NCBI GenBank assembly: GCA_001782825.1
Contig: MFPS01000007.1
Span: 20,487-84,486, forward strand
Reading direction: 5' to 3'
Length of the DNA: 64,000 nucleotides
Origin: Candidatus Magasanikbacteria bacterium RIFCSPHIGHO2_01_FULL_33_34
GTDB taxonomy: Bacteria > Patescibacteriota > Patescibacteriia > Magasanikbacterales > UBA922
Made by a program: the position numbers and the translations under genes. Below, in pieces: positions 1 to 64,000 of the stretch. How positions within the stretch are numbered: the first letter of the stretch is position 1; the number at the start of each line of letters is the position of its first letter. Below the pieces are notes generated by a model. The model was given only the letters and a program-made list of their open reading frames with translations. It was not told the DNA's origin and made no database searches.

Positions 1-314
1 TTTATCTCTCCACGACTAGCTTTCATTTGTACCCTATCCTGTTCTGCATAAGAAAGTGTACTATTCAAATATGCCGATGCCACACCATTCACCTGCAATG
101 AGTCCACCTGATCTTTCATCAACGCCACAAGGGGTGAAATCACCAATGTAAGCCCTTTGAGCTTTATAGCCGGCAATTGATAACATAAAGACTTTCCACC
201 ACCGGTTTGCATCAAAACAAAGGCATCAGAACCAGTCAGAACAGTATTGATAATATCTTCCTGAAGCGGAAGAAACTTGTCATAACCAAAGTGAGTTTTG
301 AGAGTCGTGAGCAT
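1..314 (-). CDS. recQ: ATP-dependent DNA helicase RecQ, N-terminal part (gene continues past window start)
   Basis: Minus-strand translation from ATG (312-314) reads MLTTLKTHFGYDKFLPLQEDIINTVLTGSDAFVLMQTGGGKSLCY..., the RecQ N-terminus with Walker A TGGGKS. It is absent from the ORF track because it runs off the window edge. Confidence 0.75.
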   Translation of the reverse strand, partial: MLTTLKTHFGYDKFLPLQEDIINTVLTGSDAFVLMQTGGGKSLCYQLPAIKLKGLTLVISPLVALMKDQVDSLQVNGVASAYLNSTLSYAEQDRVQMKASRGEI

Positions 315-426
315 AAATTATATAATGGATAATTTATATAATTTACACTAATCTAGAATTAAATTCAAATCCTGCCGACAGGTAAAAAAGAAATAAAAAG
401 AATAATTATTCTAAAAATTTATTTGA

Positions 427-510
427 TAATTATTATTTTTACGGATTCATTTGTTACAACAAACAAATGCCTCGGAGCCCGCAGGCGAGAATGAGTAAAA
501 ATAATAATTA
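427..510. repeat. Structured intergenic repeat, copy A: 16-bp perfect inverted repeat (427-442 / 495-510) closing a conserved GC-rich ~52-nt core
   Basis: taattattatttttac and gtaaaaataataatta are exact reverse complements. The core acggattcatttg..caaatgcctcggagccc..aggcgagaat-gagt recurs at 24162-24240. It is GC-rich in an AT-rich spacer between tspO and recQ. Confidence 0.6.
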
Positions 511-531
511 CCAAATAAATGCAATATTTTT

Positions 532-987
532 TTAATTCAAATACCAAAGTGAATAATTAAGCACAGTAGCGAAAGTTACCCAGAGTAAATATGGCATCAA
601 CAAATAAGCTGAGGTTTTTTTTATTTTCCAAAACCTAATTATCAAAACTACAATTAAACAAAGAAGAATAACTATATTTATCAAAGCTAATCCAGGATTT
701 CTCAGACCAAAAAATACCATAGTCCAGATGGCATTGAAAAATAAATGTGTCCAAAACAACCAAAAATCTTTTGTCTTACCAACTTTCTGCCAAATCAAAT
801 AAATACTTATTCCCATTAAAAAATACAATGTGACCCAGACCGGACCAAACAACCAATTTGGTGGTGAGAAAGATGGTTTTACTAAAGTTGTATACCAAGT
901 TGGTATGGCTGAAACTGTGAAAAATGAACCAATAATCCCGGTCAATTGAGGTAAAATAAGAGAAATAGATAAGCGTTTGTAATTCAT
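532..987 (-). CDS. tspO: TspO/MBR tryptophan-rich sensory membrane protein
   Basis: 151 aa, 5 TM, Trp-rich. Motif PSFSPPNWLFGPVWVTLY and WNxxFF are typical of the TspO/MBR family. Confidence 0.75.
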   Translation of the reverse strand: MNYKRLSISLILPQLTGIIGSFFTVSAIPTWYTTLVKPSFSPPNWLFGPVWVTLYFLMGISIYLIWQKVGKTKDFWLFWTHLFFNAIWTMVFFGLRNPGLALINIVILLCLIVVLIIRFWKIKKTSAYLLMPYLLWVTFATVLNYSLWYLN

Positions 988-1026
988 AATATTTTTTAAA
1001 AAATTTATTTATTTTTACTATTAAGA

Positions 1027-1629
1027 CTATTCAATCATAGAATTGACCATCTTCAATAACTCTATATTATCTATCAGAGCATCATCAGTCATAGTACTAT
1101 TACCAACAGTAATTAATATATTATCTATAAAAAATCTGTACTCCAGTATGCCCAAACTCAACTGTATTTCTACATTAGTCCCAGGTATTTTATCCTTTCC
1201 TTTGACTACGTCTCCACCCATCATCACTGCTTCTATCCCATTTTTCAATTCTACTTTTTTATAAGGAAATTTACTTTGACTATCCAGATATTTATTTTTC
1301 TCGGTCGTAGTCATTTTTCTTTCAAATATATCTATTCTGGACATCTTTAAGTTATTGTACAAAAATTGAAACCTGTCCCCGTCACCGCTTGGCCCCATCG
1401 CGGGATTCAAATAAAAATCTTTTGGTATATAAGTCGGTAAAATTAAATCAAAATTTATATTATCTTGAGCTTCAAATTCTGCGAGTACACTCAAAGCAGT
1501 CTTCTCACTCTCGACTAATCCTTCCTTTACCTGCTCTGGCTTAAGCATTTTTATATAGGCAAAATAACCACCGACCATCAAAATTATAATCAACATTAAA
1601 CCAACTGTAATAGAACCTTTGTTATTCAT
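1027..1629 (-). CDS. Hypothetical protein with N-terminal membrane anchor
   Basis: 200-aa ORF with an N-terminal hydrophobic segment; I recognise no family. Confidence 0.4.
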   Translation of the reverse strand: MNNKGSITVGLMLIIILMVGGYFAYIKMLKPEQVKEGLVESEKTALSVLAEFEAQDNINFDLILPTYIPKDFYLNPAMGPSGDGDRFQFLYNNLKMSRIDIFERKMTTTEKNKYLDSQSKFPYKKVELKNGIEAVMMGGDVVKGKDKIPGTNVEIQLSLGILEYRFFIDNILITVGNSTMTDDALIDNIELLKMVNSMIE

Positions 1630-1642
1630 AAAATATTTTTTA

Positions 1643-3067
1643 TTATTTATTTATTCTTCTTTTATTATAATACCACGCTGCCAAACCGGTTGTCAGTGGA
1701 ACAGCTAATACCAAAGCAATACTACCAACAAGCATTCGCACTATTTCTTCCATTATAATTTCACTATTCAACACCAACCATACCGGACCTTCATACAGTT
1801 TAAATAATAATAGTAATGGCAATGAAGCGCCGGTATAAGCCAATATAAGAGTATTTGTCAATGAAATTATATGCTCACGTCCAACTGATGATGCGCGAGT
1901 AAATAATTCACGAAAATTGAAAGTTTGATTGGCATTGTGGAGTTCTTCTACCACTGCAGCCTGAGCAGTGGTAATATCATCGAGCACTCCAAGCGTACCG
2001 ATAATAATACCCGCCAAGAGAATACCTTGTAGATTAAATATTTTTCCTTCAGCACTTTGCAAAAATAAAGCTTCTTCACTACCAAGACCAAATATATGCA
2101 TAATATTGGTAAAAAACATTGACATAAGTAATGCTATAAAAATGGTTATCAATGTACTTACAAAAGCAATAACAGTACGAGAACGAAATCCATGAGCAAC
2201 AAAAAGTGAAACAGTTGCAATAACAAGCGTACCTACAAATCCAACCATAAGCGCATTTTGTCCATCAATTATTCTGGGTACTATAAACCAAATAATAACC
2301 ACAAAACTAATCAAAAGGCCAATAAGAGAACGCACACCTGCCCATCTAGCCAACACCAAGACTAAAAAAATAAAAATTCCTAATAAAATCCAAAGTGAAT
2401 TAAGCCTATAAATATCATTTAAATAATATGACTCTTCACCATCAAAAACATTTTTACCTACAATAATTTTGTCCGATTTTTCCAATCTGACACTGCCGGG
2501 GCTACCTTCAGCAATCTCAAAATCCAATTCTAATTTTTTGCCTTTTTCCGGACCATTTATAATCTCTACCGCTATGTGTTGAACCAAAATTGCCCGCCCA
2601 TATTCCACAATCATATCCTCAGTTGGTTCGTCTATAACCACCGCTCGATAAAAAGTATCTGGTTGTACTGACGGCACTTCCGGATTATAAATATCAATCT
2701 GTTCATCAGCCATCACATTTTGAGAAAAAAATATGCCAAAAAATGCCAATAATACTATACTGGTAATAAAATATTTTTTGTGTGAATTATTTTTTATAAT
2801 TTTCATCTTTTCTTTCTTGGATAATTTTTTAATACTAGATTCTGCTTTGGAGGCCAGTGATCTATTTTTAAATTTTTTACAATAAACAAGTTTAACCGGT
2901 CGACGTCCCCGAGTATACTTTGCGCCCAATTCTGTTGAATTATGCTCTTTGATTCTTCTTTCCAAATCTGTAGTAATACCAGTATACAAAGTCCCATCAG
3001 AACATTTAACAATATATAAACTATACATAGTATGTATTATATCAAAAATACCAACAAAAAACATCAA
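1643..3067 (-). CDS. GIY-YIG nuclease domain (YhbQ/UPF0213-like) fused in frame to a YibE/F-family polytopic membrane protein
   Basis: The N-terminus MYSLYIVKCSDGTLYTGITTDLERRIKEHN...RPVKLVY is a classic small GIY-YIG. The C-terminal half has about 8 TM and the GVLDDITTAQAAV motif of YibE/F. There is no stop between the parts. Confidence 0.6.
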   Translation of the reverse strand: MMFFVGIFDIIHTMYSLYIVKCSDGTLYTGITTDLERRIKEHNSTELGAKYTRGRRPVKLVYCKKFKNRSLASKAESSIKKLSKKEKMKIIKNNSHKKYFITSIVLLAFFGIFFSQNVMADEQIDIYNPEVPSVQPDTFYRAVVIDEPTEDMIVEYGRAILVQHIAVEIINGPEKGKKLELDFEIAEGSPGSVRLEKSDKIIVGKNVFDGEESYYLNDIYRLNSLWILLGIFIFLVLVLARWAGVRSLIGLLISFVVIIWFIVPRIIDGQNALMVGFVGTLVIATVSLFVAHGFRSRTVIAFVSTLITIFIALLMSMFFTNIMHIFGLGSEEALFLQSAEGKIFNLQGILLAGIIIGTLGVLDDITTAQAAVVEELHNANQTFNFRELFTRASSVGREHIISLTNTLILAYTGASLPLLLLFKLYEGPVWLVLNSEIIMEEIVRMLVGSIALVLAVPLTTGLAAWYYNKRRINK

Positions 3068-3217
3068 AACAAAAATAGTCCCAATGGACTATTTTTGTAA
3101 GATACAAAAAACCATCTCCCAATTATATTTTCAAAAATTTAAAAACATAATTAGTTGGAGATGGTTTTTCAATCCTTCTCCAAAAATATTCTAATATAAA
3201 AAAGAAAGACAATCAAA

Positions 3218-3547
3218 TTACCCCCGATTAATTTTCTCATTAACTCTTTTAGCCCAAATGATCCACCTTTCAACCTCCAACCAAGGTAGGCCATGTGGAA
3301 CTGGAAAATCCAACCTATGTGCTAATTTTTTGAGAAGCATGATAAGCGCTATAACTTCATTCTCCTCAAGAACACCAGAAAAAGTACGTGGTAATAGTTC
3401 CAAATGACGTAAAGCTACTGGAAAAGCTTTATAAGCTTCAACACAAAGCTTTTCCACAACTGCTGAACGTTCAATTTCCCTAGTTAAATTACTGCCACAA
3501 TAATTAATATCTTCTATAAACCTAAAAAGATGAGACTCAATACACAT
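3218..3547 (-). CDS. Hypothetical small all-alpha protein, possible HEPN-like (Rx6H motif)
   Basis: 109 aa; C-terminal AHRLDFPVPH fits the Rx4-6H HEPN signature. GC is slightly above local background. Weak call. Confidence 0.3.
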   Translation of the reverse strand: MCIESHLFRFIEDINYCGSNLTREIERSAVVEKLCVEAYKAFPVALRHLELLPRTFSGVLEENEVIALIMLLKKLAHRLDFPVPHGLPWLEVERWIIWAKRVNEKINRG

Positions 3548-3663
3548 GGTCTATCTCCTTAAAAGTCAACTATATAAAAATTACTATAAAAAATAATAAT
3601 AGTCAATAGTGACTGATCTAGACAAAATTACACTTTAATTTATATAAATTATTGATAATTTGA

Positions 3664-4788
3664 CTACTTGGATAATTCTTCTACTATTTGGTTTCTTATA
3701 CCCTCGTGCTCTTTATAATCTTTAACACCTAGTCTTTCCTTAGTATAACCAAAAAATAATTTATTTATAACACTTGGTTTTTTACTTGCTAACTTATTTA
3801 ATTCTGACAAGACTTCAGCATCTCCATATCTTTCAATTATCCTTTGCACTATTTCTGGATAATCCACACCATTTTTTTGTTTCATAGTTGCAGATATTGA
3901 AATTATCAAATCAACCAAATCTCTAGCTTTCTGTTCATTCAAAGGAACGTCTTCATTATAAGAAACTTCTGGATCACATATATGAATATTTTGATCTTTA
4001 TCAATAATCATATTAGGCAATATCAACTCACCCCAAGCTATACCCTTATTATGGATCTCTTTTACCTTGTCTACAATCTTGTCTGTAATTACCATTAATT
4101 TTTCACTATCCACATCCTCTGCAAATTCACACTCTCCCCAATCATCAACTTTATCTCTATTTGCATAAAGATCATACAAATTAACATTAGGTATATAATC
4201 AAGGACAATTGTATTATCAGATTCATTTGGTATAACAGGAATTTGACTTTTTCTTTCAAATTGACTCTTCCATTCTCCTGATTTTGCCTTTCTCATCTTA
4301 CAACCAGTAAAACGCTTCATTAAACTATCTAACCCTCTATGAACAGAAGAACCAGCATAATTTTTAATTAAAAACATTTTTCTTCCACTTGGTAAAACCA
4401 CTATTTTAGTTTGGGTACTAAAATTAGCAACCTTAGAATCATACTCTGTAGCGGTTTTATTTCCTTTCAAAATAGCTGGTGCTTGAAATCTAGTCTCCTT
4501 TTGTAATTTTTCCAACTCTGCTCTCAGAAAATCCCTATCATCATCTTCCAAAGGATCATACAACTGAATATCTGTTTGCGATCCAGATGCACCTTCTGTG
4601 GTTAATTCATCTATTTTACCCCTAACTTTTTTTTCTGAATCTTTGTCAGCTTTAACACCCTCTTCAACAATACTCTCAAGATCTTCAGAGTCATTTTTTA
4701 CACCAACATCAACATCCATTGGTTTTTCTACTCCTTTTACATAATCATACTCTGGCACACGTTCCCATTTTGGTTTATCTTCTGACAT
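3664..4788 (-). CDS. Atypical protein kinase-fold protein (RIO/Bud32/Kdo-kinase/APH-like) with acidic N-terminal extension
   Basis: FLIKNY (beta3 Lys), IVLDYIPNVNLYDLY (hinge) and IHNKGIAWGELILPNMIIDKDQNIHICDPE (catalytic loop plus DFG-like, with catalytic Asp replaced by Glu in WGEL). Assigned by motifs only. Confidence 0.45.
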   Translation of the reverse strand: MSEDKPKWERVPEYDYVKGVEKPMDVDVGVKNDSEDLESIVEEGVKADKDSEKKVRGKIDELTTEGASGSQTDIQLYDPLEDDDRDFLRAELEKLQKETRFQAPAILKGNKTATEYDSKVANFSTQTKIVVLPSGRKMFLIKNYAGSSVHRGLDSLMKRFTGCKMRKAKSGEWKSQFERKSQIPVIPNESDNTIVLDYIPNVNLYDLYANRDKVDDWGECEFAEDVDSEKLMVITDKIVDKVKEIHNKGIAWGELILPNMIIDKDQNIHICDPEVSYNEDVPLNEQKARDLVDLIISISATMKQKNGVDYPEIVQRIIERYGDAEVLSELNKLASKKPSVINKLFFGYTKERLGVKDYKEHEGIRNQIVEELSK

Positions 4789-4845
4789 ATTATTATTTAA
4801 TAAATTTTATTACAAATATAATAGCACAATATCTCTAAAATAAAA

Positions 4846-5601
4846 CTACTTACTCTTTATAATACGATCTAATCTAGATGAATTTGGATTATCTCTATTA
4901 CTATAAAAACCAACACTTAAAGCATCATTAGATAATCTAGATACAAATTCATTATATTCATTTTTATCTATACCTTCTTTCGGTAAACCAACTGGACTTA
5001 AATATGTATCCCATAAACTTAACAACTTAACAAAAGTTTCTTTACTTATAATTTGTGTATCTCTAGTTTTTTGTACCAAATCAACCACGCCATCTTCTTT
5101 TACCACCATAAGTTGCATCATATCTTCCTTTGAAAAATGAACAAATAAATCCTGCAAAGAAAAAGAATATTCTGACGGATGAGAATGAATAGCAGATACA
5201 ATTTTATCCATCCTAATCACATACAACCCTGATGGGGAAATAGTTTCTTTTTGTTTAACCGGAGCATCTATACCAACTGAATTAGAGTCACCTTCATTAA
5301 TGGGACCTAACAAAACATTATCATCTGTATCCATCACGACTGCTATTGAATATTCTCTATTATTAGAATATGTCAAATATTTTAATTCTTTAGCTAATTC
5401 ATCAATTGAAAAACCATCATCAAATTCATCTACATCAACATTAGCATCTGACATAACTTTTATTTTTTCACCTATATCAATATTTTTTGGTAATTCTTCA
5501 AAAGAAGGTAACCCATCTTTTTTATATTTTTTTAATAAATCAACAAGGTTTGTTGAATTAACCACTTCTCTAATAGGCTCTCCTTCTCTTTTATTTATCA
5601 T
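4846..5601 (-). CDS. RadC-like JAB/MPN (DUF2466-like) domain protein with N- and C-terminal extensions
   Basis: REYSIAVVMDTDDNVL ... AIHSHPSEYSFSLQD matches the RadC-type E...HxHPS...SxxD metal-binding signature; one residue short of the canonical x7 spacing. Confidence 0.45.
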   Translation of the reverse strand: MINKREGEPIREVVNSTNLVDLLKKYKKDGLPSFEELPKNIDIGEKIKVMSDANVDVDEFDDGFSIDELAKELKYLTYSNNREYSIAVVMDTDDNVLLGPINEGDSNSVGIDAPVKQKETISPSGLYVIRMDKIVSAIHSHPSEYSFSLQDLFVHFSKEDMMQLMVVKEDGVVDLVQKTRDTQIISKETFVKLLSLWDTYLSPVGLPKEGIDKNEYNEFVSRLSNDALSVGFYSNRDNPNSSRLDRIIKSK

Positions 5602-5624
5602 ATAAATTATAATAAAATTAATTG

Positions 5625-5695
5625 CAGGCGAGGTAGGAATCGAACCTACGACGAAGGTTTTGGAGACCCTAGTGATACCATTTCACCACTCGCCC
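5625..5695 (-). tRNA. tRNA-Trp (anticodon CCA)
   Basis: Minus-strand cloverleaf: acceptor GGGCGAG/CTCGCCT, D-stem GTGA/TCAC, anticodon stem AGGGT/ACCTT with loop CTCCAAA, T-arm GTAGG-TTCGATT-CCTAC. Confidence 0.8.
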
Positions 5696-5699
5696 ATTA

Positions 5700-5733
5700 T
5701 TTTTTAAAACATCCCCTTTATAGGGGATATTTT
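5700..5733 (-). terminator. Rho-independent terminator downstream of rpmG
   Basis: ATCCCC-tttata-GGGGAT hairpin followed by a T-rich run on the minus strand. Confidence 0.5.
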
Positions 5734-5736
5734 ATC

Positions 5737-5892
5737 TTATTTTGTTTCCTTATGCAAGGTATGATTTTTACAGAATTTACAGAATTTTCTCAGCTCCAAT
5801 CTTTCTTTCAAAGTCTTTTTATTTTTCTTGGAAAAATAATTAGTATGCTTACATTCTTTGCATTCCATCTTAATCAAGTTATCTTGTGACAT
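5737..5892 (-). CDS. rpmG: 50S ribosomal protein L33
   Basis: Minus-strand [54 protein letters not shown] (51 aa) with the two CxxC pairs of L33. It is below the ORF-track size cutoff. Confidence 0.85.
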
Positions 5893-5921
5893 ATGTATAT
5901 TTCTAATAATTACGTGGCTAC

Positions 5922-5950
5922 ACTATACCATATATAGCCAATTTTGTCAA
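5922..5950 (-). promoter_or_regulatory. Sigma70-like promoter for rpmG
   Basis: Minus strand TTGACA-17-TATAGT, about 25 nt upstream of the rpmG ATG. Confidence 0.5.
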
Positions 5951-5956
5951 TAAATG

Positions 5957-6029
5957 AGCCGTTGTCGGGGATTGAACCCGAGACCTCATCCTTACCATGG
6001 ATGTGCTCTACCAACTGAGCTACAACGGC
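5957..6029 (-). tRNA. tRNA-Thr (anticodon GGU)
   Basis: Acceptor GCCGTTG/CAACGGC, anticodon stem CATCC/GGATG with loop ATGGTAA, T-arm TCGGG-TTCAATC-CCCGA. Confidence 0.85.
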
Positions 6030-6143
6030 ATAGTATTACTCCAACTATATACTTTTATTAAACTTACTTAATTTTAGCATTAACTAAAGCGAAGTTGGTC
6101 CAACTACCTGCCCGCCTCTGGTGGGAGCTATGTTGGTATAAAT

Positions 6144-6170
6144 AAAAGTGGGTTTAGTTTACCCACTTTT
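6144..6170 (-). terminator. Rho-independent terminator after mscS
   Basis: GTGGGT-aaactaa-ACCCAC hairpin followed by TTTTATTT on the minus strand. Confidence 0.6.
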
Positions 6171-6188
6171 ATTGATTTAGTCAATGTT

Positions 6189-7256
6189 TTATTTCTGTAT
6201 ATGTAATGTCTGGGTAGGATAAGCAAACTCTATTTTCTCTGTTTCAAATGCCTTATATATAGCCAAATTTATTTCTTGTTGAGTATCCATATATTTATTA
6301 TAATCTGGACTTTTTACAAAATATACTATTTCAAAACTCAAACTAGAATCCTCATAATTTTTGAAATGACATCTATCAAATTTAGCCAACTTACTATTAT
6401 CAATTATTTCCCTTATAATTTTTGGAATTTTTTCTAACTTGTCCGAAGAAGTCCCATATACTACACCCAGCTTGAAAGATATACGCCTAGTCTCCATTCT
6501 TTTGAGATTTTGAACACGGGCAGTGGTTAATTCTTGATTGGATATAATAAGCTCTTCACCTTGCAAGCTCTTTATTCTCGTAGTTTTTAAACCAATCTTT
6601 TGTACAGTACCCATATCTGTCCCCACTATTATAAAGTCGCCTATTTGAAATGGCTTGTCAATAAAAATTGAAAATGAACTGAATATATCAGTCAATATAT
6701 TTTGCATTGCCAAAGCAATTGCCAATCCACCAATACCAAGACTAGCAATAATAGAATTCACATTCACTCCATAATTGGACAAAATCAATATAATAGCCAA
6801 AACACCAAAACCAAGCAAAACAAAATTCTTAAGAATCCTCATCATATTGCGTACATGATTTTTTTCTTCTTCTGTTTTTAATTTTCTGGTATGTAAATCA
6901 ATCAAGTAATCAAATAGACGACCAAAAGAACGAATCACTTCAAATGCCAAGATTACAAAAAATACAAAATTAACTATTTTGTCTGCTAATTCTGGAAAAT
7001 TCAAAAACCTATAGCCAATATATACCGCCACCATAAAATATAGTGGTGGCTTGATGCTAGAAACAATACCTACTGCCACATCATCAACATCAGTCACAGT
7101 CTTTTCGGCCAATGATCTTAGTTTTCTCAATACTAATGATTGAAAAATCATCAATATGGTCATTGATGCAACCAGTATAAAACCTGCAATAGTAAATTGC
7201 CACAATGAATTGCCAAAATATGAAATACTTTTTAAAAATTCAATTATCTCAATCAT
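6189..7256 (-). CDS. mscS: Small-conductance mechanosensitive channel, MscS family
   Basis: N-terminal TMs then the MscS beta-domain region IGGLAIALAMQNILTDIFSSFSIFIDKPFQIGDFI...GTVQKIGLKTTRIKSLQGEELIISNQ. Confidence 0.8.
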   Translation of the reverse strand: MIEIIEFLKSISYFGNSLWQFTIAGFILVASMTILMIFQSLVLRKLRSLAEKTVTDVDDVAVGIVSSIKPPLYFMVAVYIGYRFLNFPELADKIVNFVFFVILAFEVIRSFGRLFDYLIDLHTRKLKTEEEKNHVRNMMRILKNFVLLGFGVLAIILILSNYGVNVNSIIASLGIGGLAIALAMQNILTDIFSSFSIFIDKPFQIGDFIIVGTDMGTVQKIGLKTTRIKSLQGEELIISNQELTTARVQNLKRMETRRISFKLGVVYGTSSDKLEKIPKIIREIIDNSKLAKFDRCHFKNYEDSSLSFEIVYFVKSPDYNKYMDTQQEINLAIYKAFETEKIEFAYPTQTLHIQK

Positions 7257-7291
7257 GTTGATAATACTTAATCTTTAATTAATTTATTATA

Positions 7292-8173
7292 TCATTTTTG
7301 ACAATTTTCACAAAATACTGTACCTCGTCCAGATAATCTTATTTTTAATAAAATATTTTTACACTTTTTACATTCTTGACCACCTCGACCATAAACTTGC
7401 AAATATTTCACATAATTCCCTTTTTTACCATCTGCATCAACATAATTATTAAAAGTTGTTCCTCTATTTTCAACTGCTTTTTTTAATACAATTTCTATAT
7501 GTTTATACAACATTTCAATTTCATTTTTGTTCAAATTAACCACAGATTTATCAGGTCTAACACCAGAAACAAAACAAATTTCATCTACATAAATATTACC
7601 AATGCCAGCAATCAATTTTTGATTTAACAAAATTGCTTTCAAACTAATTCTTTTATTTTTAAAAATATTTTCAAAATTATTCAAAGTAAAATTTTCTGTA
7701 AAGGGTTCTATACCAAAATTACTAACAATGCTTTCTCTTACAGCTTTTGATCCAACTTTCATATAACCAAAAACTCGCATATCATTGAAATATAATTTTG
7801 ATTTATCTCTAAAAGTAATAATTACTCGAGCATATTTATCCACTCTTTCTAACTCATTTGTTATATTTGGCTTTTTTCCCCATTCTTCACTATGTCCACC
7901 AGCCACCACAATATTACCCTGCACATAAATAAGCTGTCCTGTCATTTTCAAATGAACAAACAAAAAATTTTTTTCATCAGCTAGTTCAAAAATAATCAAT
8001 TTTCCAATACGTCCAATATTGATTATTTTGTTATTTTTTAAAATATTTAAAAAACTCTGCTTACTTCCTTGAACAGTTTTTTTATTCAAAATATCTATAT
8101 TAACAATTTTTTTGTTAATAATTTTCTTCTGCAAATCTCGTCTAATTGTTTCTACTTCTGGCAATTCTGGCAT
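7292..8173 (-). CDS. mutM: Formamidopyrimidine-DNA glycosylase (Fpg/Nei family)
   Basis: N-terminal MPELPEVE (catalytic Pro2/Glu3), H2TH region, C-terminal zinc finger CKKC...CENC. Confidence 0.75.
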   Translation of the reverse strand: MPELPEVETIRRDLQKKIINKKIVNIDILNKKTVQGSKQSFLNILKNNKIINIGRIGKLIIFELADEKNFLFVHLKMTGQLIYVQGNIVVAGGHSEEWGKKPNITNELERVDKYARVIITFRDKSKLYFNDMRVFGYMKVGSKAVRESIVSNFGIEPFTENFTLNNFENIFKNKRISLKAILLNQKLIAGIGNIYVDEICFVSGVRPDKSVVNLNKNEIEMLYKHIEIVLKKAVENRGTTFNNYVDADGKKGNYVKYLQVYGRGGQECKKCKNILLKIRLSGRGTVFCENCQK

Positions 8174-8249
8174 ATAATCAAAAACCTACTGACTTCACTA
8201 TTAAAATATATCTCATTATACCTCATATAAAAACCAATGCAAACATCAA

Positions 8250-8274
8250 AAAAACACTTAAAAAAGTGTTTTTT
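8250..8274. terminator. Bidirectional hairpin terminator
   Basis: aaaaacactt-aaaaa-agtgtttttt: perfect 9-bp stem flanked by A/T runs on both sides. Confidence 0.5.
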
Positions 8275-8345
8275 GTGGGCCGAGAAGGATTTACCCCTCG
8301 GGGCATAAACTCCTGCCTGCCGGCAGGCAGGTCTCATCCTTCTCT
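8275..8345 (-). other. Partial duplicate of the tRNA-Tyr 3' end carrying the 20-bp palindrome CCTGCCTGCCGGCAGGCAGG (8312-8331)
   Basis: 8275-8291 (gtgggccgagaaggatt) is identical to 8396-8412, the T-stem/acceptor 3' end of the adjacent tRNA-Tyr. The gagaaggat / atccttctc arms form a hairpin that encloses the palindrome. Confidence 0.55.
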
Positions 8346-8396
8346 CTACAAAAAATAAATACTTACATATTTATTCCAAAATATTTTATTTAAATG

Positions 8397-8478
8397 TGGG
8401 CCGAGAAGGATTCGAACCTTCGAAGGCTGAGCCAGCGGATTTACAGTCCGCCCCAGTTGACCGCTTTGGTATCGACCC
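8397..8478 (-). tRNA. tRNA-Tyr (anticodon GUA), type II with long variable arm
   Basis: Acceptor GGGTCGA/TCGGCCC, anticodon stem GCGGA/TCCGC with loop CTGTAAA, long variable arm, T-arm GAAGG-TTCGAAT-CCTTC. Confidence 0.85.
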
Positions 8479-8733
8479 GTTTATAACTTTTTACAATTAA
8501 CAGTTAACATTTGACTAAGTGGAATGTAACTTTTTTATAAAACCACCTAATTGCTTAACTATACTTTCTGCATCTGACACTAATAATTTATATTCATCTA
8601 CTTCAATTATTTTTAAATCTGACATTATAATCCTTTTATAAAAAATTTTTGCCTGAACATACACTGGAAAATCCAAAAACCTAAACGTCACCATAGTTAA
8701 TTGTTAATTGTCAAATATCAATTGTTGTTGTAG

Positions 8734-8806
8734 AGCCACCTGTCGGATTCGAACCGACGACCTGCGGTTTACAAAACCGATGCTCTACCAACTGAGCTAA
8801 GGTGGC
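8734..8806 (-). tRNA. tRNA-Thr (anticodon UGU)
   Basis: Acceptor GCCACCT/AGGTGGC, D-arm GCTC-AGTTGGTA-GAGC, anticodon loop TTTGTAA, T-arm GTCGG-TTCGAAT-CCGAC. Confidence 0.8.
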
Positions 8807-8882
8807 GTATATTTAAAATAATCAAATTGACTTACATTTTAACAAATTATTCTAAAAAAAGCAAGAACCTACATGTTAGTAA

Positions 8883-9794
8883 TTAAATATTAGAAATTCT
8901 ATCCTTAAAAGCTGATAATTTATTATTTTCTGGATTTGTCATCCTAAGCTTTTCATACGCATCTAATGCTTTATCCTTCTCCCCTGTCATTATACTCAAC
9001 TCAGTAAGCATATCTAGATATTTTGGATTTTGTGGTTCCAACTCAATTGCTTGCTCAATTGCCACCAATCCTGTCTGATATTCTGCCATACTCTCAAGTA
9101 ACTCTGCTAATTTTGCAAATCTATTGGCATGGCTATCGTCAATCAATACTGATCTCTGATAATAATCAATAGCATTTTTATTATCACCCATTTCAATACT
9201 TAAATCACCCAAACTTATCAAAACATCACCATCATTTGGATTCAATTGCAATATAAATTCATACGTTTGCTTGGCTTGTTCAATTTGTTCTTGCTTCAAA
9301 TATACATCAGCCAATCCTCTATATGCTTCTACATTTTTTGCATCAATCCTAATTGCTGTTATATATTTGTTTTCAGCAGTTTCATAATCTCCATTATTCA
9401 TAGCAATATTACCATCATGAATCAATGAAAATAAATCCAATTTTTTCTTTTCCTTGTCCTCTTTTGTGTCTTTTGCTTCTTTTATTTCTACAACTTTTTT
9501 ATCTTCATGCTCAACACGAGTAGTCAATTTTGTCACATAATCTCTAAAACTAGTTTGTACTTTACCAAATTTTGCTGTAGCTGGCTTCAATTTATTGAGC
9601 CAATTCTTTTTAGATATTTCTGTATTTTCTTCTACTCTTTTTTTCAATACTTCATCTTTTTTTCTTCCAGCTTTTACTTCTGGTATATTATCAACATCCA
9701 AAACAGTCAACTGTGGAAATTTTCTCACAACTATAACAATAATAACCGCAAGCGGAACAATTATCAATACAAAAGAAAGTAAACTATAATTCAT
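8883..9794 (-). CDS. Tetratricopeptide-repeat protein with N-terminal TM anchor
   Basis: N-terminal hydrophobic helix, Lys/Glu-rich linker, then repeated A..Y..A/..G TPR-like motifs (AYRGLADVYLKQ, AIDYYQRSVLID). Confidence 0.6.
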   Translation of the reverse strand: MNYSLLSFVLIIVPLAVIIVIVVRKFPQLTVLDVDNIPEVKAGRKKDEVLKKRVEENTEISKKNWLNKLKPATAKFGKVQTSFRDYVTKLTTRVEHEDKKVVEIKEAKDTKEDKEKKKLDLFSLIHDGNIAMNNGDYETAENKYITAIRIDAKNVEAYRGLADVYLKQEQIEQAKQTYEFILQLNPNDGDVLISLGDLSIEMGDNKNAIDYYQRSVLIDDSHANRFAKLAELLESMAEYQTGLVAIEQAIELEPQNPKYLDMLTELSIMTGEKDKALDAYEKLRMTNPENNKLSAFKDRISNI

Positions 9795-9803
9795 AAATAT
9801 TTG

Positions 9804-10544
9804 CTATTTTTTATATTCAATATCCAAAATTTTCAAAAAATCATCGCTCTTGACAGATGCACCGCCAACCAACAATCCATCTATCATTTCATAATCCAAA
9901 TATGAAGTAGCATTATCAACATTAACACTACCACCATAAAGTATCTTCGCCTCACCCTTTATATAATTTTTAATTTCTAATTTTAACCACCCATGTATAT
10001 CATCTGCATCAGCCGGCAGACATGGTGTGCCAGTCCCTATTGCCCAAACTGGTTCATAAGCAAAAATAATATTCTCAGCATTTATATCAATACCTTCCAA
10101 TGCTTTCATCAATTGTTTTTTCAAACGATATTGAATTTTGTCCTCATCTCTATCTGCTTGTGTCTCACCAATACACAAAACCGGTATTAACCCTGCGTCC
10201 AATACTGCTTCAAGTTTTTTTCTAACAAGCTCATTAGTTTCACCAAAAATATGTCTTCTCTCAGAATGACCAACCAACACATACTTGCAACCAACATCAG
10301 CCAATATGTGTGCTGAAACTTCTCCAGTATAAGCCCCCTTTGAAACCCACGCACAATTCTGCGCACCGATATTTACCTTATTATTAAGTTTAGTACTAAC
10401 TTCCAAAAAAGATAATAAACTTGGAAAAACCGCTACTTCATAAGTATCATTTTTTTTAATTTTTTTTGATAATACATTTGCCAAATCAATAGATTCTTTG
10501 TGATCCAAATACATTTTCCAATTGCCAAATATATATTTTTTCAT
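9804..10544 (-). CDS. tpiA: Triosephosphate isomerase
   Basis: GNWKMY, GHSERR, AYEPVWAIGTG and GGSV motifs. Confidence 0.9.
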   Translation of the reverse strand: MKKYIFGNWKMYLDHKESIDLANVLSKKIKKNDTYEVAVFPSLLSFLEVSTKLNNKVNIGAQNCAWVSKGAYTGEVSAHILADVGCKYVLVGHSERRHIFGETNELVRKKLEAVLDAGLIPVLCIGETQADRDEDKIQYRLKKQLMKALEGIDINAENIIFAYEPVWAIGTGTPCLPADADDIHGWLKLEIKNYIKGEAKILYGGSVNVDNATSYLDYEMIDGLLVGGASVKSDDFLKILDIEYKK

Positions 10545-10555
10545 ATTAATTTGTA

Positions 10556-11812
10556 TTAAAAAATTACTTGTGAAGCATCCACGTCCCCGATAATTGCTAC
10601 TCTCATCTTGTTTGTATTATAAACCTTTTTAGCCAGTTTTTGAATCTGATCTTGAGTAACACCTTCGGTTTCCTTTAATAATTCTTCGGGCGACTTTATC
10701 TTGCGCGCAAATAATGCTTGTTTGGCATAAAAACTAGCTACTGTGCTAGAATTCTCCATTGCCAAACTCATTCTACCTCTAAAATTAGTTTTTGCATCTT
10801 TTAATTCTTGATCAGTCACACCCTTGTCTATCAATTTTTCCAATTCTTGTTTAACCACTACAATCGCTTTATTTATATTTTTTGCCTCAAGTCCTGCGCT
10901 AATATGCATATACCCCGTATCACGAAAATTCTCCGTACCACTGCTAATACTATATGCCAAACCCCGTCTTTCACGAATCTGAATAAACAAACGAGAGCTC
11001 ATAGATCCACCCAAAATATTATTCATTACCGAAGCTATAGGATTTTGATTATCATTGTATTCAAAACCTGGAAATCCCAAAATCATCTGGACTTGATCTG
11101 TACTCTTTCTTTCAACTTTCAATCTACTATCTCGAGCATCGTCTCCATAACCAAATGGCTTAAATGATTTTGAAGGTTTGAATTGACTCTTTTCTTGGCC
11201 AAAATATTTTTCAATAAGTTTTTTTATATTTTCATTTATATGCCCGGCTACCACAACGGTTGCATTGCTTGGATCATAATATTTTTTCTTGTATGCAAGT
11301 ACATCTGTACGCTCAAAATTCATAACATTTTCTTCAGTACCACCAATATCCCAACCCAATGGACCACTATACATCAATTCCTCAAATACATTATCAATAT
11401 TCATAATCGGATTATCTTTGTACATCCTCAATTCTTCAACTATTACCGGCTTTTCTCTTTCCATTTCTTTAGGATCAAAAATAGAATTGTACAACATATC
11501 AGACAATATATCTAAACTCTTTTCAACATAATTACAATCTGTTTTTATATAGTATCCAGTATTTTCTTTACTAGTAAAAGCATTATATTCAGCCCCCAAT
11601 CTATCAATCTCACGAGTCAAAATTAAAGTATTTTTTCTCTTCTTTGTACCTTTAAACATAAGGTGTTCAATATAATGAGAAACACCATTCATTTTTTTTG
11701 ATTCATATCGTGACCCAACTGGATATACTACCAAAACAGTTACAGAATGAGTATTGTCCTGTGGTATCAAAACAATATTAGCCTTATTATCCAACTGATA
11801 TAATTCATGCAT
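10556..11812 (-). CDS. M16-family zinc metallopeptidase (insulinase-like)
   Basis: Inverted zincin motif HYIEHLMFKGT (HxxEH) near the N-terminus; ~420 aa, the typical M16 length. Confidence 0.75.
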   Translation of the reverse strand: MHELYQLDNKANIVLIPQDNTHSVTVLVVYPVGSRYESKKMNGVSHYIEHLMFKGTKKRKNTLILTREIDRLGAEYNAFTSKENTGYYIKTDCNYVEKSLDILSDMLYNSIFDPKEMEREKPVIVEELRMYKDNPIMNIDNVFEELMYSGPLGWDIGGTEENVMNFERTDVLAYKKKYYDPSNATVVVAGHINENIKKLIEKYFGQEKSQFKPSKSFKPFGYGDDARDSRLKVERKSTDQVQMILGFPGFEYNDNQNPIASVMNNILGGSMSSRLFIQIRERRGLAYSISSGTENFRDTGYMHISAGLEAKNINKAIVVVKQELEKLIDKGVTDQELKDAKTNFRGRMSLAMENSSTVASFYAKQALFARKIKSPEELLKETEGVTQDQIQKLAKKVYNTNKMRVAIIGDVDASQVIF

Positions 11813-11815
11813 ATA

Positions 11816-13183
11816 TTATTTGAATTTTTCTAATAAATAAACTTCCAATTCTTCAATTGCAATTCGCTCTTGCGCCATAGTATCACGATCACGTATAGTC
11901 ACCATTTTGTCTTCCAATGAATCAAAGTCAACTGTTACACAATAAGGCGTACCAATCTCGTCTTGTCTACGATAACGCTTGCCAATACTACCGGTTTCAT
12001 CATATTGTGTCATGAAATTTTTCCTTATCTTATCTTGGATTTCATGAGTAAGGTTTTGTAAAGGTTCTTTTTTACTCAGTGGCAAAAAAGCAACTTTAAT
12101 CGGTGCAAGTCTCTTGTCTAAACGCAAAACCACTTCTTTTTCATGTTTAGATTTGTCTTCACCACTTCGTGTCTCCACTTCCTCATAAGCATTCAACAAA
12201 AATGCCAAAGTCGCCCGATCAGCCCCATCTGATGTTTCAATAATATATGGAGTATATTCTTCGCCAGTTTCTTGATCTTTGTATTTTAAATTTTGTCCAC
12301 TAAATTTTTCATGCTGAGTCAAATCCCATTCACCACGATTGTGAATACCAGCCAACTCTTTAAATCCCATACCAGGATAATCAAACTCAATATCCCAAGC
12401 CTCTTTGGCATAATGAGCAAGTTCGTCCCCTTCGTGTTCGTGAAAACGAAGACTTTCTTTCTTTATTCCATAATCAATATACCATTGTATTCGCGCTTCT
12501 TTCCATTCTTTAAAAATCTTTTTTGCATCAGATGGATGCACAAAATATTGTTGCTCCATTTGTTCAAACTCACGCGTTCTAAATGTAAAATTTCCTGGTG
12601 TTATTTCATTTCTAAACGCCTTACCAATTTGTGCCACTCCAAATGGCATTTTTTTTCTCATTGACTGAGAAATATTCAAAAAATTAACATAAATTCCTTG
12701 GCAAGTTTCTGGGCGTAAATATATTTCATTACCGTCACCTTCTACTGCTCCCATTTGTGTTTTGAACATCAAATTAAACCGTCTGATATCAGTTAATTCT
12801 CCACTACAATCTGGACATTTTGATTCATTTTTGTGACCAGGGGTAAAATCAGGCTTCATACCATTGGCCTGAAGTATATGATCAGCTCGCCAACGTTTCT
12901 TGCATTTTTTACAATCTACCAATGGATCAGTAAAATTAGCCAGATGACCACTAGCTTCCCATATTTTTGGGTGCATCAAAATTGAGCTATCAAGCCCAAC
13001 CACATCATCTCTCTCTTGAACCATAGATTTCCACCAAGCTTTTTTTACATTGTTTTTCAATTCAACTCCAAGAGGGCCGTAATCATAACAAGATGAAAGG
13101 CCACCATAAATTTCAGATGATTGAAAAATAAAACCACGCCTCTTGGCTAAACCTACAATATGTTCTAATGATTCTTGTTTCAT
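11816..13183 (-). CDS. glyQS: Glycine--tRNA ligase (dimeric class II GlyQS type)
   Basis: 455 aa; N-terminus RRGFIFQSSEIYGGLSSCYDYGPLGVELKNN and class II motifs. A Gly-specific T-box lies immediately upstream. Confidence 0.85.
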   Translation of the reverse strand: MKQESLEHIVGLAKRRGFIFQSSEIYGGLSSCYDYGPLGVELKNNVKKAWWKSMVQERDDVVGLDSSILMHPKIWEASGHLANFTDPLVDCKKCKKRWRADHILQANGMKPDFTPGHKNESKCPDCSGELTDIRRFNLMFKTQMGAVEGDGNEIYLRPETCQGIYVNFLNISQSMRKKMPFGVAQIGKAFRNEITPGNFTFRTREFEQMEQQYFVHPSDAKKIFKEWKEARIQWYIDYGIKKESLRFHEHEGDELAHYAKEAWDIEFDYPGMGFKELAGIHNRGEWDLTQHEKFSGQNLKYKDQETGEEYTPYIIETSDGADRATLAFLLNAYEEVETRSGEDKSKHEKEVVLRLDKRLAPIKVAFLPLSKKEPLQNLTHEIQDKIRKNFMTQYDETGSIGKRYRRQDEIGTPYCVTVDFDSLEDKMVTIRDRDTMAQERIAIEELEVYLLEKFK

Positions 13184-13199
13184 ATTATTAAATATTATA

Positions 13200-13362
13200 G
13201 CAAATTTTAGTAAAAAGAAAAAGACCTTTTGTTTAGGTCTTGGGTCCCATTAATTTGGGAGGTTCCACCCAAGTTTCTTGTCAAACAACAAGACACTTTT
13301 TGATTTTTGTACTAATTCCGAAAGCGCCACCTTTCATCAATATTAGTCTCTATATATTATCC
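13200..13362 (-). promoter_or_regulatory. T-box riboswitch leader (glycine specifier) of glyQS
   Basis: Minus strand: AGAGA box; GGC within GGUGGCGC specifier region; CUUGGG-[UGGAACC bulge]-UCCCAaauuaaUGGGA-CCCAAG antiterminator; competing AAGACC-uaaacaaaa-GGUCUU + U-tract terminator. Confidence 0.65.
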
Positions 13363-13809
13363 TCATTTTGCCTCTGTGTCAAGCAAAATAGTTACTGGTC
13401 CATCATTTAGTAATCCCACTTCCATATTTGCGCCAAATTCCCCTGTTTCTACTTTTATACCCTTATCTCTCAACTTTTGTACAAAATAATTATACAAATT
13501 TTCTGCTTTCTCTCCTGATGCGGCAGCCATAAAACTTGGTCTATTTCCTTTGGTAGAGTCCGCATACAAAGTAAATTGCGAGACTACCAAAATCTGCCCA
13601 CCAATATCTAATAAACTTTCATTCATCTTTCCATCAATATCATCAAAAATCCTCATCTTTATAATTTTTTCTACCAAATAATCAGCCTGATTCTCTTTAT
13701 CATTCTGACCTACCCCAACAAACAACAATAATCCGCCAGAGATTTCTCCGACGGATTTATTATTTACTTTTACAGACACATTCTTTACTCTTTGCAAAAC
13801 CACTCGCAT
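13363..13809 (-). CDS. dtd: D-aminoacyl-tRNA deacylase
   Basis: MRVVLQRV start, SQFTLYAD and NDGPVT motifs; 148 aa. Confidence 0.85.
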   Translation of the reverse strand: MRVVLQRVKNVSVKVNNKSVGEISGGLLLFVGVGQNDKENQADYLVEKIIKMRIFDDIDGKMNESLLDIGGQILVVSQFTLYADSTKGNRPSFMAAASGEKAENLYNYFVQKLRDKGIKVETGEFGANMEVGLLNDGPVTILLDTEAK

Positions 13810-13810
13810 A

Positions 13811-14359
13811 TTAGACTGTGTTTATTTCTTTTTCTTTTTCTTCGCCAATTTCTTTTATCTTTTCATTATATTCTTTGACAATCTTTTCCAATGCATCAAT
13901 ATTTTTATACCTTTCATCTTCTGTTATATCTTTTGCTTTTTCACCATCCTCAATACCTTTTTTAATCTCATCACGAATTTGTCTGACTGATATTCTTGCA
14001 ATTTCCAATTTTTGATGTAAAACTTTTATTAATTCAACCCTTCTATCTTGTGTCAAATCAGGTAAAGGCAAACGCAAAAGCTTACCATCATTTACTGCAT
14101 TAACACCAATTTGTGATTTGTTAATAGCCACTTCAATAGCTTGCAAAACTGATTTGTCCCATGGTTCCACAGTCAATGTTTTAGCATCGGCTACCGAAAT
14201 TGAAGCCAAAGATTTCAAAGGTTGCTTGACACCATAAGCCTCTACTGTGATATCTTCAACCAATGCTGGTGTTGCCCTGCCAGTTCTCAATGTTGATAAT
14301 TCTCCTTTAAAGTGTTCTATCACTTTACTAAATTGTTCATTATAATTTTCTGATAACAT
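13811..14359 (-). CDS. frr: Ribosome recycling factor
   Basis: 182 aa; RRF-like sequence with the conserved Arg/Lys-rich coiled region. Confidence 0.85.
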   Translation of the reverse strand: MLSENYNEQFSKVIEHFKGELSTLRTGRATPALVEDITVEAYGVKQPLKSLASISVADAKTLTVEPWDKSVLQAIEVAINKSQIGVNAVNDGKLLRLPLPDLTQDRRVELIKVLHQKLEIARISVRQIRDEIKKGIEDGEKAKDITEDERYKNIDALEKIVKEYNEKIKEIGEEKEKEINTV

Positions 14360-14369
14360 ATTTTATTAA

Positions 14370-15464
14370 TTATTTCTTTTGTGGTATTTTTGTAAACCCT
14401 AGATACAAAACATTGTCTTTGTCTGGGTGCATATATAATATTGAAGGCAATTGATTTGAAGGTAATTTATTGGTTATCCAATTTTTTCCTCCATCAACTG
14501 ATTTGTAAAAAGTTGATCTATTGCCCACTGTAGCCGTATAATAAATCTCATCAACATTTTTTGGACTCACATAAAATCCAAAAATGTGTGTACTGCCTGC
14601 TGGGGTTATTAATTCAACCGGTTGCCAAGAATCTCCACTATCAGTGGAATATAATATACCAAAAGTAGAAATCCAATACAATCTACCTGCCACTTCTGGA
14701 TGTAAAACAAATCTTCTAAATGCATAAGCCTCTCTATATTCTTTCATAGTGACTTTCAATGACTCCCAATTTGCACCCGCATCCTTTGACCTCATCATAC
14801 CTTGAGATTTGGTAATAATATAAAAGACATCTTTTTGTAATTTGTCAGCCACTATATCCACCAATTCTATTTTTGGAAATCTCTGTAATGTATGCCAGCT
14901 TGTTCCATTGTCTGTACTTTCAATTAAGTCTCCATTATTTAATACTGCAAGTACTTGATTTGATACAAAAGGATTAACAGTAATAGAAACTATACGAGTA
15001 TTTGCACGAGACTCCCGATACAACTCAATCCATGATCTATTACAATCATCAGACTTGAGTATTTTACTTCCATTTGAAACATAAATACCACACTTATTTT
15101 CTGGATCAACTGCAATAGCATAAACTGCGCCTTTCTTCAAATCGCCCTCTGGCTGTTGCCAACTAGCACCTTCATCATATGAATAAAAAAATCCATTATC
15201 CGGAGTTGCCCAATAAAGTGCTGACGCATCCTGAGGATCTGTAAATATTTTGTACACATCAACTGTGGAAATATTTTTTACGCCTGCAATTGTTGGCAAA
15301 AGTGAGATTTGTTTCCAATTCACCCCTTTATCTTCTGATAAAAACATACCAGCTGGTCCTTGTGGCACCTCAACATTTTGAGCACCACCAAAAGAAACAC
15401 AACCAGCACCAACCAATGCAATTGTGATTGATATCAAACCCAGATACAATGAAATTTTCTTCAT
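14370..15464 (-). CDS. Lipoprotein with BNR/Ycf48-like beta-propeller repeats
   Basis: Lipobox LVGAGC at the N-terminus; repeated S-x-D-x-G-x-x-W motifs (DKGVNW, DEGASW, DNGTSW, DSGDSW, DGGKNW). Confidence 0.6.
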   Translation of the reverse strand: MKKISLYLGLISITIALVGAGCVSFGGAQNVEVPQGPAGMFLSEDKGVNWKQISLLPTIAGVKNISTVDVYKIFTDPQDASALYWATPDNGFFYSYDEGASWQQPEGDLKKGAVYAIAVDPENKCGIYVSNGSKILKSDDCNRSWIELYRESRANTRIVSITVNPFVSNQVLAVLNNGDLIESTDNGTSWHTLQRFPKIELVDIVADKLQKDVFYIITKSQGMMRSKDAGANWESLKVTMKEYREAYAFRRFVLHPEVAGRLYWISTFGILYSTDSGDSWQPVELITPAGSTHIFGFYVSPKNVDEIYYTATVGNRSTFYKSVDGGKNWITNKLPSNQLPSILYMHPDKDNVLYLGFTKIPQKK

Positions 15465-15500
15465 ATAATTTACAGAATTACTTTTTAAAAATAAATTTAT

Positions 15501-16436
15501 TTAAGGAATATCTAATAAAATTTGTTCTACTAAAATACGTGGATGGATATTATTTTCTAACTGAATTCTTGCATTACCCAATTTATTCATTATTTTTAAT
15601 ATAGTTTTATCACAAACTTTCAATTTTAATTTTGTCTCAATCAAACCATTGTTACTATGCAATAAACCTCTCAATACATTTTGCCAAATATTCAACCCTA
15701 TAATCAAATTTTCTCTGGCAACTATATGATCAACTTTATCTCCAAAAATATCCTCAATCTTTTCTAATTTTTCATAAAATGGTCTATTGAACAATGTTAT
15801 AAATCTAACTATTTCTTTTTTGTATTCTTCAAAACTTTCATTATTCATCATCCAATTTATAGCAAGCCCCGGCAAGCCACCACTCAATCTGACTATCTGA
15901 TCCACCAAATTTTCATTACCACCCATATCCAAAAGTTTATTTTTGATAAGTTGCTTACTCACAATATTGAAATTAATTATCTGGCATCGAGATTGAATAG
16001 TGGGTAAAAGTAATTCGTAATTTCTAGTTATTATAAATAATACTGTTTTTCCTTTTGGTTCCTCCAATGTTTTTAATATAACATTTGCAGAATTATTGTT
16101 CAATTTTTCAGCATTGTTAATAATTGCCACTTTATAACCTGCCAAAAAACCCTTTTGGCTCAAAAAAATTCTCAAATCTCTTATCTGCTCAACATCTATA
16201 TTTTTTTTTAATTTATCTGTGTTTTTATTTATCTCTTGATCTACCACAATGTAATCTGGTTGTGTTGTCAATTTTTCTACTTCTACTCCAAAAAGTTTAG
16301 CAGCTATATTTTCTGCAACCAATTTTTTACCCAAATGATCTGGTCCAGAAAAAATATAAGCATGGCTCAAATTATCAGTTTCAACCACTTTATCAAAATA
16401 ATTCAATATTTTATCATGTCCAATAACACTAATCAT
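15501..16436 (-). CDS. holB: DNA polymerase III delta-prime subunit
   Basis: AAA+-like N-terminus HAYIFSGPDHLGKKLVAENIAAKLFG and an SRC-like region (TIQSRCQIINF). Confidence 0.7.
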   Translation of the reverse strand: MISVIGHDKILNYFDKVVETDNLSHAYIFSGPDHLGKKLVAENIAAKLFGVEVEKLTTQPDYIVVDQEINKNTDKLKKNIDVEQIRDLRIFLSQKGFLAGYKVAIINNAEKLNNNSANVILKTLEEPKGKTVLFIITRNYELLLPTIQSRCQIINFNIVSKQLIKNKLLDMGGNENLVDQIVRLSGGLPGLAINWMMNNESFEEYKKEIVRFITLFNRPFYEKLEKIEDIFGDKVDHIVARENLIIGLNIWQNVLRGLLHSNNGLIETKLKLKVCDKTILKIMNKLGNARIQLENNIHPRILVEQILLDIP

Positions 16437-16453
16437 AGCAAAATTATATCACA

Positions 16454-17605
16454 TTAAGCGCTCATCAACAACACCAATGTTTCTTCTGCACATTTATCCC
16501 AAGAAAAATCCTTCACCCTAACCATTCCTTTTTGAATTTGTTTTTTGCAAATATCAGTATTATCTAACAAGGTTGAAATTGTTTTTGCTATATCCCACAC
16601 ATCTTGTGGATCTACATAAAGACATGCATCTGAACCAATTTCTTCCAGACTTGAACCACTCGACGCAACTACCGAAACACCACTCGCCATTGCATCCAAA
16701 ACTGGCAAACCAAAACCTTCACACAATGATGGAAATACAAACACCTCTGCGCCTTTGAGAATATATCTCAAATCTTCTGGCTCAACATAACCTGGGGAAA
16801 TTATTTTTTCCTTATATTGACTTTTGTTTATTGTTTTCAAAATATCATTGTAACCATAACCAGGCAAACCTACCAATACCAAACTCATTTCACCAACTTT
16901 AGTTTTTTGGGCAATATGATTAAAGGCTTGAACAATTCTCTTGGTATTTTTCTTTTCCTCCAATCGTCCGATACTCAAAATATATGGCTGTTTTATATTA
17001 TATTTTTTTAAAATGTTTGCAATATTTTCATCACCATTTACAATATTATATCTCTCATCATAACCATGATACAAAACTTTTATTTTACTAGCATACTGCT
17101 CAGTCTTCAAGCTCAATAACTCATTTTTTGTAAAATTACTTGGCACAATAATCTTCCATAATTTTTTTAAAGCAATTTTTGCTGACCAGATAGTATAAAA
17201 TCTTTGAAAAACACTATAACTCTTGGGAAATCGCAAAGCAGCAATATCATGAATTGTCATAACAGTTTTTCTAGGTCTAACAATTGGAAACACATGAGCA
17301 GGTACAAAAAGAACATCTGGTGGATTAATCAACATTTCATAACTCAATCTTATTTGTGTCCAAAAACGTTTTGGTGGCCAATATAAAACTTTTGAACTCC
17401 AGTTTGATGGTAACTCTGCTATCTCTCCTTCCAACTTTTCTCTTGAATATAAAACAAACTGAACATCTTTACCAGTTTGTGAAGAAATATTTATTTTTTT
17501 TAAATTTTGTATTAAATGCCACGCATACCATTCCACTCCAGTCTTATTTTTATTATTTGCACGCGACGCATCAATGCCAATTGTTAGTTTATAGTTCATA
17601 GCCAA
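16454..17605 (-). CDS. Glycosyltransferase family 4 (GT-B, retaining)
   Basis: C-terminal EX7E-type motif FVFPSLCEGFGLPVLDAMASGVSVV. Confidence 0.75.
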   Translation of the reverse strand: MAMNYKLTIGIDASRANNKNKTGVEWYAWHLIQNLKKINISSQTGKDVQFVLYSREKLEGEIAELPSNWSSKVLYWPPKRFWTQIRLSYEMLINPPDVLFVPAHVFPIVRPRKTVMTIHDIAALRFPKSYSVFQRFYTIWSAKIALKKLWKIIVPSNFTKNELLSLKTEQYASKIKVLYHGYDERYNIVNGDENIANILKKYNIKQPYILSIGRLEEKKNTKRIVQAFNHIAQKTKVGEMSLVLVGLPGYGYNDILKTINKSQYKEKIISPGYVEPEDLRYILKGAEVFVFPSLCEGFGLPVLDAMASGVSVVASSGSSLEEIGSDACLYVDPQDVWDIAKTISTLLDNTDICKKQIQKGMVRVKDFSWDKCAEETLVLLMSA

Positions 17606-17679
17606 TAGCCAATAGCCTGTGATTTAATTATTATATTTCCTAATTATAAATCTATTAGCTCCGAACTATTGGCTCCGAA

Positions 17680-18687
17680 CTATTTTGTGGCCATTATACT
17701 CCTCTTGTAACTATCTAAATTTTCTAAGGCAATACCAGTTCCTTTTGCTACACAAAGCAATGGTTCATCTGCTACATAACATGGTACACCTGTAGCTTGT
17801 GCAATTAACTCATCCAAATTACGAAGCTGACTTGAACCACCAGACATTATTATCCCCTTGTCCATTACATCAGCTGATAATTCAGGTGGTGTTTTATACA
17901 AAACTTCTTTGACTGCTTCTATCAACCCTTCCATATCATGTTGTAAAGCCTCTGTAGTATCATCTGAAGAAACTAATAATGTTCTTGGTAATCCTGATAT
18001 AACATCTCGTCCTTTTACTTCCAAAGTTAAAGGCCTATCAATAAACATAGCTGATCCAACTTTGATTTTTATGTCTTCGGATGTTCTGTCTCCCACAGCT
18101 AAACCATGTTTGCGTCTAATATATTCTGCAATAGAAGCATCAAATCTGGTTCCACCGATTCGTACTGATCCACATGAAACAATCCCACCCAAAGAAATCA
18201 CGGCTATTTCTGCAGTCCCTCCACCAATATCAATTATCATATGACCAGATGCAGATCCAATTGGAATATCAGCCCCAATCGCCGCAACAATCGGTTCTTT
18301 GATTATATAAGCAGCTCGTGCACCAGCTGCCATCGCTGCATCAATCACAGCTCGGCGCTCAGTTGATGTAATACCAGCCGGTACAGCAATCATAACTTCA
18401 GGCCTAAAAAGACGAAAACCACCAAGCGCTTTGTTTATAAAATAACGCAACATTGCTTCAGTTGTATGATAATTTGCAATTACACCATCTTTTAAAGGTC
18501 GTTCTGCTATAATCGTATCTGGTGTTCTACCAATCATATCTTTTGCTTCAATCCCCACAGCCAACACCTTCTTGTCTTCCTTAGAAATAGCCACAACTGA
18601 TGGTTCATTAATCACAATACCCCGCTTTGGCACATGAACCAAAACATTAGTCGTACCCAAATCAATTGCAACTTTTTTAATCCACAT
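17680..18687 (-). CDS. mreB: Rod-shape-determining actin homologue MreB
   Basis: 335 aa; IDLGTTNVLVHV...NEPSVVAI phosphate-1 motif and DIGGGTAEIAVISLGG phosphate-2 motif. Confidence 0.85.
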   Translation of the reverse strand: MWIKKVAIDLGTTNVLVHVPKRGIVINEPSVVAISKEDKKVLAVGIEAKDMIGRTPDTIIAERPLKDGVIANYHTTEAMLRYFINKALGGFRLFRPEVMIAVPAGITSTERRAVIDAAMAAGARAAYIIKEPIVAAIGADIPIGSASGHMIIDIGGGTAEIAVISLGGIVSCGSVRIGGTRFDASIAEYIRRKHGLAVGDRTSEDIKIKVGSAMFIDRPLTLEVKGRDVISGLPRTLLVSSDDTTEALQHDMEGLIEAVKEVLYKTPPELSADVMDKGIIMSGGSSQLRNLDELIAQATGVPCYVADEPLLCVAKGTGIALENLDSYKRSIMATK

Positions 18688-18797
18688 ACATTATATCTAA
18701 AAACTAAATCAATTAAAGTTTTAACCTATCTACATTATAACAATACAACCTAATAGTCAAACCAAATGAACAATAAAATTGTTCTTTACTTAATATA

Positions 18798-20282
18798 TTA
18801 TTTTCTCTTTTTTTGAGACACATTAAATCCCAAATACTTACCAAACATCAAATGAGTAACTGCATCAATCGCCGGTATAGCACTGACAAATATCATTGAA
18901 AATGGCAAAAGAATCCATTGTAAAACTACGGTAATATATCTGTGCTTTGGATGAGATTGTGGGACTTTTGGTAATAATGGAAAACTCAGTAATGCAGATA
19001 ATAACAAACCAATCATCGCCCCAGTAATCAAATACTGCAACAAAAATGGAGCATTAAAATACAATGCACTTTGTTTTATAGAATCTGACGCAATCATAAG
19101 TGGTAGACGCGGTAAAAATGTAATAATTATGGCCACCAATGCCCATGACCATTTGCCCTCCCATTCATTCCATATCCATTTAATTTTTTTTCTAAGGGGT
19201 ATTAATTTTCCTTTCTTTTGAAATTCCCAAATCAAATATGGAACATGCTCCACTCCCCAAGCCCAACGTCTTTGTTGTTTATACAAATTTTTAATACTTA
19301 CCCACCAATTATCATCGCGAACCGTATCCATTGAAACTGCTATATACATTGGTGTTACTTTATAATTGCCATTATAAGCTAGAAAACATTGATAGAATAT
19401 TCTTGAATCCTCACTAACAATTCTTTTATCATGAAAACCTGCGTCTACCAATGCCCGAAAACTCATTGAATGAGATGAAAAAGTAACCAATGAATCTTGT
19501 TGAGCCAAAGCTGTCATCAACCAAAAAGTAGTACCAAAAGCCATCACACGCAACACTGCTGGAGACTCCCACATATTGTTATTATACAATGCAACTGGCT
19601 GATATGAAGTTTTGGTTGGATCAGGATTTGTGCAATACAAATATGTGAGATAACTAAAATAATATTTATCACACACGGTATCTATATCAAATATAGTTAC
19701 TATAATATTTTCATATGACCAACCTTTCTCATCAACATATACTTGCATTTTTCTCTCAGCAAAATGCATATTTGAACCTTTACCAGGAATTTCATCCAAT
19801 AAATCTTTTGGATGCATTATACACACAACATTATCAAACTGATCTCCAAAAAATTCTTTTGTTTTTGCAGATATATTTTCAAAATTTTCCTGTTTTTTTT
19901 CTTCTCCGGCAATTATTAATGTAAATTTATTTTTGTCATACACTGATTCTACTATACTACTAATAGCTGGCTTTACTACATCCCACTCTTCATTATAGAC
20001 AGTCAAAAAAATCAAATGTCTTTTATCTTCTACATTATCAAGTGTTTTTATTTTGGCAAACCAATCTATTTTTTTAGTCTTTTTTAATCGTACCCACGCT
20101 ATAACCAGATAAACAGAAAAATTAAAAACTTTCAAAACCCAATATATATCATATATAATAATAAAATATACCAATGATAATGGTCTGGTAAAAGTCAAAA
20201 AAAACATCAAAAAAATAGACAGCCAAATAGACAATCCTGGTAAAATCTCATAAATTCTATACTTGTGATAATCTGACAACAT
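18798..20282 (-). CDS. Processive family-2 glycosyltransferase (cellulose/chitin-synthase-like) with flanking TM segments
   Basis: DxD (FDIDT), SEDS and the QxxRW motif (YKQQRRWAWG); N- and C-terminal TM helices. Confidence 0.6.
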   Translation of the reverse strand: MLSDYHKYRIYEILPGLSIWLSIFLMFFLTFTRPLSLVYFIIIYDIYWVLKVFNFSVYLVIAWVRLKKTKKIDWFAKIKTLDNVEDKRHLIFLTVYNEEWDVVKPAISSIVESVYDKNKFTLIIAGEEKKQENFENISAKTKEFFGDQFDNVVCIMHPKDLLDEIPGKGSNMHFAERKMQVYVDEKGWSYENIIVTIFDIDTVCDKYYFSYLTYLYCTNPDPTKTSYQPVALYNNNMWESPAVLRVMAFGTTFWLMTALAQQDSLVTFSSHSMSFRALVDAGFHDKRIVSEDSRIFYQCFLAYNGNYKVTPMYIAVSMDTVRDDNWWVSIKNLYKQQRRWAWGVEHVPYLIWEFQKKGKLIPLRKKIKWIWNEWEGKWSWALVAIIITFLPRLPLMIASDSIKQSALYFNAPFLLQYLITGAMIGLLLSALLSFPLLPKVPQSHPKHRYITVVLQWILLPFSMIFVSAIPAIDAVTHLMFGKYLGFNVSQKKRK

Positions 20283-20332
20283 ACTATCTATATAATAAAT
20301 TTAAATTTATTTACTTCAACTAAAAAACTTCA

Positions 20333-20707
20333 TCAACCAATATTAGGTTCAGACGAATATTTTGCAGAAACATATTGCCCAACAGGAATTTTATCAATCT
20401 CAGATATTAATTCTTGAACATTATCAATTTGATTTTTATTAATCGACATTATTGGTATTTGCAAAGCATATCCAAATGTATTAGCGACCACTGCCGATAT
20501 TCTAGTATTAGTAAAACTTCCTTCGCCTACTACCACCATAATTCCTTTTAATTTATTTTTGTCACACTTGTTGTCAACCAAAAAAGTATCCATTGACTCC
20601 AACAACTCACGATTCCGCCCATTATATTTAGTCTCAACCAAACTATCTTTATCAAAAAGAGCCAATTGTATTATGTCATATTCTGAAAGATTGATTAGTA
20701 TATACAT
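20333..20707 (-). CDS. tsaB: tRNA t6A biosynthesis protein TsaB (short form)
   Basis: VVVGEGSFTNTRISAVVANTFGYALQIPIMSIN matches the TsaB/YeaZ N-terminal ASKHA half; only 124 aa. Confidence 0.65.
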   Translation of the reverse strand: MYILINLSEYDIIQLALFDKDSLVETKYNGRNRELLESMDTFLVDNKCDKNKLKGIMVVVGEGSFTNTRISAVVANTFGYALQIPIMSINKNQIDNVQELISEIDKIPVGQYVSAKYSSEPNIG

Positions 20708-20712
20708 AAAAT

Positions 20713-21303
20713 CTAAACGCCTAATTTATTTATCACCTTGACATGTGGCGCTTCAAAAATAGAAAACAAAAATTTATCCATAACATGACGCCTATCAACA
20801 AACTCTTTTTCTGTAAAAATAGTATACCTGATCTCAAAACCAAATTCTTTTTCGTATTTGTCTATCATTCGTGCAATCGTCTTTTCTTTGATATCACCAG
20901 CAATCAACATATCAGCCGGCACTGATTTGGCTCCAGTAAATTGCCCACTCAAAATAAGTAATTTAACATCACCTACTTTTTCTACTAATTCACTTGTAAA
21001 CTGAACTTCACCCAATGCATGCTCTTTTATAAGTAATGCATGCATCTCTGAATACAAAATAGACTCTTTGTTTAAAGTATAATACTTTCTCAATTTTTCG
21101 CCACTCTTGCCGTCTCCAGATACATTTTTTATTTCCTTTATCAAAGTTGATTTTAATAATAAGTCTAACTCTCTCCTCACAGCATTAATCTGCACATCAA
21201 GTAAGCGAGTTAACTCCCGAACATAAAAAAGTGTATCTTGCTTTCTGAAAAATATCTTAAGTAATTTTAATCTGGTTTTTGAACCAAAAATATGTTCAAG
21301 CAT
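20713..21303 (-). CDS. Winged-HTH protein with C-terminal minimal nucleotidyltransferase-like region (putative regulator)
   Basis: N-terminal KTRLKLLKIFFRK...YVRELTRLL (wHTH-like); C-terminal LILSGQFTGAKSVPADMLIAGD resembles the MNT GS...D.D motif. Divergent to the 21421 gene. Confidence 0.35.
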   Translation of the reverse strand: MLEHIFGSKTRLKLLKIFFRKQDTLFYVRELTRLLDVQINAVRRELDLLLKSTLIKEIKNVSGDGKSGEKLRKYYTLNKESILYSEMHALLIKEHALGEVQFTSELVEKVGDVKLLILSGQFTGAKSVPADMLIAGDIKEKTIARMIDKYEKEFGFEIRYTIFTEKEFVDRRHVMDKFLFSIFEAPHVKVINKLGV

Positions 21304-21420
21304 AATAATTAATCATTTAAAGGTACACCCAGTTATTTATACTCTATATTTTATCACAGAAATAACTAAATTTTACCTTGTTAGTATTTTTGAAATATAG
21401 TATAATTGTCTTAGACTAAA

Positions 21421-23553
21421 ATGTCAAAGTGTATGGTAGAATTGCAAGAATTTTTTGTAGAAGGTGGAGACGCCAAAAAATCCCACGTTTTACTACATAT
21501 TACTGAACCAACTGGCCCTTATGAAGAGGAAAACAAAGGGTATTTTTTTGCATTGGCAGAAATAAATAATGGAAACGAAGAACAAATTCAACTTTTGCAA
21601 CAAATGATAGATGATATTGAAACTGGCTATTATGAAAACAAAGATACCGACAACAAAGACTCATTTGAATTAACACTAGAATACATAAATAGACGAGGTC
21701 ATCTATTATTAGACAAAAATAATAGCAAATTCAACTGTGTCATTGGAACCATAAAAAAAGGCAAACTATCATTTAGTTATCACGGCAATCCATCCATAAA
21801 AGTTATTTTTGTAAAAAATGACAAATATCAATTGCATGATATTTTAGAACAAGAAGCAGAAGCATCTGATCAATTGTTCTCTGCCATAATGCAAGGTGAA
21901 ATAAAAGAAAATGACTTTTTTTATATTGCAACACCCCATGTAAATAACCATATTTCAGACAGACAATTACTAAATACTTTATCAGCTAGGACCACAAAAC
22001 AAAGTTCAGAATATATCCAAAAGATTCTATCATTTTTGCGTGACAGTCTATCCTATGGTGGACTAATAATGTTTATGCCACCAAACGACAAGCGCATCAA
22101 ACCACTAAACAAAGAAATCAATGAAAACGAAGATCTTGCAGAAGAAAAAATAACTAAACCTACCACTATATCTCCACCAGAAAAAAAGGATGACTCAGAA
22201 ACCAACTACAGACCAAGAGAAGAAAAAGAATATGACTCTGTCTTTAATATGATATTAGTTAACTTTGGCAGAGCGCTGGTGTTACTTTTGTCTACCATCC
22301 TAAAAATAATAAAAGGATTTTTTGTTTTTATTGGCAAAAGTTTATTAAGCTTATTTATAATAATAACCAACAAAGGCGGACAGAGGGCCATGGTCATTCA
22401 ATCCATTCACGAATCAATCAATGCAAAAAAAACTTACCTAAAAAATCTACCTCTCATAAGTAAAATTTTGTTCATATTGACCATAATACTTGCAGTTATT
22501 TTTACTGGAAGCATAATTTATTTTAAAATTATGAACAATATAGAAAAACAACAACAAGATTATACACATCAGGTACAAGCAATTACCGACAAAAAAACCG
22601 CTGCTGAGGCAAGCATGATTTATGAAGATGACAAAAAAGCTTTTGAACTCCTCAAAGAAGCAGAAGATTTGATAAATAAACTTCCAATGAAAAATCAAGC
22701 ACAAGAAAATACCAAACTTCAACTAGCTTCTGAAATACTTTCAAACTTAAAAATACTCCAAAATTTAAATACAGTAAACACAGAAGTTGTGGCTGATTTT
22801 TCTGCAGAACAAGCTTCAGCACAAACAACAAAACTTGCTCGCATCAATGACACTATTATAGCTTATGGTCCAGATGATTTGTTTATATATATGTACAATA
22901 TAAATACAGGATCTGTAGAAAAAAAAGATCATCAAACCATACCAAACCTCACAAAAGCAAATACACCAAAAGAACAAGATAAAATTGTTTTCCTTACAAA
23001 TGACAATGGACTAGCATTTTACTCTCCTGAATCAGGCGTAATTACTACCAAAGAACTACCAACAACAGAAGGTTCATCAATTTCAGATGTATTTGTATAT
23101 AGTCAAAAACTCTATACTATGGATACAGCTCACAATAAAATCTACAAACACAATCCCACCCAACTTGGTTACGACAAAGGTAGCTCATGGCTCAAAGGTG
23201 ATATAGACATTAACGATGGTGTTTCATTAGCAGTAGATGGAGATTTGTTTTTACTAAAATCAAATGGAGAAATCCTCAAATTTACTTCTGGTCAACAACA
23301 AGAATTTACCATCACTGGACTAGATCCAGCTCTTGATAAACCAACCACAATTTGGACATACAACAACTTAAAATACTTGTACATACTAGAGCCCACAAAC
23401 AAACGAGTTGTGGTCCTAAATAAAACTGGTCAAATGATGCAACAATATACATCTGACTCATGGCAAAACCCAACTGGAATGGTAGTAGACGAAGAAAAAA
23501 AAGTTGTCTATGTTCTAGACAACAACAAAATACATAGATTCGGCATTCAATAA
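21421..23553 (+). CDS. Large hypothetical membrane protein: cytoplasmic N-domain, TM segments, coiled coil, C-terminal beta-propeller-like repeats
   Basis: 710 aa; hydrophobic segments around aa 270-370; repeated ~45-aa units near the C-terminus (NKIYKH.. / NKIHRF..). No family recognised. Confidence 0.45.
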   Translation: MSKCMVELQEFFVEGGDAKKSHVLLHITEPTGPYEEENKGYFFALAEINNGNEEQIQLLQQMIDDIETGYYENKDTDNKDSFELTLEYINRRGHLLLDKNNSKFNCVIGTIKKGKLSFSYHGNPSIKVIFVKNDKYQLHDILEQEAEASDQLFSAIMQGEIKENDFFYIATPHVNNHISDRQLLNTLSARTTKQSSEYIQKILSFLRDSLSYGGLIMFMPPNDKRIKPLNKEINENEDLAEEKITKPTTISPPEKKDDSETNYRPREEKEYDSVFNMILVNFGRALVLLLSTILKIIKGFFVFIGKSLLSLFIIITNKGGQRAMVIQSIHESINAKKTYLKNLPLISKILFILTIILAVIFTGSIIYFKIMNNIEKQQQDYTHQVQAITDKKTAAEASMIYEDDKKAFELLKEAEDLINKLPMKNQAQENTKLQLASEILSNLKILQNLNTVNTEVVADFSAEQASAQTTKLARINDTIIAYGPDDLFIYMYNINTGSVEKKDHQTIPNLTKANTPKEQDKIVFLTNDNGLAFYSPESGVITTKELPTTEGSSISDVFVYSQKLYTMDTAHNKIYKHNPTQLGYDKGSSWLKGDIDINDGVSLAVDGDLFLLKSNGEILKFTSGQQQEFTITGLDPALDKPTTIWTYNNLKYLYILEPTNKRVVVLNKTGQMMQQYTSDSWQNPTGMVVDEEKKVVYVLDNNKIHRFGIQ

Positions 23554-23562
23554 TAAAACTGA

Positions 23563-24129
23563 CTAATTAGTCGGTTTTTTTATTTTTCTAAATTCAATTA
23601 CTTTCAAAATTACAAACAAAGCAAAAATTAATGCGTATTTTACAACTTCTTGTTTTGTAAGCGCTACATGCACAAAAGCCGCAAACATCACAAAATATGC
23701 AGAATAATGAAGCTTTTTCCAATTCTTTTTCAATTTTTTGATAGCATAATTATTGGCCGTAAGAGTCAAAATTGTCATACCTAGTCCTGCCACCAATCCC
23801 CAATAAATTGGTGTCCCCAAACTTCCCCAATATTCTGGTTTGTAAAATTGATACATATAATTCATACCAGCAAAATGGAAAAAAAATAACCAAAAATTTA
23901 ATACTCCCAATTCACGCCTATACGAAACAATTTTCCAAAATATTTTTAATTTGAATATCGCAGCCAGTGGCTTAACAAAAAGAATCACACCCAACAAATA
24001 CAATGCACTCTGTCCGAGTAATTTAAAAAACTCCAAACTTTTAATTTGTGTTGCCAATATTAACAGAAACACTGGCGTTAAATAATAAATCAATAAATGA
24101 GTAATCTTTCTAAACTTTATTTGCATCAT
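23563..24129 (-). CDS. MsrQ/YedZ-like ferric-reductase-type heme-binding membrane protein
   Basis: 6 TM; RRELGVLNFWLFFFHFAGM and KKLHYSAYFVMFAAFVHV align with the conserved His-bearing helices of MsrQ. No msrP partner nearby. Confidence 0.5.
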   Translation of the reverse strand: MMQIKFRKITHLLIYYLTPVFLLILATQIKSLEFFKLLGQSALYLLGVILFVKPLAAIFKLKIFWKIVSYRRELGVLNFWLFFFHFAGMNYMYQFYKPEYWGSLGTPIYWGLVAGLGMTILTLTANNYAIKKLKKNWKKLHYSAYFVMFAAFVHVALTKQEVVKYALIFALFVILKVIEFRKIKKPTN

Positions 24130-24146
24130 ATTATAATATTAAATAT

Positions 24147-24255
24147 AATGGGAATTATTATGAACGGATTCATTTGCCCCAACAGACAAATGCCTCGGAG
24201 CCCAAGGCGAGAATCCTGCCTGCCGGCAGGCAGGGAGTGAATAATAATTCCCATT
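24147..24255. repeat. Structured intergenic repeat, copy B: 15-bp perfect inverted repeat (24147-24161 / 24241-24255) closing the same GC-rich core plus the inserted 20-bp palindrome (24215-24234)
   Basis: aatgggaattattat / ataataattcccatt are exact reverse complements. The core is shared with copy A except for CCTGCCTGCCGGCAGGCAGG inserted between gagaat and gagt. Confidence 0.6.
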
Positions 24256-24293
24256 ATATTTATATTTATATTTTAACAAAAAAATTACAAAAC

Positions 24294-24324
24294 AAAAAGA
24301 CCCTTTACTAAAAGGGTCTTTTTG
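24294..24324 (-). terminator. Rho-independent terminator of rplJL operon
   Basis: AAGACCC-tttactaaa-AGGGTCTT hairpin with a flanking T-run. Confidence 0.65.
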
Positions 24325-24333
24325 AAAACGAAT

Positions 24334-24747
24334 TTATTTCAAAACTACTTTACCACCAGCTTCTTCAATCTTCTTTTTCATTTCTTCAGCTTCTGCTTTA
24401 GCAACATTTTCTTTGACAACTTTTGGAGCGCTGTCAACCAATGTTTTAGCATCAGCCAAACCAAGACCAGTCAATTCTTTAACTACCTTGATAACCGCTA
24501 TTTTTGTTCCACCTGCTTCAGTCAACTCAACTGTAAATTCAGTTTTTTCTGCTGATTCACCACCGGCTTCACCACCACCAACAGCTGGAGCTGCCATCAT
24601 TGCCATTGGGGCTGCAGCGCTAACTCCAAATTTTTCTTCTAGAACTTTAACTAGTTCTGAAAGATCAAGTACTGACATTTTTTCAACTTCCTCAACCAAG
24701 GATTTGAACTTTGCTGGTACTTCTACATCTTTTTTTTCTTCTGACAT
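24334..24747 (-). CDS. rplL: 50S ribosomal protein L7/L12
   Basis: 137 aa; Ala-rich flexible hinge and C-terminal domain [22 protein letters not shown]. Confidence 0.9.
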
Positions 24748-24759
24748 ATATTTATATTA

Positions 24760-25290
24760 TTATACTTTAGATTCTTTAATTCCATTTAGAACATTCACCA
24801 AACCACGCAAATTTCCAGCCAATACATTTACAAAGCCAGAAATAGGCGCATTCAATGTGCCAACCAACTGACCAAGCATTTGTTGCTTGTTTGGCAATTG
24901 TGACAATTCAGTTACTTTGACAGCATCAATATATTTACCTTCTAATAACCCACCAAATACACTAACAACTTTGTGAGTTTTAGCAAATTTAGCAACAGTT
25001 TGAGCCGGCGCAACTTCATCTTCGTTTCCAAAGACTACTGCTACTCCACCCTCATATGCTTTAGTATCAATATCATAACCTGCATCAGTCAAAGCCTTTT
25101 TAAGTAATGTCTTTTTACTAGCAACATAAGTAATATTTTGCTCGCGACATATACTGCGAAGCTCTTCAGATTCTAAAACCTTCAAACCTTGAAAGTTTGC
25201 AAAAACTACTGATTTGGAATTTTTGATACCATCAACCAATACTTGTAAACTTTGTTCTTTTTGTTGTTTTGTTTTTGCCATAATTTTCAA
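24760..25290 (-). CDS. rplJ: 50S ribosomal protein L10
   Basis: 176 aa immediately upstream of rplL; typical L10 N-terminal domain. Confidence 0.85.
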   Translation of the reverse strand: MKIMAKTKQQKEQSLQVLVDGIKNSKSVVFANFQGLKVLESEELRSICREQNITYVASKKTLLKKALTDAGYDIDTKAYEGGVAVVFGNEDEVAPAQTVAKFAKTHKVVSVFGGLLEGKYIDAVKVTELSQLPNKQQMLGQLVGTLNAPISGFVNVLAGNLRGLVNVLNGIKESKV

Positions 25291-25440
25291 TAAAAAACTG
25301 TGGTTTTCACCACAGACATCTTGGATATCCTCGACCTTTTATTTATTTAAAAAAATAAAGTTAGGATTACCTCGGTAGCTTATTAAGGGTTATACCCTGC
25401 TACTGTCTGCGGTTTGCCCCTAATTGGGACATATATTACG
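25291..25440 (-). promoter_or_regulatory. rplJ leader (L10-leader-like) with attenuator hairpin
   Basis: ~147-nt leader from the minus-strand promoter; CTGTGGTG-aaaa-CCACAG hairpin plus TTTTTTATT only 11 nt before the rplJ ATG. Confidence 0.45.
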
Positions 25441-25443
25441 CAT

Positions 25444-25472
25444 ATATTAACAAAATAGCTTAATCTTGTCAA
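25444..25472 (-). promoter_or_regulatory. Sigma70-like promoter of rplJL (minus strand)
   Basis: TTGACA-17-TAATAT on the minus strand. The -35 shares the palindromic cttgtcaag with a plus-strand promoter. Confidence 0.5.
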
Positions 25473-25497
25473 GTTTTGGTAATGTGTATAAATACTC

Positions 25498-25526
25498 TTG
25501 ACAAAACAAGGAAAATATAGTACATT
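25498..25526 (+). promoter_or_regulatory. Sigma70-like promoter for candidate sRNA
   Basis: TTGACA-17-TACATT. Confidence 0.4.
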
Positions 25527-25533
25527 GTTTCCA

Positions 25534-25651
25534 ACCTCATGAGACAGTGAGGGCAAAGCAAAAACAAGGAGCAATTCACCATGAAAAGCGTCCAAGCAGG
25601 TTTTGCCTAGCTACGAGGTACAGGCCCAGTCAAACGGGCCTTTTCTATTTT
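25534..25651 (+). ncRNA. Candidate small structured RNA (~120 nt), identity unresolved (SRP/4.5S RNA is one possibility)
   Basis: Own promoter upstream and an intrinsic terminator GGCCC-agtcaaac-GGGCC-TTTTCTATTTT at 25621-25651. Nested helices (ACCTC..GAGGT, GGCAAA..TTTGCC); no credible ORF. Confidence 0.35.
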
Positions 25652-25657
25652 CTATAC

Positions 25658-25686
25658 TTGACTAAACCAACAAAAAATAGTATAAT
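25658..25686 (+). promoter_or_regulatory. Consensus sigma70 promoter of tRNA-Glu
   Basis: TTGACT-17-TATAAT, about 20 nt upstream of the tRNA. Confidence 0.6.
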
Positions 25687-25707
25687 TTTCTCGTTATCCA
25701 AAAAAAT

Positions 25708-25782
25708 GGCCCTATCGTCTAGTGGTTAGGACATCAGGTTTTCATCCTGGTAACAGGGGTTCGATTCCCCTTAGGGCTACCA
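25708..25782 (+). tRNA. tRNA-Glu (anticodon UUC), CCA encoded
   Basis: Acceptor GGCCCTA/TAGGGCT, anticodon stem TCAGG/CCTGG with loop TTTTCAT, T-arm AGGGG-TTCGATT-CCCCT, 3' ACCA. Confidence 0.85.
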
Positions 25783-25832
25783 AAACAACGCCATCTTTAT
25801 AATGGAGTTGTTTTTTGTGATATAATTAAAAA

Positions 25833-26681
25833 ATGCAAAATAATAATAAAAAATTAATAGTCATTATTTTCTCAATATTAATAATTGTTTTATTAAATTG
25901 TTATTTTATTTTTCTCAAAAAAATCTATTCTTCTACCATGGTACGACAAACAACCCAGACTAAAAATAATGAAATACAGGCAACTGTCAAAATTGATATA
26001 ACCCCTGTAAAAGTACCAATTATTGTCTATCACAGCATAAAACCAATGAGCAACTACCCAACCCAAGACGAAAAAACTTTTACAGTTTCTCCGGAAATGT
26101 TTGAAAAACAGATGCAGTACTTAAATGAAAATAATTATACTACTATCACTTTTGATGATTTGTTTAATTATTTTCAAGGAAAAAAGTTACCAGAAAATCC
26201 TGTTATTATTAATTTTGATGATGGCTGGAAAAACCAATATACCCATGCTTTTCCAATACTCAAAAAAACAAATAATATTGCCACCTTTTATATCTTTACC
26301 AATGCCATAGACCATGAAAATTATTTATCTTGGGAACAAATAAAAGAAATGTCTGAGGCAAATATGGAATTTGGTGACCATAGCCACTACCATCCTTATC
26401 TTTGGAAAATAGAAGATCAAACTGAACTTGACAGAGAAATAATAAAAAGCAAAGAAATTATTGAAAAGCATTTAGGCAAAACAATCACCACTTTTGCTTA
26501 TCCATTTGGACTATATTCTTCTACTACTGTTGAAATGGTTAAAAAGGCTGGATTTACTACTGCACGAAGTTTTGATAAATGGGGTAATTACCATAGCAAA
26601 GATGATCTACTAACTTTAAGAAGTATTCAAATAACCAACAGTCTAAACAGCTTAATCAATGCTCTAGATTATGATAAATAA
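25833..26681 (+). CDS. Polysaccharide deacetylase (CE4/NodB homology domain) with N-terminal TM
   Basis: NFDDGW, conserved His motifs (HSHYHP) and FAYPFG, typical of CE4. Confidence 0.75.
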   Translation: MQNNNKKLIVIIFSILIIVLLNCYFIFLKKIYSSTMVRQTTQTKNNEIQATVKIDITPVKVPIIVYHSIKPMSNYPTQDEKTFTVSPEMFEKQMQYLNENNYTTITFDDLFNYFQGKKLPENPVIINFDDGWKNQYTHAFPILKKTNNIATFYIFTNAIDHENYLSWEQIKEMSEANMEFGDHSHYHPYLWKIEDQTELDREIIKSKEIIEKHLGKTITTFAYPFGLYSSTTVEMVKKAGFTTARSFDKWGNYHSKDDLLTLRSIQITNSLNSLINALDYDK

Positions 26682-26699
26682 TACATCCACCCAAAGCCC

Positions 26700-26728
26700 T
26701 TGACAAAAAGCTTATTTTGTGCTATAAT
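26700..26728 (+). promoter_or_regulatory. Consensus sigma70 promoter for the 26787 gene
   Basis: TTGACA-17-TATAAT, followed by a GGTACCTAT-cac-TATAGGTATC leader hairpin and an AAAGAAA RBS. Confidence 0.6.
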
Positions 26729-26786
26729 TTCAGGTTATTTAACGAGGTACCTATCACTATAGGTATCTTTTAAATTAAAGAAAATT

Positions 26787-27404
26787 ATGATAAATAAGCC
26801 AAAAAATACCCTTAAAAAGCTAGTTACTACACTGTTTGCGATGACAGTCATTTTGTATCCATCACAAACCCATGCTAAAACTGATTTTTTTATCTTTTCT
26901 GGAATATTCAATATATTCAACACCACACAAACATTACTATCTTATTCCTCTGTCCCATATAATATAACCACCATATATGAGGACGCTAAGGAAAAAATAG
27001 ATGAAGAAAAAATGGAAAAAAATGAAGATAAAGAACAAGCACAAAGAATAGATGAATACTTTAAAAAACGCGATATGCCATTGGCAGGCTACGGCAAAAC
27101 ATTTGTTGACTCTGCCAAAAAGTATAATATCGACCCTCGTCTTTTGGCCGCCATTGGCGTCCGTGAATCATCTGGAGGAAAGCGCTTGATGAATAATAAT
27201 CCGTTTGGTTGGGGAGGAGCTCTAATCAAATTTAAAGATTTTTCTGAAGCAATTGATGTGGTATCAATGAACTTGGGTGGACATAATCCTAATACAGCCA
27301 AATATTATAAAGATGCTGATACTATGGAAAAACTCTGGTATTATAATGGTACAGTGATACCAACTTACCCAGAAGAAGTGATAGCTATAATGGAAATGAT
27401 GTAA
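26787..27404 (+). CDS. Secreted GH73-like peptidoglycan hydrolase (glucosaminidase domain)
   Basis: Signal peptide; LLAAIGVRESSGG and NNPFGWGG resemble the GH73 AIxESxxG / NNxFG motifs. Confidence 0.5.
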   Translation: MINKPKNTLKKLVTTLFAMTVILYPSQTHAKTDFFIFSGIFNIFNTTQTLLSYSSVPYNITTIYEDAKEKIDEEKMEKNEDKEQAQRIDEYFKKRDMPLAGYGKTFVDSAKKYNIDPRLLAAIGVRESSGGKRLMNNNPFGWGGALIKFKDFSEAIDVVSMNLGGHNPNTAKYYKDADTMEKLWYYNGTVIPTYPEEVIAIMEMM

Positions 27405-27432
27405 TAAAAAACGGCTAAAAACCGTTTTTTAT
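27405..27432 (+). terminator. Rho-independent terminator
   Basis: AAACGG-ctaaaa-CCGTTT hairpin followed by TTTTATT. Confidence 0.55.
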
Positions 27433-27511
27433 TACATTGAAATTTTAAAACTCTGCTATCACATTTTGATTATTTTTTATTTGGACTTTATGTAATTTTA
27501 TATAAAAGATT

Positions 27512-27540
27512 TTGACAATTATAAAATTTAAGTTTATTAT
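27512..27540 (+). promoter_or_regulatory. Sigma70-like promoter for the 27570 gene
   Basis: TTGACA-17-TATTAT. Confidence 0.5.
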
Positions 27541-27569
27541 TAACTATATATTTATCAATTTTAACCTTT

Positions 27570-28589
27570 ATGAGTAATGAATTAATAAAAAGACCTCCAA
27601 GCGAAGTTTCGTTAACCAATCAACCAACTAACCTAGCAACTCCAGATTCATTGGCAACCAATTTAGAAAAAAAAGAACAAAGAGAACGGCAATTTCCACC
27701 TATTGTTGATATGTATAAAACTTTGGAAAGAATAAGAGAAACAGGTAATAGCCGAGCTAATATCCAGGGCATAGCTAGCAACGGCGAAGTACAAATAGAC
27801 ACAAATTTTGAAAAATTAGGTCCAATAATTAAAGAATATAATGATCTTGTTGATAACAAAAAACGATATGATACCATAGTAAATTTAGAAAGTTATCCAG
27901 AAATTAACGAAATCACAAATCCAGAACAAGAGTGGCATAAAATTTATAAAGAACATGATGAATTATTACATTTTAATTTTGGTGATTTAAAAATTTCTCT
28001 TGAAGGTGCCACAACCTACTCTATAAATGATGATAGTTATGATAGGTGGTCAATAAGACAACTAGCAAACAGCCCTTCTGAAGCCAATAATCCCAATTAT
28101 GTTTTTTCTATACAAGAAAAAAATGAACCAGCTTTTCGAGTACAAGTAAATCCAGATGGAAATGTAAAAATATTAGATACCAACAGACAAAATATATATT
28201 TAGATGCAGAAACAAATAGAAAAACAAACAAACCTGAAACAAAGGTAGAAAAAATTGTTTCACAAACCAGACATGTGCATGAAGAAATTCCTATAAGTTT
28301 ATGGAAAATACTAGCCAAATTAAGTGCTTGGAAAGGTTTCAAAGCGCTTATAGGGATTTATAAACCAACTGAAAGTGTGTATTCTCATGATGAAGAAGAT
28401 ATAGTAAGTAAATATGAATATGTACCAAATGCACCTATTGGTGGTCCCAATATCAATCTTAAACTAGATCCAAAAAGACCTGACAAATTTCAAATGGCCA
28501 CAATACTACTAAATTTATTAAAAGAAGGTATGAACAATTTGCAAAAAGCAGAGGCCAAAATGACTGACATACCGTTTGTAAAAAAATAA
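27570..28589 (+). CDS. Hypothetical protein
   Basis: 339-aa ORF preceded by a consensus promoter; no recognised family. Confidence 0.5.
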   Translation: MSNELIKRPPSEVSLTNQPTNLATPDSLATNLEKKEQRERQFPPIVDMYKTLERIRETGNSRANIQGIASNGEVQIDTNFEKLGPIIKEYNDLVDNKKRYDTIVNLESYPEINEITNPEQEWHKIYKEHDELLHFNFGDLKISLEGATTYSINDDSYDRWSIRQLANSPSEANNPNYVFSIQEKNEPAFRVQVNPDGNVKILDTNRQNIYLDAETNRKTNKPETKVEKIVSQTRHVHEEIPISLWKILAKLSAWKGFKALIGIYKPTESVYSHDEEDIVSKYEYVPNAPIGGPNINLKLDPKRPDKFQMATILLNLLKEGMNNLQKAEAKMTDIPFVKK

Positions 28590-28619
28590 AATCCATAAAA
28601 TAACTACTATATTCTACAT

Positions 28620-29207
28620 ATGTCTAAACTAGATTCTATCCGTGAAATAAACACAGACTTTAAAAATGATAAACCAATAAATTTTGAAGAATTTAATTTT
28701 TCAGATATTATGTGGAAAAATATTTCAGATAAAAGAAATACAGCAGAAATAAAAATGATTATCGACAATAAAACATACAATTGTAAACTTGTAAACAATA
28801 GAGACAATCGCGCAATACGAATAAGTTTTGATTTATTTGATGATGAAAATGAGCTAGATCATATTTTGTGGGGAGATATTAATTTTGATGCAGATACTAA
28901 CAATCCTGATAGTGAAGTTAATGTCAGAATTTCTAGAGAAAAAATTACAAATGAAAACGATAAAAAAAATTCACTTCCAGCCGGTACTGGCATTATTCTT
29001 TATCAAAAAATATTAGACTATATCAAAGAAGAAGCCAAACAATACAAAAAAGGCTTACTGCATAGAGTAATCCATGAACCGAGTCTAGGACTTGATCCAC
29101 AAAAATGGAATAAAATTTTTGAACCACTACTAACAGAAAAAGGTTATAAAAAAATTACAGATGGTGAATGGGAACATTTGTATGAAGGAACAGACGATAA
29201 AAGCTAA
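28620..29207 (+). CDS. Hypothetical protein (weak GNAT-like motif)
   Basis: 195 aa; PAGTGIILYQKI faintly resembles the acetyl-CoA-binding motif A. Weak. Confidence 0.4.
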   Translation: MSKLDSIREINTDFKNDKPINFEEFNFSDIMWKNISDKRNTAEIKMIIDNKTYNCKLVNNRDNRAIRISFDLFDDENELDHILWGDINFDADTNNPDSEVNVRISREKITNENDKKNSLPAGTGIILYQKILDYIKEEAKQYKKGLLHRVIHEPSLGLDPQKWNKIFEPLLTEKGYKKITDGEWEHLYEGTDDKS

Positions 29208-29254
29208 ACTCAATTTTGTTTAAGATGTTTAATAAATCAATATACTCTATAACA

Positions 29255-29285
29255 AATTAAAATCCCCTAGTTTGGGGATTTTAAT
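29255..29285. terminator. Bidirectional hairpin terminator
   Basis: AAAATCCCC-tagtttg-GGGATTTT with A/T runs on both sides. Confidence 0.55.
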
Positions 29286-29381
29286 TTGTTATATTTACTT
29301 CGGAGCACCAGTCAAACCGATAAACTCAGTTGTACTGGTGCGTAGCTCCGAAGTAACGGAGACTACTTGTTGAAAGAGTAT

Positions 29382-29567
29382 CTACCTCCTCTTGTTGTTG
29401 ACCTCCTGCTTCAAGTCCTTCGGTGGCAAGCCATCGCCACCGTTCCGCTTGCCGACGAAGACACCCCGCCGACAGGCGTCCCTCTGGCTCTTGGAATGAA
29501 GCCACTTGCCACGGCAATAGGGACAAGCGTTGTCCCTCTTGACATTGTTCTGGTTGTAAGAAGCCAT
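29382..29567 (-). CDS. Small (61 aa) CPYC-containing basic protein encoded in a GC-rich islet
   Basis: Strong SD (AAAGGAGA) 7 nt before the ATG; MASYNQNNVKRDNACPYCRGKWLHSKSQRDACRRG.... Codon usage (AAG, AGG, GAC, GGC) is unlike every neighbour. A long hairpin follows at 29296-29355. Confidence 0.4.
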   Translation of the reverse strand: MASYNQNNVKRDNACPYCRGKWLHSKSQRDACRRGVFVGKRNGGDGLPPKDLKQEVNNKRR

Positions 29568-29786
29568 CTCGAATCTCCTTTCCCTTTGTCTATACAGTTA
29601 TTGCAAATACAAAAGAATAAAAAATTCTAACATATTTAAGTACTTTTGTCAATATTATTATGGGGATAATTTCACACCTATCCCATCAAAACATAATATG
29701 TCATCCCTGCGTAGGCTGGGATCCAGTAATTCATTATTTTACAATATAGACAATACACACTATTTTTCCAGTTCTAATTACAAATT

Positions 29787-29815
29787 TTGACTAGACCATT
29801 TACTTTGTATATAAT
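29787..29815 (+). promoter_or_regulatory. Consensus sigma70 promoter of tsaD
   Basis: TTGACT-17-TATAAT. It lies inside the track ORF 5' extension, so the true start is the ATG at 29826 (very short leader). Confidence 0.55.
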
Positions 29816-29825
29816 GGTTGTGAAT

Positions 29826-30836
29826 ATGCATATACTAGGGATTGAATCATCTTGCGACGATACATCTGTCGCATTAGTTGAAGCCACTGAAAATGGCTTT
29901 GTTGTGGTATCAGAAAAGACCTCAAGCCAAATTGAAGTTCACAAAAAATATGGTGGTGTCATCCCTGAAATAGCCGGACGAATGCATGCAGAAAACATTA
30001 TCCCCGTAGTAGAAGAAGTAATGAAAAACCAAAATAAACCAGATGTAGTTGCCGTCACATCAGGCCCTGGACTCATCACTGGCCTTTTGGTTGGAGTAGA
30101 GACTGGAAAAACCTTATCAAATTTATGGAATATCCCCCTTGTCAGTGTAAACCATATAGATGGACATATCCACTCAGTAGAGCTCAAAGCCGAAAAAACT
30201 ACAATAGAATTTCCAGCCATTTGTCTAGTAGTTAGTGGTGGTCACACTGAACTACTTCTCATGACAAATCACAATAAATTTGAACTACTTGGCAAAACCC
30301 GTGATGATGCATCTGGAGAAACTTTTGATAAAGTTGCCAAACTGATTGGCTTTGAATATCCCGGTGGTGCCAAAATATCCAAAGAAGCTGAAAATGGCAA
30401 TCCTAAAGCAATTGATTTCCCTCGCCCGATGATCCAAACCGGTTATGAATTTAGTTTTGCTGGCCTTAAAACTTCTGCACTTTATTGGTTGCGCGACAAT
30501 CCAAAATTCAATAAACAAGATTTTTGCGCCAGTTTTGAAACAGCCATAGTTGATGTCCTAACTACTAAAACAATCAGGTCCATAAAAGAATTTAATCCAA
30601 AAACTGTCATACTCGCAGGCGGAGTCAGCGCAAACAAAAAACTTCGCGAAACACTCGGCCAAACAATTAATAAAACTAATGCCAAACTCCTAATACCTGA
30701 GATGAAATATACCATGGATAATGCAGCTATGATTGCTGTGGCTGGATATTACAAAACAATTAAAAATAATTATACAGATTGGAAGACTATTGAAGCTGAT
30801 CCAAATTGGAAAGTATACACAAATAATAATGAGTAA
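29826..30836 (+). CDS. tsaD: tRNA N6-adenosine threonylcarbamoyltransferase TsaD (Kae1/OSGEP family)
   Basis: MHILGIESSCDDTSVALV..., metal-binding His pair (HIDGHIHS) and GGVSAN motif. Start moved from 29787 to 29826 because of the promoter. Confidence 0.85.
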   Translation: MHILGIESSCDDTSVALVEATENGFVVVSEKTSSQIEVHKKYGGVIPEIAGRMHAENIIPVVEEVMKNQNKPDVVAVTSGPGLITGLLVGVETGKTLSNLWNIPLVSVNHIDGHIHSVELKAEKTTIEFPAICLVVSGGHTELLLMTNHNKFELLGKTRDDASGETFDKVAKLIGFEYPGGAKISKEAENGNPKAIDFPRPMIQTGYEFSFAGLKTSALYWLRDNPKFNKQDFCASFETAIVDVLTTKTIRSIKEFNPKTVILAGGVSANKKLRETLGQTINKTNAKLLIPEMKYTMDNAAMIAVAGYYKTIKNNYTDWKTIEADPNWKVYTNNNE

Positions 30837-30880
30837 ATAATAATGATAATCTCTAATTATTAATTAACCTCATAAAAAAT

Positions 30881-31825
30881 ATGACCCTGCGTATCATCGG
30901 TGGCACCAGTCACAAAAAATTTACTCAAAAAGTATGTGAACATCTTGGAGTTGAAGAAACAAAAACGACAATTCGCACTTTTAGTAATGACAATCAATTT
31001 GTCTCTATTGATGAACCAATCCGAGGCGACGATGTATTTATAATCCAAACCCAAGTGCCACCAGTAGACAAATACTTAATGGAATTATTTATGTTAATTC
31101 GCGCCTTGCGTAGCGCTTCTGCTGGCAAAATTACTGTAGTATTCCCATACATGCCTTATGTGCGTTCTGACAAAAAAGATCAAGCTCGGATTTCTCTCAC
31201 TGCTCGTTTAATAGCAGATCTACTAGAATCAGCTGGCGCAGATCATGCCCTAATTATGGATTTACATTCTCCTCAAGTACAAGGATTCTTTTCCTTCCCT
31301 TGTGATCATTTGATTGCTGCGCCAGAAATTATAAAATATTTGAAAGAAAATTGGGATTTGGAAAATTATTGTCTAGTAGCTGGTGATGCTGGAGCAGCCA
31401 AAATGCTAAAGATATATGCTGATGGATTAAACTTGCCAGTAGCAATTATGGATAAACGCAGAGATGGCAACGATGAAAAAGTAACCATAAAAGGCGTAAT
31501 CGGGGATGTACAAAACAAAAAAGTTCTTATCATAGATGATGAAACTCAAAGCGGTGGTACACTCATCAAAGATGCAGAATATTTGCTACAACACGCTGGC
31601 GCCAAATCTGTTGACGCTTGTGTCGTTCATCCTGCACTTGGGCCTGAAGCTGATGAAAAATTAAATAACTCACCCATTGAAAGATTCCTCACTACAGACA
31701 CCATCCCTACTGAAAATCACAATCTTAAAAACCATGAGATAGTCTCTGTCACAAAAAAGTTTGCTGAATGTATTGATAGAATCCACAATAACAAGAGTAT
31801 CAAATCACTAAATGACCTAGACTAA
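30881..31825 (+). CDS. prs: Ribose-phosphate pyrophosphokinase
   Basis: 314 aa; PRPP-binding loop VLIIDDETQSGGTL and N-terminal Prs domain. Confidence 0.85.
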   Translation: MTLRIIGGTSHKKFTQKVCEHLGVEETKTTIRTFSNDNQFVSIDEPIRGDDVFIIQTQVPPVDKYLMELFMLIRALRSASAGKITVVFPYMPYVRSDKKDQARISLTARLIADLLESAGADHALIMDLHSPQVQGFFSFPCDHLIAAPEIIKYLKENWDLENYCLVAGDAGAAKMLKIYADGLNLPVAIMDKRRDGNDEKVTIKGVIGDVQNKKVLIIDDETQSGGTLIKDAEYLLQHAGAKSVDACVVHPALGPEADEKLNNSPIERFLTTDTIPTENHNLKNHEIVSVTKKFAECIDRIHNNKSIKSLNDLD

Positions 31826-34800
31826 GATCCAACTTCTATACGGTCCACCCCTAAAATACTTTTTATTTTGTCCTTCAACTCTATACATGGGTCAACAAAT
31901 GTTTGAGTTTTTATTATATTCCCATTTACTTGCATATATAATATATATGGCCCAGAATATTCTCCAAAAATCTCTTTAAGCTTCTGCGTGTGCTCTCTTA
32001 ATTCCTCTTTATTAATTTTTAATACCATATATTTTTCTTGTATTTTCTTCTTTGTAGAAGTTTCACCTAAAGCAAACAAACCTGCCACACCTTTTACATT
32101 CTCTTTATCCAATACATAGACTTTTTCAACAAACAATTTATTATCTCCGACTTCTCGTGGAGTTTTTGCTACCACACACACTACCGCCCCCACCACCCAC
32201 GAACTTTGTGTTTGCTCATATGTCTTTGGAAATACCAACAACTCCATATTACCACTCAAATCTTGAATAGATACAAACATCATTATTTTTCCTTTTTTGG
32301 TAATCATCTTTTTTAAACCTTCTATCACACCACCCACCACCACCATTTTATCTCTGTCATACTCTTCAATATCACACAAATCAACTGTAACATTTTTCAA
32401 AACTTCTTTATAAAAACTAAAAGGATGTGAAGAAACATAAAGCCCAAGCAAATCTTTTTCCCACAATAATTTTTCATCCATAGTTGCATTGTCAGCTTCT
32501 TTTAAGGTTACTTTATTATCAAATGAAATTGGCGTTCCAGAAAAAAGCGAATTCTGATTTGAAACACTTTTTTCACGAGAATCTTTTATAAAAAATAATA
32601 TATTCTCAATATTTGCCAACAATATTCCCCTATCAATTAAAAAACAATCCAATGCACCAGATTTTGCCATACTCTCAACCGACTTCTTGTTCAAATCTTT
32701 ATCTTTTACCCGCATCAAAAAATCTTCCAAACTCTGATATGTACCATTGTTTTTTCTTTCACGATAAATTACTTCACAAATATGCTCACCAACATTTTTG
32801 ATAGCAGACAAACCAAATCTAATCCTGCCTTTTTCACCCGGTTTTGAAACCATAGCAAAATTTCTAAAACTCTCATTAACATCCGGTGGCAATACTTCAA
32901 TATTCATCCGTTTGCATTCCTGCACAATCAAAGAAACTTTTTCGGCGTCCCCAAACTCAGCTTGCAAAACAGCCGCCATATATTGGACTGGATAATTGGC
33001 TTTCATATAGGCAGTCTGATAGGCTACTACACCATAACTAGCCGCATGCGCTTTGTTGAAACCATAAGCGGCAAAAGGTTCAATCGCCGTCCACATTTCA
33101 TCAATAATCTCTTTTTTTACTTTACCATATTCAGCACAACCTTGATAAAATTTTTCTTTTTGCTTGGCCATTTCTTCTGGAATTTTCTTGCCCATAGCCT
33201 TGCGAAATTTATCAGCTTCCATCCAATCATAGCCAGCCAATTCAATTGCCGTCAACATAACATCATCTTGATAAACCAATAATCCAAATGATGCTTGCAA
33301 AATATCTCTCAATCTCTCATCAAAAAAAGTAATATATTCTGGATGATATTTTCTCTTGATATATTCTGGAATTGATTCCATCGGCCCAGGACGATACAAC
33401 GCCACCATTGCCATAATATCGTCAATATTAGTCGGCTTTAACTCCTTTAGCCAACGTGTCATCCCAGAACCAGCCAATTGAAAAACACCCATTGTCTCTC
33501 CACGCGACAACATTTCAAAAGTTTTTTTATCATCATATGGCAGAGAATAAATATCTACTTTTTCTCCAGTAGTTTTTTCTACGAACTCTACTGCTTTACC
33601 CAAAATTGATAAATTCCGAATCCCCAAAAAATCATTTTTTAAAACTCCAGCAGATTCTACTGATTTCATTTCATATTGAGTCACTAATTTGTCTCCACCA
33701 GTTTCATATTGTACCGGTGTAAAATCAGTCAAATCTGTTGGCGAAATCACTACACCAGCGGCATGAATAGAAGTATGACGAGCGCAACCTTCTACTTTTT
33801 GCGCCAAATTCAAAAGCTTCTTTACATCTGGATTAGTTTCATACAATTTTTTCAAATCTGGCTCTTCTTTCAAAGCACGTTCAATCGTCATCGCAAAGCC
33901 TTGTGAACCCATAGGAATTAATTTGGCCACTTGGTCACAAAAATTGTATGAAAACCCAAGAGTACGGCCAACATCACGCACACTAGCGCGCGCTGCCATC
34001 GTTCCAAAAGTAATAATCTGCGCCACTTTATCTTTGCCGTATTTGTCCGTCACATATTTGATCATATCGTCTCGCCTATCATCAGCAAAGTCTGTATCCA
34101 CATCGGGTGGACTAGGACGAAACGGATTCAAAAATCTTTCAAACGGAAGTTTGAATCGCATCGGATCAACTGTGGTAATCCCAATGACATATGATACCAA
34201 TGAACCCGCTGCTGAACCACGAGTTGATTCTACAATCCCATTTGATTTGGCATACTTCACATAATCAGCTACACACAAAAAATATGGCGCATACCCTTTT
34301 GTCTTGATAATATCTAATTCATAATCCAATCTATCGTCCACTTCTTTACTTCGCGACATAAATTTCTCAACATTTGCATATGCCAATCTTCTCAACTCTT
34401 CATCATAGGTAATACCTTCTGGCAACTCTACTGGCGCAAAATGCCAATTGTCTAACTCTATTTCAATATTGATTCTATCAGCTATTTTGCCAGTATTTTC
34501 AATCGCCTCAGGCACATGCCTAAATCTAGAAGCAATATCTTCTTCAAAATTTAATGACCTATCAACTTGACGAAAATCTTCTCTACTCATTTGGTCCACT
34601 CGCCAACCATTACTAATACATCGCAAAACATCTTGAGCCTCAGCATCATCAGTATGCAAATAATGCACATCTCGTGTTACTACTAATGGAATACCAGTAT
34701 CTTTGGACAACTGAATCATTTTGGTATTCACATCTATCTGCCCTTCAATAGCCGGATGATCTTGCAATTCCAAATAAAAATTATTATCACCAAAAACTTT

Positions 34801-35292
34801 ATTATAATATTCTGCAACTTTTTTGGCTTCTGCCAATTTATTTTGTTTCAAGAGTTGAGATACTTCACCTCTGATGTCGCCTGACAAAGCAATAATATTT
34901 TTTGCATATTTTTCTATTGTAGCTCTATCTATTCTCGGCCGACCATCAAAATATCCATCAGTCTGACCAAATGAACAAAGTTTGATCAAATTCCTATAAC
35001 CATCATAATTTTCGGCAAGCAAAATCAAAGAATGATACTCTTTATCAATTTGAGGATCTTTATCTGACATTTTTCTAGGACACACATATGCCTCCATGCC
35101 AATAATCGGTTTTATACCTTCTGCCAAACAAGTTTTGTAGAATTCAATAGCCCCATACATTACTCCAGAATCAGTCAAAGCAATAGCCTCAAAACCATTT
35201 TTTTTGGCATATTGAACAAGCGGTTTAATCCTGACCAAACCATCGAGCAATGAATAATGTGAGTGTATATGTAGATGAGTAAACTTTCCCAT
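31822..35292 (-). CDS. dnaE: DNA polymerase III alpha subunit
   Basis: 1156 aa; N-terminal PHP domain (HLHIHSHYSLLDGL), palm/fingers motifs and OB-fold. Confidence 0.9.
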   Translation of the reverse strand: MGKFTHLHIHSHYSLLDGLVRIKPLVQYAKKNGFEAIALTDSGVMYGAIEFYKTCLAEGIKPIIGMEAYVCPRKMSDKDPQIDKEYHSLILLAENYDGYRNLIKLCSFGQTDGYFDGRPRIDRATIEKYAKNIIALSGDIRGEVSQLLKQNKLAEAKKVAEYYNKVFGDNNFYLELQDHPAIEGQIDVNTKMIQLSKDTGIPLVVTRDVHYLHTDDAEAQDVLRCISNGWRVDQMSREDFRQVDRSLNFEEDIASRFRHVPEAIENTGKIADRINIEIELDNWHFAPVELPEGITYDEELRRLAYANVEKFMSRSKEVDDRLDYELDIIKTKGYAPYFLCVADYVKYAKSNGIVESTRGSAAGSLVSYVIGITTVDPMRFKLPFERFLNPFRPSPPDVDTDFADDRRDDMIKYVTDKYGKDKVAQIITFGTMAARASVRDVGRTLGFSYNFCDQVAKLIPMGSQGFAMTIERALKEEPDLKKLYETNPDVKKLLNLAQKVEGCARHTSIHAAGVVISPTDLTDFTPVQYETGGDKLVTQYEMKSVESAGVLKNDFLGIRNLSILGKAVEFVEKTTGEKVDIYSLPYDDKKTFEMLSRGETMGVFQLAGSGMTRWLKELKPTNIDDIMAMVALYRPGPMESIPEYIKRKYHPEYITFFDERLRDILQASFGLLVYQDDVMLTAIELAGYDWMEADKFRKAMGKKIPEEMAKQKEKFYQGCAEYGKVKKEIIDEMWTAIEPFAAYGFNKAHAASYGVVAYQTAYMKANYPVQYMAAVLQAEFGDAEKVSLIVQECKRMNIEVLPPDVNESFRNFAMVSKPGEKGRIRFGLSAIKNVGEHICEVIYRERKNNGTYQSLEDFLMRVKDKDLNKKSVESMAKSGALDCFLIDRGILLANIENILFFIKDSREKSVSNQNSLFSGTPISFDNKVTLKEADNATMDEKLLWEKDLLGLYVSSHPFSFYKEVLKNVTVDLCDIEEYDRDKMVVVGGVIEGLKKMITKKGKIMMFVSIQDLSGNMELLVFPKTYEQTQSSWVVGAVVCVVAKTPREVGDNKLFVEKVYVLDKENVKGVAGLFALGETSTKKKIQEKYMVLKINKEELREHTQKLKEIFGEYSGPYILYMQVNGNIIKTQTFVDPCIELKDKIKSILGVDRIEVGS

Positions 35293-35382
35293 AGTGGGTG
35301 TATATTATATGAAATAGTGGCAAAAATCAAATCAAAAAATAGACTTTAAACTCGCCTATTTCTGTTGTTCAATATAGGTTAA

Positions 35383-35559
35383 TTATTTTTTCCAATCACT
35401 TAAAACTATATTTTTACCTCTTTTTTTTACCACAACTTTTTGTTTTTCTTTCCACTTTAAATCTCGTACAATATCAATTGGTAAAGTCAAACCAATACTT
35501 TTATTACCAATTCTAGTTAATTTTCTCACATTTTTATCCTCTAATTTTCTTCTAGACAT
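35383..35559 (-). CDS. AbrB/MazE (SpoVT_AbrB) swapped-hairpin DNA-binding protein, 58 aa
   Basis: Minus-strand ORF MSRRKLEDKNVRKLTRIGNKSIGLTLPIDIVRDLKWKEKQKVVVKKRGKNIVLSDWKK. Absent from the ORF track (<60 aa). Confidence 0.5.
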   Translation of the reverse strand: MSRRKLEDKNVRKLTRIGNKSIGLTLPIDIVRDLKWKEKQKVVVKKRGKNIVLSDWKK

Positions 35560-35589
35560 ATTTTAAAAAATACTTATTTAAATACCTAT

Positions 35590-35787
35590 TTAAAGTAAAA
35601 TATAATCATAAAAAATATAAAAACCATTACAACTTTTAACTACACTCTTTCTTAATTTATATATATCATCTTTTGTTAATAGATTTACAATATCATCTTT
35701 AGTGATCATTCTTTCCTTAAGAAAATTAAGAGAATTTGTGTTTTCTCTAGCAATATCTAAAATTTCTTGTAATATTTTTTCACTCAT
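35590..35787 (-). CDS. Hypothetical small protein, upstream partner of the AbrB-like gene
   Basis: 65-aa ORF 30 nt upstream of the AbrB-like gene, same strand, in a very AT-rich 750-bp gap. Confidence 0.3.
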   Translation of the reverse strand: MSEKILQEILDIARENTNSLNFLKERMITKDDIVNLLTKDDIYKLRKSVVKSCNGFYIFYDYILL

Positions 35788-35989
35788 AATCTAACTTATT
35801 TTACTAAACTAATCCTATCAACAAAAAATTATTAATCAATAATTTTATTTTTACTTATTATAATGTTTTGATAAACACAATAAAATCCATCAATAAAATT
35901 TACTTTATTACTTAACATAATCATTTTAAAATTATATTTTGCATATTATAATAATACCATATTTAAAACTCTAATAAAAATCTATAAAT

Positions 35990-36020
35990 CAAAAGGGTCG
36001 TGTTTCCACGACCCTTAAAA
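35990..36020. terminator. Bidirectional hairpin terminator
   Basis: GGGTCGTG-tttc-CACGACCC flanked by A/T runs. Confidence 0.55.
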
Positions 36021-36043
36021 GTAGCTTTTGTTTTTGTGTTTTA

Positions 36044-36868
36044 TCACACAGCTATCATTTGCTTTTCCCCCTTGGATGAATTAATTAAGCCAAAGCCATT
36101 ATTCATGAACATCTCTCCTCTGATGTCTAGATTCATGTCGTCCACCACCCTCAGGACGGCATTGTATGCGTCGGATACCCGACGACTTTTGGCATCCAAC
36201 GTCTCCGTCGAATACCTGTGGTTCAGTTTCTGAGAAATGTCTTCGTAGTACATCGCTGGGTGAGGTATCTCGTAGAAACTAACATCTGCTCTCCCGTTCC
36301 AAACACGTAACAAGAGTTCGATGGGAATTCCATACCTCTCCACGATCAAATGTGGAGCTACGAGCTCAACATGCTCTATCCTGAATCCCATAAACCCTGT
36401 ACGTACATCCGAAAGTGCAACTCCTGTGATGGCTTTAAACACGCTCGAAAACGTGATATTAAGGATCAACCTGTCCAACGGAGTACTGGACTGATCAGAT
36501 TCAGGGTGAAACCTGGAGCAGGTCACGACGTCGTGATGACTCAAGAGTCTGTAAACCCTAGGAATCAACTCAATATCGTGTTGTCCGTCGGCGTCGAACT
36601 TGATCACATGACTTGCGTTGCCGTCTTGTACGATCTTTTGTAACCCCACTTTAGTCGCAGCACCGACCCCCATATTATGGGGCAGTACAATTACGTTATC
36701 GGTGAATTCCCTTGCAATTTCTGCACTTCTATCCTCCGACCCGTCGTCGACTATGTACAGTCTAGTCTTGACCCCATCGATTTTGACTGGAATCCGTGCC
36801 AAGATCTCGCCCAACGTCTCCTGTTCGTTGAAAATTGGGCTGAACAGTGCGATCTCATTGTTCATCAA
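36044..36868 (-). CDS. Family-2 glycosyltransferase (DPM1/polyprenyl-phosphate glycosyltransferase-like), compositionally foreign
   Basis: IVDDGSEDRS and DADGQHD motifs. GC visibly much higher than neighbours (runs like cgtcgtccaccaccctcaggacggc). Confidence 0.7.
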   Translation of the reverse strand: MMNNEIALFSPIFNEQETLGEILARIPVKIDGVKTRLYIVDDGSEDRSAEIAREFTDNVIVLPHNMGVGAATKVGLQKIVQDGNASHVIKFDADGQHDIELIPRVYRLLSHHDVVTCSRFHPESDQSSTPLDRLILNITFSSVFKAITGVALSDVRTGFMGFRIEHVELVAPHLIVERYGIPIELLLRVWNGRADVSFYEIPHPAMYYEDISQKLNHRYSTETLDAKSRRVSDAYNAVLRVVDDMNLDIRGEMFMNNGFGLINSSKGEKQMIAV

Positions 36869-36945
36869 TGAAAAACCTTTCTCTGTGAAATTTGCTTATC
36901 TTCACCAAAAAATATCTTTATAGCTACTTTTTGCTACAGACAAAC

Positions 36946-37686
36946 TTACAAATATTGTTCCAATCTAGTTAATTGTTCTGGTGTATTAGCACCTAATGCC
37001 TGAAAATATTCTAAAATCTCAAAAGAAGAAATCACCTGTTTTTGAGATGAGGCCAATTTAGGAAGATCAGTAATATAATACTCTTGAGATGCATTAGTGT
37101 TTCCAAGTTTACTCAAGTTAGAACATAACCACCTTGAATCAAAGCAATAATAACTTACATTAACTTCTGTTATTTCTTTTTGTTTGTCAGTGGCGTCTTT
37201 ATATTCAATTATTTCTACAATTTTCCCATTCTCATCTCTTACTATTCTTCCTGAATGTAAAAATTGAGAAAATACTCCTTCAAAATTTGGTACTTTTACA
37301 GTTCCAATAGTAACAATAGCTGATGTTTCCTTATGTATTTCAACAATTTTCTTCAAAGTTTCTGCTTTAATAAGAGGGTGATCACCAGGAAGTATAAAAA
37401 TATTTTTAGAACCTTCCTTGTCAATATAATCTCTCGCACATGAAACAGCATGGCCAGTACCCAACTGTTTATCTTGAATAATATAAGTAGTACTTTCCCC
37501 TTCCAGACATCTACGTACTTGCTCATGACCATAACCAACAACTGTTATTGGTTTTGGAGAAATAGAAATAGCTTCCTCAAATACATACTTTAACATTGGT
37601 TTATTTGCCAATTCATGTAATACTTTAGGTTTATCTGAATTCATTCTTGTGCCTTTTCCTGCGGCTAAAATTAATACTTGATCCAT
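36946..37686 (-). CDS. Sugar-phosphate nucleotidyltransferase (GlmU N-domain / MobA-like fold)
   Basis: N-terminal LILAAGKGTRM nucleotide-binding motif; 246 aa. Confidence 0.65.
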   Translation of the reverse strand: MDQVLILAAGKGTRMNSDKPKVLHELANKPMLKYVFEEAISISPKPITVVGYGHEQVRRCLEGESTTYIIQDKQLGTGHAVSCARDYIDKEGSKNIFILPGDHPLIKAETLKKIVEIHKETSAIVTIGTVKVPNFEGVFSQFLHSGRIVRDENGKIVEIIEYKDATDKQKEITEVNVSYYCFDSRWLCSNLSKLGNTNASQEYYITDLPKLASSQKQVISSFEILEYFQALGANTPEQLTRLEQYL

Positions 37687-37691
37687 AAAAT

Positions 37692-40600
37692 TTACTTTAT
37701 TTCTTCTAACAAATAATTATCAAACTCTACATCCATAAAATCTGTTCTAATTCCAGAGTAACCTTTCTTAGTGATTGCTGCCCCACCAAAACTCTCCCCA
37801 TCATCAAAAACTTGTACCGCTTGTTTCCAAGTTCCACTATCTGTTTTTGTAAAAAGGGTAATTTCAACACCATTATCTTTATTTTTTATTTCACTTCTTA
37901 CACCAATCCATTTTTCTTTAGTTAACAAACTTGTATTTGTTTCCCTATTATAAGTACCATCTAATATCTTTTCAGATGCAAGTGTGTAATATTTACCATT
38001 TATTTTCTTTTTTATAACTGCATTACCATCTACCCTTATACCTGCATAATACAAATTATTTTGATCTAAATACCTACTAAACAACAATAAGGCATTTGAT
38101 TCATATCTATGTTCACTTTTACTTAAATTGTCTTCAATAACCTTAAAATAAACTTCTTGTTGATAATTTAATAGTTTATTTTTATTTATTAATCTAAAAA
38201 TATTCTGAGAATGATAACCATCATCAGTTTCATCAGAATTATATTCATTATATTTTATTCTCCATTTATCATCCTCTGACAACTCACCTTGTAGAGTCAT
38301 GCCAACACCATCTTCATTTATAAAATAAGAACCTGAATTAACCCACCAATTTTCACTAACACTCTTTTCCATACTACCAACCTCTTCTAATCTACCAGCC
38401 ACACTAAAATCATCTGAAAAACTAAAAGCACTCACAAACAGATTATATATCTTTTTAATTATGTTATTTTTCTCGACTTTTATATCCAACACAATCTCAG
38501 TTGGGACATATTCTTTTATAACAAGATCAATTACAGATTCATTGTTACTCTCATCTAACTCGCTTAATGTCTTTACGGGTATATCTTGTTTTGAAATAAT
38601 GTCCATTAGCTTCTCAAAATTATCTACTGGATATCCTTCATCATCTTCTTGTGATATTTTTATTCTATGAAAAGTTAAAAACAAAGTTGTGTTATATTTC
38701 TTAGCATCTCTTACTGCCAAATCAATAGCTGATACTGGTGTGTCATCATATACTGAAAAAGTTTTAACACCATATGGGTCAGCAAATGGATACACTTCTG
38801 GAGAATTAATTGTTGTTCTAGCAAATTTGTAATACTTAGAAAGTATATTCTTTATCTCTTCATTTGTGGCACCATGTGGATATATGTACCAATTAGGTGC
38901 AGAGTTTATATCATTATCTTCTAAATACTTAAGACCGCCAACAACGTCTCTTTCATAATCACTTAAATTATTTTTATCGTAATAATAAGTTACTGCATTT
39001 CTATGGTGAGTAGAATGATTTACCATATTCCAATCATCCTCATTTTGAAGTTTCTTCAAATCATCTAAATATAAATAATTAGTATTTATACCTGGACGAT
39101 CTGCAATAACTGCTATATTACCCTTGATACCATGTTCTCTCATTATGTCTGCAGCTTTTAATACTGTCTTGTGCCCATCATCAAACACAATCACAACAGA
39201 ACCACCTTCCTGCTCAGGAATAGTATATAGTCCATCTAAAAATATTTTAGGGTAAGCCCCATTGTTTGTAGTAGACCTAAATTTAATACTATCAATTTTA
39301 GACCAGTCGAACCCAGGCTCCCCAAATCTCCATTGGCCACCTCTTTCACGTACACCACTTTTTCCTATACTTATATCTAACCACTCTTCATTATATTCGT
39401 ATCTGTAAGGGTTCAAAAGACTAAAAGAAGCATAATTATTCCAATTATCGTTTGACAATAATATAGAGGCACCAACAGCATTCATTGCATTTTCAATTTT
39501 CATTCTTAACCAAAGATTACTATGTGACAAATCAATAGTTTTTTTAATTTCAGCTTCTGGCTTCATACCAGTTAATATAAGTCCTGTATCATCAAAATAA
39601 CTATACACATAATCATCAGAAGAGTTTAAATTCCAATTTTCAAATCTATTAAATGATAAAATTTGTTTCTTATCTGCAGAATTAATTTCATTATTTGAAA
39701 CATTTATAATTTCCTCTTCACCTAACATTGTCTCAACATTAATATTGTAAACTTTTTTACCTGTACTTATTTCAATATTTTTATTATCCTTATCAATTTT
39801 TGTGACCAAATTATTATCAATATCGCCTATTGTTATAAGTGTGGCAAAAAATGCATTACTATTTTCTTGTTTATAAGAAACAGAATAACAAGGTACTTTT
39901 TCCTCATATACAAAAGAACACCAACCATCTACAGGTTCTTCCTGTCCTTTAATAGTACCTACAGTAGTCCCATTATCTATTAATTGACGTATGTTGAAAT
40001 CAACTTTTTTACCCTTAACATTCAACTTAAGATTATTAACATCTATTTCTGCGTCTGGATTCAAATGAAATTTTTGTTCATATACATGATCCTCCCCAGA
40101 GATCAAACTGTCCAAAACTAACACTAAATCATCTTCTAACAAAACTACAGCCCTACTATGTTCAACACCATCATTCAAGTTTTGAGAAGCAGTTTGGTAT
40201 GAGTATTCATCATCCTCAAAAAAAGTAATAGCAATAGCAGAACCAACTTTTTGATCCTTTCCATCCACTACAACTGTATTATGCGCACTTGTGCCATGAA
40301 AATAATCCTTATACTTACCTTCTTCATAAGTGTACAAACCAGAGTCACCAATTAATACTTGACTCTGACTATACAAAACAAAGTTCAAAGCATCTAAATC
40401 ACTATGTTCAGTTCTATAAGGACCAATATCAAAAATTATTTGAGTTTGTTTTTCAAAATCATCGCCCTTCCCCCAACCAGAACGCATAATTGTTTGTCCA
40501 GAAACTGGATAGTATATACTTTTATTTGATGGTTCCTTACCATCTTCACCCCTTGTTAAAACATATAAAAATTCATCATCTTGTTTTGATATATCTTTAT

Positions 40601-41675
40601 ATTCTCTAGAAAAATTAATTTCTCTATCTAAAGAAGCACCAATAATAGGAATTCTTAAATTTGGATGTAATATGTATGTAGCATATGAAATTGTTTTATC
40701 TATTTTACTTTCAAACTCACTACTTAATTCTATATCATTATCTTTTGCATAATTATATATCTCCCAATACTTTTCCATTGCGTAAAAGTGATAATAAGGA
40801 GAATTTTCTACTAAAATACCATCCCCATCTACAATATCAGCGATACCGCTATTTAATCTGCGTTTAGAAATTTCTAACCATTTACCACCATCATCTAATT
40901 CAGGAAAATTAACAGCCAAAACTAAAAGAGCTGTCGCTTGGTTTATACCATGATTATATTCTGCTTCATAATGGTTATTATCTAGTAAAAAATCGCCATG
41001 CACCTTAATAGATTTCAATAATTTTGTACTCAACTCATAAGATAACTGATTATGTTCCCTTAACTTATACCAGCTATTTGTTAAAACCATAGATCTAAAG
41101 GCAACAGCATGATAATCTTCCCAAGATTGCTCTTTTTCCATTCCAACATCAGCAAAACTCTCTAGTATGTCTTTTAATTCATTAAAATATTCTTCATTTT
41201 CGGTTTCTATACCAGCATACAATAAATGTCTTGTATGTCTAAGACTATAAAACATAAAACGCCAATATCTTTCATCAAAAGGATCTTCTTCCCAAGTTAT
41301 CTCATCTTCAATTTTGAAATCTTCGTATCTATCTATTTGATAAATATCCTCCAAATATTTATCAGCAACTTCAATACTACCTTTATCCAAAAAAGAATAA
41401 GCAATTTCTCTACCCTTACCAGTTTTTGGATAATTATCAAATATATCTTTCCATACTGAAGACTCAATATCTTTACTTCTACATATATACCCACCAGAGA
41501 TTCTTAAACGAACTTCATTATCTCCACATTTTAATCTTAAATCTTGTACAAAGTCTACAACATTATTAACTAACGTCTTAGTGCTTGTATAAAAATACCT
41601 ACCAAAGATAATCAATATAACCACAGTAGCTATCAATAAAAATATTTTTTCAATTGTTTTTATTCTCTTGACCAT
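37692..41675 (-). CDS. Giant (1327 aa) membrane-anchored polysaccharide-modifying protein: heparinase II/III-like lyase domains + CE4 polysaccharide deacetylase + extra beta-rich domains
   Basis: N-terminal TM; alpha/alpha-toroid region with the HFYAMEKYWE and HGTSAHNTVVVDGKDQ heparinase II/III signatures; NodB domain VIVFDDGHKT...NHSTHH; ~300-aa C-terminal beta-rich tail. Confidence 0.6.
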   Translation of the reverse strand: MVKRIKTIEKIFLLIATVVILIIFGRYFYTSTKTLVNNVVDFVQDLRLKCGDNEVRLRISGGYICRSKDIESSVWKDIFDNYPKTGKGREIAYSFLDKGSIEVADKYLEDIYQIDRYEDFKIEDEITWEEDPFDERYWRFMFYSLRHTRHLLYAGIETENEEYFNELKDILESFADVGMEKEQSWEDYHAVAFRSMVLTNSWYKLREHNQLSYELSTKLLKSIKVHGDFLLDNNHYEAEYNHGINQATALLVLAVNFPELDDGGKWLEISKRRLNSGIADIVDGDGILVENSPYYHFYAMEKYWEIYNYAKDNDIELSSEFESKIDKTISYATYILHPNLRIPIIGASLDREINFSREYKDISKQDDEFLYVLTRGEDGKEPSNKSIYYPVSGQTIMRSGWGKGDDFEKQTQIIFDIGPYRTEHSDLDALNFVLYSQSQVLIGDSGLYTYEEGKYKDYFHGTSAHNTVVVDGKDQKVGSAIAITFFEDDEYSYQTASQNLNDGVEHSRAVVLLEDDLVLVLDSLISGEDHVYEQKFHLNPDAEIDVNNLKLNVKGKKVDFNIRQLIDNGTTVGTIKGQEEPVDGWCSFVYEEKVPCYSVSYKQENSNAFFATLITIGDIDNNLVTKIDKDNKNIEISTGKKVYNINVETMLGEEEIINVSNNEINSADKKQILSFNRFENWNLNSSDDYVYSYFDDTGLILTGMKPEAEIKKTIDLSHSNLWLRMKIENAMNAVGASILLSNDNWNNYASFSLLNPYRYEYNEEWLDISIGKSGVRERGGQWRFGEPGFDWSKIDSIKFRSTTNNGAYPKIFLDGLYTIPEQEGGSVVIVFDDGHKTVLKAADIMREHGIKGNIAVIADRPGINTNYLYLDDLKKLQNEDDWNMVNHSTHHRNAVTYYYDKNNLSDYERDVVGGLKYLEDNDINSAPNWYIYPHGATNEEIKNILSKYYKFARTTINSPEVYPFADPYGVKTFSVYDDTPVSAIDLAVRDAKKYNTTLFLTFHRIKISQEDDEGYPVDNFEKLMDIISKQDIPVKTLSELDESNNESVIDLVIKEYVPTEIVLDIKVEKNNIIKKIYNLFVSAFSFSDDFSVAGRLEEVGSMEKSVSENWWVNSGSYFINEDGVGMTLQGELSEDDKWRIKYNEYNSDETDDGYHSQNIFRLINKNKLLNYQQEVYFKVIEDNLSKSEHRYESNALLLFSRYLDQNNLYYAGIRVDGNAVIKKKINGKYYTLASEKILDGTYNRETNTSLLTKEKWIGVRSEIKNKDNGVEITLFTKTDSGTWKQAVQVFDDGESFGGAAITKKGYSGIRTDFMDVEFDNYLLEEIK

Positions 41676-43027
41676 ATCATTTTTTTAATAGTTGCAGCTG
41701 AATAGAATATAAGCCAACTTAATACTAATGTTGAAAATAAACTCATAAGTGGTCTATACATGTATATATGTGAACCCTTGTCTTCTGCTTTACATGCTAA
41801 TGAGAATGAAAAGCCTATGATAAATATCCCTGCCAAATATATAATTGCTGAATAAATATCACCAACTAAAGGCATATAAACAAGATGCCTTATGGCAATA
41901 AATGGACCCGCCCATACAAAAAGTATATGCAAATAATAGTTTGTAGCCACAATAGGATGTTTTTTCCAATAAAATTCACCCGTAAAAAACATGTTTCTTA
42001 TAAAACTCTTTTTCCAACGAACCTGCTGTTTTATTACTGCTCTAAAAGTTTCTGGGACATTTGTTAAAGCTCTTGCAGATTTACAATATATAATTCTCCA
42101 AGATTGTGGAGGGTAAGTTTTTTTCAAGAAAGGAGAACCAGCATATTTTTTCTTTAATCTTTTATCAAGTTCATTAGAACCTAAAACAAATCCAGTCAAA
42201 GTACGATCAGTTGCAAACCTAAATTCCTGGCCAAAAAAACTATCGTGTTGCCACGCAGGTATATAATTATATATAGCAGAACGACGAAATACCGCTAATG
42301 GTCCTGATACACAACTTACTGCACTAAAAACACTCTCAAAAGCTTTTCTTACTGAGAATTGCCCTTCGTACCAAGAGTCTTGTATTTTTGTTATTAAATT
42401 CTTTTTTCCATTCAAAGCTCTACAATGACCACTTACACCACCCACATCAGGATTTGCTTGAAAGATTGTAACTATTCTTTCAATAGCATCTGGAGCAAGT
42501 ACTGAATCACTATCTGAAAATGCAAAGACCTCTCCTTTGGCCACAAGCATACCTTCAGCAAGTGCACGCTTTTTACCAACATTTTTATCTAATTTTATAA
42601 TTTTAACGTTTTTATTTTTCGAATATTTATCTACTAAAACCTTTCTTGTATTATCTGTACTTGCGTCATCTATAATTATAATCTCCTGATTTTTGTAAGT
42701 TTGTCCAAGAAAAGAATCTACACATTGAACTATAACATCTTCTTCATTATGTACAGCAACAAGGGAACTAACAAATAAACTTGGAATCTTATTTTTCTTT
42801 TTTAAATATTTTTTTGCTTCAATATATGGATCAGAATAAAAACGAAAAGCCACTACGAAGGTAATTAATAATACTAAAGTAACCAAAAGGCCATATACAT
42901 ATATAAATATATTACCCCTATCTACAAACAAAAGTTTGGCTAAAAATAATACCAAAATCACTATAATAACCACGTACATTATAGATATATAATCCCCTAG
43001 TGTTTTTTTACTCTTTTTAGCAGGCAT
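41660..43027 (-). CDS. Processive GT2 polysaccharide synthase (PgaC/IcaA/NodC/HAS-like) with N- and C-terminal TM bundles
   Basis: IIDDASTDNT, FSDSDS and QQVRWKKS (QxxRW) motifs. The stop overlaps the start of the 1327-aa gene by 16 nt. Confidence 0.7.
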   Translation of the reverse strand: MPAKKSKKTLGDYISIMYVVIIVILVLFLAKLLFVDRGNIFIYVYGLLVTLVLLITFVVAFRFYSDPYIEAKKYLKKKNKIPSLFVSSLVAVHNEEDVIVQCVDSFLGQTYKNQEIIIIDDASTDNTRKVLVDKYSKNKNVKIIKLDKNVGKKRALAEGMLVAKGEVFAFSDSDSVLAPDAIERIVTIFQANPDVGGVSGHCRALNGKKNLITKIQDSWYEGQFSVRKAFESVFSAVSCVSGPLAVFRRSAIYNYIPAWQHDSFFGQEFRFATDRTLTGFVLGSNELDKRLKKKYAGSPFLKKTYPPQSWRIIYCKSARALTNVPETFRAVIKQQVRWKKSFIRNMFFTGEFYWKKHPIVATNYYLHILFVWAGPFIAIRHLVYMPLVGDIYSAIIYLAGIFIIGFSFSLACKAEDKGSHIYMYRPLMSLFSTLVLSWLIFYSAATIKKMIWSRE

Positions 43028-43433
43028 AAATAAGACTTACAGTCTATTAATTATATGACTGCATAACCTACCACAAAATATAATTTTTGTCAAATATCTG
43101 TATAGTTAATATTCCTTATGTATCCCTTTTAGACATAATTGATAAATTATGTACTCAATAACATAAATTTAGTGTTCAAAAAAGGTATATATGAACACAT
43201 TATTTATCCACAGTTCACAGTTTAGCAACCGCTTGGTATAAATAAAAAAAACTGGTATAATGCCAGTAGGTTAATTCTTCATATATTTTTATGAGGGGAG
43301 CTAAAAAATCATTTTAAATTTTAAAGCCATTTTTTGATAGGCTATTTTTTGTCTCATTTCTACACTTGACAAAAAATACTAAATATGATAATGTTGCAAC
43401 CATTTAATCAAAGTACTTTTTATCATCTAATAG

Positions 43434-43506
43434 TGCCATCTAGTGGGATTGAACCACTACCTCAGGCTTAGCGGGCTCGCGTTCTATCCAGTTAAACTAA
43501 GATGAC
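43434..43506 (-). tRNA. tRNA-like gene, atypical (anticodon-loop reading GCU with C33 and no long variable arm); possibly a pseudogene or unusual tRNA
   Basis: Good acceptor (GTCATCT/AGATGGC), D-arm with GG, T-arm AGTGG-TTCAATC-CCACT. Anticodon stem CGAGC/GCCTG has one mismatch and the loop is CCGCTAA. Confidence 0.4.
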
Positions 43507-43565
43507 ACAATTAGATGATAAAGGGTATTTTAATCCTTTACAATTCCCCTTGCCTCTTGTGAGAG

Positions 43566-43847
43566 GTAGGACGAAAATTATTTTATAGAATTACGAGTTT
43601 TGTTTTGCGACTGGCTCGTTTTTCTTTTTAATTAAATTATTCTCATCTTTTTGTTTTTTCTTTTTGTGTTTTTTCGGTAATAGTAGATATATTGTGTTTT
43701 TGGCATATCTCCATATTTTTCCATCTTTGACAGTAAAATTACATAATGTAAAATTACCACAAGGTGATGGAAAGCACCTTTTCGGCGACCCAGTAATTGG
43801 GTGTACTAATATTTCCATAGTTTTCATTTTTCATTTCGTCCTACACC
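43566..43847. repeat. ~280-bp segment bounded by 11-12-bp inverted repeats (ggtaggacgaaa / tttcgtcctacc-like) enclosing the 78-aa ORF
   Basis: 43568-43578 taggacgaaaa is the reverse complement of 43834-43844. GC is higher than surroundings. It sits next to the tRNA-like gene. Confidence 0.3.
43591..43827 (-). CDS. Hypothetical Lys-rich small protein inside the IR-bounded segment
   Basis: 78-aa ORF; no recognised family. Confidence 0.25.
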   Translation of the reverse strand: MKTMEILVHPITGSPKRCFPSPCGNFTLCNFTVKDGKIWRYAKNTIYLLLPKKHKKKKQKDENNLIKKKNEPVAKQNS

Positions 43848-44124
43848 GTGCACAAAAGACAAGAGGGATTGTAAAGGTCTATCACAACAAAAAAAGCTCA
43901 ATGAATGTCACCTAACACCTAACCTACGTTTTTAACGCGTAGAATAGACTGTGTTTGCATACTACAATCCTGTCCTTTCAGTCAGGTATAGTATGGCATT
44001 CATTGAACCTTCTTTTAATTACGTTAAAATAAATAGTACAAGAATTATAGTATGCATCTATAACTATAACACATACACTTTTTTTTGCAAATAGCTTATT
44101 GCTATATGTGGATAAAATAAATTA

Positions 44125-44625
44125 CTACTGTGTAATTTCTGGATGTTCTTCTAAATATTTATCTCTAATATAAACACCCAAAGTTGGAGATATATTTTCT
44201 AGACTCCTACTTGGGTTATTGTATTGATAAATTTTCAAAAATTCCATATAAGGCTCATCATACAGTGTAACCACTGACTTTATTGAACTGTTCTCAACAT
44301 CAAATTTTAATTTTGGGTTTTCATTATCTATAAACCTAAAAAAAACTTCTTTATTTTTTTCAAACACATTGTCAAAACCAATTTCTTTAATGAAATTTTT
44401 ACCTTTTTCTGTGAGTTGAAACGGACTAAAAGTCTGCAATTCTGAAGGATCAAATTTTGTATGGTTTTTCATTAAATACTTGCAAACAACATCTAGATTT
44501 ATTTTTGTTTTATCTGATGTTTCTTTTAAGTTATCTAAAATCTGGAGTTTTCTTCCAATATAGATAAAAGCCCCTAAGACAGACACTATCCCTATCGTAG
44601 AGATTATTTGAAATGGAGAAAACAT
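44125..44625 (-). CDS. Hypothetical membrane-anchored protein (start trimmed to internal Met)
   Basis: The track ORF 44125..44802 overlaps the transposase gene by 72 nt. Met60 (MFSPFQIISTIGIV, a TM helix) is the more likely start. Confidence 0.4.
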   Translation of the reverse strand: MFSPFQIISTIGIVSVLGAFIYIGRKLQILDNLKETSDKTKINLDVVCKYLMKNHTKFDPSELQTFSPFQLTEKGKNFIKEIGFDNVFEKNKEVFFRFIDNENPKLKFDVENSSIKSVVTLYDEPYMEFLKIYQYNNPSRSLENISPTLGVYIRDKYLEEHPEITQ

Positions 44626-44639
44626 AAATTTCAATTTAT

Positions 44640-45720
44640 ATGTTGAAGTATTTTTATATTGATAGTATACTACAACAACTATGAAAAAACAACAAGCCCA
44701 AACTCCATTCCACAATCTACTAAAAAAGATTATTTCTTCACGACCGCAGAAAGCAAAGAAGCGAAGCGTAGCCTGTCGTTGCCTCGGTTGTTCCAATGCC
44801 AAACAAACTGGTCAAGATAACTCTGCAACTGCTCCTGCGAAATAGATTTGTATGTGCCTCGCAAAGAGGCTTTTACATGTTTCCAAAACCATTCTACATG
44901 GTTTATGTGTATGTCCCCCCGGGCATATTCTTTTTTTGAGTGATTAACGCTTTCTCGGTGGTATTCTTTGCTGGCGTTATCATAGCGGTTGCTCTCGTCT
45001 GTTAGAAGTCTGGTATTTTCAATTTGCACATTATCTTTCAAAAAACCATCAATCGTTTTGGCGGTTAGATTTGGTACTTTCTTGGCTCTCATGTCACCCT
45101 CACGCTCAATGGCGGCGATAACCTTAGCTTTACTTGCCATAACATCAGAATAGTTTTTATTATATTTTCCGCCATTGCCTTTACCGCCAAAAAACGCCTC
45201 GTCCATTTCCACATTGCCTCGCAGTGGGGTTGTGTCTTGCCCTATACTATCTCTGATTTGCTTTAATACCCTATAAGCGGTCTTATAGGTAACATTTAGC
45301 TGTCTTTGCATTTCTTTAGCTGATATACCTGATTTGGCGTTTGAGAATATCAAAATAGCATGAAACCATTGTTTTAGAGGTAAATGGGACTTTTCAAAAA
45401 TGCTGTCTGTCATTGGGGCGATTTGATACCTGCATTTTGAGCATTGATATTGTTTACGCCCTGTTAGCCTAACTCGTCCCTTTTTGTCTATTGTGGTCTT
45501 AAATAGAGGATTATATTCACCGCCACAAGCGCACTCCTTTGTATGTGATAGGCTGAATAGATAGTCTAGGCATGCCTCGTCAGTAGGGAAATCATGCTCT
45601 AGGTCTGTTCTGCCATAATAGTCTTGTTTTGCCATATTGTTATATTTAATTGATTATGTTGTAAGTATAACATAGACTAATTATGTTGTAAAGGGATACA
45701 TGTGTAATATTCAAGAATTA
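44640..45720 (-). mobile_element. IS1595-like insertion sequence (approximate bounds)
   Basis: A single transposase ORF with atypical composition. Terminal inverted repeats were not confidently located by eye. Confidence 0.4.
44730..45635 (-). CDS. IS1595-family (ISXO2-like) DDE transposase
   Basis: N-terminal zinc ribbon (CACGG...CSKCRY) followed by HTH and DDE region. GC and codon usage are higher than the host background. Confidence 0.7.
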   Translation of the reverse strand: MAKQDYYGRTDLEHDFPTDEACLDYLFSLSHTKECACGGEYNPLFKTTIDKKGRVRLTGRKQYQCSKCRYQIAPMTDSIFEKSHLPLKQWFHAILIFSNAKSGISAKEMQRQLNVTYKTAYRVLKQIRDSIGQDTTPLRGNVEMDEAFFGGKGNGGKYNKNYSDVMASKAKVIAAIEREGDMRAKKVPNLTAKTIDGFLKDNVQIENTRLLTDESNRYDNASKEYHRESVNHSKKEYARGDIHINHVEWFWKHVKASLRGTYKSISQEQLQSYLDQFVWHWNNRGNDRLRFASLLSAVVKK

Positions 45721-45744
45721 TGACATCTAAAATATTAATAAAAT

Positions 45745-45782
45745 AAAAACTATTGGCCAATATATTGACCAATAGTTTTTAT
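45745..45782 (-). terminator. Hairpin terminator after the epimerase gene
   Basis: aaaaactattggccaata / tattgaccaatagttttt near-perfect palindrome. Confidence 0.5.
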
Positions 45783-45787
45783 CTTTT

Positions 45788-46738
45788 TTATTCCAAACCC
45801 CAATCTCTCTTCAATTCTGCAATCCCATCTTCAAATTTTATAGTTGGTTCCCAACCAAGAAGTTCTTTGGCTTTGGTTGTATCGGCTTCACTGCGTCTTG
45901 GGTCGCCTGGTCTCTCTGGTATATTCATAGTCTCGCCACCGATTAGACGCGCCAATTCATTGACTGATTTGCATTGACCATACCCAGCATTGATCACTTC
46001 ACCTTTGCCGACTTTGTCAGATGTCATCGCCAATAAATTTGCCCTAGCCACATCAGCCACATGGGTATAATCCCGATAATACTCCCCATCCCCACAAATC
46101 GTCATTGGCTCGCCTTTGGCTCTTTGTTTGAGGAATTTACCCACTACCAATGCATAAGCTCCTTCTGGGTCAATATATGGCCCATACACATTGAAATAGC
46201 GAAGTGATACTGTCTCAAAACCATAAAGCTCACTAAACAATCGGCAATACATCTCGCCTGTATATTTATGGAGCGCATAGGGGCTGATCGGGTTACCACA
46301 CATATCTTCTCTCAATTTTTCATTATCATTGCCACCATAGACAGATGACGAAGAGCTAAACACAAATCTTTTGACACCAGCATCGCGCGCGCCTACCAAC
46401 AGAGTCAGGGTTCCATTTACATTATTATCATTGGTTTCAATCGGATGCTCAATAGAATATGGCACACGTGGTATCGCTGCCAGATGAAATACGCCATCAA
46501 TACCCACCATAGCGCGCTTCACATCCTCCATATTGCGAATATCCCCTTCTATATATTCAACACCCTTTTGGATCCTATCATCTTTTTTGCCAGCGCTAAA
46601 ATTATCCAAAACACGAACTTTATGTCCATCACTCAAAAGTTTAATAACAATATTTGTGCCAATAAATCCAGCGCCACCGGTAACCAAATATTTCTTAGCC
46701 AATAGTTCAGAGCCAATAGGTTGTGCTTGATTGTTCAT
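45788..46738 (-). CDS. NAD-dependent nucleotide-sugar 4-epimerase (GalE/UDP-glucuronate epimerase-like extended SDR)
   Basis: TGGAGFIG Rossmann motif, YxxxK catalytic pair (YALHKY). Confidence 0.75.
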   Translation of the reverse strand: MNNQAQPIGSELLAKKYLVTGGAGFIGTNIVIKLLSDGHKVRVLDNFSAGKKDDRIQKGVEYIEGDIRNMEDVKRAMVGIDGVFHLAAIPRVPYSIEHPIETNDNNVNGTLTLLVGARDAGVKRFVFSSSSSVYGGNDNEKLREDMCGNPISPYALHKYTGEMYCRLFSELYGFETVSLRYFNVYGPYIDPEGAYALVVGKFLKQRAKGEPMTICGDGEYYRDYTHVADVARANLLAMTSDKVGKGEVINAGYGQCKSVNELARLIGGETMNIPERPGDPRRSEADTTKAKELLGWEPTIKFEDGIAELKRDWGLE

Positions 46739-46785
46739 AGTATTAGGTTTTAATTTTCTTATTTTGCTTATTCTGCCTATTCTGC

Positions 46786-48180
46786 TTAATTTGCTGATTC
46801 GCCTTTTATAAAAGGACTACCAATAGCGACAATATCAAATCCGGCTTTTTGCAATTCTTCATATCTGTGTTGCAAAATTCTACGCCCATCCATTATCAAA
46901 GTTTTATTATCAACTCCATCAATAATAGCATCAGCAAGACTACGAAATTGTGGCCAGTCAGTTGCAATAATTATTATATCAGAATCTTTAATCGCTTCAA
47001 ATTCACTAGTACAATATTTTATCTTGTCTGATTCAGGAAAATCATATTTAAACAAATCAGCTCCTTCTGGATCATACAATTGCATTTTTTCTACTCCATT
47101 TTCTTCCAAATGGCGGACAATATTTATACTTGGCGAATTACGAGTATCATTGGTATCTTTTTTGAAAGATAATCCAACAATAGCGACTTTCTTTCCACTC
47201 CAATCTACATTGGCATCATTTTTGGCTCGGCTCAAAAATAATTCTAATTGCCTTTTGTTTGCCAAATAAGTTTCATTGACAAGCACAGCATTTTGACCAG
47301 CTGTTTGTAATTGATGTGACAAAGAACGCGCGTCTTTTATAAAACAACTACCACCGGCATAAAGACTATCATAAAATCCCCAATTGCCAATTCTCTTGTC
47401 ACTAGTCATTATTCCTCGTAAATTTTCAAACTGCAAATCAGAAAAAGCTTCAGCCGTACGGCCAATCACATCAAAACATACCGCAAGTCTATTAAACAAA
47501 TAGAAATTTGCCAAAAGTTTTCCAGCGGCCGCTTCTTTTGGATTTACTTCAATATATTTAACCGTTGCTGAATCATAAAAACGCTGATACATCTTGCGCA
47601 TTATTTCAAAATCTTTTTCATTCCATGCACCAACCACCACTCTATCCGGACGAATTGATCCAACGATAGCTTGACCTTCAACCAAAAATTCTGGATTAGA
47701 GACAACCCCATAATTTTTTACTCCATATTTATCCATTATTTCTTGTGTCTTATCAACCATTGCAATTGGCACTGTACTTTTGTTTACAATCACTACATAT
47801 CTATCTTGCTTTCCACCATTTCGTTTAGCAAGATTTTCTCCCAAAGCTTCAGCGGCAGAATTATAATATTCCAAATTACTTTCCCCAGTTTCCCCTATCT
47901 CTGGAGTTGGTAAGCACATAAAAATAGCATCAACTGTATCCAAAAAATCAATTACCCGAGAATAATCAGTGGTAAATTCAATCCTATCTTTGTGACGAAT
48001 TAACAAATCACCTAAACCATCTTCAAAAATAACTGCTTCAATTACATCACGATCCCCTGACCCCAAAGCTTTTATTTTCTTTTCATCAATATCATAAACA
48101 AGCACATTGTGCCCACTATCAGCCGAAACAGCAGCCGAGCATGCGCCTACAAAACCTGAGCCAATATATAGAATATTCAT
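46786..48180 (-). CDS. ugd: UDP-glucose / UDP-N-acetyl-hexosamine 6-dehydrogenase family
   Basis: IGSGFVG N-terminal Rossmann motif, catalytic GGSCFIKD, 464 aa. Confidence 0.75.
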   Translation of the reverse strand: MNILYIGSGFVGACSAAVSADSGHNVLVYDIDEKKIKALGSGDRDVIEAVIFEDGLGDLLIRHKDRIEFTTDYSRVIDFLDTVDAIFMCLPTPEIGETGESNLEYYNSAAEALGENLAKRNGGKQDRYVVIVNKSTVPIAMVDKTQEIMDKYGVKNYGVVSNPEFLVEGQAIVGSIRPDRVVVGAWNEKDFEIMRKMYQRFYDSATVKYIEVNPKEAAAGKLLANFYLFNRLAVCFDVIGRTAEAFSDLQFENLRGIMTSDKRIGNWGFYDSLYAGGSCFIKDARSLSHQLQTAGQNAVLVNETYLANKRQLELFLSRAKNDANVDWSGKKVAIVGLSFKKDTNDTRNSPSINIVRHLEENGVEKMQLYDPEGADLFKYDFPESDKIKYCTSEFEAIKDSDIIIIATDWPQFRSLADAIIDGVDNKTLIMDGRRILQHRYEELQKAGFDIVAIGSPFIKGESAN

Positions 48181-48240
48181 ATAATTTACTTAAAGGTTAT
48201 AAAACCTATTTTAGCCTATAGAGATATTTTTTTCAAGTCA

Positions 48241-48269
48241 TTGACAAAAGCCATGTATTTGAGTAATAT
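48241..48269 (+). promoter_or_regulatory. Sigma70-like promoter followed by a 14-bp inverted-repeat operator-like element (48275-48310)
   Basis: TTGACA-17-TAATAT, then atgtttctttttga-N8-tcaaaaagaaacat and a second hairpin cctaga-tttt-tctagg before the RBS. Confidence 0.5.
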
Positions 48270-48352
48270 ATCTCATGTTTCTTTTTGAAAAAATTCTCAA
48301 AAAGAAACATTGACAAACACTTCCTAGATTTTCTAGGAGAAAAGAGCTAAAA

Positions 48353-49303
48353 ATGCCAAAAACGATCAAAGAAATAACTGTTGAAGAAATTGGTAATATT
48401 TGGTTAAATCAAGGTACAGTAGATGCTAATGATCTGCCATTACGCACACCATACCAATTGCATAATCTACCCAAACTAATGCAAGCAACATTGTGTGCCC
48501 AAAGATATGCTCCAAATTGTGAACGAAGACTCACATTTGCCATAGAAGAAGGACATTTCTTGAGGCGTATGGGAACATTAGCAACAAACATAGAGGCAAA
48601 AGTTGCTCTAAATATCGCTTTGGAACAAATCAAAAAGTTACCAAATACAGAATCACGTAAAACACGCTTAATGGAATTGGCACACTATCACCTATGTTGG
48701 GTGAACTACAATCTGGGTGAGTTCGCCATGGCATCTGTTCATGCAGTGGGTACAGCTCAATGCTCCTCTAAATACCAATTGAGTAGTTCAGCAGATAATG
48801 CCTTTTTCATTACTTTGGATGCATACGTTGGTGCTAGTGATAGAACAACAATTTATTACCATAGATTCATACAAAAAGCCTATAGTGCCGTATATGATCT
48901 AGAATCCCCAACCGAAGAGGCCAATCGCATTTACCAAAGATGTGTACTTGCTTCTATTATACCAAATATTGTAGATTCAAATCTGCAAAAAGATGTCTTA
49001 AATAAACTCCTTGCTCGTACACTAAATGGCAATATTGACCATAATGCTTTTGCCGATGTAGCACATGTATGCTTGGCTTATTTGCTACTTGAAGAAGGTA
49101 AGACAGAACAAGCATATAGCCTTCTAGAAGTAGGTACAGCAGGTAATATAATTGACGCTTCGGCTTTTGCCTTATTCATAAAACTGAAGGCTACAATTCT
49201 CCTTGGAATGAAAGAAGAAAAAGAAAAACTCATACAACTGATTAATGATTTCAATGGAGGTTTAGGAGGTCATATCTTCAAAATTGCAGCCTACCGGCTG
49301 TAA
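48353..49303 (+). CDS. Hypothetical alpha-helical protein with moderately foreign composition
   Basis: 316 aa, good SD (AGGAGAAAAG). GC is higher than the core genes. No family recognised. Confidence 0.5.
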   Translation: MPKTIKEITVEEIGNIWLNQGTVDANDLPLRTPYQLHNLPKLMQATLCAQRYAPNCERRLTFAIEEGHFLRRMGTLATNIEAKVALNIALEQIKKLPNTESRKTRLMELAHYHLCWVNYNLGEFAMASVHAVGTAQCSSKYQLSSSADNAFFITLDAYVGASDRTTIYYHRFIQKAYSAVYDLESPTEEANRIYQRCVLASIIPNIVDSNLQKDVLNKLLARTLNGNIDHNAFADVAHVCLAYLLLEEGKTEQAYSLLEVGTAGNIIDASAFALFIKLKATILLGMKEEKEKLIQLINDFNGGLGGHIFKIAAYRL

Positions 49304-49324
49304 CACTTCAACCAAAACTGGTTT

Positions 49325-49360
49325 GAAACAACCCCGACTATACTGTAGTAAGTCGGGGTT
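49325..49360 (+). terminator. Rho-independent terminator
   Basis: AACCCCGACT-atactgtagta-AGTCGGGGTTTTT. Confidence 0.65.
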
Positions 49361-49436
49361 TTTGCATATCACATACTTGACAAACTCAATATACTTGTGC
49401 TATTATGACACGTTGGTATTTCCAATTGGGGGGAAC

Positions 49437-49769
49437 TTGATAAACGCTACCGTAAAGCACTGGAAACTCTTGATCGAGTCATCCAGCAAAGAGGATATAA
49501 CAAAACTAAACTGGACAAGAGAGGATAGAAGAGATTTCGAAAAAATCTCTGTGGCACTAGGTGTAGTCATAGTCTCTTTCACAAGAGAAGTCTACCCTAT
49601 TGTATTTTCTGAAAGAAGAAAAAGGGAAAGAAGAGAAAATCTAAGAAAAGCGCTTATGGCGCACCAAAGTTTATCAAGAAGTGTTCAAAATGCTCTAGAT
49701 CCAGATGGCTATATGAACAAAATTATGGCCAGAATGGAACTAGAAGAAAGGATTCAAGGAAACCAATAA
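49437..49769 (+). CDS. Hypothetical Arg/Glu-rich protein (putative TTG start)
   Basis: Promoter TTGACA-18-TATTAT at 49377-49406 lies inside the 5' part of track ORF 49284..49769. An in-frame TTG at 49437 follows a G-rich SD. Two tandem terminators follow at 49772-49850. Confidence 0.35.
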   Translation: MINATVKHWKLLIESSSKEDITKLNWTREDRRDFEKISVALGVVIVSFTREVYPIVFSERRKRERRENLRKALMAHQSLSRSVQNALDPDGYMNKIMARMELEERIQGNQ

Positions 49770-49929
49770 AAAACGAGGTCGTCCCCGCGACGACCTCAAA
49801 ACTCCACTACTTTTAAATTATTGAAATTAGTGGAGTTTTTTATTTTATACTAAAAAACAAAATAATATATAATCTATATACTAATTATAAAAAAATTGGC
49901 CAATTAATTGGCCAATTTTTTAAATCTTT

Positions 49930-50607
49930 TTAATACTCTACATCTTCCTTTGAAGTAATGAGGTGGACTTTTTCAACACCACTCATTCCGGATAGTTCAC
50001 GAACAAAATCTTCTTTTTTATTTTCATCCACAAAACTAGCATGATACGTCATCTCTGAAGCCTTGCCATCTCGTTTTGAATTGATATTCAAAAGCATACT
50101 GTTTTTAAGATGTTTTTTGAATACTGATTCAAATGAATTCCCAGCTCCTTCATCATGATTAACTACAAATGAAAGTAAATATTCGTGTTTTCTCATTGAA
50201 CCAAAGTTAATCTTATCCAAAATCAATATTATCAACAAAATCAAAACAGTTCCGATGACCGCAATACTATAACTGCCTGTTCCAACTGCCATACCAATAG
50301 CTAAAGCAAAGAATATATAACCAGTATCTTTAGTATCCTTAACAGCTGTACGAAATCTTATAATTGAAAAAGCTCCCAAAAGCCCAAAAGCTCTGGCAAG
50401 ACTATTGCCAATCACCATCATCACCACTGAAACAATCACACTCATCAACACCAAAGTAAAAACAAATGATTGTGAATAAGAAAGACCTTTGTGTGTTTTT
50501 TTGTATACCATTGCAATCACAAATGATAATACAAAAGTTAATACTATATTCAATACAATTTGTGACATTGAATATGTTACCGTTCCTCCTGAAAATAATT
50601 CAGCCAT
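49930..50607 (-). CDS. DUF4956-family membrane protein
   Basis: 4 TM N-terminal half plus soluble C-terminal half, with a conserved family motif. Adjacent to the VTC and CotH genes, as is typical for this family. Confidence 0.55.
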   Translation of the reverse strand: MAELFSGGTVTYSMSQIVLNIVLTFVLSFVIAMVYKKTHKGLSYSQSFVFTLVLMSVIVSVVMMVIGNSLARAFGLLGAFSIIRFRTAVKDTKDTGYIFFALAIGMAVGTGSYSIAVIGTVLILLIILILDKINFGSMRKHEYLLSFVVNHDEGAGNSFESVFKKHLKNSMLLNINSKRDGKASEMTYHASFVDENKKEDFVRELSGMSGVEKVHLITSKEDVEY

Positions 50608-50641
50608 ATATATATTTATTAATTAAAATTTAATTTTATTT

Positions 50642-51463
50642 TTATATTCCAAAAGCTCCATCTGCAACCATACCATTATTTAACATTTTCTCTCTGACAT
50701 CCATTATGCCTTTTGTTTGTGGAAACTCATATGCAGACAAACTTCCTGAAGCTTCAATCGCCTTGCAATACTTTGAATATGAAATCCTCTCCAAATCAAA
50801 TTCCCTTATTACTTCACTCACATAATGTGGCAATGAACCATTAAATTTGACTTCCATAACCGTATTATTCCCAGATACATCCTCAAAATCATTGCCTTCA
50901 TAAAATAGATTATCATTTTGCACTGCTTTGATATTTTTGTCAAAAGTAATTCTGAAATTATCATTATATCTACCAAGGTATGGCTCCCTATCATAATTTA
51001 TCAAAACTTTTGGACCGATTGATCGCAAATGTTGTTCCCACTCAAATTCTTTAATAATATTTTTTCTATTCTGATCACGAATCGCTACTGTGCTATGAAA
51101 ATCATCATTTTTTATGAGTTTATCATAATCATCTCTACTCATCAAAAATCTATCTTTCAATATTACCGTATCATGACGTCTCTTTATTTCAAAAAATGAA
51201 TACTTCATAAATTCACCATCATTTCTATAAGTTCTAAGTCTAATTTTTTTTCTTTTGAGTACGCCGTCAATTTTTTCTTTATAATAGAAAAAACCCGGAC
51301 TATCATAATACAAACTTATCACTTCATACATTCCATTTTTATTTTTTTCAACAAATGAATCTTTTTTGATATATGGCGCAATTCTTTTTTTAATTTCTAA
51401 TTCTAAATCAAAAGTAATTAAATACTTGAATTCAAAACGCTGAAAATGTAATTTTGGATTCAT
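50642..51463 (-). CDS. VTC-domain protein (CYTH-like triphosphate tunnel, polyphosphate-polymerase-like)
   Basis: N-terminal FQRFEFKYLI, the hallmark start of bacterial VTC-domain proteins; 273 aa. Confidence 0.6.
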   Translation of the reverse strand: MNPKLHFQRFEFKYLITFDLELEIKKRIAPYIKKDSFVEKNKNGMYEVISLYYDSPGFFYYKEKIDGVLKRKKIRLRTYRNDGEFMKYSFFEIKRRHDTVILKDRFLMSRDDYDKLIKNDDFHSTVAIRDQNRKNIIKEFEWEQHLRSIGPKVLINYDREPYLGRYNDNFRITFDKNIKAVQNDNLFYEGNDFEDVSGNNTVMEVKFNGSLPHYVSEVIREFDLERISYSKYCKAIEASGSLSAYEFPQTKGIMDVREKMLNNGMVADGAFGI

Positions 51464-51476
51464 AAATAAATTATCA

Positions 51477-54374
51477 CTACTTTAATTCATACACCAAACC
51501 GACTGGACCCTCATCAATCCTTATCCCCAAATATTGCTCCAAAATTCCAGAATCACCACCTGTTTTGAATTTCATACTAGCATATTCATCACTATTTGTA
51601 AAGGTATCAGTAAATGATGGCTCTTTATCAAAATTTCCTTCACCATCATAATTACCTTCCACATCACTGTTTGAAATATCTATCTTAGAAAACTTATCCA
51701 AAATAATACTCTCTTTATTATCCCAAATAATAGTATTATATACCTGTGCCATACCACCTCCAAAAATCTCTTTTTTCTTGTATTCATTTATACCAATATC
51801 ATTATTTATGATGATATTATTTATTATTATTGGTTCAGACAAATCCTTTACTTCTATACCAATATGACATCCATCCAATAAATTATTAAATATTATTGGA
51901 GTTGACTTCTCTCCAGAACTAATACACTTGTCACCAGAAGACCTAATTTTATTATAACGAATAAGTACTGGTGAACCTGATGTATCTACCGCATCATTAC
52001 CATTCTCCCTAAAATCATTATATTCTATAACCCCATCTGAAAAATCATAATCTATCGCATCAGCTGAATTAGCCACAAATAAATTATTAGCAACTGTACT
52101 AGATGCATATTTGATATTCAAAGCATCGTCCCCTGTAGCATTTTCAAATTTATTATATCTGAGAATACTATCAGCATGGTGAATGGCGAGCATTCCCGAG
52201 AAAAACGCCCCATTGACAGTTGACTCACCACCGCCAGAAAATTCTACATACTCAAACTCACTCAAACCATCATTATCAAGCACAGCAAAATTTTCACCCT
52301 TGCTATCAGCCTCACCACGAACATAAATTTTATTATTTTCTACTCCTTTTGCAATCACAGGACTATATGAAACAAAAGATGCATCCTGCACCAAATTTAT
52401 ATTAGCCCCAGGCAATATTGTTAATTTTGTATTTTTTGGAATTATCACATTTTGTGAAAAAATATGAAGTCCAACTGGCAATACAATACCACTATCATTC
52501 AAATAAAATTGTGGATTTTCTACAATAAATTCTTGGGGAGTTTTTGATATATCATAAAAATTTGTAAATTCTGTATTATCCACAAAAACACCTACCACAT
52601 CTTTTACTTTTTTATCTGTATATGAATTTACGACTTTTAATTCAACACTTTTCAAGTCATTTAATTTTATGTCCCCATTAGGTATTATAACAAAATCATA
52701 TTTCTGTTTTTCTGCACGAAATACATTAAAGGCATAAAGATTAACTCTCTCATTATTTTTATCAAATTTTGTTATTTTTGGCATCAAATCATACTTTTCA
52801 CAACCAACTTCAACTGTCATTTTAGCTTGATCTATTTGAGCTCCACTACTTGAGCACAACAACTGTCCATCCTTATACACATCAAAATTTTTTAATTCAA
52901 TATCTTCATTATACTCAAAAATTACTTTATCTAAATGCACAGGGGCAAAAGTCTTAAAACTAGCCACCTCCAAAGACAAATTACTATTATCATTACTATT
53001 TGATATTACAAATGAAGCTTCAGAATTTTCAAAAAGATATTTTATTTGATTAAAGTTTTTTGCTAGATCACTACGTGTAGAATTTACTTCTTGCGCAAAA
53101 AAATCATATGAATGTCGACGAATCGGATCATTGTAAAATACTTTTTGAACAGACTCAAATAATTCATCATAATGATTCAAATCATCTTCCAAATTTTTGT
53201 CATCCATAACATACTCCCATAACATAGCATTCCTTTTATGCATTATTTTTTCATTGCTAAACAATCTATCTACCAAAGGATTAGCAGTTGCTTCCAATGC
53301 ATAATCTAAACTTTCTGTTGTATGTTCATTATCATAAACATACACATCCCAAGGCAGAAAAATAAATTTGCCAATACTCTTATCAAAATATATGCGTGCA
53401 TTATGAGAATAATCTTGATGCCAACTACCAGCTAGCAAATTATGAATACTCCATTTATAAAAATTTTCTTCATCAAGAATATCAAAAATTCTTTTATAAA
53501 AAGTTTCATTGTCAGCATCGTTTAATAAAGAAATTAATAGACTGATTTGAGTATGCTCATTTTCTCTTTTAGAAGGATCAGACACATACTTCTGCCAATA
53601 ATTTTCATCCGTATACAAATGCTGTTGAAAAGTATCACCTTCACCATATAAATTAGCATCACCACTTAAATTATGTGACTCAACAAATTCTTTTGTAAAA
53701 TGTTCAACCTCCCAATAAAGCGCTTGTTTGTCTCCATTTATCTCTACGGCCACAAACTTACTGTCTGGGACTACTAAACCCATTTTTTCTGCCCTATAAT
53801 TATTAAATTCTTCAGCAAGATATCTTCTGTCAAGTGGAATAACCAAATTTATATCCTGTTTACCAAAAAATAAATCATCTTTTGAAAATCTAATCCTAAA
53901 AGACTTTTTTGGAAAAGTCCAATGTGGAGGTCCATTACCACGAAAACGAACTTTTACATCATAAACTCTACCTTCAAATGTAAACTTGGCTGGTACATAA
54001 TCTCTATTTTCATCAGCCAACCTATCATCAACACCATCTACATAACCAGGTGAATCCTTACGAGCTTCAAGATCAGGTATATTACTTTCCAATTTTTTCA
54101 AATTATCTTTAGATATATCTAGTTTATAAACTGGTAAACTACTTTCTGGAAATTTATGAAAAACATACTTCAAATCTTTAATACCATCTCTAGTATTAGT
54201 AGCCATTTGTACAATAAAACTAGGTAAAATTTTCTCTACTGATGCTTTGCCAGAACCACTAGCATATATAACAAAAAATACTGTACCTAAAATAATTGCC
54301 ACTAAACTCAAAAATATACTTAAATATGATAATTTAATGTATTTTTGCCATATTCTTTTGATTTTATCTTTCAT
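51477..54374 (-). CDS. Membrane-anchored CotH-family (atypical kinase) protein fused to a C-terminal right-handed parallel beta-helix
   Basis: N-terminal TM; CotH core (VKVRFRGNGPPHWTFPKKSFRIRF...INLVIPLDRRYLAEEFNNY...VAVEINGDKQALYWEVEHF); C-terminal tandem NNI/NNL/DG repeats typical of pectate-lyase-like beta-helices. Confidence 0.65.
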   Translation of the reverse strand: MKDKIKRIWQKYIKLSYLSIFLSLVAIILGTVFFVIYASGSGKASVEKILPSFIVQMATNTRDGIKDLKYVFHKFPESSLPVYKLDISKDNLKKLESNIPDLEARKDSPGYVDGVDDRLADENRDYVPAKFTFEGRVYDVKVRFRGNGPPHWTFPKKSFRIRFSKDDLFFGKQDINLVIPLDRRYLAEEFNNYRAEKMGLVVPDSKFVAVEINGDKQALYWEVEHFTKEFVESHNLSGDANLYGEGDTFQQHLYTDENYWQKYVSDPSKRENEHTQISLLISLLNDADNETFYKRIFDILDEENFYKWSIHNLLAGSWHQDYSHNARIYFDKSIGKFIFLPWDVYVYDNEHTTESLDYALEATANPLVDRLFSNEKIMHKRNAMLWEYVMDDKNLEDDLNHYDELFESVQKVFYNDPIRRHSYDFFAQEVNSTRSDLAKNFNQIKYLFENSEASFVISNSNDNSNLSLEVASFKTFAPVHLDKVIFEYNEDIELKNFDVYKDGQLLCSSSGAQIDQAKMTVEVGCEKYDLMPKITKFDKNNERVNLYAFNVFRAEKQKYDFVIIPNGDIKLNDLKSVELKVVNSYTDKKVKDVVGVFVDNTEFTNFYDISKTPQEFIVENPQFYLNDSGIVLPVGLHIFSQNVIIPKNTKLTILPGANINLVQDASFVSYSPVIAKGVENNKIYVRGEADSKGENFAVLDNDGLSEFEYVEFSGGGESTVNGAFFSGMLAIHHADSILRYNKFENATGDDALNIKYASSTVANNLFVANSADAIDYDFSDGVIEYNDFRENGNDAVDTSGSPVLIRYNKIRSSGDKCISSGEKSTPIIFNNLLDGCHIGIEVKDLSEPIIINNIIINNDIGINEYKKKEIFGGGMAQVYNTIIWDNKESIILDKFSKIDISNSDVEGNYDGEGNFDKEPSFTDTFTNSDEYASMKFKTGGDSGILEQYLGIRIDEGPVGLVYELK

Positions 54375-54382
54375 ATAATCTA

Positions 54383-56053
54383 CTAATTTATATTAAATTC
54401 AAATAATTGATCTGTATATTTATTCCTTATTAAAATTTTAACATCAAAATCTTCTTCATACCCAAAATCAATATTATCAATTTTTATATTTAATTGAGAA
54501 AAATTTAACTTAAAAGCCTTATAATAATCATTTATCACTGGATAAATCTCTTTTGGACTTGGCAATTGTATAAGTTCAATATCTGGTAAAATTTCTAAAT
54601 TAATTTGTTTCTCCGTTTCTTCGTCATTAGATAATATTTTAATTTTCTCAACAAAAAGAGGTGATAATGACCTTGTTTTTATGTTAAACACAAAATTATT
54701 GTCGCCCTCTCTGACAGATCCACTAAAATTAATATCATTAAAAAGATCTCTCATAGTCTCTACATTGCCCACGATCTTATCCCTATATACAGCCACTTCT
54801 TTATCAAAATCCTTATTTGCCCCCCTCCTTATATCATCCTGATAAAATGCAATTTTAGTATCATAATACAACTGGTCATAATATTCAAGTTCATCTTTTA
54901 AATTATTTTCATTACCTACATATTGCCACAATCTATAATTTCTCTCAGACATAAACTCTGGTATAGCCAAAATTTTATTAATCAATATGTTTGAATGTTC
55001 TTCAAAAAACATAGGATCAGACGAATCATCATCTATAGAAAACATTACAACATCAATAGGAATAAATTTAAACTTGCCCAATGAAGAATCAAAATAATAC
55101 CGTATATTATGACCCCAATCCTGATGCTGTCCAAATGCCAAAGCATTATGTATACTCCAAGAATAAAAACTATCCTTATCAACAATAGAAAATATATTTT
55201 CTTTAAATTCTTTTTCATCCGCATCATTTACTAAATATCTCAATAATTCCACTTCTGCAAAATTACCTTCTGCAAATCTTAAATCATTATTATACTTTTT
55301 AAAATTATCCAATGAATCAAACAAATTTCCATATGATGTATTATTGGTATATTCATCACTCTCCCCATAAAAATTAGCGTCACTACTCAACTGAGCAACT
55401 TCCAACATTTCTTTTTCATAATGCTCTACTGTCCAATAAACAGCCGGATCTTTTCCATTAATCCTAACTACTGAAAAAAAACTTCTTGGAACTGTCAAAC
55501 CTAGACGTTTTGCTCTATAATGATTAAATTGTTCAACTAAATATGATCTATCAAAAGGAACAATAAAATTTAAATTCTTTATTCCTAAAAATAAATTATC
55601 ATCAAATTGAATTCTCCATGATTTTTTATCCCACAACCAATGATTTTTTGAAACTCCTCTTTTTCTTATTTTTATTTTATATTCTCTATCACCATCTACA
55701 AACTCCGCATCTTCATAATTTTTATATTCATCAGTCAATTGTTCACTTTGTTTCGGTATTTCATTTCTAAGAGATTCTAATTTATCTTTATCTATTTTTA
55801 TATTGTATTCAGGAAGTCCATGCTCTACATTAATATATTTTAGATAAGACAAATTACGAATAGATTCTAAACTCTCTCTAGTATTAACCCTGATAAACGA
55901 TGGCACCTTGGATATAATCAACCACTTATCTGGCCCAGTTATATAAGCAAAAACAAAAATAAAAACTAAGCTAAGTGAAATTAAGCTTAGCAGTAAACTA
56001 AGCAGATTTTTTTCTAAAATTTTTTTAGATATTTTTTTAAAAAATTTTTTCAT
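54383..56053 (-). CDS. Membrane-anchored CotH-family protein (paralogue)
   Basis: N-terminal TM; the CotH core is paralogous to the upstream gene (IKIRKRGVSKNHWLWDKKSWRIQF...FIVPFDRSYLVEQFNHY...VVRINGKDPAVYWTVEHY). Confidence 0.65.
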   Translation of the reverse strand: MKKFFKKISKKILEKNLLSLLLSLISLSLVFIFVFAYITGPDKWLIISKVPSFIRVNTRESLESIRNLSYLKYINVEHGLPEYNIKIDKDKLESLRNEIPKQSEQLTDEYKNYEDAEFVDGDREYKIKIRKRGVSKNHWLWDKKSWRIQFDDNLFLGIKNLNFIVPFDRSYLVEQFNHYRAKRLGLTVPRSFFSVVRINGKDPAVYWTVEHYEKEMLEVAQLSSDANFYGESDEYTNNTSYGNLFDSLDNFKKYNNDLRFAEGNFAEVELLRYLVNDADEKEFKENIFSIVDKDSFYSWSIHNALAFGQHQDWGHNIRYYFDSSLGKFKFIPIDVVMFSIDDDSSDPMFFEEHSNILINKILAIPEFMSERNYRLWQYVGNENNLKDELEYYDQLYYDTKIAFYQDDIRRGANKDFDKEVAVYRDKIVGNVETMRDLFNDINFSGSVREGDNNFVFNIKTRSLSPLFVEKIKILSNDEETEKQINLEILPDIELIQLPSPKEIYPVINDYYKAFKLNFSQLNIKIDNIDFGYEEDFDVKILIRNKYTDQLFEFNIN

Positions 56054-56054
56054 A

Positions 56055-57863
56055 CTATCTTTTAATAGTAGTCTTTTCTTTCAATGTCTTTATTAATTCT
56101 GGATCCGTTTTATATTTCAAAGTACAATTGGCATTTATTTTTGCTACTTCAGGATTATTATCTAAATAATTAAAAAGTTCCTTGATAGAATATTCTTCAC
56201 CAGTCTGTTGAAAATATTCTTCTATTTTTTTAAACATTTCTAAATCTTCTGGATAATCTAAAGTCAAACGATAACCACGTATCAAATCCTTTGGCAAATC
56301 TACAAAATTTAATTTGAAATAATCAGGATTATTCCAAAAATAATATGACATATATTCAGAATAATCTGCGCTTGGAAAATACTTTTTTATTTTCCGCATA
56401 GCCCTTACATTCATTATTTCCAAATTAGCCCCAATAGCTGCTTCACGAGCATTTGTATAATCAGCTCCAGTTTCAAAATGAGATTTCAACAAAATTTGTG
56501 CAATATCATTTGAGATATACTGCATATCCCCTGTCACTCTCACCACCACATCAATTCCTCTTTTTTCAGCAACACCCAAATAACGCTCAATTACATCATC
56601 TGGATGTCCTTTATGAAAAATAACTTCATCAGAATAAGTATACTTTTCTAAAATAGCATCTTCATCTTCAGTTGAAGTTGCTAAAATTACCTCATCAACA
56701 TTTTCAAATTGCAAAGTATGCTTAATACATAGCTCAATTGAAGATATGTCCCCAATTGGTAAAATTGCCTTTTTAGGTAAGCGAGTTGATTTCATACGAC
56801 AAGCAATAATAGTAGCAATTTTTGCTTTTCTAAAATCCCTCTCTTCAAACCCTTCATTCTCTTGCTTATTTTTATCCAAAATACAAAAACTTCTTACCAA
56901 CTCCTCAATTTTATCAATAGTTATTCCAGTTGCAGGAGAACGCTTGAATGATAAATCATCTTGTAAAGATAAAAGTTGACCAGCTTCTAGATTGTGACCC
57001 GCTAAAGGTTTTTGTTTTGATTTATACAAATATTCTTTTTCATTTTCATTTACAAAAGGAATACTTGGCAAAAGCAAAGTTTTTTCTTTTTCATTTAAAA
57101 AAGTTTCCAAATTATTATTCTCTTTTAATAACTCTATGTATTTTCTATACATATCAATCTTAATACTAGATTGAAAATCATATTTTGTTTCTAGACTTGA
57201 ATGTCTAATATGCTTTTCTATAATATCTGCGCCAAAAAGAACCGCAACTACCGGCAAACGAATTGATTCTTCATCATTTGGATCCAAATGTTCTGTAAAA
57301 GAAATTCTATAATTTAATTTGTCTTTTATAATTTTTATTTTGTTCAATCCTGAATCTTCTAATTTAGTTGGATAACCTTGAAAACCGACCTGCACTATTA
57401 ATTCTTGAGGTTTTAATTCATTTTTTATTCTTTCAGCATAGTTTCTTATGTCCTCTATTCTATGACCAGCCACATTTACTACAACTTTTAATCTACTCAA
57501 ATCTAATTTAGACAAAGCAGTAAATAATTTTCTATTATCCAAGACTGATGTCTGAAACTTTAATCCATAAATATCTGACAAATTATCTTTTATAACTTCA
57601 ACTGAATAAATATCAAAAACATCAATCCAAATATCTTTTGTTTTTTTAGCCTCAATAAAAACCTCTTTCCATTCATCAAGTGTAAAAAATAATTCTTCAT
57701 ATACTGGATACCACTCAAAATCTTTTGTAGCAATTTCATCATACTTAAATGGCTGAAACTTCATACCAAAATTACCTTCAAATTCTGAAAATTCATTGAT
57801 CAAAGAAAGCAGATGCTCTTTGTCACCTCCATGAACATTTGCTAACTCCAAAATATTATACAT
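56055..57863 (-). CDS. Bifunctional nonulosonic-acid synthase (NeuB/PseI/SpsE-like) fused to acylneuraminate cytidylyltransferase (NeuA/SpsF-like)
   Basis: N-terminal TIM-barrel motifs (KFQPF, FTEHL, IEKHI) of the NeuB family. C-terminal CTP-transferase motifs (IIACRMKSTRLPKKA, VVRVTGD). Confidence 0.6.
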   Translation of the reverse strand: MYNILELANVHGGDKEHLLSLINEFSEFEGNFGMKFQPFKYDEIATKDFEWYPVYEELFFTLDEWKEVFIEAKKTKDIWIDVFDIYSVEVIKDNLSDIYGLKFQTSVLDNRKLFTALSKLDLSRLKVVVNVAGHRIEDIRNYAERIKNELKPQELIVQVGFQGYPTKLEDSGLNKIKIIKDKLNYRISFTEHLDPNDEESIRLPVVAVLFGADIIEKHIRHSSLETKYDFQSSIKIDMYRKYIELLKENNNLETFLNEKEKTLLLPSIPFVNENEKEYLYKSKQKPLAGHNLEAGQLLSLQDDLSFKRSPATGITIDKIEELVRSFCILDKNKQENEGFEERDFRKAKIATIIACRMKSTRLPKKAILPIGDISSIELCIKHTLQFENVDEVILATSTEDEDAILEKYTYSDEVIFHKGHPDDVIERYLGVAEKRGIDVVVRVTGDMQYISNDIAQILLKSHFETGADYTNAREAAIGANLEIMNVRAMRKIKKYFPSADYSEYMSYYFWNNPDYFKLNFVDLPKDLIRGYRLTLDYPEDLEMFKKIEEYFQQTGEEYSIKELFNYLDNNPEVAKINANCTLKYKTDPELIKTLKEKTTIKR

Positions 57864-57864
57864 A

Positions 57865-58503
57865 TTATTCTTCCTTATAAATTTTCAAAATGTATTTTTT
57901 ACCTTTATATTCAAAAAAAGCTGGATATTTTTCATTATCCACCACCCGCAACAAATTAAACTGTTCTGCTAAAGTCTTTTCTGTATCCAATTCACTATCT
58001 TCATCTGATCTTTTCTTATAAAAACTTTCCTCACCACTTTGTGGCTTACCATCAACACTTGGATATTTATCAACAAAGTCTAAAATCAGCTCATTTATTT
58101 TTTCACCCTGTTTTTGATGCAATTCTGATAAAAGTTCATGTCCTTCAAATTTAATTTGGTTTTGCATATAAATGTTACCTGCATCTACTGCGTCCACCGC
58201 CTCAAAAAGTGTATTAGTAATTTCTGATTTGCCTTCCAAAATAGACCATGTCATAGGCGACCAACCTTTACCATTTGGCAAATCACTAGAATGAACCACT
58301 AAACTAAGTTTACTAAGATCCCTAATTTCTTTTTTAATTATTTTTTCACAACTCAAAAAAAACGCCAACTCACCATTCTGTACCTCATCTATAGTGTGCA
58401 CCAAAAAAACCTCATGCCCTCTTTCTTCTAAAATATTTTTTAAATCTTTGGTATATTTATAAAACCAACTTTTTGGATTATCCATTAAAAGTGTAATCTT
58501 CAT
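57865..58503 (-). CDS. Formyltransferase-domain protein (sugar N-formyltransferase-like)
   Basis: HSSDLPNGKGWSPMTWSILEGKSEITNTLFEAVDAVDAGNI matches the Fmt-N HxSLLPxxRG...D signature. Confidence 0.6.
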   Translation of the reverse strand: MKITLLMDNPKSWFYKYTKDLKNILEERGHEVFLVHTIDEVQNGELAFFLSCEKIIKKEIRDLSKLSLVVHSSDLPNGKGWSPMTWSILEGKSEITNTLFEAVDAVDAGNIYMQNQIKFEGHELLSELHQKQGEKINELILDFVDKYPSVDGKPQSGEESFYKKRSDEDSELDTEKTLAEQFNLLRVVDNEKYPAFFEYKGKKYILKIYKEE

Positions 58504-58507
58504 AATA

Positions 58508-59269
58508 TTATTTTCTAAAAAAATCCATATTTTTTATATCATTTTCTAAATCCATTCCAACTTTAGGTGTCTCAAACACAAGAAATATATCTTTATCTTT
58601 TGCATATTTTTCTAGAATTTTATACACCCAAGAGACATCAAAATTAGCTTCGTACAAATTTCCATGTTCATCAATTGGATTATCAATACTGCAACCAGAA
58701 ATATGAAAATATTCTGGTTGTAAATCCTTCAAAGCTTCTTCAATACTATTTTTATAATCTAACTTATAATAAACACAAGCCTTTATAAATTTAGATATAT
58801 CTAAACATATCGGTTTTTGTTTATATATTTTTCTTAAATCATCCAAAGAGCCACCAAATTTTCTTAATTTACTATCAAACGGACTAACAATTGGCATACT
58901 CTCAATTAATATTCTAGGATCATCTATTTTTGCTAAATTTTCTTGAAATGATTCCCAATTATGTTCAACAGCTGGATGCACTATTATTCTCGGTGCATCA
59001 AAAAAATTACTCAATTCTATAGTCATATTCCAAGGTTTTTTCTGTTCTTCAGTAAGAAAAAAATTATGAAAACCTGCTTTGTCTAAATGACCAACATGAA
59101 CACCTTGGACTGACAGCTCTTTTAATTTGTTAAGTGCATCATAATCATGCTCAAACTCACTATTGCTATAAACTTCTGCAAAATCAAAATATCCTTTTTT
59201 ATATCTCTCAACGGCCTCATCAAAAAGATGCGTATTATTTGACCAAATTTTTAAACCATATTTTATCAT
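58508..59269 (-). CDS. Hypothetical protein, possible xylose-isomerase-like TIM barrel (sugar epimerase/isomerase)
   Basis: 253 aa; the alternating beta/alpha pattern and conserved His/Glu/Asp positions are suggestive only. Confidence 0.3.
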   Translation of the reverse strand: MIKYGLKIWSNNTHLFDEAVERYKKGYFDFAEVYSNSEFEHDYDALNKLKELSVQGVHVGHLDKAGFHNFFLTEEQKKPWNMTIELSNFFDAPRIIVHPAVEHNWESFQENLAKIDDPRILIESMPIVSPFDSKLRKFGGSLDDLRKIYKQKPICLDISKFIKACVYYKLDYKNSIEEALKDLQPEYFHISGCSIDNPIDEHGNLYEANFDVSWVYKILEKYAKDKDIFLVFETPKVGMDLENDIKNMDFFRK

Positions 59270-59363
59270 AAAAAATAAAAAACTAAGATTATTTACCTTA
59301 GTGTAGCAAAAAAAAATAAAAGATGCAAGATACTAAAAATAGAATTAATTTAAAATTTTTAGC

Positions 59364-60080
59364 TTATTTTAGCCAAAAATCTTTATTATTAAAATTATTC
59401 CATTTTAAAATAAATATACCTTTAGCAAAACGTAATAAAGTTTTCCAATTAGTGTTTGTAAAGCCACCTCTTCTCTGTTCCCATTTTATAGGAATTTCTA
59501 CTATTGGTACCCCATTCAAAAAACTCCAATACATTAATTCTACATCAAAAAACCCGTCATCGGATGGCATTTTAGGAATTTTATTCAAAACTTCTCTTGA
59601 AATAGCCTTTGGCGCAGCATTCAAATCAAGAGCTGGAATCTTGAGTATTGCCCTAACTAGCATATTATAAATAAAAGATATTCTCTCTCTTGTCTTACTT
59701 TCTCTATGTATTCTAGAGGCTTTTACCAATACACTACTATCCACTTGAGCATATTTAAATATTTTTATAACTTCAGAAACAGGCGCATATGAACCATTTG
59801 TATAGCATACATGTTCACCACATGCCTCCAATAACCCCTCTTTTATAGCAAAACCAAGACCACCTTTTTTAGTACGCACCTCCACAACATTGCTAATATC
59901 AGATCTATTTATAATCTTTTTTTCTTGATCTAATTTATTATCACCATTTATTACCAAAATTATCTCAAAACTATTTTCACCAAAAGCCTCTAATAAACCT
60001 TTGTGATGATCAAAAAGAACCTCTTCTATGTGGTCTTCTTTTGCAAGTAAAGGAATAACTAAACTAAATTTCTTTTCCAT
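59364..60080 (-). CDS. Family-2 glycosyltransferase (polyprenyl-phosphate sugar transferase-like)
   Basis: FSLVIPL start, DxD-like region and GT-A fold length (238 aa). Confidence 0.6.
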   Translation of the reverse strand: MEKKFSLVIPLLAKEDHIEEVLFDHHKGLLEAFGENSFEIILVINGDNKLDQEKKIINRSDISNVVEVRTKKGGLGFAIKEGLLEACGEHVCYTNGSYAPVSEVIKIFKYAQVDSSVLVKASRIHRESKTRERISFIYNMLVRAILKIPALDLNAAPKAISREVLNKIPKMPSDDGFFDVELMYWSFLNGVPIVEIPIKWEQRRGGFTNTNWKTLLRFAKGIFILKWNNFNNKDFWLK

Positions 60081-60131
60081 AACTACTATTCAAATTAAGT
60101 TATGTGATAATAGCATTATACATACAAAAAG

Positions 60132-61562
60132 TCAATCAGACAGATAACTTTTATCCTTTAGTTTTTTGTATAAAAAATTAAAGGAATAGGCAGTAAGTAT
60201 AAACATAAAAGGTTCAGTCGGTAATCTGTAACGGGCATTAGAAACAGGTCCAGTCAAACCTGCAAAAAAAGCAATCAAAGATAAAAAGAAAATAACAATA
60301 AATATTTTTTGTTTATCTTTTGATTTTATACTAATAAAAAAACTAAACAACAAAGACAGGCTGACTAAAAGCCATACAAAAGAACTCAAAATACTAGAAA
60401 TTATATAAGCATTACCAGTCTTCAAACCGTCAAAAATAAAAGTATTCAATTGTCTAAATTCTCCTTTTAAAATAAGACCACTTATATTTATTCCTTGAAA
60501 ATTGTTTGGATCAGGTGGATCTATTGCTGCAATATAATCACGGATACTATCACCCAGAAAAAAAGGCACAGTTTTGATTAAATGAAATATACTATACTCC
60601 CAAAAATTATCTTTTATATAGTTTAACCCTCTAGATTTTAATTCTTTAGTATTTTCTAATGATCTACGATTAAAATCTAGGTCATCCTTTGAATGTTGGA
60701 AAAAAAATTCAGTTGCTTCACGTAAACTAACATCATATTTATGAACATAAAAAAATGGTAAATGATTTTTCATCAAAACATACCCCGGCGTAGATGATAA
60801 AGTAAAAGTATTATATAATCTATAATTTCTATAAGACCAAGGAAATACCACAATAAAAAAACCAAACAAAAAAACAAATAAATAAATCACTGATAATCTT
60901 ATATTTTTGTTATTTTTCATATTATAAATAATATAAAAAATAACAAAAATTACCACAATATATTGTCCAACTGCTCTAGTTAAAGTCATCATACCCAAAA
61001 AGAGGCCAGTTATAAACCAAAGATAAATAGGTATTTTTTCTCTCTTTAGAGAATATAAAAATAAATAAACAGATAACAAAAGAAAAAATACAAAAAAAGT
61101 TTCAGATAAAACAAAAAAAGAATGATATATAGAACCAGGTTCAAATAGATAAAGTATAGCAGCAATCAAAGAAATGCGTTTATCAAAAAATAACAAACCT
61201 ATTTTATATATAATAACAACCGAAAAACCCAAAATAAATATCTGTATAAAAGTTATTGGATTTACACTACCAAACAAAAAAATTACAGAAGATAATATAA
61301 AAGGATAAGCCGGTGACCTAAAAGTCTCGTGTACAAGTTCACCTCTTGGATTTGGGTATATAAATTGTTTATACTCTAAAATATTTTCTGCTAAATCAAA
61401 ATATTCTTGAGAATCAGCGCTAGTAATTGGAAAATTTGTATTTTTTCCACCCAAAGCAAAAAAAATAATTAAAACCAAAACTGAAACCAAACAAGATGTA
61501 AAAAACAACAAAACCTCTACTCTATATTTTTTATATATATTTTTAACTACATTTTTGTCCAT
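60132..61562 (-). CDS. GT-C fold glycosyltransferase (ArnT/PMT family-39-like), polytopic
   Basis: ~11 TM; extracytoplasmic loop after TM1 with acidic residues; YxxxE/D-rich motif typical of lipid-linked sugar transferases. Confidence 0.5.
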   Translation of the reverse strand: MDKNVVKNIYKKYRVEVLLFFTSCLVSVLVLIIFFALGGKNTNFPITSADSQEYFDLAENILEYKQFIYPNPRGELVHETFRSPAYPFILSSVIFLFGSVNPITFIQIFILGFSVVIIYKIGLLFFDKRISLIAAILYLFEPGSIYHSFFVLSETFFVFFLLLSVYLFLYSLKREKIPIYLWFITGLFLGMMTLTRAVGQYIVVIFVIFYIIYNMKNNKNIRLSVIYLFVFLFGFFIVVFPWSYRNYRLYNTFTLSSTPGYVLMKNHLPFFYVHKYDVSLREATEFFFQHSKDDLDFNRRSLENTKELKSRGLNYIKDNFWEYSIFHLIKTVPFFLGDSIRDYIAAIDPPDPNNFQGINISGLILKGEFRQLNTFIFDGLKTGNAYIISSILSSFVWLLVSLSLLFSFFISIKSKDKQKIFIVIFFLSLIAFFAGLTGPVSNARYRLPTEPFMFILTAYSFNFLYKKLKDKSYLSD

Positions 61563-61645
61563 ATAACCATAAAAACATAATCATAGCATTTTAATACGAT
61601 ATATGCTATCATAATTTTGATTTTAATACTAATAAATAAAATAAA

Positions 61646-63244
61646 ATGTTTAAGGAAAAATTACCATCAAAATATAATATATTCCTAACCATAATTGGAA
61701 TATCCTTTTTTATTGGGATTTGGTATGCATTCCCTATGCTTGATGTTGTAGCAGATGAAAATTATTTTACAGGTAGCGTACTTCGGTCAATCCAAAATCA
61801 TACAATAATACCAGCTATGGGCGATGTGCCTTATGGAGTCATCACATACTTAGTCAATTATATTTTAATAGCTTTTTCTTTGATAGGTTTTCTTCTTTTT
61901 TTCAAATTTGATGTTTCTGCTTTAAAAGATTATCTAATCCAATCACCAGAATTTATATACATATTTCCTAGACTATTAAGTGCTATGCTAGGGATAGTAA
62001 TACTATTTACTCTAAATAATTTTTTAAAAAAGGAAGTAGAAGATATAAAATCTAAAATATTATTGTTGACTGTAACTTTTACAAACATGCTTACAGTTTT
62101 TATGTTGCACACAGGAAAAGTATGGATATTGAGTATGACATTCCTGACAATTTCCTTTTATTATTTATACAAAGCAATAGAATATAACCAAACACCAAAA
62201 TACAATATAAACAAATATATTTTTATAAGTATACTATGTAGCCTTCTTGCAACAATAAATTTTTCATTATTTGGTTTTTCACTAATAAATATATTAATTC
62301 TGTTATATTTATTTAGAAAAAACAAACAGATCCAAAAAAGTATAATAAAATATTCTTTTTTAGCAGGTCTTATTACAGCTATTTTCGCTTCTCTTACTTT
62401 TAAAGATATTACCAAATTGTTAGTAGATGTATTCACTTTTATGAATCCTGTGCTAGACAAAAATATAGTTGATACACGAATAAATTTAAGTATACCAGAA
62501 GAAATGTGGTTAAATATAAAAAAAATATTAGCCTTTTTCCCTATTCATATTATATTGATTTTACTATCAATAAAAAATAAAATTAAAAATAAAAAATTAT
62601 TTATACTCTCAATAATATATTTTATTGTATATTTTCTGTTTATTTCATCAATTGCAACCTGGCCAACAAAAATAGAGGCTTTTGCTAGATATATGTTCCC
62701 TTTTGGTTTTTTACTTACATTTATATTAATGTCCCTCAACATAAAATTTACAAAACTACATTATACACTTGGTGGAATATCAATAATATATTTTATTTTT
62801 GCAATGACATTTATTTCTATACCAACCAGCTACAATCTAACCAGAGATTGGATAATTGAAAATTTAAACCAAGACAAAACTATTGTAGTAAATAAAATCC
62901 ATGGTTTAGAATTACCTAAAAATAAAGATTCATATTATACATACCAAGACTATTATTGCGCTACAAAATGTAAAAATACCATAAAAAATAATATAAATAA
63001 TCATATAAAATATATAACCATAGACCTACACAGCAAAAAAGAAGACTATGAATCTTCTTACACTAACATATATTATATAACAAAAGAAAAATCTACTGAA
63101 TCAAATTTAAATTTAATAAAAAGCTTTGCAGAAGATGGGATAGATAATTTTGAATTAGACGGAAGAATGGGAAATTATTTTGATCTAGATTTTTTTAGAA
63201 TAAAAATGTTTGGTCCAGATATTTATATATACAAAAAAATTTAA
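61646..63244 (+). CDS. Polytopic membrane protein, probable GT-C-like glycosyltransferase
   Basis: 532 aa, >10 TM, loop composition similar to the neighbouring GT-C gene. Low specificity. Confidence 0.35.
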   Translation: MFKEKLPSKYNIFLTIIGISFFIGIWYAFPMLDVVADENYFTGSVLRSIQNHTIIPAMGDVPYGVITYLVNYILIAFSLIGFLLFFKFDVSALKDYLIQSPEFIYIFPRLLSAMLGIVILFTLNNFLKKEVEDIKSKILLLTVTFTNMLTVFMLHTGKVWILSMTFLTISFYYLYKAIEYNQTPKYNINKYIFISILCSLLATINFSLFGFSLINILILLYLFRKNKQIQKSIIKYSFLAGLITAIFASLTFKDITKLLVDVFTFMNPVLDKNIVDTRINLSIPEEMWLNIKKILAFFPIHIILILLSIKNKIKNKKLFILSIIYFIVYFLFISSIATWPTKIEAFARYMFPFGFLLTFILMSLNIKFTKLHYTLGGISIIYFIFAMTFISIPTSYNLTRDWIIENLNQDKTIVVNKIHGLELPKNKDSYYTYQDYYCATKCKNTIKNNINNHIKYITIDLHSKKEDYESSYTNIYYITKEKSTESNLNLIKSFAEDGIDNFELDGRMGNYFDLDFFRIKMFGPDIYIYKKI

Positions 63245-63246
63245 TC

Positions 63247-63813
63247 CTACAACTTAAAAATATCTGACTCTGGTTTATCCAGCCAACCATTAAAACTATT
63301 AGCATCTTTATCCCTATCAGAAATAATAGGATTTTTTATTGGCCAATTAATATCTAAAACGCTATCATTCCATAAAATATTAGATTCACCCTTTGGATTA
63401 TATGTAGTTGTATATTGATATTCAACTTCAGCAACATCACCCAATACACAGAAACCCGAAGCAAATCCTTCTGGCACATACATCAATGTTTTATTTTCTG
63501 CACTCATATCTTCTTTAACCCATTGACCAAGAGTTGGAGAATTTTTCCTAATATCAACAGCCACTACAAATGCATCCCCATTTATAATACGAATAAGCTT
63601 ACCTAATGGTTTATCATATTGAAAATGAAGACCCCGCAAAACACCAACACCAGATCGGCTATGATTTGTCTGCACAAAATTAAGATCTAATCCATTCTCT
63701 TTAAAAACATCTTTCCGAAAAACTTCCATAAAAAATCCGCGTTCATCACCTTTTACATCCGGTTGAATGATATACAATCCTTTTAGTTTTGTCTCCCTAA
63801 ACTCCATGCTCAT
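63247..63813 (-). CDS. rmlC: dTDP-4-dehydrorhamnose 3,5-epimerase
   Basis: RGLHFQ, cupin fold, 188 aa. Confidence 0.85.
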   Translation of the reverse strand: MSMEFRETKLKGLYIIQPDVKGDERGFFMEVFRKDVFKENGLDLNFVQTNHSRSGVGVLRGLHFQYDKPLGKLIRIINGDAFVVAVDIRKNSPTLGQWVKEDMSAENKTLMYVPEGFASGFCVLGDVAEVEYQYTTTYNPKGESNILWNDSVLDINWPIKNPIISDRDKDANSFNGWLDKPESDIFKL

Positions 63814-63816
63814 ATA

Positions 63817-64000
63817 TTAATACCATTTAGCTCTAGATTGCTTATCATAATGATCCTTAAACTCTTTTTTTTCTTTTATTTTTTTCCACCAATTTTGATT
63901 GTTTAAATACCATGAAACCACCTCACCCATATCTCTTTCCAAATTATAAGCTGGTTGCCAACCTAGTTTATTATATAATTTTTGACCATTAACTGCATAT
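63817..64000 (-). CDS. rmlB: dTDP-glucose 4,6-dehydratase, C-terminal part (start beyond window end)
   Basis: Minus-strand translation ...MGEVVSWYLNNQNWWKKIKEKKEFKDHYDKQSRAKWY* matches the RmlB C-terminus (WYxxNxxWW). Its stop lies 4 nt before the rmlC start. Confidence 0.65.
   Translation of the reverse strand, partial: YAVNGQKLYNKLGWQPAYNLERDMGEVVSWYLNNQNWWKKIKEKKEFKDHYDKQSRAKWY

Follow-up and report, generated by a model that had tools for sequence, protein, structure and literature searches.

The window, i.e. the whole stretch of DNA analyzed here (64 kb), belongs to Candidatus Magasanikbacteria (CPR), an uncultured groundwater bacterium from the Rifle aquifer with a genome of ~1.17 Mb (assembly GCA_001784315.1). 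It contains two intergenic sequences of 80-120 bases, copy A and copy B, each made up of nested hairpins. Copy A occupies the spacer between the stop codon of the TspO gene (532-987, minus) and the start of the RecQ gene (314, minus), and copy B the spacer between rplL (24334-24747, minus) and an MsrQ-like gene (23563-24129, minus). This agrees with a sequence-only reading of the same DNA, in which both copies were placed in minus-strand sense between co-directional genes. In that reading, copy B ended at position 24147, 18 nt from the ATG of the MsrQ-like gene; the distance is confirmed, and the full stem of copy B ends 10 nt before the same start codon. Each independent assembly that was fetched (NCBI, JGI, ENA and others) has both copies in identical form, so that they are not assembly artefacts. 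No within-species polymorphism was seen at either site among the assemblies compared. Elsewhere on the minus strand, positions 1643-3067 form one ORF whose product has a GIY-YIG nuclease-like domain at its N terminus and, in addition, a YibE/F membrane domain; the start of this ORF is called differently in different assemblies.

Upstream of RecQ lies a promoter-like block that is conserved in three species (Table 1). It is also found at about 592-623 of the relative L029 and at about 9957-9988 of the relative L027, with the remaining spacer diverged. To judge by its sequence, the block is probably a promoter or operator of RecQ. The cis-regulatory role that had been suggested for the element is not supported for copy A, since the block separates copy A from RecQ. 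Because of this conserved block, copy A is assigned to the 3' region of TspO and not to the leader of RecQ.

Table 1. Positions of the two hairpin elements, their parts and neighbouring features in the window.
Feature	Position	Strand	Remarks
Copy A, whole hairpin element	417-520	minus	From fold and inverted repeats
Copy A, left shared 9-bp inverted end AATTATTAT	428-436		Partner ATAATAATT at 501-509; identical in copy B
Copy A, closing AC/GT pair	441-442/495-496		
Copy A, core, 52 nt	443-494	minus	From fold, alignment and covariance model
Copy A, helix P2	445-448/489-492		
Copy A, helix P3	449-455/462-468		
Copy A, helix P4	469-475/479-486		Bulge at 482
Copy B, whole hairpin element	24140-24262	minus	From fold and inverted repeats
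Copy B, left shared 9-bp inverted end AATTATTAT	24153-24161		Partner at 24241-24249
Copy B, core	24166-24214	minus	From fold, alignment and covariance model
Copy B, helix P2	24168-24171/24211-24214		
Copy B, helix P3	24172-24179/24184-24191		
Copy B, helix P4	24192-24198/24202-24208		
20-nt perfect GC palindrome CCTGCCTGCCGGCAGGCAGG	24215-24234		Nested in copy B between GAAT and GAGT
Second, identical CCTGCCTGCCGGCAGGCAGG	8312-8331		Within another three-way hairpin structure, 8277-8345
Shorter variant of CCTGCCTGCCGGCAGGCAGG, CCTGCCGACAGG	371-382		35 nt beyond the stem base of copy A, 45 nt from its shared end
Promoter-like block TTGAATTTAAT..GATTAGTGTAAATTAT	338-369	minus	Upstream of RecQ; conserved in three species
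Intrinsic-terminator-like hairpin of rplL	24293-24324	minus	30 nt upstream of copy B, in transcript sense

Anatomy of the two copies

Reading and aligning both sites confirmed that the two copies share a real core. The shared sequence is ~52 nt long, far above chance expectation, and is laid out as ACGGATTCATTTG, a variable apex of 10 nt, CAAATGCCTCGGAGCCC, one or two variable bases (GC or A), and AGGCGAGAAT running on to GAGT. The 17-mer CAAATGCCTCGGAGCCC occurs exactly twice in the 64 kb, even when 3 mismatches are allowed, as against 0.01 occurrences expected from shuffles. Within the core, a 4-bp helix (ATTC/GAAT) encloses two adjacent hairpins, the first AT-rich (ATTTG.../...CAAAT) and the second GC-rich (GCCTCGG/CCG.AGGC). 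In copy B, P3 has 8 bp on the minus strand, 2 of which are U-G, and P4 contains one minus-strand U-G. The cores are GC-rich, as had been noted before, with 48% and 60% GC against 31.9% for the window.

The core is closed by a long stem in either copy. In copy A, positions 417-442 pair with 495-520 (P1, 26 bp), the sole imperfect position being A426.C511, an A.C in plus-strand and a G.U in minus-strand sense. In copy B, positions 24140-24161 pair with 24241-24262 in 22 bp that are all Watson-Crick, and weaker pairing continues outward to 24132-24270. Both stems are longer than first described, and each of the stem pairs quoted in the earlier description is an exact reverse complement. The description of the stems as copy-specific is accurate for the outer 11-13 bp and for an inner stretch of 2-4 nt, which is TTTT/AAAA in copy A and a 2x2 loop in copy B. 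It does not extend to the whole stem, because the 9 bp of AATTATTAT/ATAATAATT and the core-adjacent AC/GT pair are identical in A and B. The unit amounts to ~82 nt in copy A and ~97 nt in copy B including the nested insert. The two hairpins are the second and third longest inverted repeats of the window, and on either strand both copies fold much more stably than shuffled controls (z = -4.9 to -5.9).

The extra length of copy B relative to copy A is accounted for by a precisely inserted 20-nt palindrome, CCTGCCTGCCGGCAGGCAGG, which was revealed by the covariance model of the core. This palindrome is a separate repeat family outside the core: since it is inserted in copy B and also occurs on its own at 8312-8331, copy B is a composite of two repeat families, and nesting of this kind is typical of repeat DNA. 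The shorter variant CCTGCCGACAGG near copy A has no counterpart at the homologous position of L029. Relative to L029, the GC hairpin at this place (CCTGTCGGCAGG, minus) and ~14 nt of T-rich sequence are insertions, and the palindrome partly reuses a pre-existing CC, as expected of templated insertion. The second CCTGCCTGCCGGCAGGCAGG site (8277-8345, minus) lies downstream of tRNA-Tyr and has an outer 9-bp stem, GAGAAGGAT/ATCCTTCTC, around CCTGCCTGCCGGCAGGCAGG and a CCCCGAGGGG hairpin. The final 16 nt of tRNA-Tyr (AATCCTTCTCGGCCCA) are found again at the 3' end of this segment, which may have arisen by partial duplication of the tRNA or as an att-like scar.

Several other structured sites were observed in the window. 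A tRNA-like gene at 43398-43543 (minus) scores 50 bits in Rfam and is called tRNA-Ser(GCU) by ARAGORN; it is, however, only 74 nt long and has no long variable arm, its residue 33 is a C, and its anticodon stem contains an A.C. It lies in a gene-poor spacer of 1.1 kb, and its acceptor stem is lengthened by ~30 bp through the pairing of a complementary leader and trailer, a design of structured core and long AT-rich stem that it shares with copies A and B. The 579-nt intergenic region at 29208-29786 contains several GC-rich stretches (39% GC vs. 32% for the window) and, besides a terminator-like hairpin at 29248-29293, has no Rfam match; it may hold a non-coding RNA. Finally, loop-less long palindromes around TTGGCCAAT are found at 49890-49921, at 45734-45791 and at 2553-2578 of the relative L026, and the perfect 32-bp palindrome AAAAAATTGGCCAATTAATTGGCCAATTTTTT is an example of this type. 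Since they are found repeatedly here and also in a relative, these palindromes may represent a shared protein-binding site or a type of bidirectional terminator.

Orthologous sites and searches for further copies

Using protein homologues as anchors, we fetched the orthologous regions of relatives, and the two sites proved empty in the nearest relatives that could be compared (L029, L027 and L021). The TspO-RecQ spacer has 217 nt here, compared to 113 nt in L029 (RecQ 74% identical) and 83 nt in L027 (RecQ 73% identical). L029 aligns on either side of site A, and the stretch that it lacks corresponds to one arm plus the core; the site itself is taken up by a U run preceded by a weak AU hairpin of 7 bp. 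Likewise, the rplL-MsrQ spacer has 204 nt here and 88 nt in L021, which contains a terminator and a short AT-rich leader only; the MsrQ-like protein is 59% identical in the relatives compared. Two further relatives, P0019 (L039) and P0003 (L040), have a different or truncated gene context and are uninformative for this comparison. No comparable hairpin elements were found in the relatives' loci, and a filter-free search of 86 kb from four relatives with the core covariance model returned 0 copies. When three excision models of copy A were aligned to L029, the scores were nearly equal (65, 62 and 61.5), which does not single out either arm at site A as ancestral, and gain here is not fully separable from loss in the relatives.

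The covariance model (R1), derived from the two cores, was applied without filters. It gave no third copy in the remainder of the window or in the 10 kb beyond each end. The search for further copies and homologues that the sequence-only reading had proposed thus leaves 2 known copies in 64 kb plus 20 kb of extensions and none in the 86 kb of relatives. A scan of the whole window against Rfam 15, also proposed there, gives no match to either copy at the gathering score. At E<=10, the two copies return only generic long-hairpin matches, to miRNA precursors and a Phe leader, with scores well under the threshold. As these scans gave nothing relevant, the known types of riboswitch, leader, small RNA and small ribozyme were rejected.

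Pattern searches of larger collections were carried out as well. The pattern TGCCTCGGAGCCC-N(1-4)-AGGCGAG has 6 chance matches in GTDB species-representative genomes, a weak negative given that the collection did not return the source contigs; one match, which was examined, is GC-rich (~69% GC) coding sequence, and the other five fall in records of unrelated genomes, mostly Actinomycetota or Chloroflexi. The pattern ATTCATTTG-N(4-16)-CAAATGCCTCGG has 6 chance matches in metagenome contigs, 0 of which extend into the core, and here too the source contigs were not returned. Neither pattern has a match in viral contigs. These exact-pattern negatives say little, because the genome and metagenome scans missed even the source contigs. 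A distant BLASTN search of phage records yielded short chance matches only.

Candidate element types were also compared with the sequence. An integron attC site is rejected, since neither R'' (RYYYAAC) nor R' (GTTRRRY) is present at the stem bases on either strand and there are no extrahelical bases. A CRISPR repeat, a retron, a tRNA-like fold and a hammerhead or twister core were rejected on reading the sequence. The window has no autonomous transposon with matching ends, its sole transposase gene being of the IS1595 family, with no similarity to the ends of the element. This gene (44730-45635, minus) encodes an ISXO2-like DDE transposase (E = 1e-30) and has no clear terminal inverted repeats around it.

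Origin of the element and alternative explanations

Two origins had been offered for the complementary, copy-specific stems, namely compensatory covariation and repeated insertion of the core into pre-existing hairpins. Insertion is the better supported of the two, by the empty orthologous sites, the shared 9-bp ends and the nested insert. The argument from covariation is weakened, because most of the stem on which it was based is shared between the copies, and the copy-specific outer arms are perfectly Watson-Crick, as one-step processes would give. We therefore favour, with a probability of about 0.5, a lineage-specific, non-autonomous and non-coding palindromic repeat of a new, MITE/REP-like family with a double-hairpin core, whose arms would derive from the target or from template switching and not from selected covariation. 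That the unit has moved, that its arms arose in such a way and that it acts at the RNA level in any way is what we infer.

After the split from the known relatives, the unit would have been copied into AT-rich, terminator-proximal intergenic DNA at no fewer than two places (at least two). Its outer arms may be those of a palindromic or hairpin target, the unit having been inserted at the apex of a pre-existing hairpin. Such targets exist, because long perfect hairpins are common at gene ends in this genome. Excision that keeps one AATT restores a terminator-like ATTTATTTGGT-AATT-ACCAAATAAAT at site A, followed by UUUUU on the minus strand, and a terminator-like hairpin AAATATAATGGG-AATT-CCCATTATATTT at site B. 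The restored hairpins are similar to a terminator type frequent in this genome, with A/T at the base and G/C at the tip. The other possible source is template switching during replication, by which an existing hairpin would be extended in one step as its flank is copied in reverse complement. The terminal inverted repeats conserved between A and B are short (9 bp, AATTATTAT/ATAATAATT) and of low complexity. Beyond these ends, no direct repeat is present. The AATT at the termini might represent a 4-bp duplication, but, being self-complementary, it is indistinguishable from the inverted ends.

When read through on the minus strand, each copy would give a duplex of 22-26 bp, a plausible substrate for RNase III, capped by a three-way junction in which a GC hairpin followed by a U-rich run resembles a terminator. 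By virtue of this duplex and of the hairpin with its U-rich run, the element may affect transcript ends, as is the case for Correia elements of Neisseria (PMC2649163). Any influence on adjacent genes, be it on the formation of transcript ends, on stability or by occlusion of the region around the MsrQ-like start, would be a by-product or a later co-option.

Certain features speak against a repeat. There are two copies only in the window and its 20 kb of extensions, a clear target-site duplication is lacking, the one transposase gene of the window does not match the ends of the element, and all six differences between the A and B cores either keep the minus-strand pairing or sit in the bulge or in the P3 apex, which is what selection at the RNA level would give. 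The element might instead be a new small structured RNA or a cis-acting RNA module of the minus strand, its three-way-junction core serving as a binding site for protein or RNA. The closing helix would then need pairing only and would act as an RNase III processing stem that frees the core from the TspO and rplL/MsrQ transcripts. Standard pairs make up 97.6% of the 42 minus-strand pair cells. Genuine covariation in the core is limited to one double compensatory change (U-A to C-G) and two wobble-compatible, one-sided changes whose pairing is kept only as minus-strand G-U (A.C in plus-strand sense); the other differences are a bulge indel and an apex change. The only non-Watson-Crick position in the 26-bp stem of copy A shows the same strand preference, the minus fold of copy B is better than the plus fold by 6 kcal/mol, both copies are sense to their flanking genes, and the similar ~30-bp stem around the tRNA-like gene of the window hints at a shared maturation route. 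However, a functional RNA gene would not usually be missing from both orthologous sites and from the 86 kb of relatives, the element tolerates 20 nt of an unrelated inserted repeat, conserved unpaired nucleotides are very few, and an Rfam match is absent. The strand evidence is mixed, because the plus-strand internal loops GA/GA and GG/GA are RNA-friendly. A shuffle control on 2 sequences carries no information (the observed values are attained in 249 of 500 shuffles), and template switching at hairpins can mimic compensatory change without selection (PMC8794818). On balance, we consider such an RNA unlikely, while granting it some weight. A bolder proposal has two forms: either a mobile hairpin element that makes its own closing stem by inverted copying of the adjacent target DNA, or a new class of CPR small RNAs that RNase III excises from mRNAs via long, site-specific closing helices. 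We hold it to be improbable that one of these is correct.

Copy A lies exactly at the position expected of a TspO terminator, where L029 has a hairpin and a U run. The element could be an immobile, locally evolved terminator or insulator whose single duplication was due to recombination or template switching, in either case ectopic, among AT-rich hairpins that resembled one another. Its GC hairpin and U-rich run would end transcription of the upstream gene. In copy B, the minus-strand combination of P4 and the following AUUUGU(U/C)UGUUG (AUUUGUCUGU) was indeed classified as terminator-like. The 9-bp AT ends common to both copies resemble the hairpin arms of L029 (AATAATT/AATTATT) and could have been the microhomology. 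Yet a strong terminator of rplL is already present 30 nt upstream of copy B, P4 of copy A is interrupted by a bulge with no terminator called there, and the U-rich run is itself paired as the 5' arm of P3, so that we give this explanation little credence. It is very improbable that the copies are remnants or miniature derivatives of a single-strand DNA transposon of the IS200/IS605 kind (PATE-like), with the core hairpins recognized as left and right ends by a Y1/HUH enzyme acting in trans. The two adjacent imperfect hairpins of the 52-nt core, the lack of an evident direct target duplication and the presence of both copies on the same strand within 24 kb would all suit such an origin, and the G.T-tolerant changes on one strand are as compatible with hairpins of single-stranded DNA as they are with RNA. 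In addition, the core of copy A is preceded by TTAC, the target tetranucleotide of IS608, but copy B has GAAC at the same position. Moreover, the element has inverted ends, which are absent in that family, its core is much shorter than the described PATEs, and no TnpA, TnpB, RAYT-like or Y1/HUH gene is among the annotated genes of the window.

The genomes of CPR/Patescibacteria are small and streamlined, and their repeats and non-coding RNAs are little known. If the copies do represent a lineage-specific hairpin repeat with a nested GC palindrome, small palindromic DNA still spreads in CPR genomes and reshapes the 3' and 5' ends of transcripts, here beside rplL, the MsrQ-like gene, TspO and RecQ. 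An excised small RNA or self-made stems, if true, would be considerably more interesting. The two copies also call for caution, in that complementary arms which differ between copies mimic RNA covariation, and palindromic targets or template switching give the same pattern.

Comparison with known systems

The small self-cleaving ribozymes (hammerhead, twister, twister-sister, pistol and hatchet) resemble the element in their compact multi-helix junction, their closing helix of free sequence, an optional extra hairpin and their occurrence in bacterial intergenic DNA. These five classes are rejected here: Rfam gives no match even at E<=10, the core motifs are absent on reading, and few unpaired nucleotides are conserved. 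REP/REPIN sequences, which are mobilized by RAYT, are likewise extragenic palindromes near gene ends that form DNA or RNA hairpins and may stabilize or terminate transcripts. REPs have a conserved GTAG-type head and conserved arms. Reading the element reveals no GTAG-type head, its outer arms differ, and there is no RAYT gene among the annotated genes of the window.

The Correia repeat-enclosed elements of Neisseria (CREE/NEMIS) share more with the element, both being small, non-coding and intergenic, with a core within inverted ends, and both being present or absent at orthologous sites. Similar stem-loop MITEs of bacteria beside CREE are ERIC/IRU, RUP and BOX. CREE duplicate a TA target and are present in hundreds of copies, whereas 2 copies of the element are known here, and no sequence similarity was seen between the two. 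Their inverted repeats are long and conserved, unlike the 9-bp shared ends and the copy-specific outer 11-13 bp found here. Transcription of CREE together with the genes beside them gives long hairpins that can be bound or cut by RNase III (PMC2649163).

Template switching is known to create and extend perfect hairpin stems in a single event, in which the flank is copied in inverted orientation (PMC8794818). Hairpins formed in this way would explain arms that differ between copies and yet pair perfectly. It is a mutational process, however, and leaves the shared core at two loci unexplained.

The GC clusters of yeast mitochondria (e.g. GC42) are GC-rich hairpin units that spread and merge in AT-rich DNA, with changes concentrated in the loops (PMC4478555). 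Double-hairpin elements and repetitive hairpin-forming elements in the mitochondria of fungi and sponges are cited in the same work. GC clusters are organellar and use an AG target, whereas the element lies in a CPR chromosome, differs in copy number and is unrelated in sequence. The merging of GC clusters into composites nevertheless resembles copy B with its nested palindrome, and the core described here likewise consists of two adjacent hairpins.

Follow-up and report, generated by a model that had tools for sequence, protein, structure and literature searches.

A 20-bp palindrome shared by distant bacteria and viruses behaves as a mobile DNA element among the smallest known

Results

A structured repeat upstream of an MsrQ-like gene

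The window (the whole stretch of 64,000 nucleotides analysed here, from Candidatus Magasanikbacteria bacterium RIFCSPHIGHO2_01_FULL_33_34) holds two copies of a structured repeat. Copy B (24132–24270, no strand assigned), delimited by hairpin detection, folding and alignment, sits between the rplL terminator (24297–24325) and the start of a ferric-reductase/MsrQ-like gene (23563–24129, minus strand). An earlier note on this DNA had placed it at 24147–24255; the position holds, and the enclosing hairpin is slightly larger. Its outer stem is A+T-rich and 30 bp long (24132–24161 paired with 24241–24270), and the core within reads CGGATTC, hairpin 1, GCCTCGGA, hairpin 2, GAGAAT, a 20-bp palindrome (P) and GAG. 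Copy A (417–520, no strand assigned), which is empty of P, sits between a TspO gene (532–987, minus strand) and a DEAD/RecQ-like helicase gene (start at 314, minus strand). Both copies are long A+T-rich hairpins with predicted fold energies 7–8 standard deviations below those of shuffled sequence on both strands (z = −6.9 and −8.0 for copy B). A short P-like hairpin, CCTGCCGACAGG, was read directly at 371–382, 35 nt from copy A on the side of the helicase gene start; it differs at one position from the 12 bases at the centre of P, and its kinship to P is uncertain.

A metagenome scan with the core of the structured repeat returned one true relative, which lies between convergent gatB and miaA genes on a metagenome contig (L166:2150–2300), and one chance match in coding sequence (L165). 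The scan of viral contigs gave no match to the core, and a fuzzy regular expression applied to all loci examined found no additional copy. The structured repeat is a three-way junction in which the strands CGGATTC, GCCTCGGA and GAGAATGAG are invariant in all three known copies; the two inner hairpins and the long outer stem vary in sequence and keep their pairing. Between A and B the outer stem agrees only in its inner 9 bp, as if the structured repeat itself had landed within local hairpins. In a syntenic relative (L160), where rplL, the terminator and the MsrQ-like gene are spaced by 88 nt, the whole element is absent, and the structured repeat is thus itself an insertion. Comparison of A, B and L166 with Rfam 15, on both strands and at gathering and permissive thresholds, produced chance-level matches only and no family. 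The structured repeat may be an undescribed small RNA or mini-element.

An extra 20 bases in copy B

The palindrome P in copy B, CCTGCCTGCCGGCAGGCAGG (24215–24234, no strand assigned), is perfect over its 20 bp and has a G+C content of 80% in a window of 32% G+C, the whole 64 kb of which contains only about a dozen G+C-rich clusters. Across the junction at 492/493 copy A reads GGCGAGAAT|GAGTAAAAATAATAATT (GAGAAT|GAG); the same place in copy B reads GGCGAGAAT-CCTGCCTGCCGGCAGGCAGG-GAGTGAATAATAATT, with P between GAGAAT and GAG. Pairwise alignment and direct reading of the raw sequence thus bear out the earlier note, which had described an additional 20-bp palindrome in B and an exact empty site in A without target-site duplication (TSD): no base is gained or lost besides the 20, and the sequence goes on as GAGTAA in A and GAGTGA in B. 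The aligned cores are about 12% diverged and are separated by one insertion block, P, which in B is still 20/20 perfect. None of 100 dinucleotide-preserving shuffles of the window contained a match to P, even with three mismatches allowed.

The direction of the change had been left open between insertion and excision. Because the distant copy L166 and copy A are both uninterrupted at GAGAATGAG, the empty state is ancestral; P was inserted into B and not excised from A. As a means of dating the two copies, which had also been suggested, P is weak: it shows only that its insertion in copy B postdates the split of A and B, themselves already diverged to the extent given above. An alternative is that the 20-mer is a variable stem of the structured repeat, with A and B as natural versions of it and nothing having moved. 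Such a reading could draw on the predicted fold, in which P forms its own hairpin in the multiloop on either strand and the rest of the structure is unaltered. However, P splits the 9-nt motif GAGAATGAG, which is invariant in copy A and in L166 and so marks P as something other than an optional arm, and the cross-genome survey below contradicts the reading with the identical 20-mer in more than 160 unrelated contexts, a second one in the window included. We regard an optional helix as very improbable.

The window sequence has also been assembled in several JGI and ENA metagenomes, and copy B including P is the same in every independent assembly of the organism read, from which it follows that P is not an assembly accident. 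All assemblies of the organism are identical at both P sites in the window, and no empty allele was found among strains at either.

A second copy within the window

P occurs exactly twice in the window. The second copy (8312–8331, no strand assigned) has the flanks aaact^tctca, unrelated to those in copy B, and its site is the same in four loci that represent at least 24 contigs. It lies in a composite hairpin (8282–8344) whose outer stem, GAGAAGGAT paired with ATCCTTCTC, encloses CCCCTCGGGG and P. The left arm of this hairpin is part of an 18-nt duplicate (8274–8291) of the 3' end of a tRNA-Tyr gene (8395–8412), and the resulting direct repeat (minus-strand sequence AATCCTTCTCGGCCCACA) encloses 103 nt that include P. 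The apparent original terminator of tRNA-Tyr comes after the second 18-nt copy. By its layout, the arrangement from 8274 to 8412 looks like the remnant of an insertion into a tRNA 3' end. In the predicted folds both window copies of P occupy unpaired junctions, 3–4 bases off the enclosing stem.

P across bacteria and viruses

Exact matches to P were collected from 596 Gb of genomes, one genome per species. At least 120 stretches, each from another species, hold at least 124 exact copies with unrelated flanks; the calculated chance expectation in 596 Gb is about 0.5 at even base composition and far lower for the many carriers at 30–45% G+C. By record title, the carriers among the matches listed include 39 Bacteroidota, 36 Patescibacteria, 10 Omnitrophota, eight Planctomycetota/PVC and several other groups; none of the at least 120 carrier genomes listed is a cyanobacterium by title. 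A further 11 carrier bins are titled Gammaproteobacteria, and the two of these that were checked both encode Levybacteria- or Shapirobacteria-like proteins. Both are TPA bins titled 'uncultured Gammaproteobacteria' (L025 and L108), in which RmlB is named Levybacteria and GatB clusters with Shapirobacteria respectively, so that the labels look wrong. A second copy of P was found in four of the 120 genome loci listed (at most 8 kb each), or about one extra copy per 170 kb of loci examined, compared with two copies per 64 kb in the window; the copy number per genome appears to be low. Viral contigs of IMG/VR contain 42 copies in 31 contigs, one contig having six, and two composition-matched control palindromes each had no match in the viral contigs. 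A blastn search of GenBank phages and PLSDB plasmids (9.6 Gb) with a P-containing query found no exact P. A literature search with the 20-mer, its 14-base core and the peptide LPAGRQ found no paper mentioning P; keywords gave only analogues, namely REP, SDR and RPE-like elements and mitochondrial hairpins.

Because the majority of carriers were assembled from metagenomes and P is in some cases close to a contig end (L089, L093, L030), an origin of P in library adaptors, chimeric reads or assembly has to be weighed. We give it next to no credence. The carriers include long-read chromosomes and assemblies and cultured isolates (for example Winogradskyella echinorum KCTC 22026, Flagellimonas yonaguniensis, Longitalea luteola and Aquiflexum lacus), the sites are identical between independent samples and assemblers, the choice of flank and site is non-random, open frames are kept through P by compensating indels, and the 9.6 Gb of phages and plasmids are free of it. 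P is real: it is the same in independent assemblies, it is present in isolates and long reads, and it is read through in frame.

Filled and empty sites

For every P, the 14-base flanks to its left and right were joined and matched against all collected sequence. Empty paralogues or orthologues were recovered for 13 further sites, and at every one of them the filled and empty forms differ by the 20 bases alone, nothing being duplicated or lost. Together with copies A and B and the gatB genes described below, more than 15 filled/empty pairs are available, and none has a TSD. The 20-mer is also not tied to one longer context, since the flanks of the 167 instances read are unrelated. The proposal of the earlier note that the 20-mer is mobile is strongly supported by these pairs and by the unrelated flanks in many genomes. 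A true unit of 21 or 22 nt, that is P with a flanking purine, was rejected, as the pairs differ by exactly 20 nt; the bias in the flanks is accordingly a target preference. Three other readings were discarded: a transposon-excision footprint, since the palindrome has no flanking TSD; a CRISPR repeat, since the window has no array with spacers; and a tRNA, since P forms no cloverleaf.

P-bearing partial duplicates often lie 70–330 nt from their empty paralogue (L087:4416/4490, L110:3709/4018, L156:515/844, L082, L113, L122 and L097), and the similarity stops only 12–25 nt to the right of the insertion point. The pattern could reflect survivorship, with a spare copy tolerating P, or a duplication linked to insertion.

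The gatB genes of Shapirobacteria are the most clearly resolved case and record the event within a conserved gene. Two empty orthologues (L224 and L167) read GAT GAC GGT CAA ACY GTC. A gatB gene with 95% DNA identity to that of L224 (L223) carries a 20-nt variant of P at CAAA^CCGTC and a compensating extra T five bases upstream, for a net gain of 21 that restores the frame. In a further locus (L108) that codon holds canonical P, and the gene is 12 nt longer on balance, the result of a net loss of 8–9 nt beside P. Two GatB lineages were thus struck at one codon, and the pairs indicate that P arrives as a 20-nt frame-shifting unit whose genic copies persist only with a second indel.

Target sites

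Among 123 instances the flank profile is biased at −3, −1 and +1 only, with no TSD. Junctions of the type A^T make up 24% and G^G/C^C 23%; pyrimidine^purine junctions make up 8%, compared with 25% expected. Inverted and direct repeats are enriched two- to threefold in the flanks over random positions. The sequence after P has no U-tract, and there is no enrichment of T past +1, so P is not a terminator; as an intrinsic terminator it was also dismissed because the rplL terminator is a separate hairpin.

Several sites fall at the edges of stems. In five independent cases (L019, L041, L089, L103 and L156) P occupies the same spot in a tRNA D-loop, after A21 and before the 3' strand of the D-stem. 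Further tRNA sites are the variable loop of a phage tRNA-Met, which Rfam continues to score as tRNA (L149), and, in a duplicated tRNA-Gly (L110), the junction between the anticodon stem and its loop. With ARAGORN run with and without P, the P-bearing tRNA-like pieces proved to be mostly partial duplicates and not intact genes; the program left the P-split tRNA genes uncalled, although Rfam scores two of them as tRNA. On the viral contig L156 a group I intron (Rfam, 86 bits; 1182–1416) lies approximately 650 nt downstream of the P-bearing tRNA 5' fragment. In another viral contig (3300037242_000417), P stands at one loop/3'-stem junction in copies of a repeat hairpin that have compensatory stem changes, and other copies of the hairpin there are empty of P. 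P is nested within P at three loci (L022, L025 and L046) and lies inside heptamer arrays at four (L105, with the unit AATTACG, L125, L062 and L054), in phase in L105 and L125.

Among the matches listed, 17 of the 124 genome copies lie in a long open frame and most others outside one; the frameshift caused by 20 inserted bases would explain why the surviving copies are mostly intergenic. The frame stays open across P in eight conserved genes, always giving LPAGRQ: those for FtsK, RmlB, GatB, ScpB, ribosomal protein S6, two family-39 glycosyltransferase-like proteins (GT39) and one membrane protein (L017, L025, L047, L051, L057, L075, L078 and L108:3773). The two cysteine-encoding frames of P are used by none of the eight. 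In RmlB, P lies within a degenerate P, and the 20 + 22 = 42 nt keep the frame. All-against-all clustering of 3,191 open frames found no protein family recurring beside P and no candidate transposase.

These positions bear on the possibility that P has a conserved role, as a binding site or an RNA hairpin, for which it is kept by selection and spread horizontally, and that it is an adaptive addition to copy B or to the leader of the MsrQ-like gene. Conserved cis-sites such as parS resemble P in their identity and low copy number. P is identical over 20 of 20 bases across phyla at apparently few copies per genome, it is found in transcribed leaders, tRNA-linked regions and hairpins, and both window copies are fixed in the population. 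However, a function shared by an extra loop in GatB, S6, FtsK, RmlB, ScpB and GT39, by tRNA loops and by pseudo-tRNA fragments is implausible, close orthologues and paralogues do without P, and in the loci analysed P keeps no constant place with respect to genes, lacks a U-tract and has no gene linked to it. The syntenic relative, moreover, lacks the whole element upstream of its MsrQ-like gene. We consider a selected module quite unlikely.

Variants and companion hairpins

One asymmetric variant of P, CCTGCCTACCGGCAGGCAGG, was found 14 times among 10 viral contigs and in four further instances among genome loci, each with different flanks; no match was obtained for two other variants with a single mismatch. 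The dispersal of the asymmetric form indicates that copies derive from existing copies and argues against symmetric de novo synthesis at breaks. The same dispersal speaks against de novo local fold-back synthesis at CCTGCCTGCC seeds.

Some features of P would be accounted for by a repair scar, in which breaks receive the same 10 bases (CCTGCCTGCC) at each 3' end or have a self-complementary 20-mer ligated into them. Its two-fold symmetry, the lack of a TSD and the exact length of 20 nt fit the joining of two identical additions; the apparently few copies per genome and the wide taxonomic spread would be expected, and small indels such as those beside P in gatB (an extra T; a net loss of 8–9 nt) are common at repaired breaks. 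However, symmetric synthesis would not yield an asymmetric form that recurs 18 times in unrelated contexts while the two other one-mismatch variants are absent, and repeated strikes at the same loop/stem junctions are unexpected of random breaks. We also know of no source for such an oligonucleotide or templated addition. On balance we think a repair origin unlikely.

A second perfect palindrome, (N)TCCGCCAGCTGGCGGA(N'), accompanies P in seven loci from different phyla (L015, L019, L020, L036, L044, L112 and L114; within 8 kb, and within 50 nt in L015 and L020). It may be a sister element of P; its 55 stretches in viral contigs are not clearly above chance for a 16-mer. A viral contig locus (L158) ends in at least 11 tandem copies of a 21-nt unit close to P in sequence, CCATGCCTACCGGCAGGCAGG (3916–4142), and has several degenerate dispersed near-P copies as well. 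Another G+C-rich hairpin family, CCTCACCCC ... CCCTCTCC-loop-GGAGAGGGG, repeatedly adjoins P or its variant (L084:187, L091:1062, L233:977–996, L234:332–351 and 4512–4531, and L238:9738), the hosts being Peregrinibacteria, Patescibacteria and phage contigs. These neighbourhoods suggest a wider set of hairpin modules that may travel together, and the structured repeat probably also belongs to this traffic of nested hairpins.

Discussion

We consider it likely that P is an ultra-short, non-autonomous mobile DNA element; in its behaviour it is among the smallest known. P is a discrete 20-bp unit that has been added precisely, without a TSD or loss of flanking bases, repeatedly and in many lineages, and twice in the window alone. 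Copy B received it once A and B had already split, in an unpaired junction three bases away from the stem that encloses it. Insertion appears to favour unpaired bases that adjoin a stem in hairpin-forming sequence, and A^T or G^G junctions, and to avoid pyrimidine^purine. These preferences point to action on folded single-stranded nucleic acid, for which two candidate routes may be put forward: an HUH/Y1-type enzyme, provided in trans, might process single-stranded DNA, or the element might pass through RNA, the path suggested for SDR elements of cyanobacteria. Phage contigs carry P, and phages would be a conceivable route between phyla.

Several observations sit less easily with a mobile element. 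No mobilising enzyme and no recurrent neighbour family were found in the loci analysed, and the enrichment of repeats in the flanks, at only two- to threefold, counts against it, as does the apparently low number of copies in each genome. A selfish repeat is not usually identical to the letter from phylum to phylum, and the identity could instead reflect a conserved function or a universal cellular process. A frameshifted intermediate in the essential gatB gene is difficult to account for unless P and the compensating indel came in at the same time. The one constant frame, LPAGRQ in eight of eight coding copies, is not predicted by simple random insertion.

A mobile palindromic repeat of this size and unusual breadth has its closest described counterpart in the SDR elements of cyanobacteria. 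These small dispersed repeats (21–27 nt) of heterocyst-forming cyanobacteria are cited in PMC3116915 and PMC4390886. P is like them in size class, in forming a hairpin, in precise insertion, in nesting (L022, L025, L046) and in its occurrence in heptamer arrays (L105, L125). SDRs were reportedly found by Elhai and colleagues in 2008 to nest in their own copies, to be embedded in tandem heptamer repeats and to encode no protein, and are said to be confined to one cyanobacterial subgroup, with families that are genome-specific. P is unlike them in being one identical sequence over Bacteroidota, Patescibacteria, Omnitrophota, Planctomycetota, others and phage contigs; the two are set apart here by host range.

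Palindromic repeats tolerated in protein and RNA genes, where they add peptide loops, are known from Rickettsia as RPE. Unlike P, they are about 100–150 bp long, in frame by themselves and restricted to Rickettsia; P has 20 bp, shifts the frame, and requires a second indel (GatB) or a nested copy (RmlB). [quoted passage not shown]

REP and REPIN sequences are short, G+C-rich, extragenic palindromes that are non-autonomous, lack a classical TSD, are mobilised by RAYT, a Y1 HUH enzyme, and are thought to act as single-stranded hairpins (PMC3116915, PMC3733652). P shares with them its short G+C-rich palindrome, its non-autonomy and the lack of a classical TSD. In contrast, the REP palindrome is imperfect and headed by GTAG or CGTC, and REPs are present in hundreds of copies, specific to a species or genus and linked to RAYT, whereas P is a perfect palindrome with no conserved head, apparently few copies per genome, the same sequence across phyla and no linked gene in the loci analysed. 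No conserved tetranucleotide was found in the 123 flanks of P, and GTAG precedes two copies only, both in one viral contig (L145:2648 and L145:10690). The G+C clusters or repetitive hairpin-forming elements of mitochondria in yeast, sponges and fungi are short hairpins in A+T-rich genomes that are judged mobile by the evidence of filled and empty sites (PMC4478555, PMC2800124). P, an 80% G+C palindrome in 32% G+C DNA, resembles them; however, they are organellar, form lineage-specific families and often have short target duplications, whereas P is bacterial and viral and common to several phyla.

More tentatively, and as a possibility that we do not favour as firmly as mobility itself, P may represent an undescribed kind of mobile DNA, its sequence kept across at least nine phylum-level groups and phages because a widely conserved host or phage enzyme recognises the hairpin. 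It would insert at loop/stem junctions, in tRNA and essential genes among them, and be one of a wider set of modules together with TCCGCCAGCTGGCGGA and the asymmetric variants.

For annotation, P is a feature that splits tRNA genes and adds an LPAGRQ loop to conserved proteins, and it marks recent indels that are mistakable for sequencing errors. The structured repeat upstream of the MsrQ-like gene is better read as a target of nested-hairpin traffic than as a dedicated regulator of the gene. With its fixed sequence, clear filled and empty sites, target preference and cultured carriers, P makes it testable how very short repeats (REP, SDR and the mitochondrial G+C clusters) move. If it is truly mobile, the lower size limit for mobile DNA would be 20 bp, a hairpin alone, and P would be a rare case of a single selfish sequence that is common, unchanged, to very distant bacteria and their viruses.

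Follow-up and report, generated by a model that had tools for sequence, protein, structure and literature searches.

Several described systems resemble, in part, the small gene reported here. Zinc knuckles of the retroviral CCHC type, C-x2-C-x4-H-x4-C, bind single-stranded RNA as well as hairpin loops. In the central cysteine-rich domain of DnaJ four CXXCXGXG repeats form two zinc centres, and anti-TRAP (RtpA, 53 aa) is a zinc-binding protein of ∼50 aa that has two CxxC ligand pairs and acts through partner binding. In Haloferax volcanii, zinc-finger micro-proteins contain two C(P)XCG pairs, with four Cys in all. At the DNA level, morons, a concept from lambdoid phage genomics, are autonomous promoter-ORF-terminator units of deviant base composition, integron cassettes lack promoters and carry an attC hairpin with R''/R' core sites (RYYYAAC ... 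GTTRRRY) at its base, and type I toxins are hydrophobic membrane-spanning peptides with an antisense RNA. The H. volcanii study (PMC6562870) describes the one-domain micro-proteins as stand-alone, smaller than 70 aa and numerous, with a single zinc-binding domain and a mechanism that is mostly unknown.

A GC-rich islet in a 64-kb stretch of DNA from a Candidatus Magasanikbacteria genome (this whole stretch is called the window below) carries a 61-aa ORF whose product belongs to a family with the putative ligand pattern C-x2-C-x5-H-x7-C. With the retroviral-type knuckle it shares a strongly basic peptide and the ligand order C, C, H, C, but the spacing of x5 and x7 differs, the structure models place a helix after the knuckle and a Pfam zf-CCHC match is absent. 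The likeness to the DnaJ domain lies in the C-P-x-C-x-G knuckle of the family, which reads CPHCNGAG in member P0005, and the likeness to anti-TRAP in the small size (∼50 aa) and the putative zinc knuckle. Both similarities are weak and sub-threshold, with E-values down to 3.5e-5 in some family members: the best member reached 18.7 bits against a cut-off of 32.7 for PF00684, P0005 as the best member reached 23.8 against 65 for anti-TRAP (NF058604), and the window protein matched neither model. Unlike both, the family has one CxxCxG unit and its other ligands would be a His and a distal Cys; the window locus also has no rtpA-type operon or leader. The H. volcanii micro-proteins are likewise stand-alone, shorter than 70 aa and of one zinc-binding domain (PMC6562870), but they are archaeal, whereas the present family is bacterial (candidate phyla radiation, CPR), of the CCHC type and borne on a conserved promoter/terminator cassette, and sequence homology between the two groups was not detected.

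The islet resembles phage morons in having one ORF of deviant composition with its own sigma-70 promoter and factor-independent terminator among unrelated neighbours. It differs from them in its location among tsaD, prs, dnaE and orphan genes, and prophage context is absent. One weak transglycosylase PHROG match was found in the neighbourhood, and neither the protein nor the DNA nor either of the two patterns matched anything in the phage, plasmid and viral-contig collections. An integron cassette was rejected on reading the sequence, because attC-type core sites are absent and the gene has its own promoter; the base of the 3' hairpin is (U)ACUUC...GAAGU(A), and the GTT core is missing in the closest homologue, at the metagenome locus L052. 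A type I toxin or other small hydrophobic peptide was rejected because the 61-aa peptide is hydrophilic (pI 10.3) and an ohsC match was sub-threshold and covered the terminator only. For the toxin or anti-defence role that had been proposed for this locus no evidence was found in PHROGs, the phage collections or the PADLOC anti-phage defence models, which matched none of five family members at E-values up to 10.

Base composition of the islet

The segment 29341-29580 is the GC peak of the whole window (0.54–0.56 against 0.32). The GC content in 100-nt segments is 0.46–0.63 across 29300-29599 and 0.22–0.34 in the flanks, and the 200-nt segment at 29341, with 0.56, ranks first among 3190 such segments (mean 0.319, sd 0.058). 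The GC-richness described in the first-pass annotation is thus borne out, and so is the deviant codon usage. The 61-aa ORF has a GC content of 0.48/0.44/0.77 at codon positions 1/2/3, compared with 0.43/0.31/0.23 in the 33 long ORFs of the window. Its GC3 lies 7.6 sd above the host mean (54 window ORFs, mean 0.237, sd 0.07, maximum 0.56), and its codon-adaptiveness score of -0.57 is below the minimum of -0.29 among the window genes (+0.22 ± 0.14). Several overlapping ORFs are present at the islet, as had also been noted.

Architecture of the gene

The features of the islet are listed in Table 1. The ORF encodes MASYNQNNVKRDNACPYCRGKWLHSKSQRDACRRGVFVGKRNGGDGLPPKDLKQEVNNKRR, and the strong Shine-Dalgarno sequence noted on the minus strand at first reading was located 7 nt ahead of the ATG. 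Taken alone, the promoter scan gave no excess over chance for so AT-rich a region (five matches, 3.9 expected); the promoter region is homologous to that of L052. A role for the 5' stem-loop may be envisaged, and L052 carries a different hairpin, of 8 bp, at the matching position.

Table 1. Features of the islet gene, with window coordinates.
Feature	Position	Strand	Evidence or description
Sigma-70-type promoter	29624..29652	-	TTGACA-17-(TG)TAGAAT, 11/12 match, TG present; homologous region in L052
-35 element TTGACA	29652..29647	-	17-nt spacer to extended -10 TGtTAGAAT
-10 element	29629..29624	-	Part of extended -10 TGtTAGAAT
Predicted transcription start	near 29617	-	Prediction
Predicted 5'-UTR stem-loop	29581..29617	-	9 bp + 4 bp; z -2.1, weak alone
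Shine-Dalgarno GGAG	29575..29578	-	7 nt ahead of ATG
61-aa ORF	29382..29567 (including stop codon)	-	GC3 periodicity, homologues, pI 10.3
Conserved core, codons 12-33	29469..29534	-	D-x2-C-P-Y-C-x-G-x3-H-x3-Q-R-x2-C-R; putative CCHC zinc knuckle and helix
3'-UTR hairpin	29296..29355	-	Fold energy, covariation with L052, covariance-model matches
Bidirectional intrinsic terminator	29248..29293	both	20-nt arms, 100% complementary

The islet had been described as bracketed by a bidirectional terminator. Such a terminator is present on the 3' side, whereas the 5' side is occupied by the promoter. Its core, CCCC-6 nt-GGGG, lies inside the perfect 20-nt arms with A/U tracts on both sides. A convergent gene of 195 aa, which has its end at 29207, shares the terminator. 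The core AAAAUCCCC..GGGGAUUUUA is common to the window and L052. Terminal inverted repeats or convincing target duplications flanking the cassette were not found, and a 12-nt direct repeat of 83% identity at 29268 and 29656 was judged to be a chance match.

An undescribed family of stand-alone genes

The family was collected by scanning in full with HMMER, by scanning for a DNA motif and by searching with a profile, and comprises ∼30 small ORFs of 41–61 aa with the common motif D-x2-C-P-[YH]-C-x-G-x3-H-x3-Q-R-x2-C-[KR]. When the 61-aa peptide alone was used in a word-indexed protein search, only the self-match was returned, and it took the exhaustive HMMER scan to identify the true homologues P0004 and P0005. 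Of the seven matches of that scan other than the self-match, five were repeat-protein artefacts. A 44-bit DNA motif derived from the invariant residues located nine metagenome loci, all nine with an in-frame small ORF and with an extra invariant Asp that lies outside the search pattern, and the profile search yielded 25 clusters. The ∼30 homologues keep C, C, H, C as well as D, P, G, Q and R, and the 51-aa subfamily shows 0.23/0.19/0.32 differences per site at the first, second and third codon positions. The 61-aa frame is coding, and the coding periodicity and the homologues support a real small Cys/His protein, one of the options raised in the first reading of the islet.

Transcription and translation signals were compared at 15 distinct family loci. 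A perfect TTGACA -35 element with a 17-nt spacer is present at all of them; AGGAG/GGAGG or AGGA was found at 14, L054 having GAGAGG only, and a stem with a U-run follows the ORF or an extra hairpin at 14 of the 15. L054 and L062 are the exceptions for one or the other of the latter two signals. Because the gene's own promoter, Shine-Dalgarno sequence and terminator-like hairpin recur across the family loci, the islet is read as an autonomous monocistronic gene. The neighbouring genes vary between loci, and no gene of L052 has a homologue in the window or at the other family loci. The members come from MAGs and metagenomic contigs, two of which carry the labels Ca. Parcubacteria and Ca. Eisenbacteria, and are rare among called proteins. 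No member reached a curated cut-off in Pfam, NCBIfam, PHROGs or PADLOC, Foldseek of the structure models found no PDB match and a literature search on motif strings found no paper. The family is undescribed, with no record in Pfam, NCBIfam, PDB or the literature.

Properties of the encoded protein

The protein is hydrophilic and has 15 K+R residues; the pI range of the family is 9.4–10.3. Over 25 aligned sequences the columns of D12, C15, P16, C18, G20, H24, R29 and C32 are invariant, and residues D12, C15, P16, C18, G20, H24, Q28, R29, C32 and R33 of the window protein fall in invariant or near-invariant columns. A beta-hairpin followed by a helix was predicted in two independent AF2 models at moderate confidence (mean pLDDT 66–72); the helix spans residues 26–33 and the block-mean pLDDT is 71–85 over residues 11–40. 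According to these models, a single CCHC knuckle plus helix is the only ordered part of the protein. The zinc ribbon first suggested for it holds insofar as the conserved C, C, H and C point to a Cys/His metal-binding protein; a classical four-ligand ribbon is not seen, and the predicted fold is instead the single knuckle with its helix. As judged from the sequence, the product is probably a basic CCHC zinc-knuckle nucleic-acid binder, with C15, C18, H24 and C32 as candidate zinc ligands.

Transfer or selection as possible sources of the high GC3

Either selection or un-ameliorated transfer could explain the high GC3. Transfer alone, in which a moron-like cassette came in recently from a GC-rich lineage, the home of most family members, and decays slowly to the composition of the host with its synonymous sites unselected, is a serious contender, to which we give somewhat less than even weight. 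The codon set CGG, AGG, GGC, GTC and CCC resembles GC mutational bias and not translational optimisation, the remaining window genes with high GC3, which encode a GT2 glycosyltransferase, an IS1595 transposase and an epimerase, are classic transferred cargo, and most of the family, the 51-aa type, is found in hosts of 60–65% GC. The window gene uses the T-ending codons GCT, TGT, CAT, AAT and TAT where L052 has C-ending ones, which fits C-to-T amelioration. Against this stands the comparison with L052: because the AT-rich promoter, the hairpin and the terminator are common to both loci, the two genes must have diverged inside AT-rich hosts. They use the same codon at 7 of 16 conserved residues and show C<->G swaps at 4-fold sites, yet have kept a GC3 of 0.77 (window) and 0.98 (L052). 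Moreover, in each of the 10 host backgrounds tested (host GC3 0.25 to 0.80), GC-rich hosts included, the family gene had a higher GC3 than its neighbours on average, and no close GC-rich donor allele turned up for any of the window, L052 and L054 types.

A recent horizontal acquisition had been proposed for the islet; its foreign-like composition is confirmed by the GC3 values and the acquisition itself is plausible. At the TsaD loci of 49 GTDB genomes, similar DNA and the family motif are absent, a GC island does not occur consistently upstream of tsaD, and the three neighbouring genes, of 195, 339 and 205 aa, have no homologues. However, even the nearest relatives compared are distant (TsaD identity 57–67%), so that the absence of the motif from their loci is weak evidence for an insertion and the comparison with related genomes does not date it.

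The 3' hairpin and RNA-centred readings

The long near-perfect hairpin reported downstream of the ORF was confirmed, with a folding energy of -33.2 kcal/mol and a z-score of -7.07. Its helices are P1 (11 bp), P2 (6 bp) and P3 (6 bp); a 5-nt bulge separates P1 from P2, a 2x2 internal loop separates P2 from P3, and the apical loop has 5 nt. The hairpin recurs at the unrelated, AT-rich metagenome locus L052, where 23 of 23 pairs are kept with four compensatory double changes and no breaks. The 12 differences in 60 nt comprise eight in the four compensatory pairs, three in the apical loop and one in the bulge (P ∼3e-5 judged by position alone); the covariation comes from two lineages only, and a shuffle control equalled the observed value in 31 of 500 trials. 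Covariance-model matches were obtained for the window and for two copies in L052. The 3' hairpin is a genuinely conserved RNA structure.

The conservation of the hairpin raises the question whether the transcript is chiefly a functional RNA, of dual function or the source of a 3'-UTR-derived sRNA, with hairpin and terminator as the active parts and the ORF secondary. We consider this quite improbable. The hairpin is indeed better conserved between the window and L052 than the ORF core (79% against 58% identity) and changes in a compensatory manner, the second L052 copy of the 3' module has 97% identity and no intact ORF, and the whole minus-strand transcript folds strongly (z -5.9). On the other hand, protein-level constraint on the ORF is clear in the ∼30 homologues, most of which lack the hairpin, and the orphan copy in L052 may persist merely as the terminator of the adjacent gene. 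The ORF body has no consistent excess of structure, with z-scores of -2.2 (window) and +1.8 (L052), and no match to an Rfam family was found.

Far less probable still is the reading of the islet as a gene for a structured non-coding RNA, with ORFs that are open by chance. GC islands of AT-rich genomes are usually RNA genes, and both the overlapping ORFs and the folding of the whole transcript agree with this reading. One frame, however, has a strong third-position GC periodicity, the homologues keep amino acids and not nucleotides, and the fold signal comes mainly from the 3' hairpin, not from the ORF body. Since the ORF of L052 folds worse than its shuffles, ORF-wide RNA structure is rejected as the cause of the GC content. 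At gathering scores Rfam 15 gave nothing in 29200-29700 and only tRNAs and an L10 leader elsewhere in the window; a permissive scan of 29150-29850 gave sub-threshold matches only, the best being ohsC (32.7 against 50 bits), and none with E <1 on the ORF body. ARAGORN found no tmRNA, and its six tRNAs lie elsewhere in the window. The phantom-ORF option is thus unsupported for the ORF body, and the conserved RNA is the hairpin.

An assembly chimera or contaminating fragment in the CPR contig, suggested by the abrupt shift in composition over ∼250 bp, can be practically dismissed, since 421 nt and flanks are identical in two separately assembled JGI samples (3300002502 and 3300002105; contigs of 230 and 57 kb), and the promoter and terminator are host-like, AT-rich and homologous to those of L052, an independent locus with the same architecture.

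Discussion

We regard it as likely that the islet is an autonomous monocistronic gene for a basic CCHC-knuckle protein of an undescribed family, a reading that includes the putative zinc and RNA binding and the transfer. The near-consensus promoter would give rise to a minus-strand transcript of ∼355 nt with, in order, the 5' stem-loop, the GGAG sequence, the 61-codon ORF, the 60-nt hairpin and the bidirectional terminator. Translation of the ORF would yield the strongly basic protein with its predicted knuckle and short helix (D12, C15-P-Y-C18-x-G20, H24, Q28-R29, C32), which may bind zinc through its four candidate ligands and act as a small nucleic-acid binder or adaptor, RNA being the most likely partner. 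As far as the loci can be read, family members would always be stand-alone units with their own promoter, and they are apparently strongly expressed. In an AT-rich host, the mRNA might owe an unusual nuclease resistance to its 5' stem-loop, G/C-rich body and 3' hairpin, although this is purely conjectural, and the cassette would have entered the Magasanikbacteria-like genome through horizontal transfer.

A more far-reaching proposal is that the family is a 'GC3-locked' cassette in which selection, and not history, would keep almost all synonymous sites at G/C in hosts of any composition. In AT-rich CPR hosts it would have gained a sequence-specific 3' hairpin able to spread independently of the ORF and perhaps bound by the protein, so that the two would form a module that is autoregulatory or mobile. 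We hold this to be a speculative and on balance improbable extension. To our knowledge, nothing like a GC3-locked cassette with a self-contained RNA-protein module has been described in bacteria.

Small proteins of CPR bacteria are systematically missed or left unnamed, and the islet gene defines a conserved family that lacks records. It also illustrates that AT-rich genomes may hold GC islands other than RNA genes, and that third-position periodicity separates the two cases. A selective GC-lock would make the family a clear natural example of selection acting on the mRNA composition of a tiny gene; otherwise the islet would be a neat moron-like transferred cassette in a reduced genome.

Composition of the Islet and the Encoded 61-aa Protein

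In the first-pass annotation a GC-rich islet was described that carries a minus-strand 61-aa ORF with foreign codon usage and a strong Shine-Dalgarno (SD) sequence, together with other overlapping ORFs, and each of these features was borne out. The whole window has a GC content of 31.9%. In 100-nt windows, GC reached 0.46-0.63 within 29300-29599 compared to 0.22-0.34 in the flanks, and the highest value among 3190 200-nt windows (0.56; mean 0.319, sd 0.058) was observed at 29341. The ATG of the 61-aa ORF is preceded by GGAG at a distance of 7 nt. Its GC content at codon positions 1, 2, and 3 was 0.48, 0.44, and 0.77, compared to 0.43, 0.31, and 0.23 in 33 long ORFs, and its codon-adaptiveness score of -0.57 was below all of these (+0.22 ± 0.14, minimum -0.29). 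Among 54 window ORFs, GC at the third position (GC3) had a mean of 0.237 (sd 0.07, maximum 0.56).

Features of the window and of other loci carrying the family gene
Feature	Position	Strand	Remarks
Cassette promoter, TTGACA-17 nt-TGtTAGAAT	29652..29624	minus	5' side of islet
61-aa ORF	29567..29382	minus	one of several overlapping ORFs
Terminator	29248-29293	both	20-nt perfectly complementary arms
tsaD promoter, TTGACT-17-TATAAT	29787..29815		near-consensus
Rfam L10_leader	25282-25430	minus	54.3 bits, upstream of rplJ-rplL genes; ordinary feature
GT2 glycosyltransferase	36044-36865	minus	GC3 0.56 (host mean 0.24)
IS1595/ISXO2-like transposase	44730-45635	minus	GC3 0.41 (host mean 0.24)
NAD-dependent epimerase	45788-46738	minus	GC3 0.36 (host mean 0.24)
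Neighbourhood in GC-rich clade	L064:4067-6320, L068:4469-8930, L069:4385-6355		HI0933-like flavoprotein gene always adjoins family gene
Cassette 3' module, first L052 copy	6141-6385		intact gene
Cassette 3' module, second L052 copy	~10716-11000		4.6 kb apart from first

When homologs of the 61-aa peptide were searched for, as had been proposed, the outcome depended on the method: a word-indexed search returned the self-match alone, and when HMMER was run exhaustively over 1.84 billion representatives, two genuine small homologs emerged, P0004 and P0005. Other HMMER matches were repeat proteins with accumulated score and were rejected. The three proteins have C-P-[YH]-C-x-G-x3-H-[ST]-x-[SN]-Q-R-x2-C-[KR] in common, and only these common residues were back-translated into a DNA pattern of ∼44 bits. 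On 54 loci this pattern matched all known members and nothing more, and in the JGI metagenome collection it matched nine stretches. All nine are small in-frame ORFs of 41-54 aa, and all contain an additional Asp three residues ahead of the first Cys, which is absent from the specification of the pattern. A profile search resulted in 25 clusters, none of which has a Pfam domain. Clusters named by their source are called 'hypothetical protein', except for P0005, which JGI labels 'DnaJ-class molecular chaperone'; the two clusters with an organism label derive from MAGs of Ca. Parcubacteria and Ca. Eisenbacteria. Across the 25 sequences D12, C15, P16, C18, G20, H24, R29, and C32 (numbering of the window protein) are invariant, and Y17, Q28, and K33 nearly so. 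In a 51-aa subfamily, first codon positions differed at 0.23 per site, second positions at 0.19 and third positions at 0.32. By sequence comparison, the 61-aa ORF is identified as protein-coding and as a member of a conserved family. A literature search for the family motif strings found no papers containing them.

Expression Signals and Gene Neighborhood

The islet had also been described as bracketed by a bidirectional terminator. This holds for the 3' side; the 5' side carries a promoter and no second terminator. Expression signals were compared at 15 distinct loci (the window locus L001, L052, L054-L059, L062-L065, L068-L070). At all 15, a perfect TTGACA could be identified, 54-118 nt ahead of the start codon and separated by a 17-nt spacer from a -10-like hexamer. 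It is extended to TTGACAAA at eight of them, including hosts with 60-65% GC, and a CATCCT -10 element is common to five GC-rich members. For so diverse a set of loci, conservation of the promoter is unusually high. The start codon is preceded by an AGGAG/GGAGG-type or AGGA SD at 14 loci, L054 having just GAGAGG, and at 14 (all except L062) the ORF, or an extra hairpin behind it, is followed by a GC-rich stem with a U-run. Judged by these motifs, the islet gene has its own promoter-like and terminator signals.

In the window the family gene adjoins tsaD and an orphan gene; in L052 its neighbors are OmdA plus an orphan gene; in L065 they encode a GTPase and a hemerythrin, and in L070 a PAS kinase and LigT. 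Since the neighbors vary by locus, the family gene therefore forms a stand-alone monocistronic unit everywhere. Just one GC-rich clade has a common neighborhood, in which genes for an HI0933-like flavoprotein and for an RF-1-domain protein recur. The latter, a protein of 140 aa that reads as ArfB-like, is encoded by a convergent gene near the family gene. Synteny within the lineage could account for this neighborhood, as could a functional connection with ribosome rescue.

In the window, an imperfect inverted repeat (GGGATA-11 nt-TATCCC, 29660-29690) lies directly upstream of the cassette -35 hexamer, and a GC-rich patch (29700-29730) is located between the two divergent promoters. The tsaD ATG (29826) is positioned just 3-4 nt past the predicted start site of the near-consensus tsaD promoter and an SD is absent from 29787-29828; the tsaD mRNA is probably leaderless.

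A Conserved 3' Hairpin

Folding confirmed the long hairpin that had been noticed downstream of the ORF (29355..29296; -33.2 kcal/mol, z -7.07). L052, an unrelated AT-rich metagenome contig carrying P0005, has the same layout as the window, with promoter, GC-rich ORF, hairpin and terminator in an AT-rich background. Identity between the two was 79% in the hairpin, 74% from SD to ATG, 64% in both promoter and terminator, 58% in the ORF core, 28% in the ORF tail, and 42-44% (background) in the DNA past either end; the proteins encoded beside the two cassettes are unrelated. All 23 base pairs of the 60-nt hairpin are kept in both. Its 12 differences comprise eight in four compensatory double changes, three in the apical loop and one in a bulge; no pair is disrupted, and the pairing is lost when the register is shifted. 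The chance that eight random stem substitutions fall as four complete pairs is, on position alone, ∼3e-5. As a caveat, only two lineages were compared, and a column-shuffle control reached the observed value in 31 of 500 trials. Within these two lineages, the 3' hairpin is shown to be a conserved RNA structure.

With a covariance model of the hairpin, a single copy was identified in the window, and L052 yielded two. From the stop codon onward, across the hairpin and two terminators, the second L052 copy has 97% identity. It is 5'-truncated, and all that is left of the ORF upstream is a diverged piece of its tail; the genes adjoining the two copies are not paralogs. Therefore, the 3' module can persist, and was duplicated, without an intact ORF. 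L054 and L059, from low- or mid-GC hosts, have different hairpins between stop codon and terminator that are equally long and stable (z -6.5 and -7.9, respectively). In members from GC-rich hosts the terminator directly follows the ORF, without an extra hairpin. The covarying 3' hairpin is a real oddity.

Origin of the High GC3

GC3 of the family members is 0.67-0.98 irrespective of flank GC (0.33 to 0.65). It exceeded the mean of the neighbors in 10 of 10 backgrounds and their maximum in nine, as in the window (0.77 compared to a neighbor mean of 0.25), L052 (0.98, 0.31), L060 (0.90, 0.53), L063 (0.96, 0.51), and L070 (0.98, 0.65). The excess shrinks in hosts with GC3 of 0.71-0.80. This family-wide GC3 excess is a real oddity as well, and two explanations for it remain.

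Selection on the mRNA is favored by the AT-rich promoter, hairpin and terminator sequences common to the window and L052, which therefore diverged in AT-rich hosts. The two genes use the same codon at just seven of 16 conserved residues, four-fold sites showing C↔G exchanges, and both ORFs are still G/C-ended. Plain un-ameliorated transfer is favored by the codons CGG, AGG, GGC, and GTC, which resemble GC mutational bias, and by T-ending codons in the window copy where L052 uses C-ending ones. Moreover, the remaining high-GC3 window genes, encoding the GT2 glycosyltransferase, the IS1595 transposase and the epimerase, are of the classic cargo type and were probably transferred; all other window ORFs except the islet gene have GC3 ≤ 0.33.

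Judged by TsaD, the window falls within Ca. Magasanikbacteria; the best GTDB matches have 57-67% identity. In the proposed check of related genomes, the family motif, similar DNA and the adjacent orphan genes were found at none of 49 GTDB TsaD loci. Such absence is compatible with insertion into a variable region, but as evidence it is weak, given how distant these relatives are. Three consecutive plus-strand genes (205, 339, and 195 aa; 26787-29207) adjoin the islet. Pfam and PHROGs returned nothing for the 339- and 195-aa proteins, the 205-aa one weakly matches a glucosaminidase/transglycosylase, and homologs of the three genes were absent near tsaD in the 49 related genomes. This region looks variable and lineage-specific. 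The cassette may have been acquired horizontally.

A structured RNA had been considered for the islet, and the whole minus-strand transcript indeed folds with z -5.9. This signal comes mostly from the 3' hairpin, the ORF alone reaching just z -2.2, and the ORF of the closest homolog (L052) folds worse than its own shuffles (z +1.8). At gathering thresholds, Rfam returned six tRNAs and the L10 leader in the whole window and nothing else, hence no match at the islet, and ARAGORN detected no tmRNA. In a permissive scan of 29150-29850 all matches were sub-threshold; the best, ohsC (32.7 against 50 bits), covers the terminator alone and was rejected. The extra GC of the ORF is located in the third positions of one frame, which is a coding signature and not that of an RNA gene. 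An assembly chimera, also suggested, is contradicted by two JGI samples with separate assemblies: both record the 61-aa protein with like gene order, on contigs of 229,695 and 56,754 bp, and the 421 nt surrounding the islet match at 100% between them. The islet is not an artefact and not a known RNA.

Predicted Properties and Role

The family products are basic (pI 9.4-10.3), and the window protein contains 15 K+R compared to 5 D+E. No member was assigned at curated thresholds by Pfam, NCBIfam, PHROGs or PADLOC. Weak matches to two models recurred: the DnaJ CXXCXGXG domain, where no score exceeded 18.7 bits (threshold 32.7), and anti-TRAP, where none exceeded 23.8 bits (threshold 65). Neither model matches the window protein. 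The DnaJ/anti-TRAP knuckle is among the nearest known, although the family falls outside it. The retroviral CCHC knuckle has a like ligand order but different spacing. Haloarchaeal one-domain zinc-finger micro-proteins (PMC6562870) are comparable in kind, but homology was not detected. Phage morons resemble the cassette in architecture and compositional deviation, but a phage context was not found.

No solved structures related to the family by sequence were found. Two separately seeded AlphaFold models, of the window protein and a 51-aa member, agree on a β-hairpin bearing the Cys knuckle, followed by a helix ending at the last Cys (core block-mean pLDDT 71-85, model means 66 and 72). Foldseek gave no match to these models in the PDB. 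The alignments establish a conserved CCHC pattern and, because this ligand pattern is invariant, C15, C18, H24, and C32 are predicted to hold Zn. Based on its charge, the basic protein may bind RNA or DNA; alternatively, by analogy with anti-TRAP, it could be a small adaptor.

The transcript would extend from ∼29617 to ∼29262 and the 61-aa product would be translated from it. Its 5'-end stem-loop (29617..29581), G/C-rich body and 3' hairpin may shield the mRNA from three kinds of nuclease: those requiring a free 5' end, those cutting AU-rich sequences and those digesting from the 3' end. This proposal follows from what is established about how mRNA decays in bacteria. A small accessory gene, an ordinary kind of element, explains the islet, and we rate it as representing an undescribed family of small putative zinc-knuckle proteins with an unusually conserved expression cassette.

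What the first reader, a model, noticed from the sequence alone, without database searches (positions are those of the whole stretch)
37692..43027. EPS synthase/modification operon: PgaC-like GT2 synthase overlapping a 1327-aa heparinase-II/III + CE4 deacetylase multi-domain protein
The processive GT2 synthase (QxxRW, DDAST, FSDSD) overlaps by 16 nt the start of a giant membrane-anchored protein. That protein combines a polysaccharide-lyase-like heparinase II/III module (HNT motif), a NodB/CE4 deacetylase module and about 500 aa of additional beta-rich domains. Functionally this parallels PgaC/PgaB (synthase plus deacetylase/hydrolase) of poly-GlcNAc systems but with a lyase-type module instead of a GH domain. 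I do not recognise this architecture as described. For a putative episymbiont the product could mediate attachment to a host cell.
Basis: partly seen in the sequence, partly recalled or inferred. Interest (0 to 1): 0.6.

Follow-up and report, generated by a model that had tools for sequence, protein, structure and literature searches.

The report
Uncharacterised acidic amino-polysaccharide synthase–modification operon
A candidate-phylum bacterium carries a four-gene operon, conserved as a cassette across distant microbes, that most likely makes and exports a sugar polymer resembling animal glycosaminoglycans and then trims and de-acetylates it outside the cell; nobody has yet shown what this polymer is.

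Summary
A 455-aa membrane GT2 (41660-43027, minus strand) overlaps by 16 nt a 1327-aa membrane-anchored protein (37692-41675). That protein has Heparinase II/III N and C domains and a CE4 deacetylase domain, all above Pfam thresholds.

The interpretation needs three corrections.
- The synthase is of the chitin-synthase/hyaluronan-synthase/NodC type, not PgaC.
- The giant protein is a genuine fusion of two genes that are usually separate: the lyase-fold/deacetylase protein (about 1100 aa) and a roughly 300-aa concanavalin-A-like protein.
- The architecture is not rare. At least 354 proteins and hundreds of genomes carry it (CPR, Actinomycetota, Chloroflexota, DPANN archaea), almost always directly after the same highly conserved GT2.

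In about half of the informative loci a UDP-N-acetylhexosamine 6-dehydrogenase sits directly upstream of the GT2. The PL12 catalytic Asn/Tyr/His and the CE4 Asp/His residues are nearly invariant.

Best reading: a synthase-dependent pathway for an acidic, N-acetylated (glycosaminoglycan-like) exopolysaccharide. The polymer would be processed outside the cell by C5-proton chemistry (lyase or epimerase) plus N-deacetylation. I found no characterised member in the searchable literature. It is a new variant of a known kind.

The parts
41660..43027 (-). Processive membrane GT2 synthase (455 aa) of the chitin-synthase/hyaluronan-synthase/NodC type. It is the first gene of the operon.
   Evidence: Pfam Glycos_transf_2 5.5e-33 and Chitin_synth_2 2.2e-15. 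Best PDB relatives are hyaluronan synthases. PgaC and NodC equivalog cut-offs are not reached. 57% identical to the GT2 of a 3.8-Mb genome of uncertain affiliation. Mean column identity is 51% across 18 orthologues from three phyla and archaea. Hydrophobic segments at 16-34, 43-61, 394-412 and 427-445.
41660..41675 (-). 16-nt overlap between the GT2 stop and the start of the large gene, consistent with translational coupling.
   Evidence: Equivalent overlaps (13-16 nt) occur in L001, L002, L085 and L086.
37692..41675 (-). 1327-aa type-II membrane-anchored multidomain protein: PL12-like module, beta-sandwich, CE4 deacetylase and ConA-like domain.
41592..41657 (-). N-terminal signal-anchor helix (about aa 7-28). 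The rest of the protein is predicted to lie outside the cell.
   Evidence: Hydropathy 2.37 over aa 7-25, preceded by MVKRIK. The topology is inferred from the positive-inside rule.
39726..41393 (-). Heparinase-III (PL12)-like module, aa about 95-650: an (alpha/alpha) toroid plus a beta-sandwich. N241/H242, Y295 and H424 align with the PL12 catalytic residues.
   Evidence: Pfam. PDB 4mmh/4mmi at 5e-20. Foldseek 4mmh at 5e-33. The catalytic residues of 4MMH are Tyr294, His424 and Asn240 (PMC12088678). They are conserved in 119-120 of 120 homologues.
39216..39611 (-). Middle beta-sandwich, aa about 689-820. It has no Pfam match and is probably a carbohydrate-binding or spacer module that forms a unit with the CE4 domain.
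   Evidence: No Pfam hit. Strands in the model. Together with the CE4 domain it matches the HFTV1 turret deacetylase 8qpg and phage tail esterases.
38541..39200 (-). CE4 (NodB-type) polysaccharide deacetylase domain, aa about 826-1045, with its catalytic and metal residues intact.
   Evidence: Pfam 38 bits against a cut-off of 23. D832 120/120, D833 118/120, H887 118/120, H891 at least 95% conserved, H1003 118/120. Foldseek matches to CE4 structures 2cc0, 7ax7 and 4l1g.
37695..38423 (-). C-terminal concanavalin-A-like beta-sandwich, aa about 1085-1327, preceded by a long helix. In most other genomes it is a separate gene of about 300 aa.
   Evidence: No Pfam family. 721 homologues, mostly stand-alone proteins of 270-350 aa in CPR. 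Model pLDDT 88.6. Best folds are CBM66 and legume lectins. It lies directly after the lyase/deacetylase gene in L004, L011, L014 and L020.
36946..37686 (-). Sugar-1-phosphate uridylyltransferase corresponding to the N-terminal half of GlmU only. It probably supplies UDP-GlcNAc. Its start lies 5 nt after the stop of the large gene.
   Evidence: NCBIfam GlmU profile positions 2-235 of 452, 4.8e-69. Found with the cassette in L014 and L086.
36044..36868 (-). Small GT2 (274 aa), like polyprenyl-phosphate sugar synthases (PpgS/Dpm1 type). It is the last gene of the operon and its role is unknown.
   Evidence: Co-occurs with the cassette in L014 and L086.
35993..36016 (-). Intrinsic-terminator-like hairpin (10-bp stem with 6 GC pairs, then a T-run) 28 nt after the small GT2. 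It probably marks the end of the operon.
45788..48180 (-). Upstream transcription unit: UDP-glucose 6-dehydrogenase type (46786-48180) plus a TviC/GalE-like 4-epimerase (45788-46738). A possible uronic-acid supply, but the link is weak.
   Evidence: It ends in its own terminator-like palindrome at 45740-45785. This dehydrogenase type is not seen beside the cassette in other loci.
43108..45711 (.). Probable IS1595-family insertion between the two units. It is not part of the system.
   Evidence: DDE_Tnp_IS1595 1.1e-30. Imperfect terminal inverted repeats at 43108-43155 and 45664-45711.

Best explanation
The window encodes a four-gene operon (43027 to 36044, minus strand) for a synthase-dependent exopolysaccharide. 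The polymer contains N-acetylated amino sugar and uronic acid, so it is a bacterial glycosaminoglycan-like polymer.

Proposed mechanism:
1. The chitin-synthase/hyaluronan-synthase-type GT2 polymerises UDP-sugars at the cytoplasmic face and threads the chain through its own membrane channel (inferred from family membership).
2. The next gene is translationally coupled. Its product is anchored by one helix and sits outside the membrane, where it meets the emerging chain (inferred from topology).
3. Its PL12-fold module abstracts the C5 proton of uronate residues. It then either cuts the chain by beta-elimination, for release or length control, or re-protonates it as a C5-epimerase.
4. Its CE4 module removes part of the N-acetyl groups, which gives the polymer cationic or zwitterionic character.
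5. The C-terminal concanavalin-A-like domain binds the product.
6. The GlmU-N-type uridylyltransferase in the operon supplies UDP-GlcNAc.

Shown here: the domains, the conservation of catalytic residues, the gene order and the cross-phylum conservation of the cassette. Inferred: the donor sugars, the polymer structure, the lyase-versus-epimerase outcome and the biological role.
For: Domains and overlap.

Conserved cassette. The order GT2, then Hepar/CE4, then a ConA-like protein is found in the L001 genome of uncertain affiliation, Gaiellaceae, CPR and archaeal MAGs with otherwise unrelated flanks. About 30 loci have the GT2 directly beside the Hepar gene.

Fusion and fission patterns that link the parts:
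- ConA-like part as a separate gene (L001, L002, L004, L014).
- ConA-like part fused at the C-terminus (window, P0002-P0005).
- A Laminin_G_3 domain fused at the N-terminus (L033).
- Hepar and CE4 split on either side of the GT2 in Actinoplanes (L046).

Active sites are retained. N241 is kept in 119/120, H242 in 118/120, Y295 in 120/120 and H424 in 119/120 homologues. They align to HepIII Asn240, Tyr294 and His424. For the CE4 domain, D832, D833, H887, H891 and H1003 are conserved.

Uronic-acid chemistry. A nucleotide-sugar dehydrogenase lies directly upstream of the GT2 in 13 loci, including the closest fused relative L084. It groups with UDP-ManNAc/UDP-GlcNAc/NDP-GalNAc dehydrogenases (270-233 bits) rather than UDP-Glc dehydrogenases (137 bits or less).

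UDP-GlcNAc supply sits in the operon.

The GT2's best solved relatives are hyaluronan synthases.

The ConA-like domain has invariant basic residues (R122, R151, R175, K183-K185 of the fragment), which would suit a polyanion (inference).
Against: - No product is known for any member.
- The window itself has no UDP-HexNAc dehydrogenase within 64 kb. Its nearby UDP-Glc-type dehydrogenase and epimerase form a separate unit behind an IS element, and this pairing is not seen in other loci.
- About half of the informative loci lack an adjacent dehydrogenase.
- The GT2 could make plain chitin or chito-oligosaccharide.
- A conserved catalytic triad does not prove activity on the cell's own polymer.
- A lyase made together with its synthase in a cell without a periplasm lacks an obvious rationale.
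- Some taxon labels of MAG contigs (Bdellovibrionales, Gammaproteobacteria) may be binning errors.
Confidence: 0.6

Rival explanations
1. Same pathway, but the PL12-fold module is a polymer-level uronate C5-epimerase, as human dermatan-sulfate epimerase 1 is, rather than a lyase. The protein would then be a combined epimerase and N-deacetylase, a prokaryotic counterpart of glycosaminoglycan maturation.
For: The model matches human DS-epi1 (6hzn) at E 6e-14 in the same fold class. DS-epi1 uses a His/Tyr set shared with these lyases (PMC8006597). The hosts are monoderms or CPR with no periplasm to clear, which weakens the AlgL-type rationale (general knowledge; PMC8829089 was seen only as a title and abstract). 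The module is present in every cassette and is translationally coupled, as expected for a modifier.
Against: The closest sequence and fold relatives are all lyases (PL12, then PL39/15/35/17/33). The full lyase triad Asn/Tyr/His is retained. No residue pattern known to me separates the two outcomes.
Confidence: 0.25
2. The GT2 makes chitin or chito-oligosaccharide (NodC-like) and the CE4 domain converts it to chitosan-like material (NodB-like). The heparinase-like module would then only bind the chain or act on something else.
For: NodC profile 124 bits and Chitin_synth_2 57 bits. CE4 is the NodB family. A GlmU-N-type enzyme is in the operon. No UDP-HexNAc dehydrogenase is found in the window.
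Against: A lyase or epimerase triad that is nearly invariant in 120 homologues has no substrate in a neutral GlcNAc polymer. A UDP-HexNAc 6-dehydrogenase lies directly upstream of orthologous GT2s that are about 55% identical. The NodC equivalog cut-off (550 bits) is far from met.
Confidence: 0.1
3. A true Pga/Ica-type poly-beta-1,6-GlcNAc system, as the first reader suggested by analogy.
For: The best NCBIfam hit of the GT2 is PgaC_IcaA (134 bits). A deacetylase partner is present.
Against: The score is far below the 422-bit cut-off and covers only profile positions 3-221 of 407. The GT2 has chitin-synthase/HAS-type motifs and its PDB relatives are of that type. There is no GH153 domain and no PgaD/IcaD-like partner.
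Confidence: 0.03
4. The large protein is a catabolic or offensive enzyme that degrades host or environmental glycosaminoglycan-like capsules, and its position next to the GT2 is incidental.
For: All characterised relatives of the PL12-like module are degradative lyases. The beta-sandwich plus CE4 unit resembles phage tail deacetylases that attack surface glycans.
Against: The GT2-Hepar adjacency, usually with overlapping stop and start, is kept across CPR, Actinomycetota, Chloroflexota and archaeal MAGs with unrelated flanks. There are no transporters or sugar-catabolic genes in the operon.
Confidence: 0.04

Closest known systems
PgaC/PgaB (and IcaA/IcaB) poly-beta-1,6-GlcNAc systems, and PelF/PelA
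   Same: A synthase-dependent logic. A membrane GT2 (a GT4 in Pel) is followed by an extracytoplasmic enzyme that joins a chain-cleaving-type module to a CE4-type deacetylase (PgaB: CE4 plus GH153; PelA: hydrolase plus deacetylase). This rests on general knowledge of those systems. The survey of synthase-dependent systems in PMC7112194 mentions no heparinase or lyase.
   Different: The GT2 belongs to the chitin-synthase/HAS/NodC branch, not PgaC. The cleaving-type module is a PL12-fold lyase or epimerase that needs uronate, not a glycoside hydrolase. A ConA-like third component is present. There are no outer-membrane, TPR or c-di-GMP parts.
Heparinase III / PL12 (Pedobacter heparinus HepC 4MMH; Bacteroides BT4657 5JMD/4FNV)
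   Same: The same two Pfam domains and the same fold (Foldseek E 5e-33, TM 0.68-0.74 on the target). The catalytic Asn, Tyr and His align and are conserved.
   Different: About 19% identity. The NCBIfam HepC equivalogs score 101 and 72 bits against cut-offs of 700 and 600. This protein is membrane-anchored, fused to CE4, and sits in a biosynthetic operon rather than a utilisation locus.
Class I hyaluronan synthases and the streptococcal has operon (synthase plus UDP-Glc dehydrogenase plus sugar-1-P uridylyltransferase)
   Same: The best solved relatives of the GT2; the Chlorella-virus HAS aligns over aa 106-417, including the membrane part. The operon or neighbourhood holds a nucleotide-sugar dehydrogenase and a uridylyltransferase. 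The has-operon composition is from general knowledge.
   Different: Only 54-68 bits to HAS. The dehydrogenase that travels with the cassette is of the UDP-HexNAc type, not UDP-Glc. HAS systems have no extracellular lyase/deacetylase partner.
UNGD, chitin-synthase-like (and polysaccharide deacetylase) gene cluster of fungi, chloroviruses and phaeoviruses
   Same: The same gene content: a UDP-GlcNAc 6-dehydrogenase next to a chitin-synthase-like GT2, with a polysaccharide deacetylase in one clade. The product was unknown in those papers (PMC4059230, PMC5122149). A heparinase-less prokaryotic version (dehydrogenase, GT2, 728-aa CE4 protein) was found in L083.
   Different: Orthology between the prokaryotic GT2 and the eukaryotic or viral CHSL was not tested. 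Those clusters have no PL12-like or ConA-like component. The window itself lacks the UNGD.
Human dermatan-sulfate epimerase 1 and alginate AlgL/AlgG
   Same: Polymer-level C5-proton abstraction on uronates by a biosynthesis-associated enzyme. DS-epi1 shares the toroid plus beta-sandwich fold.
   Different: No detectable sequence similarity to DS-epi1. AlgL (PL5) and AlgG have different folds (general knowledge).

Membership tests
PgaC/IcaA poly-beta-1,6-GlcNAc synthase (TIGR03937 equivalog) | Score at or above the curated equivalog cut-off (422.3 bits) over the full-length profile | tested here: not met
   134.3 bits, profile positions 3-221 of 407 only.
PgaB-type modifier | CE4 deacetylase domain combined with a GH153 hydrolase domain | tested here: not met
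   CE4 is present. The other catalytic module is Hepar_II_III (PL12-like), not a glycoside hydrolase.
Chitin synthase / hyaluronan synthase / NodC branch of processive GT2 | GT-A domain with D, DxD, (E/D)DR-type and Q(R/Q)xRW motifs plus C-terminal membrane helices; a match to Chitin_synth_2 | tested here: met
   DDAST, DSD, ATDRTLT and QQVRW were read. Chitin_synth_2 scores 56.8 bits against a cut-off of 27. HAS structures align over aa 106-417.
NodC chitooligosaccharide synthase (TIGR04242 equivalog) | Score at or above 550 bits | tested here: not met
   123.8 bits.
Hyaluronan synthase (class I) | Alternating transfer of GlcNAc and GlcA by one GT2 domain | not testable with these tools
   Only similarity is available: 54-68 bits to HAS structures.
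Polysaccharide lyase family 12 (heparinase III) | Hepar_II_III_N and Hepar_II_III_C domains with the toroid plus beta-sandwich fold | tested here: met
   Pfam 77 and 90 bits. Foldseek 4mmh E 5e-33.
Polysaccharide lyase family 12 (heparinase III) | Catalytic Tyr294 and His424 and the neutraliser Asn240 (4MMH numbering) | tested here: met
   They align to Y295, H424 and N241. Conserved in 120/120, 119/120 and 119/120 homologues. Residue roles are from PMC12088678.
Polysaccharide lyase family 12 (heparinase III) | HepC equivalog score (NF045573 at 700 bits or more; NF045572 at 600 or more), meaning heparan-sulfate lyase proper | tested here: not met
   101.4 and 72 bits.
Polysaccharide lyase family 12 (heparinase III) | Beta-eliminative cleavage activity | not testable with these tools
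   Needs an enzyme assay. An epimerase outcome is equally compatible with the residues.
Carbohydrate esterase family 4 (NodB homology domain) | Pfam Polysacc_deac_1 above the gathering score | tested here: met
   38.1 bits against 23.1. Foldseek matches to 2cc0, 7ax7 and 4l1g.
Carbohydrate esterase family 4 (NodB homology domain) | Asp-Asp (motif 1), His-x3-His (motif 2) and His (motif 5) catalytic and metal residues | tested here: met
   FDDG 831-834, HSTHH 887-891 and FHR 1002-1004. Conservation is 118-120/120 for D832, D833, H887 and H1003; H891 is among the positions at least 95% conserved. Motif 3 is atypical (WYIYPxG, with R953 invariant). The motif definitions are from general knowledge of CE4.
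Concanavalin-A-like lectin/glucanase fold (C-terminal domain) | Jelly-roll beta-sandwich matching lectins or CBM66 | tested here: met
   Model pLDDT 88.6. CBM66 4b1m at E 2e-7 with TM 0.78 on the target; legume lectins. No sequence link to Laminin_G_3.
UNGD, CHS-like, deacetylase cluster (fungi and algal viruses) | UDP-GlcNAc 6-dehydrogenase adjacent to the CHS-like GT2 | tested here: inconclusive
   Met in 13 related loci, including L084. Not met in the window. Orthology of the GT2s was not tested.

The most novel reading that the evidence does not exclude
This is one member of a widespread, unstudied pathway of monoderm and ultra-small prokaryotes (CPR, Actinomycetota, Chloroflexota, DPANN archaea). 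The pathway would polymerise an N-acetylhexosaminuronic-acid-containing chain with a chitin/hyaluronan-synthase-type enzyme. It would then mature the chain outside the cell with a single protein that both C5-epimerises uronates and N-deacetylates amino sugars. That would be a prokaryotic counterpart of heparan/dermatan maturation. It could also be the evolutionary source of the enigmatic UNGD/CHS-like/deacetylase clusters of fungi and algal viruses.
Probability: 0.2. Interest if true: 0.8.

Novelty: new variant of a known kind. Interest (0 to 1): 0.6.

Why it matters
Only a handful of synthase-dependent exopolysaccharide systems are understood: cellulose, PNAG, alginate, Pel and hyaluronan. 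This cassette would add one with different chemistry, an acidic and partly de-N-acetylated amino sugar polymer, and a new kind of bifunctional extracellular modifier.

It occurs in hundreds of genomes. Among them are CPR bacteria and DPANN archaea, whose surface biology is almost unknown, and common soil Actinomycetota.

It offers a testable source of glycosaminoglycan-like polymers and of enzymes (an N-deacetylase and a possible C5-epimerase) that are wanted for bioengineered heparin-like products.

It also gives a prokaryotic handle on the unexplained fungal and algal-virus UNGD/CHS-like clusters. Cultured carriers exist (Actinoplanes sp. CA-030573, split version), so the question can be tested directly.

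Tried and rejected
- **Mis-assembly or concatenation.** Rejected. The identical protein is on record from 14 contigs, and there are four independent fused orthologues.
- **PgaC assignment.** Rejected on the profile score and coverage.
- **Homology between the window's C-terminal domain and the actinobacterial Laminin_G_3 gene-3 proteins.** BLASTP and a profile comparison found nothing, and Pfam found nothing. Only the fold class is shared. I therefore call the two analogous, and possibly remotely related.
- **UDP-HexNAc dehydrogenase or WecB 2-epimerase in the window.** None found. WecB is unique to L085.
- **The window's UDP-Glc dehydrogenase/epimerase pair as part of the operon.** Downgraded. 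It is a separate unit ended by a terminator, it lies behind an IS1595 element, and the pairing is not conserved elsewhere.
- **Viral origin.** One IMG/VR hit at 28% identity is a high-GC locus with dehydrogenase, GT2 and CE4 but no heparinase domain. BFVD hits concern only the beta-sandwich/CE4 unit of phage tail proteins.
- **Myxococcota relatives of the Hepar module.** They have no GT2 nearby and a different context (MbnP-like, TPR), so they were not used.
- **Literature searches.** Searches for the fusion or cassette found no description.
- **AFDB Foldseek library.** It was unavailable.

Full report
**1. What is there**

On the minus strand a 455-aa ORF (41660-43027) and a 1327-aa ORF (37692-41675) overlap by 16 nt, ATGGTCAAGAGAATAA. 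An identical 1327-aa protein is on record as a hypothetical protein of a Candidatus Magasanikbacteria MAG (CPR/Patescibacteria). It has been seen on 14 contigs, the longest 1.17 Mb. The window is AT-rich (about 30-37% GC) and shows no compositional break at the locus.

**2. Domain check**

The 455-aa protein is a GT2 (Glycos_transf_2 5.5e-33) that also matches Chitin_synth_2 (2.2e-15). It carries DDAST, DSD, ATDRTLT and QQVRW. It has two N-terminal and at least two C-terminal hydrophobic segments.

The large protein has the following matches:
- Hepar_II_III_N, aa 96-362, 1.9e-21.
- Hepar_II_III_C, aa 384-551, 1.9e-25.
- Polysacc_deac_1, aa 823-947, 1.7e-9.

All three are above the Pfam gathering scores. 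A single N-terminal hydrophobic helix follows a basic N-terminus. By the positive-inside rule, the bulk of the protein lies outside the cell.

An AlphaFold2 model of aa 36-1045, built on 52 homologues, has mean pLDDT 91.8. Its best structural matches are:
- heparinase III (4mmh, E 5e-33);
- PL39, PL15, PL35, PL17, PL33 and PL21 lyases;
- human dermatan-sulfate epimerase 1 (6hzn, 6e-14);
- for the C-terminal part, CE4 esterases and the HFTV1 turret deacetylase.

**3. The giant protein is a real fusion of two cassette genes**

The last 260 aa or so have no Pfam match. They do have 721 homologues, nearly all stand-alone proteins of 270-350 aa from CPR genomes at 50-58% identity. Several of these lie on the same contigs as heparinase/CE4 proteins and directly downstream of them: L004, L011, L014 and L020.

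The domain models with pLDDT 88.6 as a concanavalin-A-like jelly roll behind a long helix. Its best matches are CBM66 and legume lectins.

In the L001 genome (uncertain affiliation), in Actinomycetota and in an archaeal MAG, the gene after the heparinase/CE4 gene is a Laminin_G_3 protein of 281-433 aa, which has the same fold class. I could not show sequence homology between the two.

Fused orthologues of 1372-1454 aa occur in four independent assemblies. The fusion is therefore genuine and specific to this lineage.

**4. A conserved cassette**

Using 52 homologues as the query, at least 499 stretches in GTDB species representatives encode relatives of the lyase-like part. The 79 loci retrieved come from:
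- CPR: Ryan-, Berkel-, Moran- and Saccharibacteria;
- Actinomycetota: Gaiellales, Solirubrobacterales, Thermoleophilia, Micropruina, Streptosporangiaceae and Actinoplanes;
- Chloroflexota and Myxococcota;
- DPANN and Poseidoniales archaeal MAGs.

In about 30 loci the GT2 lies directly beside the heparinase-like gene. They usually overlap, and the flanking genes are otherwise unrelated.

The GT2 is remarkably conserved. It is 57% identical between the CPR window and a 3.8-Mb genome of uncertain affiliation. Mean column identity is 51% over 18 orthologues. Its partner is only 37-50% identical across the same range.

Rearrangements link the parts functionally:
- Actinoplanes sp. CA-030573 has separate Hepar, GT2 and CE4 genes in that order.
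- Solirubrobacterales fuse Laminin_G_3 to the N-terminus of the heparinase-like module.
- Some CPR proteins carry an extra N-terminal region that, by my reading of the sequences, looks like a second CE4-type deacetylase. I did not test this with a domain search.
- One subgroup (L013, L014) has swapped in a more canonical CE4 domain.

**5. Both catalytic modules look active**

The alignment to Pedobacter HepIII (4MMH) places window N241, Y295 and H424 on Asn240, Tyr294 and His424. The literature lists these as the PL12 neutraliser and general base/acid (PMC12088678). In 120 homologues they are kept in 119, 120 and 119 sequences, and H242 in 118.

In the CE4 domain, D832, D833, H887 and H1003 are kept in 118-120 of 120 sequences, and H891 is among the positions at least 95% conserved. 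These are the Asp-Asp pair, the His-x3-His motif (H887, H891) and the late His (H1003). By general knowledge of CE4 enzymes they are the catalytic base, the metal triad and the catalytic acid.

A module that abstracts the C5 proton of a uronate, next to an N-deacetylase, implies a substrate with both carboxylate and acetamido groups.

**6. Neighbours point to the chemistry**

*In the window.* The large gene is followed after 5 nt by a 246-aa protein that matches only the uridylyltransferase half of GlmU (4.8e-69). After a further 77 nt comes a small PpgS/Dpm1-like GT2, and then a strong terminator-like hairpin. The GlmU-N and small-GT2 genes also accompany the cassette in L014 (same order) and in L086 (upstream).

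*In relatives.* In 13 loci a nucleotide-sugar dehydrogenase sits immediately upstream of the GT2. These include CPR, Actinomycetota and archaeal MAGs, and the closest fused relative L084. The dehydrogenase scores best with UDP-ManNAc/UDP-GlcNAc (TviB) dehydrogenase models. Among solved structures it is closest to UDP-ManNAc dehydrogenases and an NDP-GalNAcA dehydrogenase (270-233 bits), against 137 bits or less for UDP-glucose dehydrogenases. One relative (L085) has a WecB-type 2-epimerase there instead; this is unique among the loci.

*The gap in the window.* The window has no dehydrogenase of this type. It has a UDP-glucose-type dehydrogenase and a TviC/GalE-like epimerase 2.8-5 kb upstream. 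These form their own unit, ended by a terminator. A roughly 2.6-kb IS1595-like element with imperfect terminal inverted repeats separates them from the GT2. This pairing is not seen at other loci, so I treat it as weak evidence.

**7. Most likely mechanism**

The GT2 polymerises and exports a chain built from UDP-HexNAc-derived sugars, at least some of them oxidised to uronic acids. This could be a HexNAcA-containing polymer or an alternating HexNAc/uronate polymer. The co-translated, membrane-anchored ectoprotein receives the chain.
- Its PL12-fold module cleaves the chain (release or length control) or epimerises uronates.
- Its CE4 module removes part of the N-acetyl groups.
- Its ConA-like module binds the polymer. 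This module has 34 invariant columns, including a KKK triplet and three Arg.

The domain content, residue conservation and gene linkage are shown. The sugars, the lyase-versus-epimerase outcome and the biological role are inferred.

**8. Comparison with what is known**

The design parallels PgaC/PgaB, IcaA/IcaB and PelF/PelA, but membership fails:
- PgaC scores 134 bits against a cut-off of 422.
- There is no GH153 domain.

The synthase belongs to the chitin-synthase/HAS/NodC branch.

The closest described gene-content analogue is the UNGD/chitin-synthase-like(/polysaccharide deacetylase) cluster of fungi, chloroviruses and phaeoviruses. Its product was unknown in the papers I read (PMC4059230, PMC5122149). 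A heparinase-less prokaryotic version (dehydrogenase, GT2, CE4 protein) turned up in L083.

A systematic survey of synthase-dependent EPS operons mentions neither heparinase nor lyase (PMC7112194). My literature searches found no description of this fusion or cassette. About 1.4 million PMC articles and most subscription papers are outside the searched library, so absence from it is not proof.

**9. Verdict**

The locus is a member of a large, uncharacterised family of synthase-dependent polysaccharide cassettes. I rate it a new variant of a known kind. The episymbiont-attachment idea is not supported specifically, because free-living Actinomycetota carry the same cassette. Interest is moderate to high (0.6), because the polymer chemistry and the bifunctional modifier are unexplored and can be tested in cultured carriers.

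Noticed in passing
window 43108-45711: Probable IS1595-family element. It has a 301-aa DDE transposase (44730-45635, minus strand) and imperfect 48-nt terminal inverted repeats (43108-43155 and 45664-45711). It carries a 225-aa ORF with two hydrophobic segments and no family match (44125-44802), plus about 1 kb of hairpin-rich non-coding DNA. No clean target-site duplication was seen.
   Followed up: partly
window 45740-45785 (minus strand): A near-perfect 20-bp-stem palindrome followed by a T-rich tail, just 3' of the epimerase stop codon (45788). It looks like a terminator and closes the dehydrogenase/epimerase unit before the IS element.
   Followed up: partly
L046 (Actinoplanes sp. CA-030573, NZ_CP192038) 7809-14888: A cultured actinomycete carries a split version of the cassette: Hepar (657 aa), GT2 (481 aa), CE4 (334 aa), an unknown gene, then a 606-aa CE4-containing protein. 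It could serve as an experimental model.
   Followed up: partly
L083 (IMG/VR UViG_3300019888_000005) 4577-8864: A high-GC contig filed as viral carries a UDP-HexNAc-type dehydrogenase, a distant GT2 (28% identity) and a 728-aa CE4 protein, with no heparinase-like module. This is a simpler relative of the cassette, and possibly a prophage or a mis-filed bacterial contig.
   Followed up: partly
window 39216-39200 region / model residues 654-1010: The beta-sandwich plus CE4 unit resembles virion proteins: the HFTV1 turret 'prokaryotic polysaccharide deacetylase' (8qpg), Bacillus phage G gp673 and an Arthrobacter phage esterase. Phage glycan-modifying tail modules and this biosynthetic modifier seem to share one module.
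   Followed up: no
L013, L065, L051, L056 (archaeal MAGs): DPANN (Iainarchaeum-type) MAGs carry the GT2-Hepar pair, with the Hepar part 45-52% identical to the CPR protein. The Poseidoniales and Thalassarchaeaceae MAGs carry only the heparinase-like gene, at about 33% identity. This suggests cross-domain transfer among ultra-small cells, or binning errors. I did not verify which.
   Followed up: no
L021-L028, L031, L058, L060 (Myxococcota, including the cultured Pyxidicoccus caerfyrddinensis and Corallococcus terminator): Stand-alone heparinase-like proteins of about 665-680 aa, 36-40% identical to the window's module. No GT2 is adjacent. In L026 the neighbours are an MbnP-like protein and a TPR protein, so the context is different and unexplained.
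   Followed up: partly
window 31822-35292 (minus strand): The DNA polymerase III alpha subunit (DnaE, 1156 aa) lies directly downstream of the operon. It is ordinary housekeeping context, which suggests the operon sits in the core chromosome rather than on an island.
   Followed up: no
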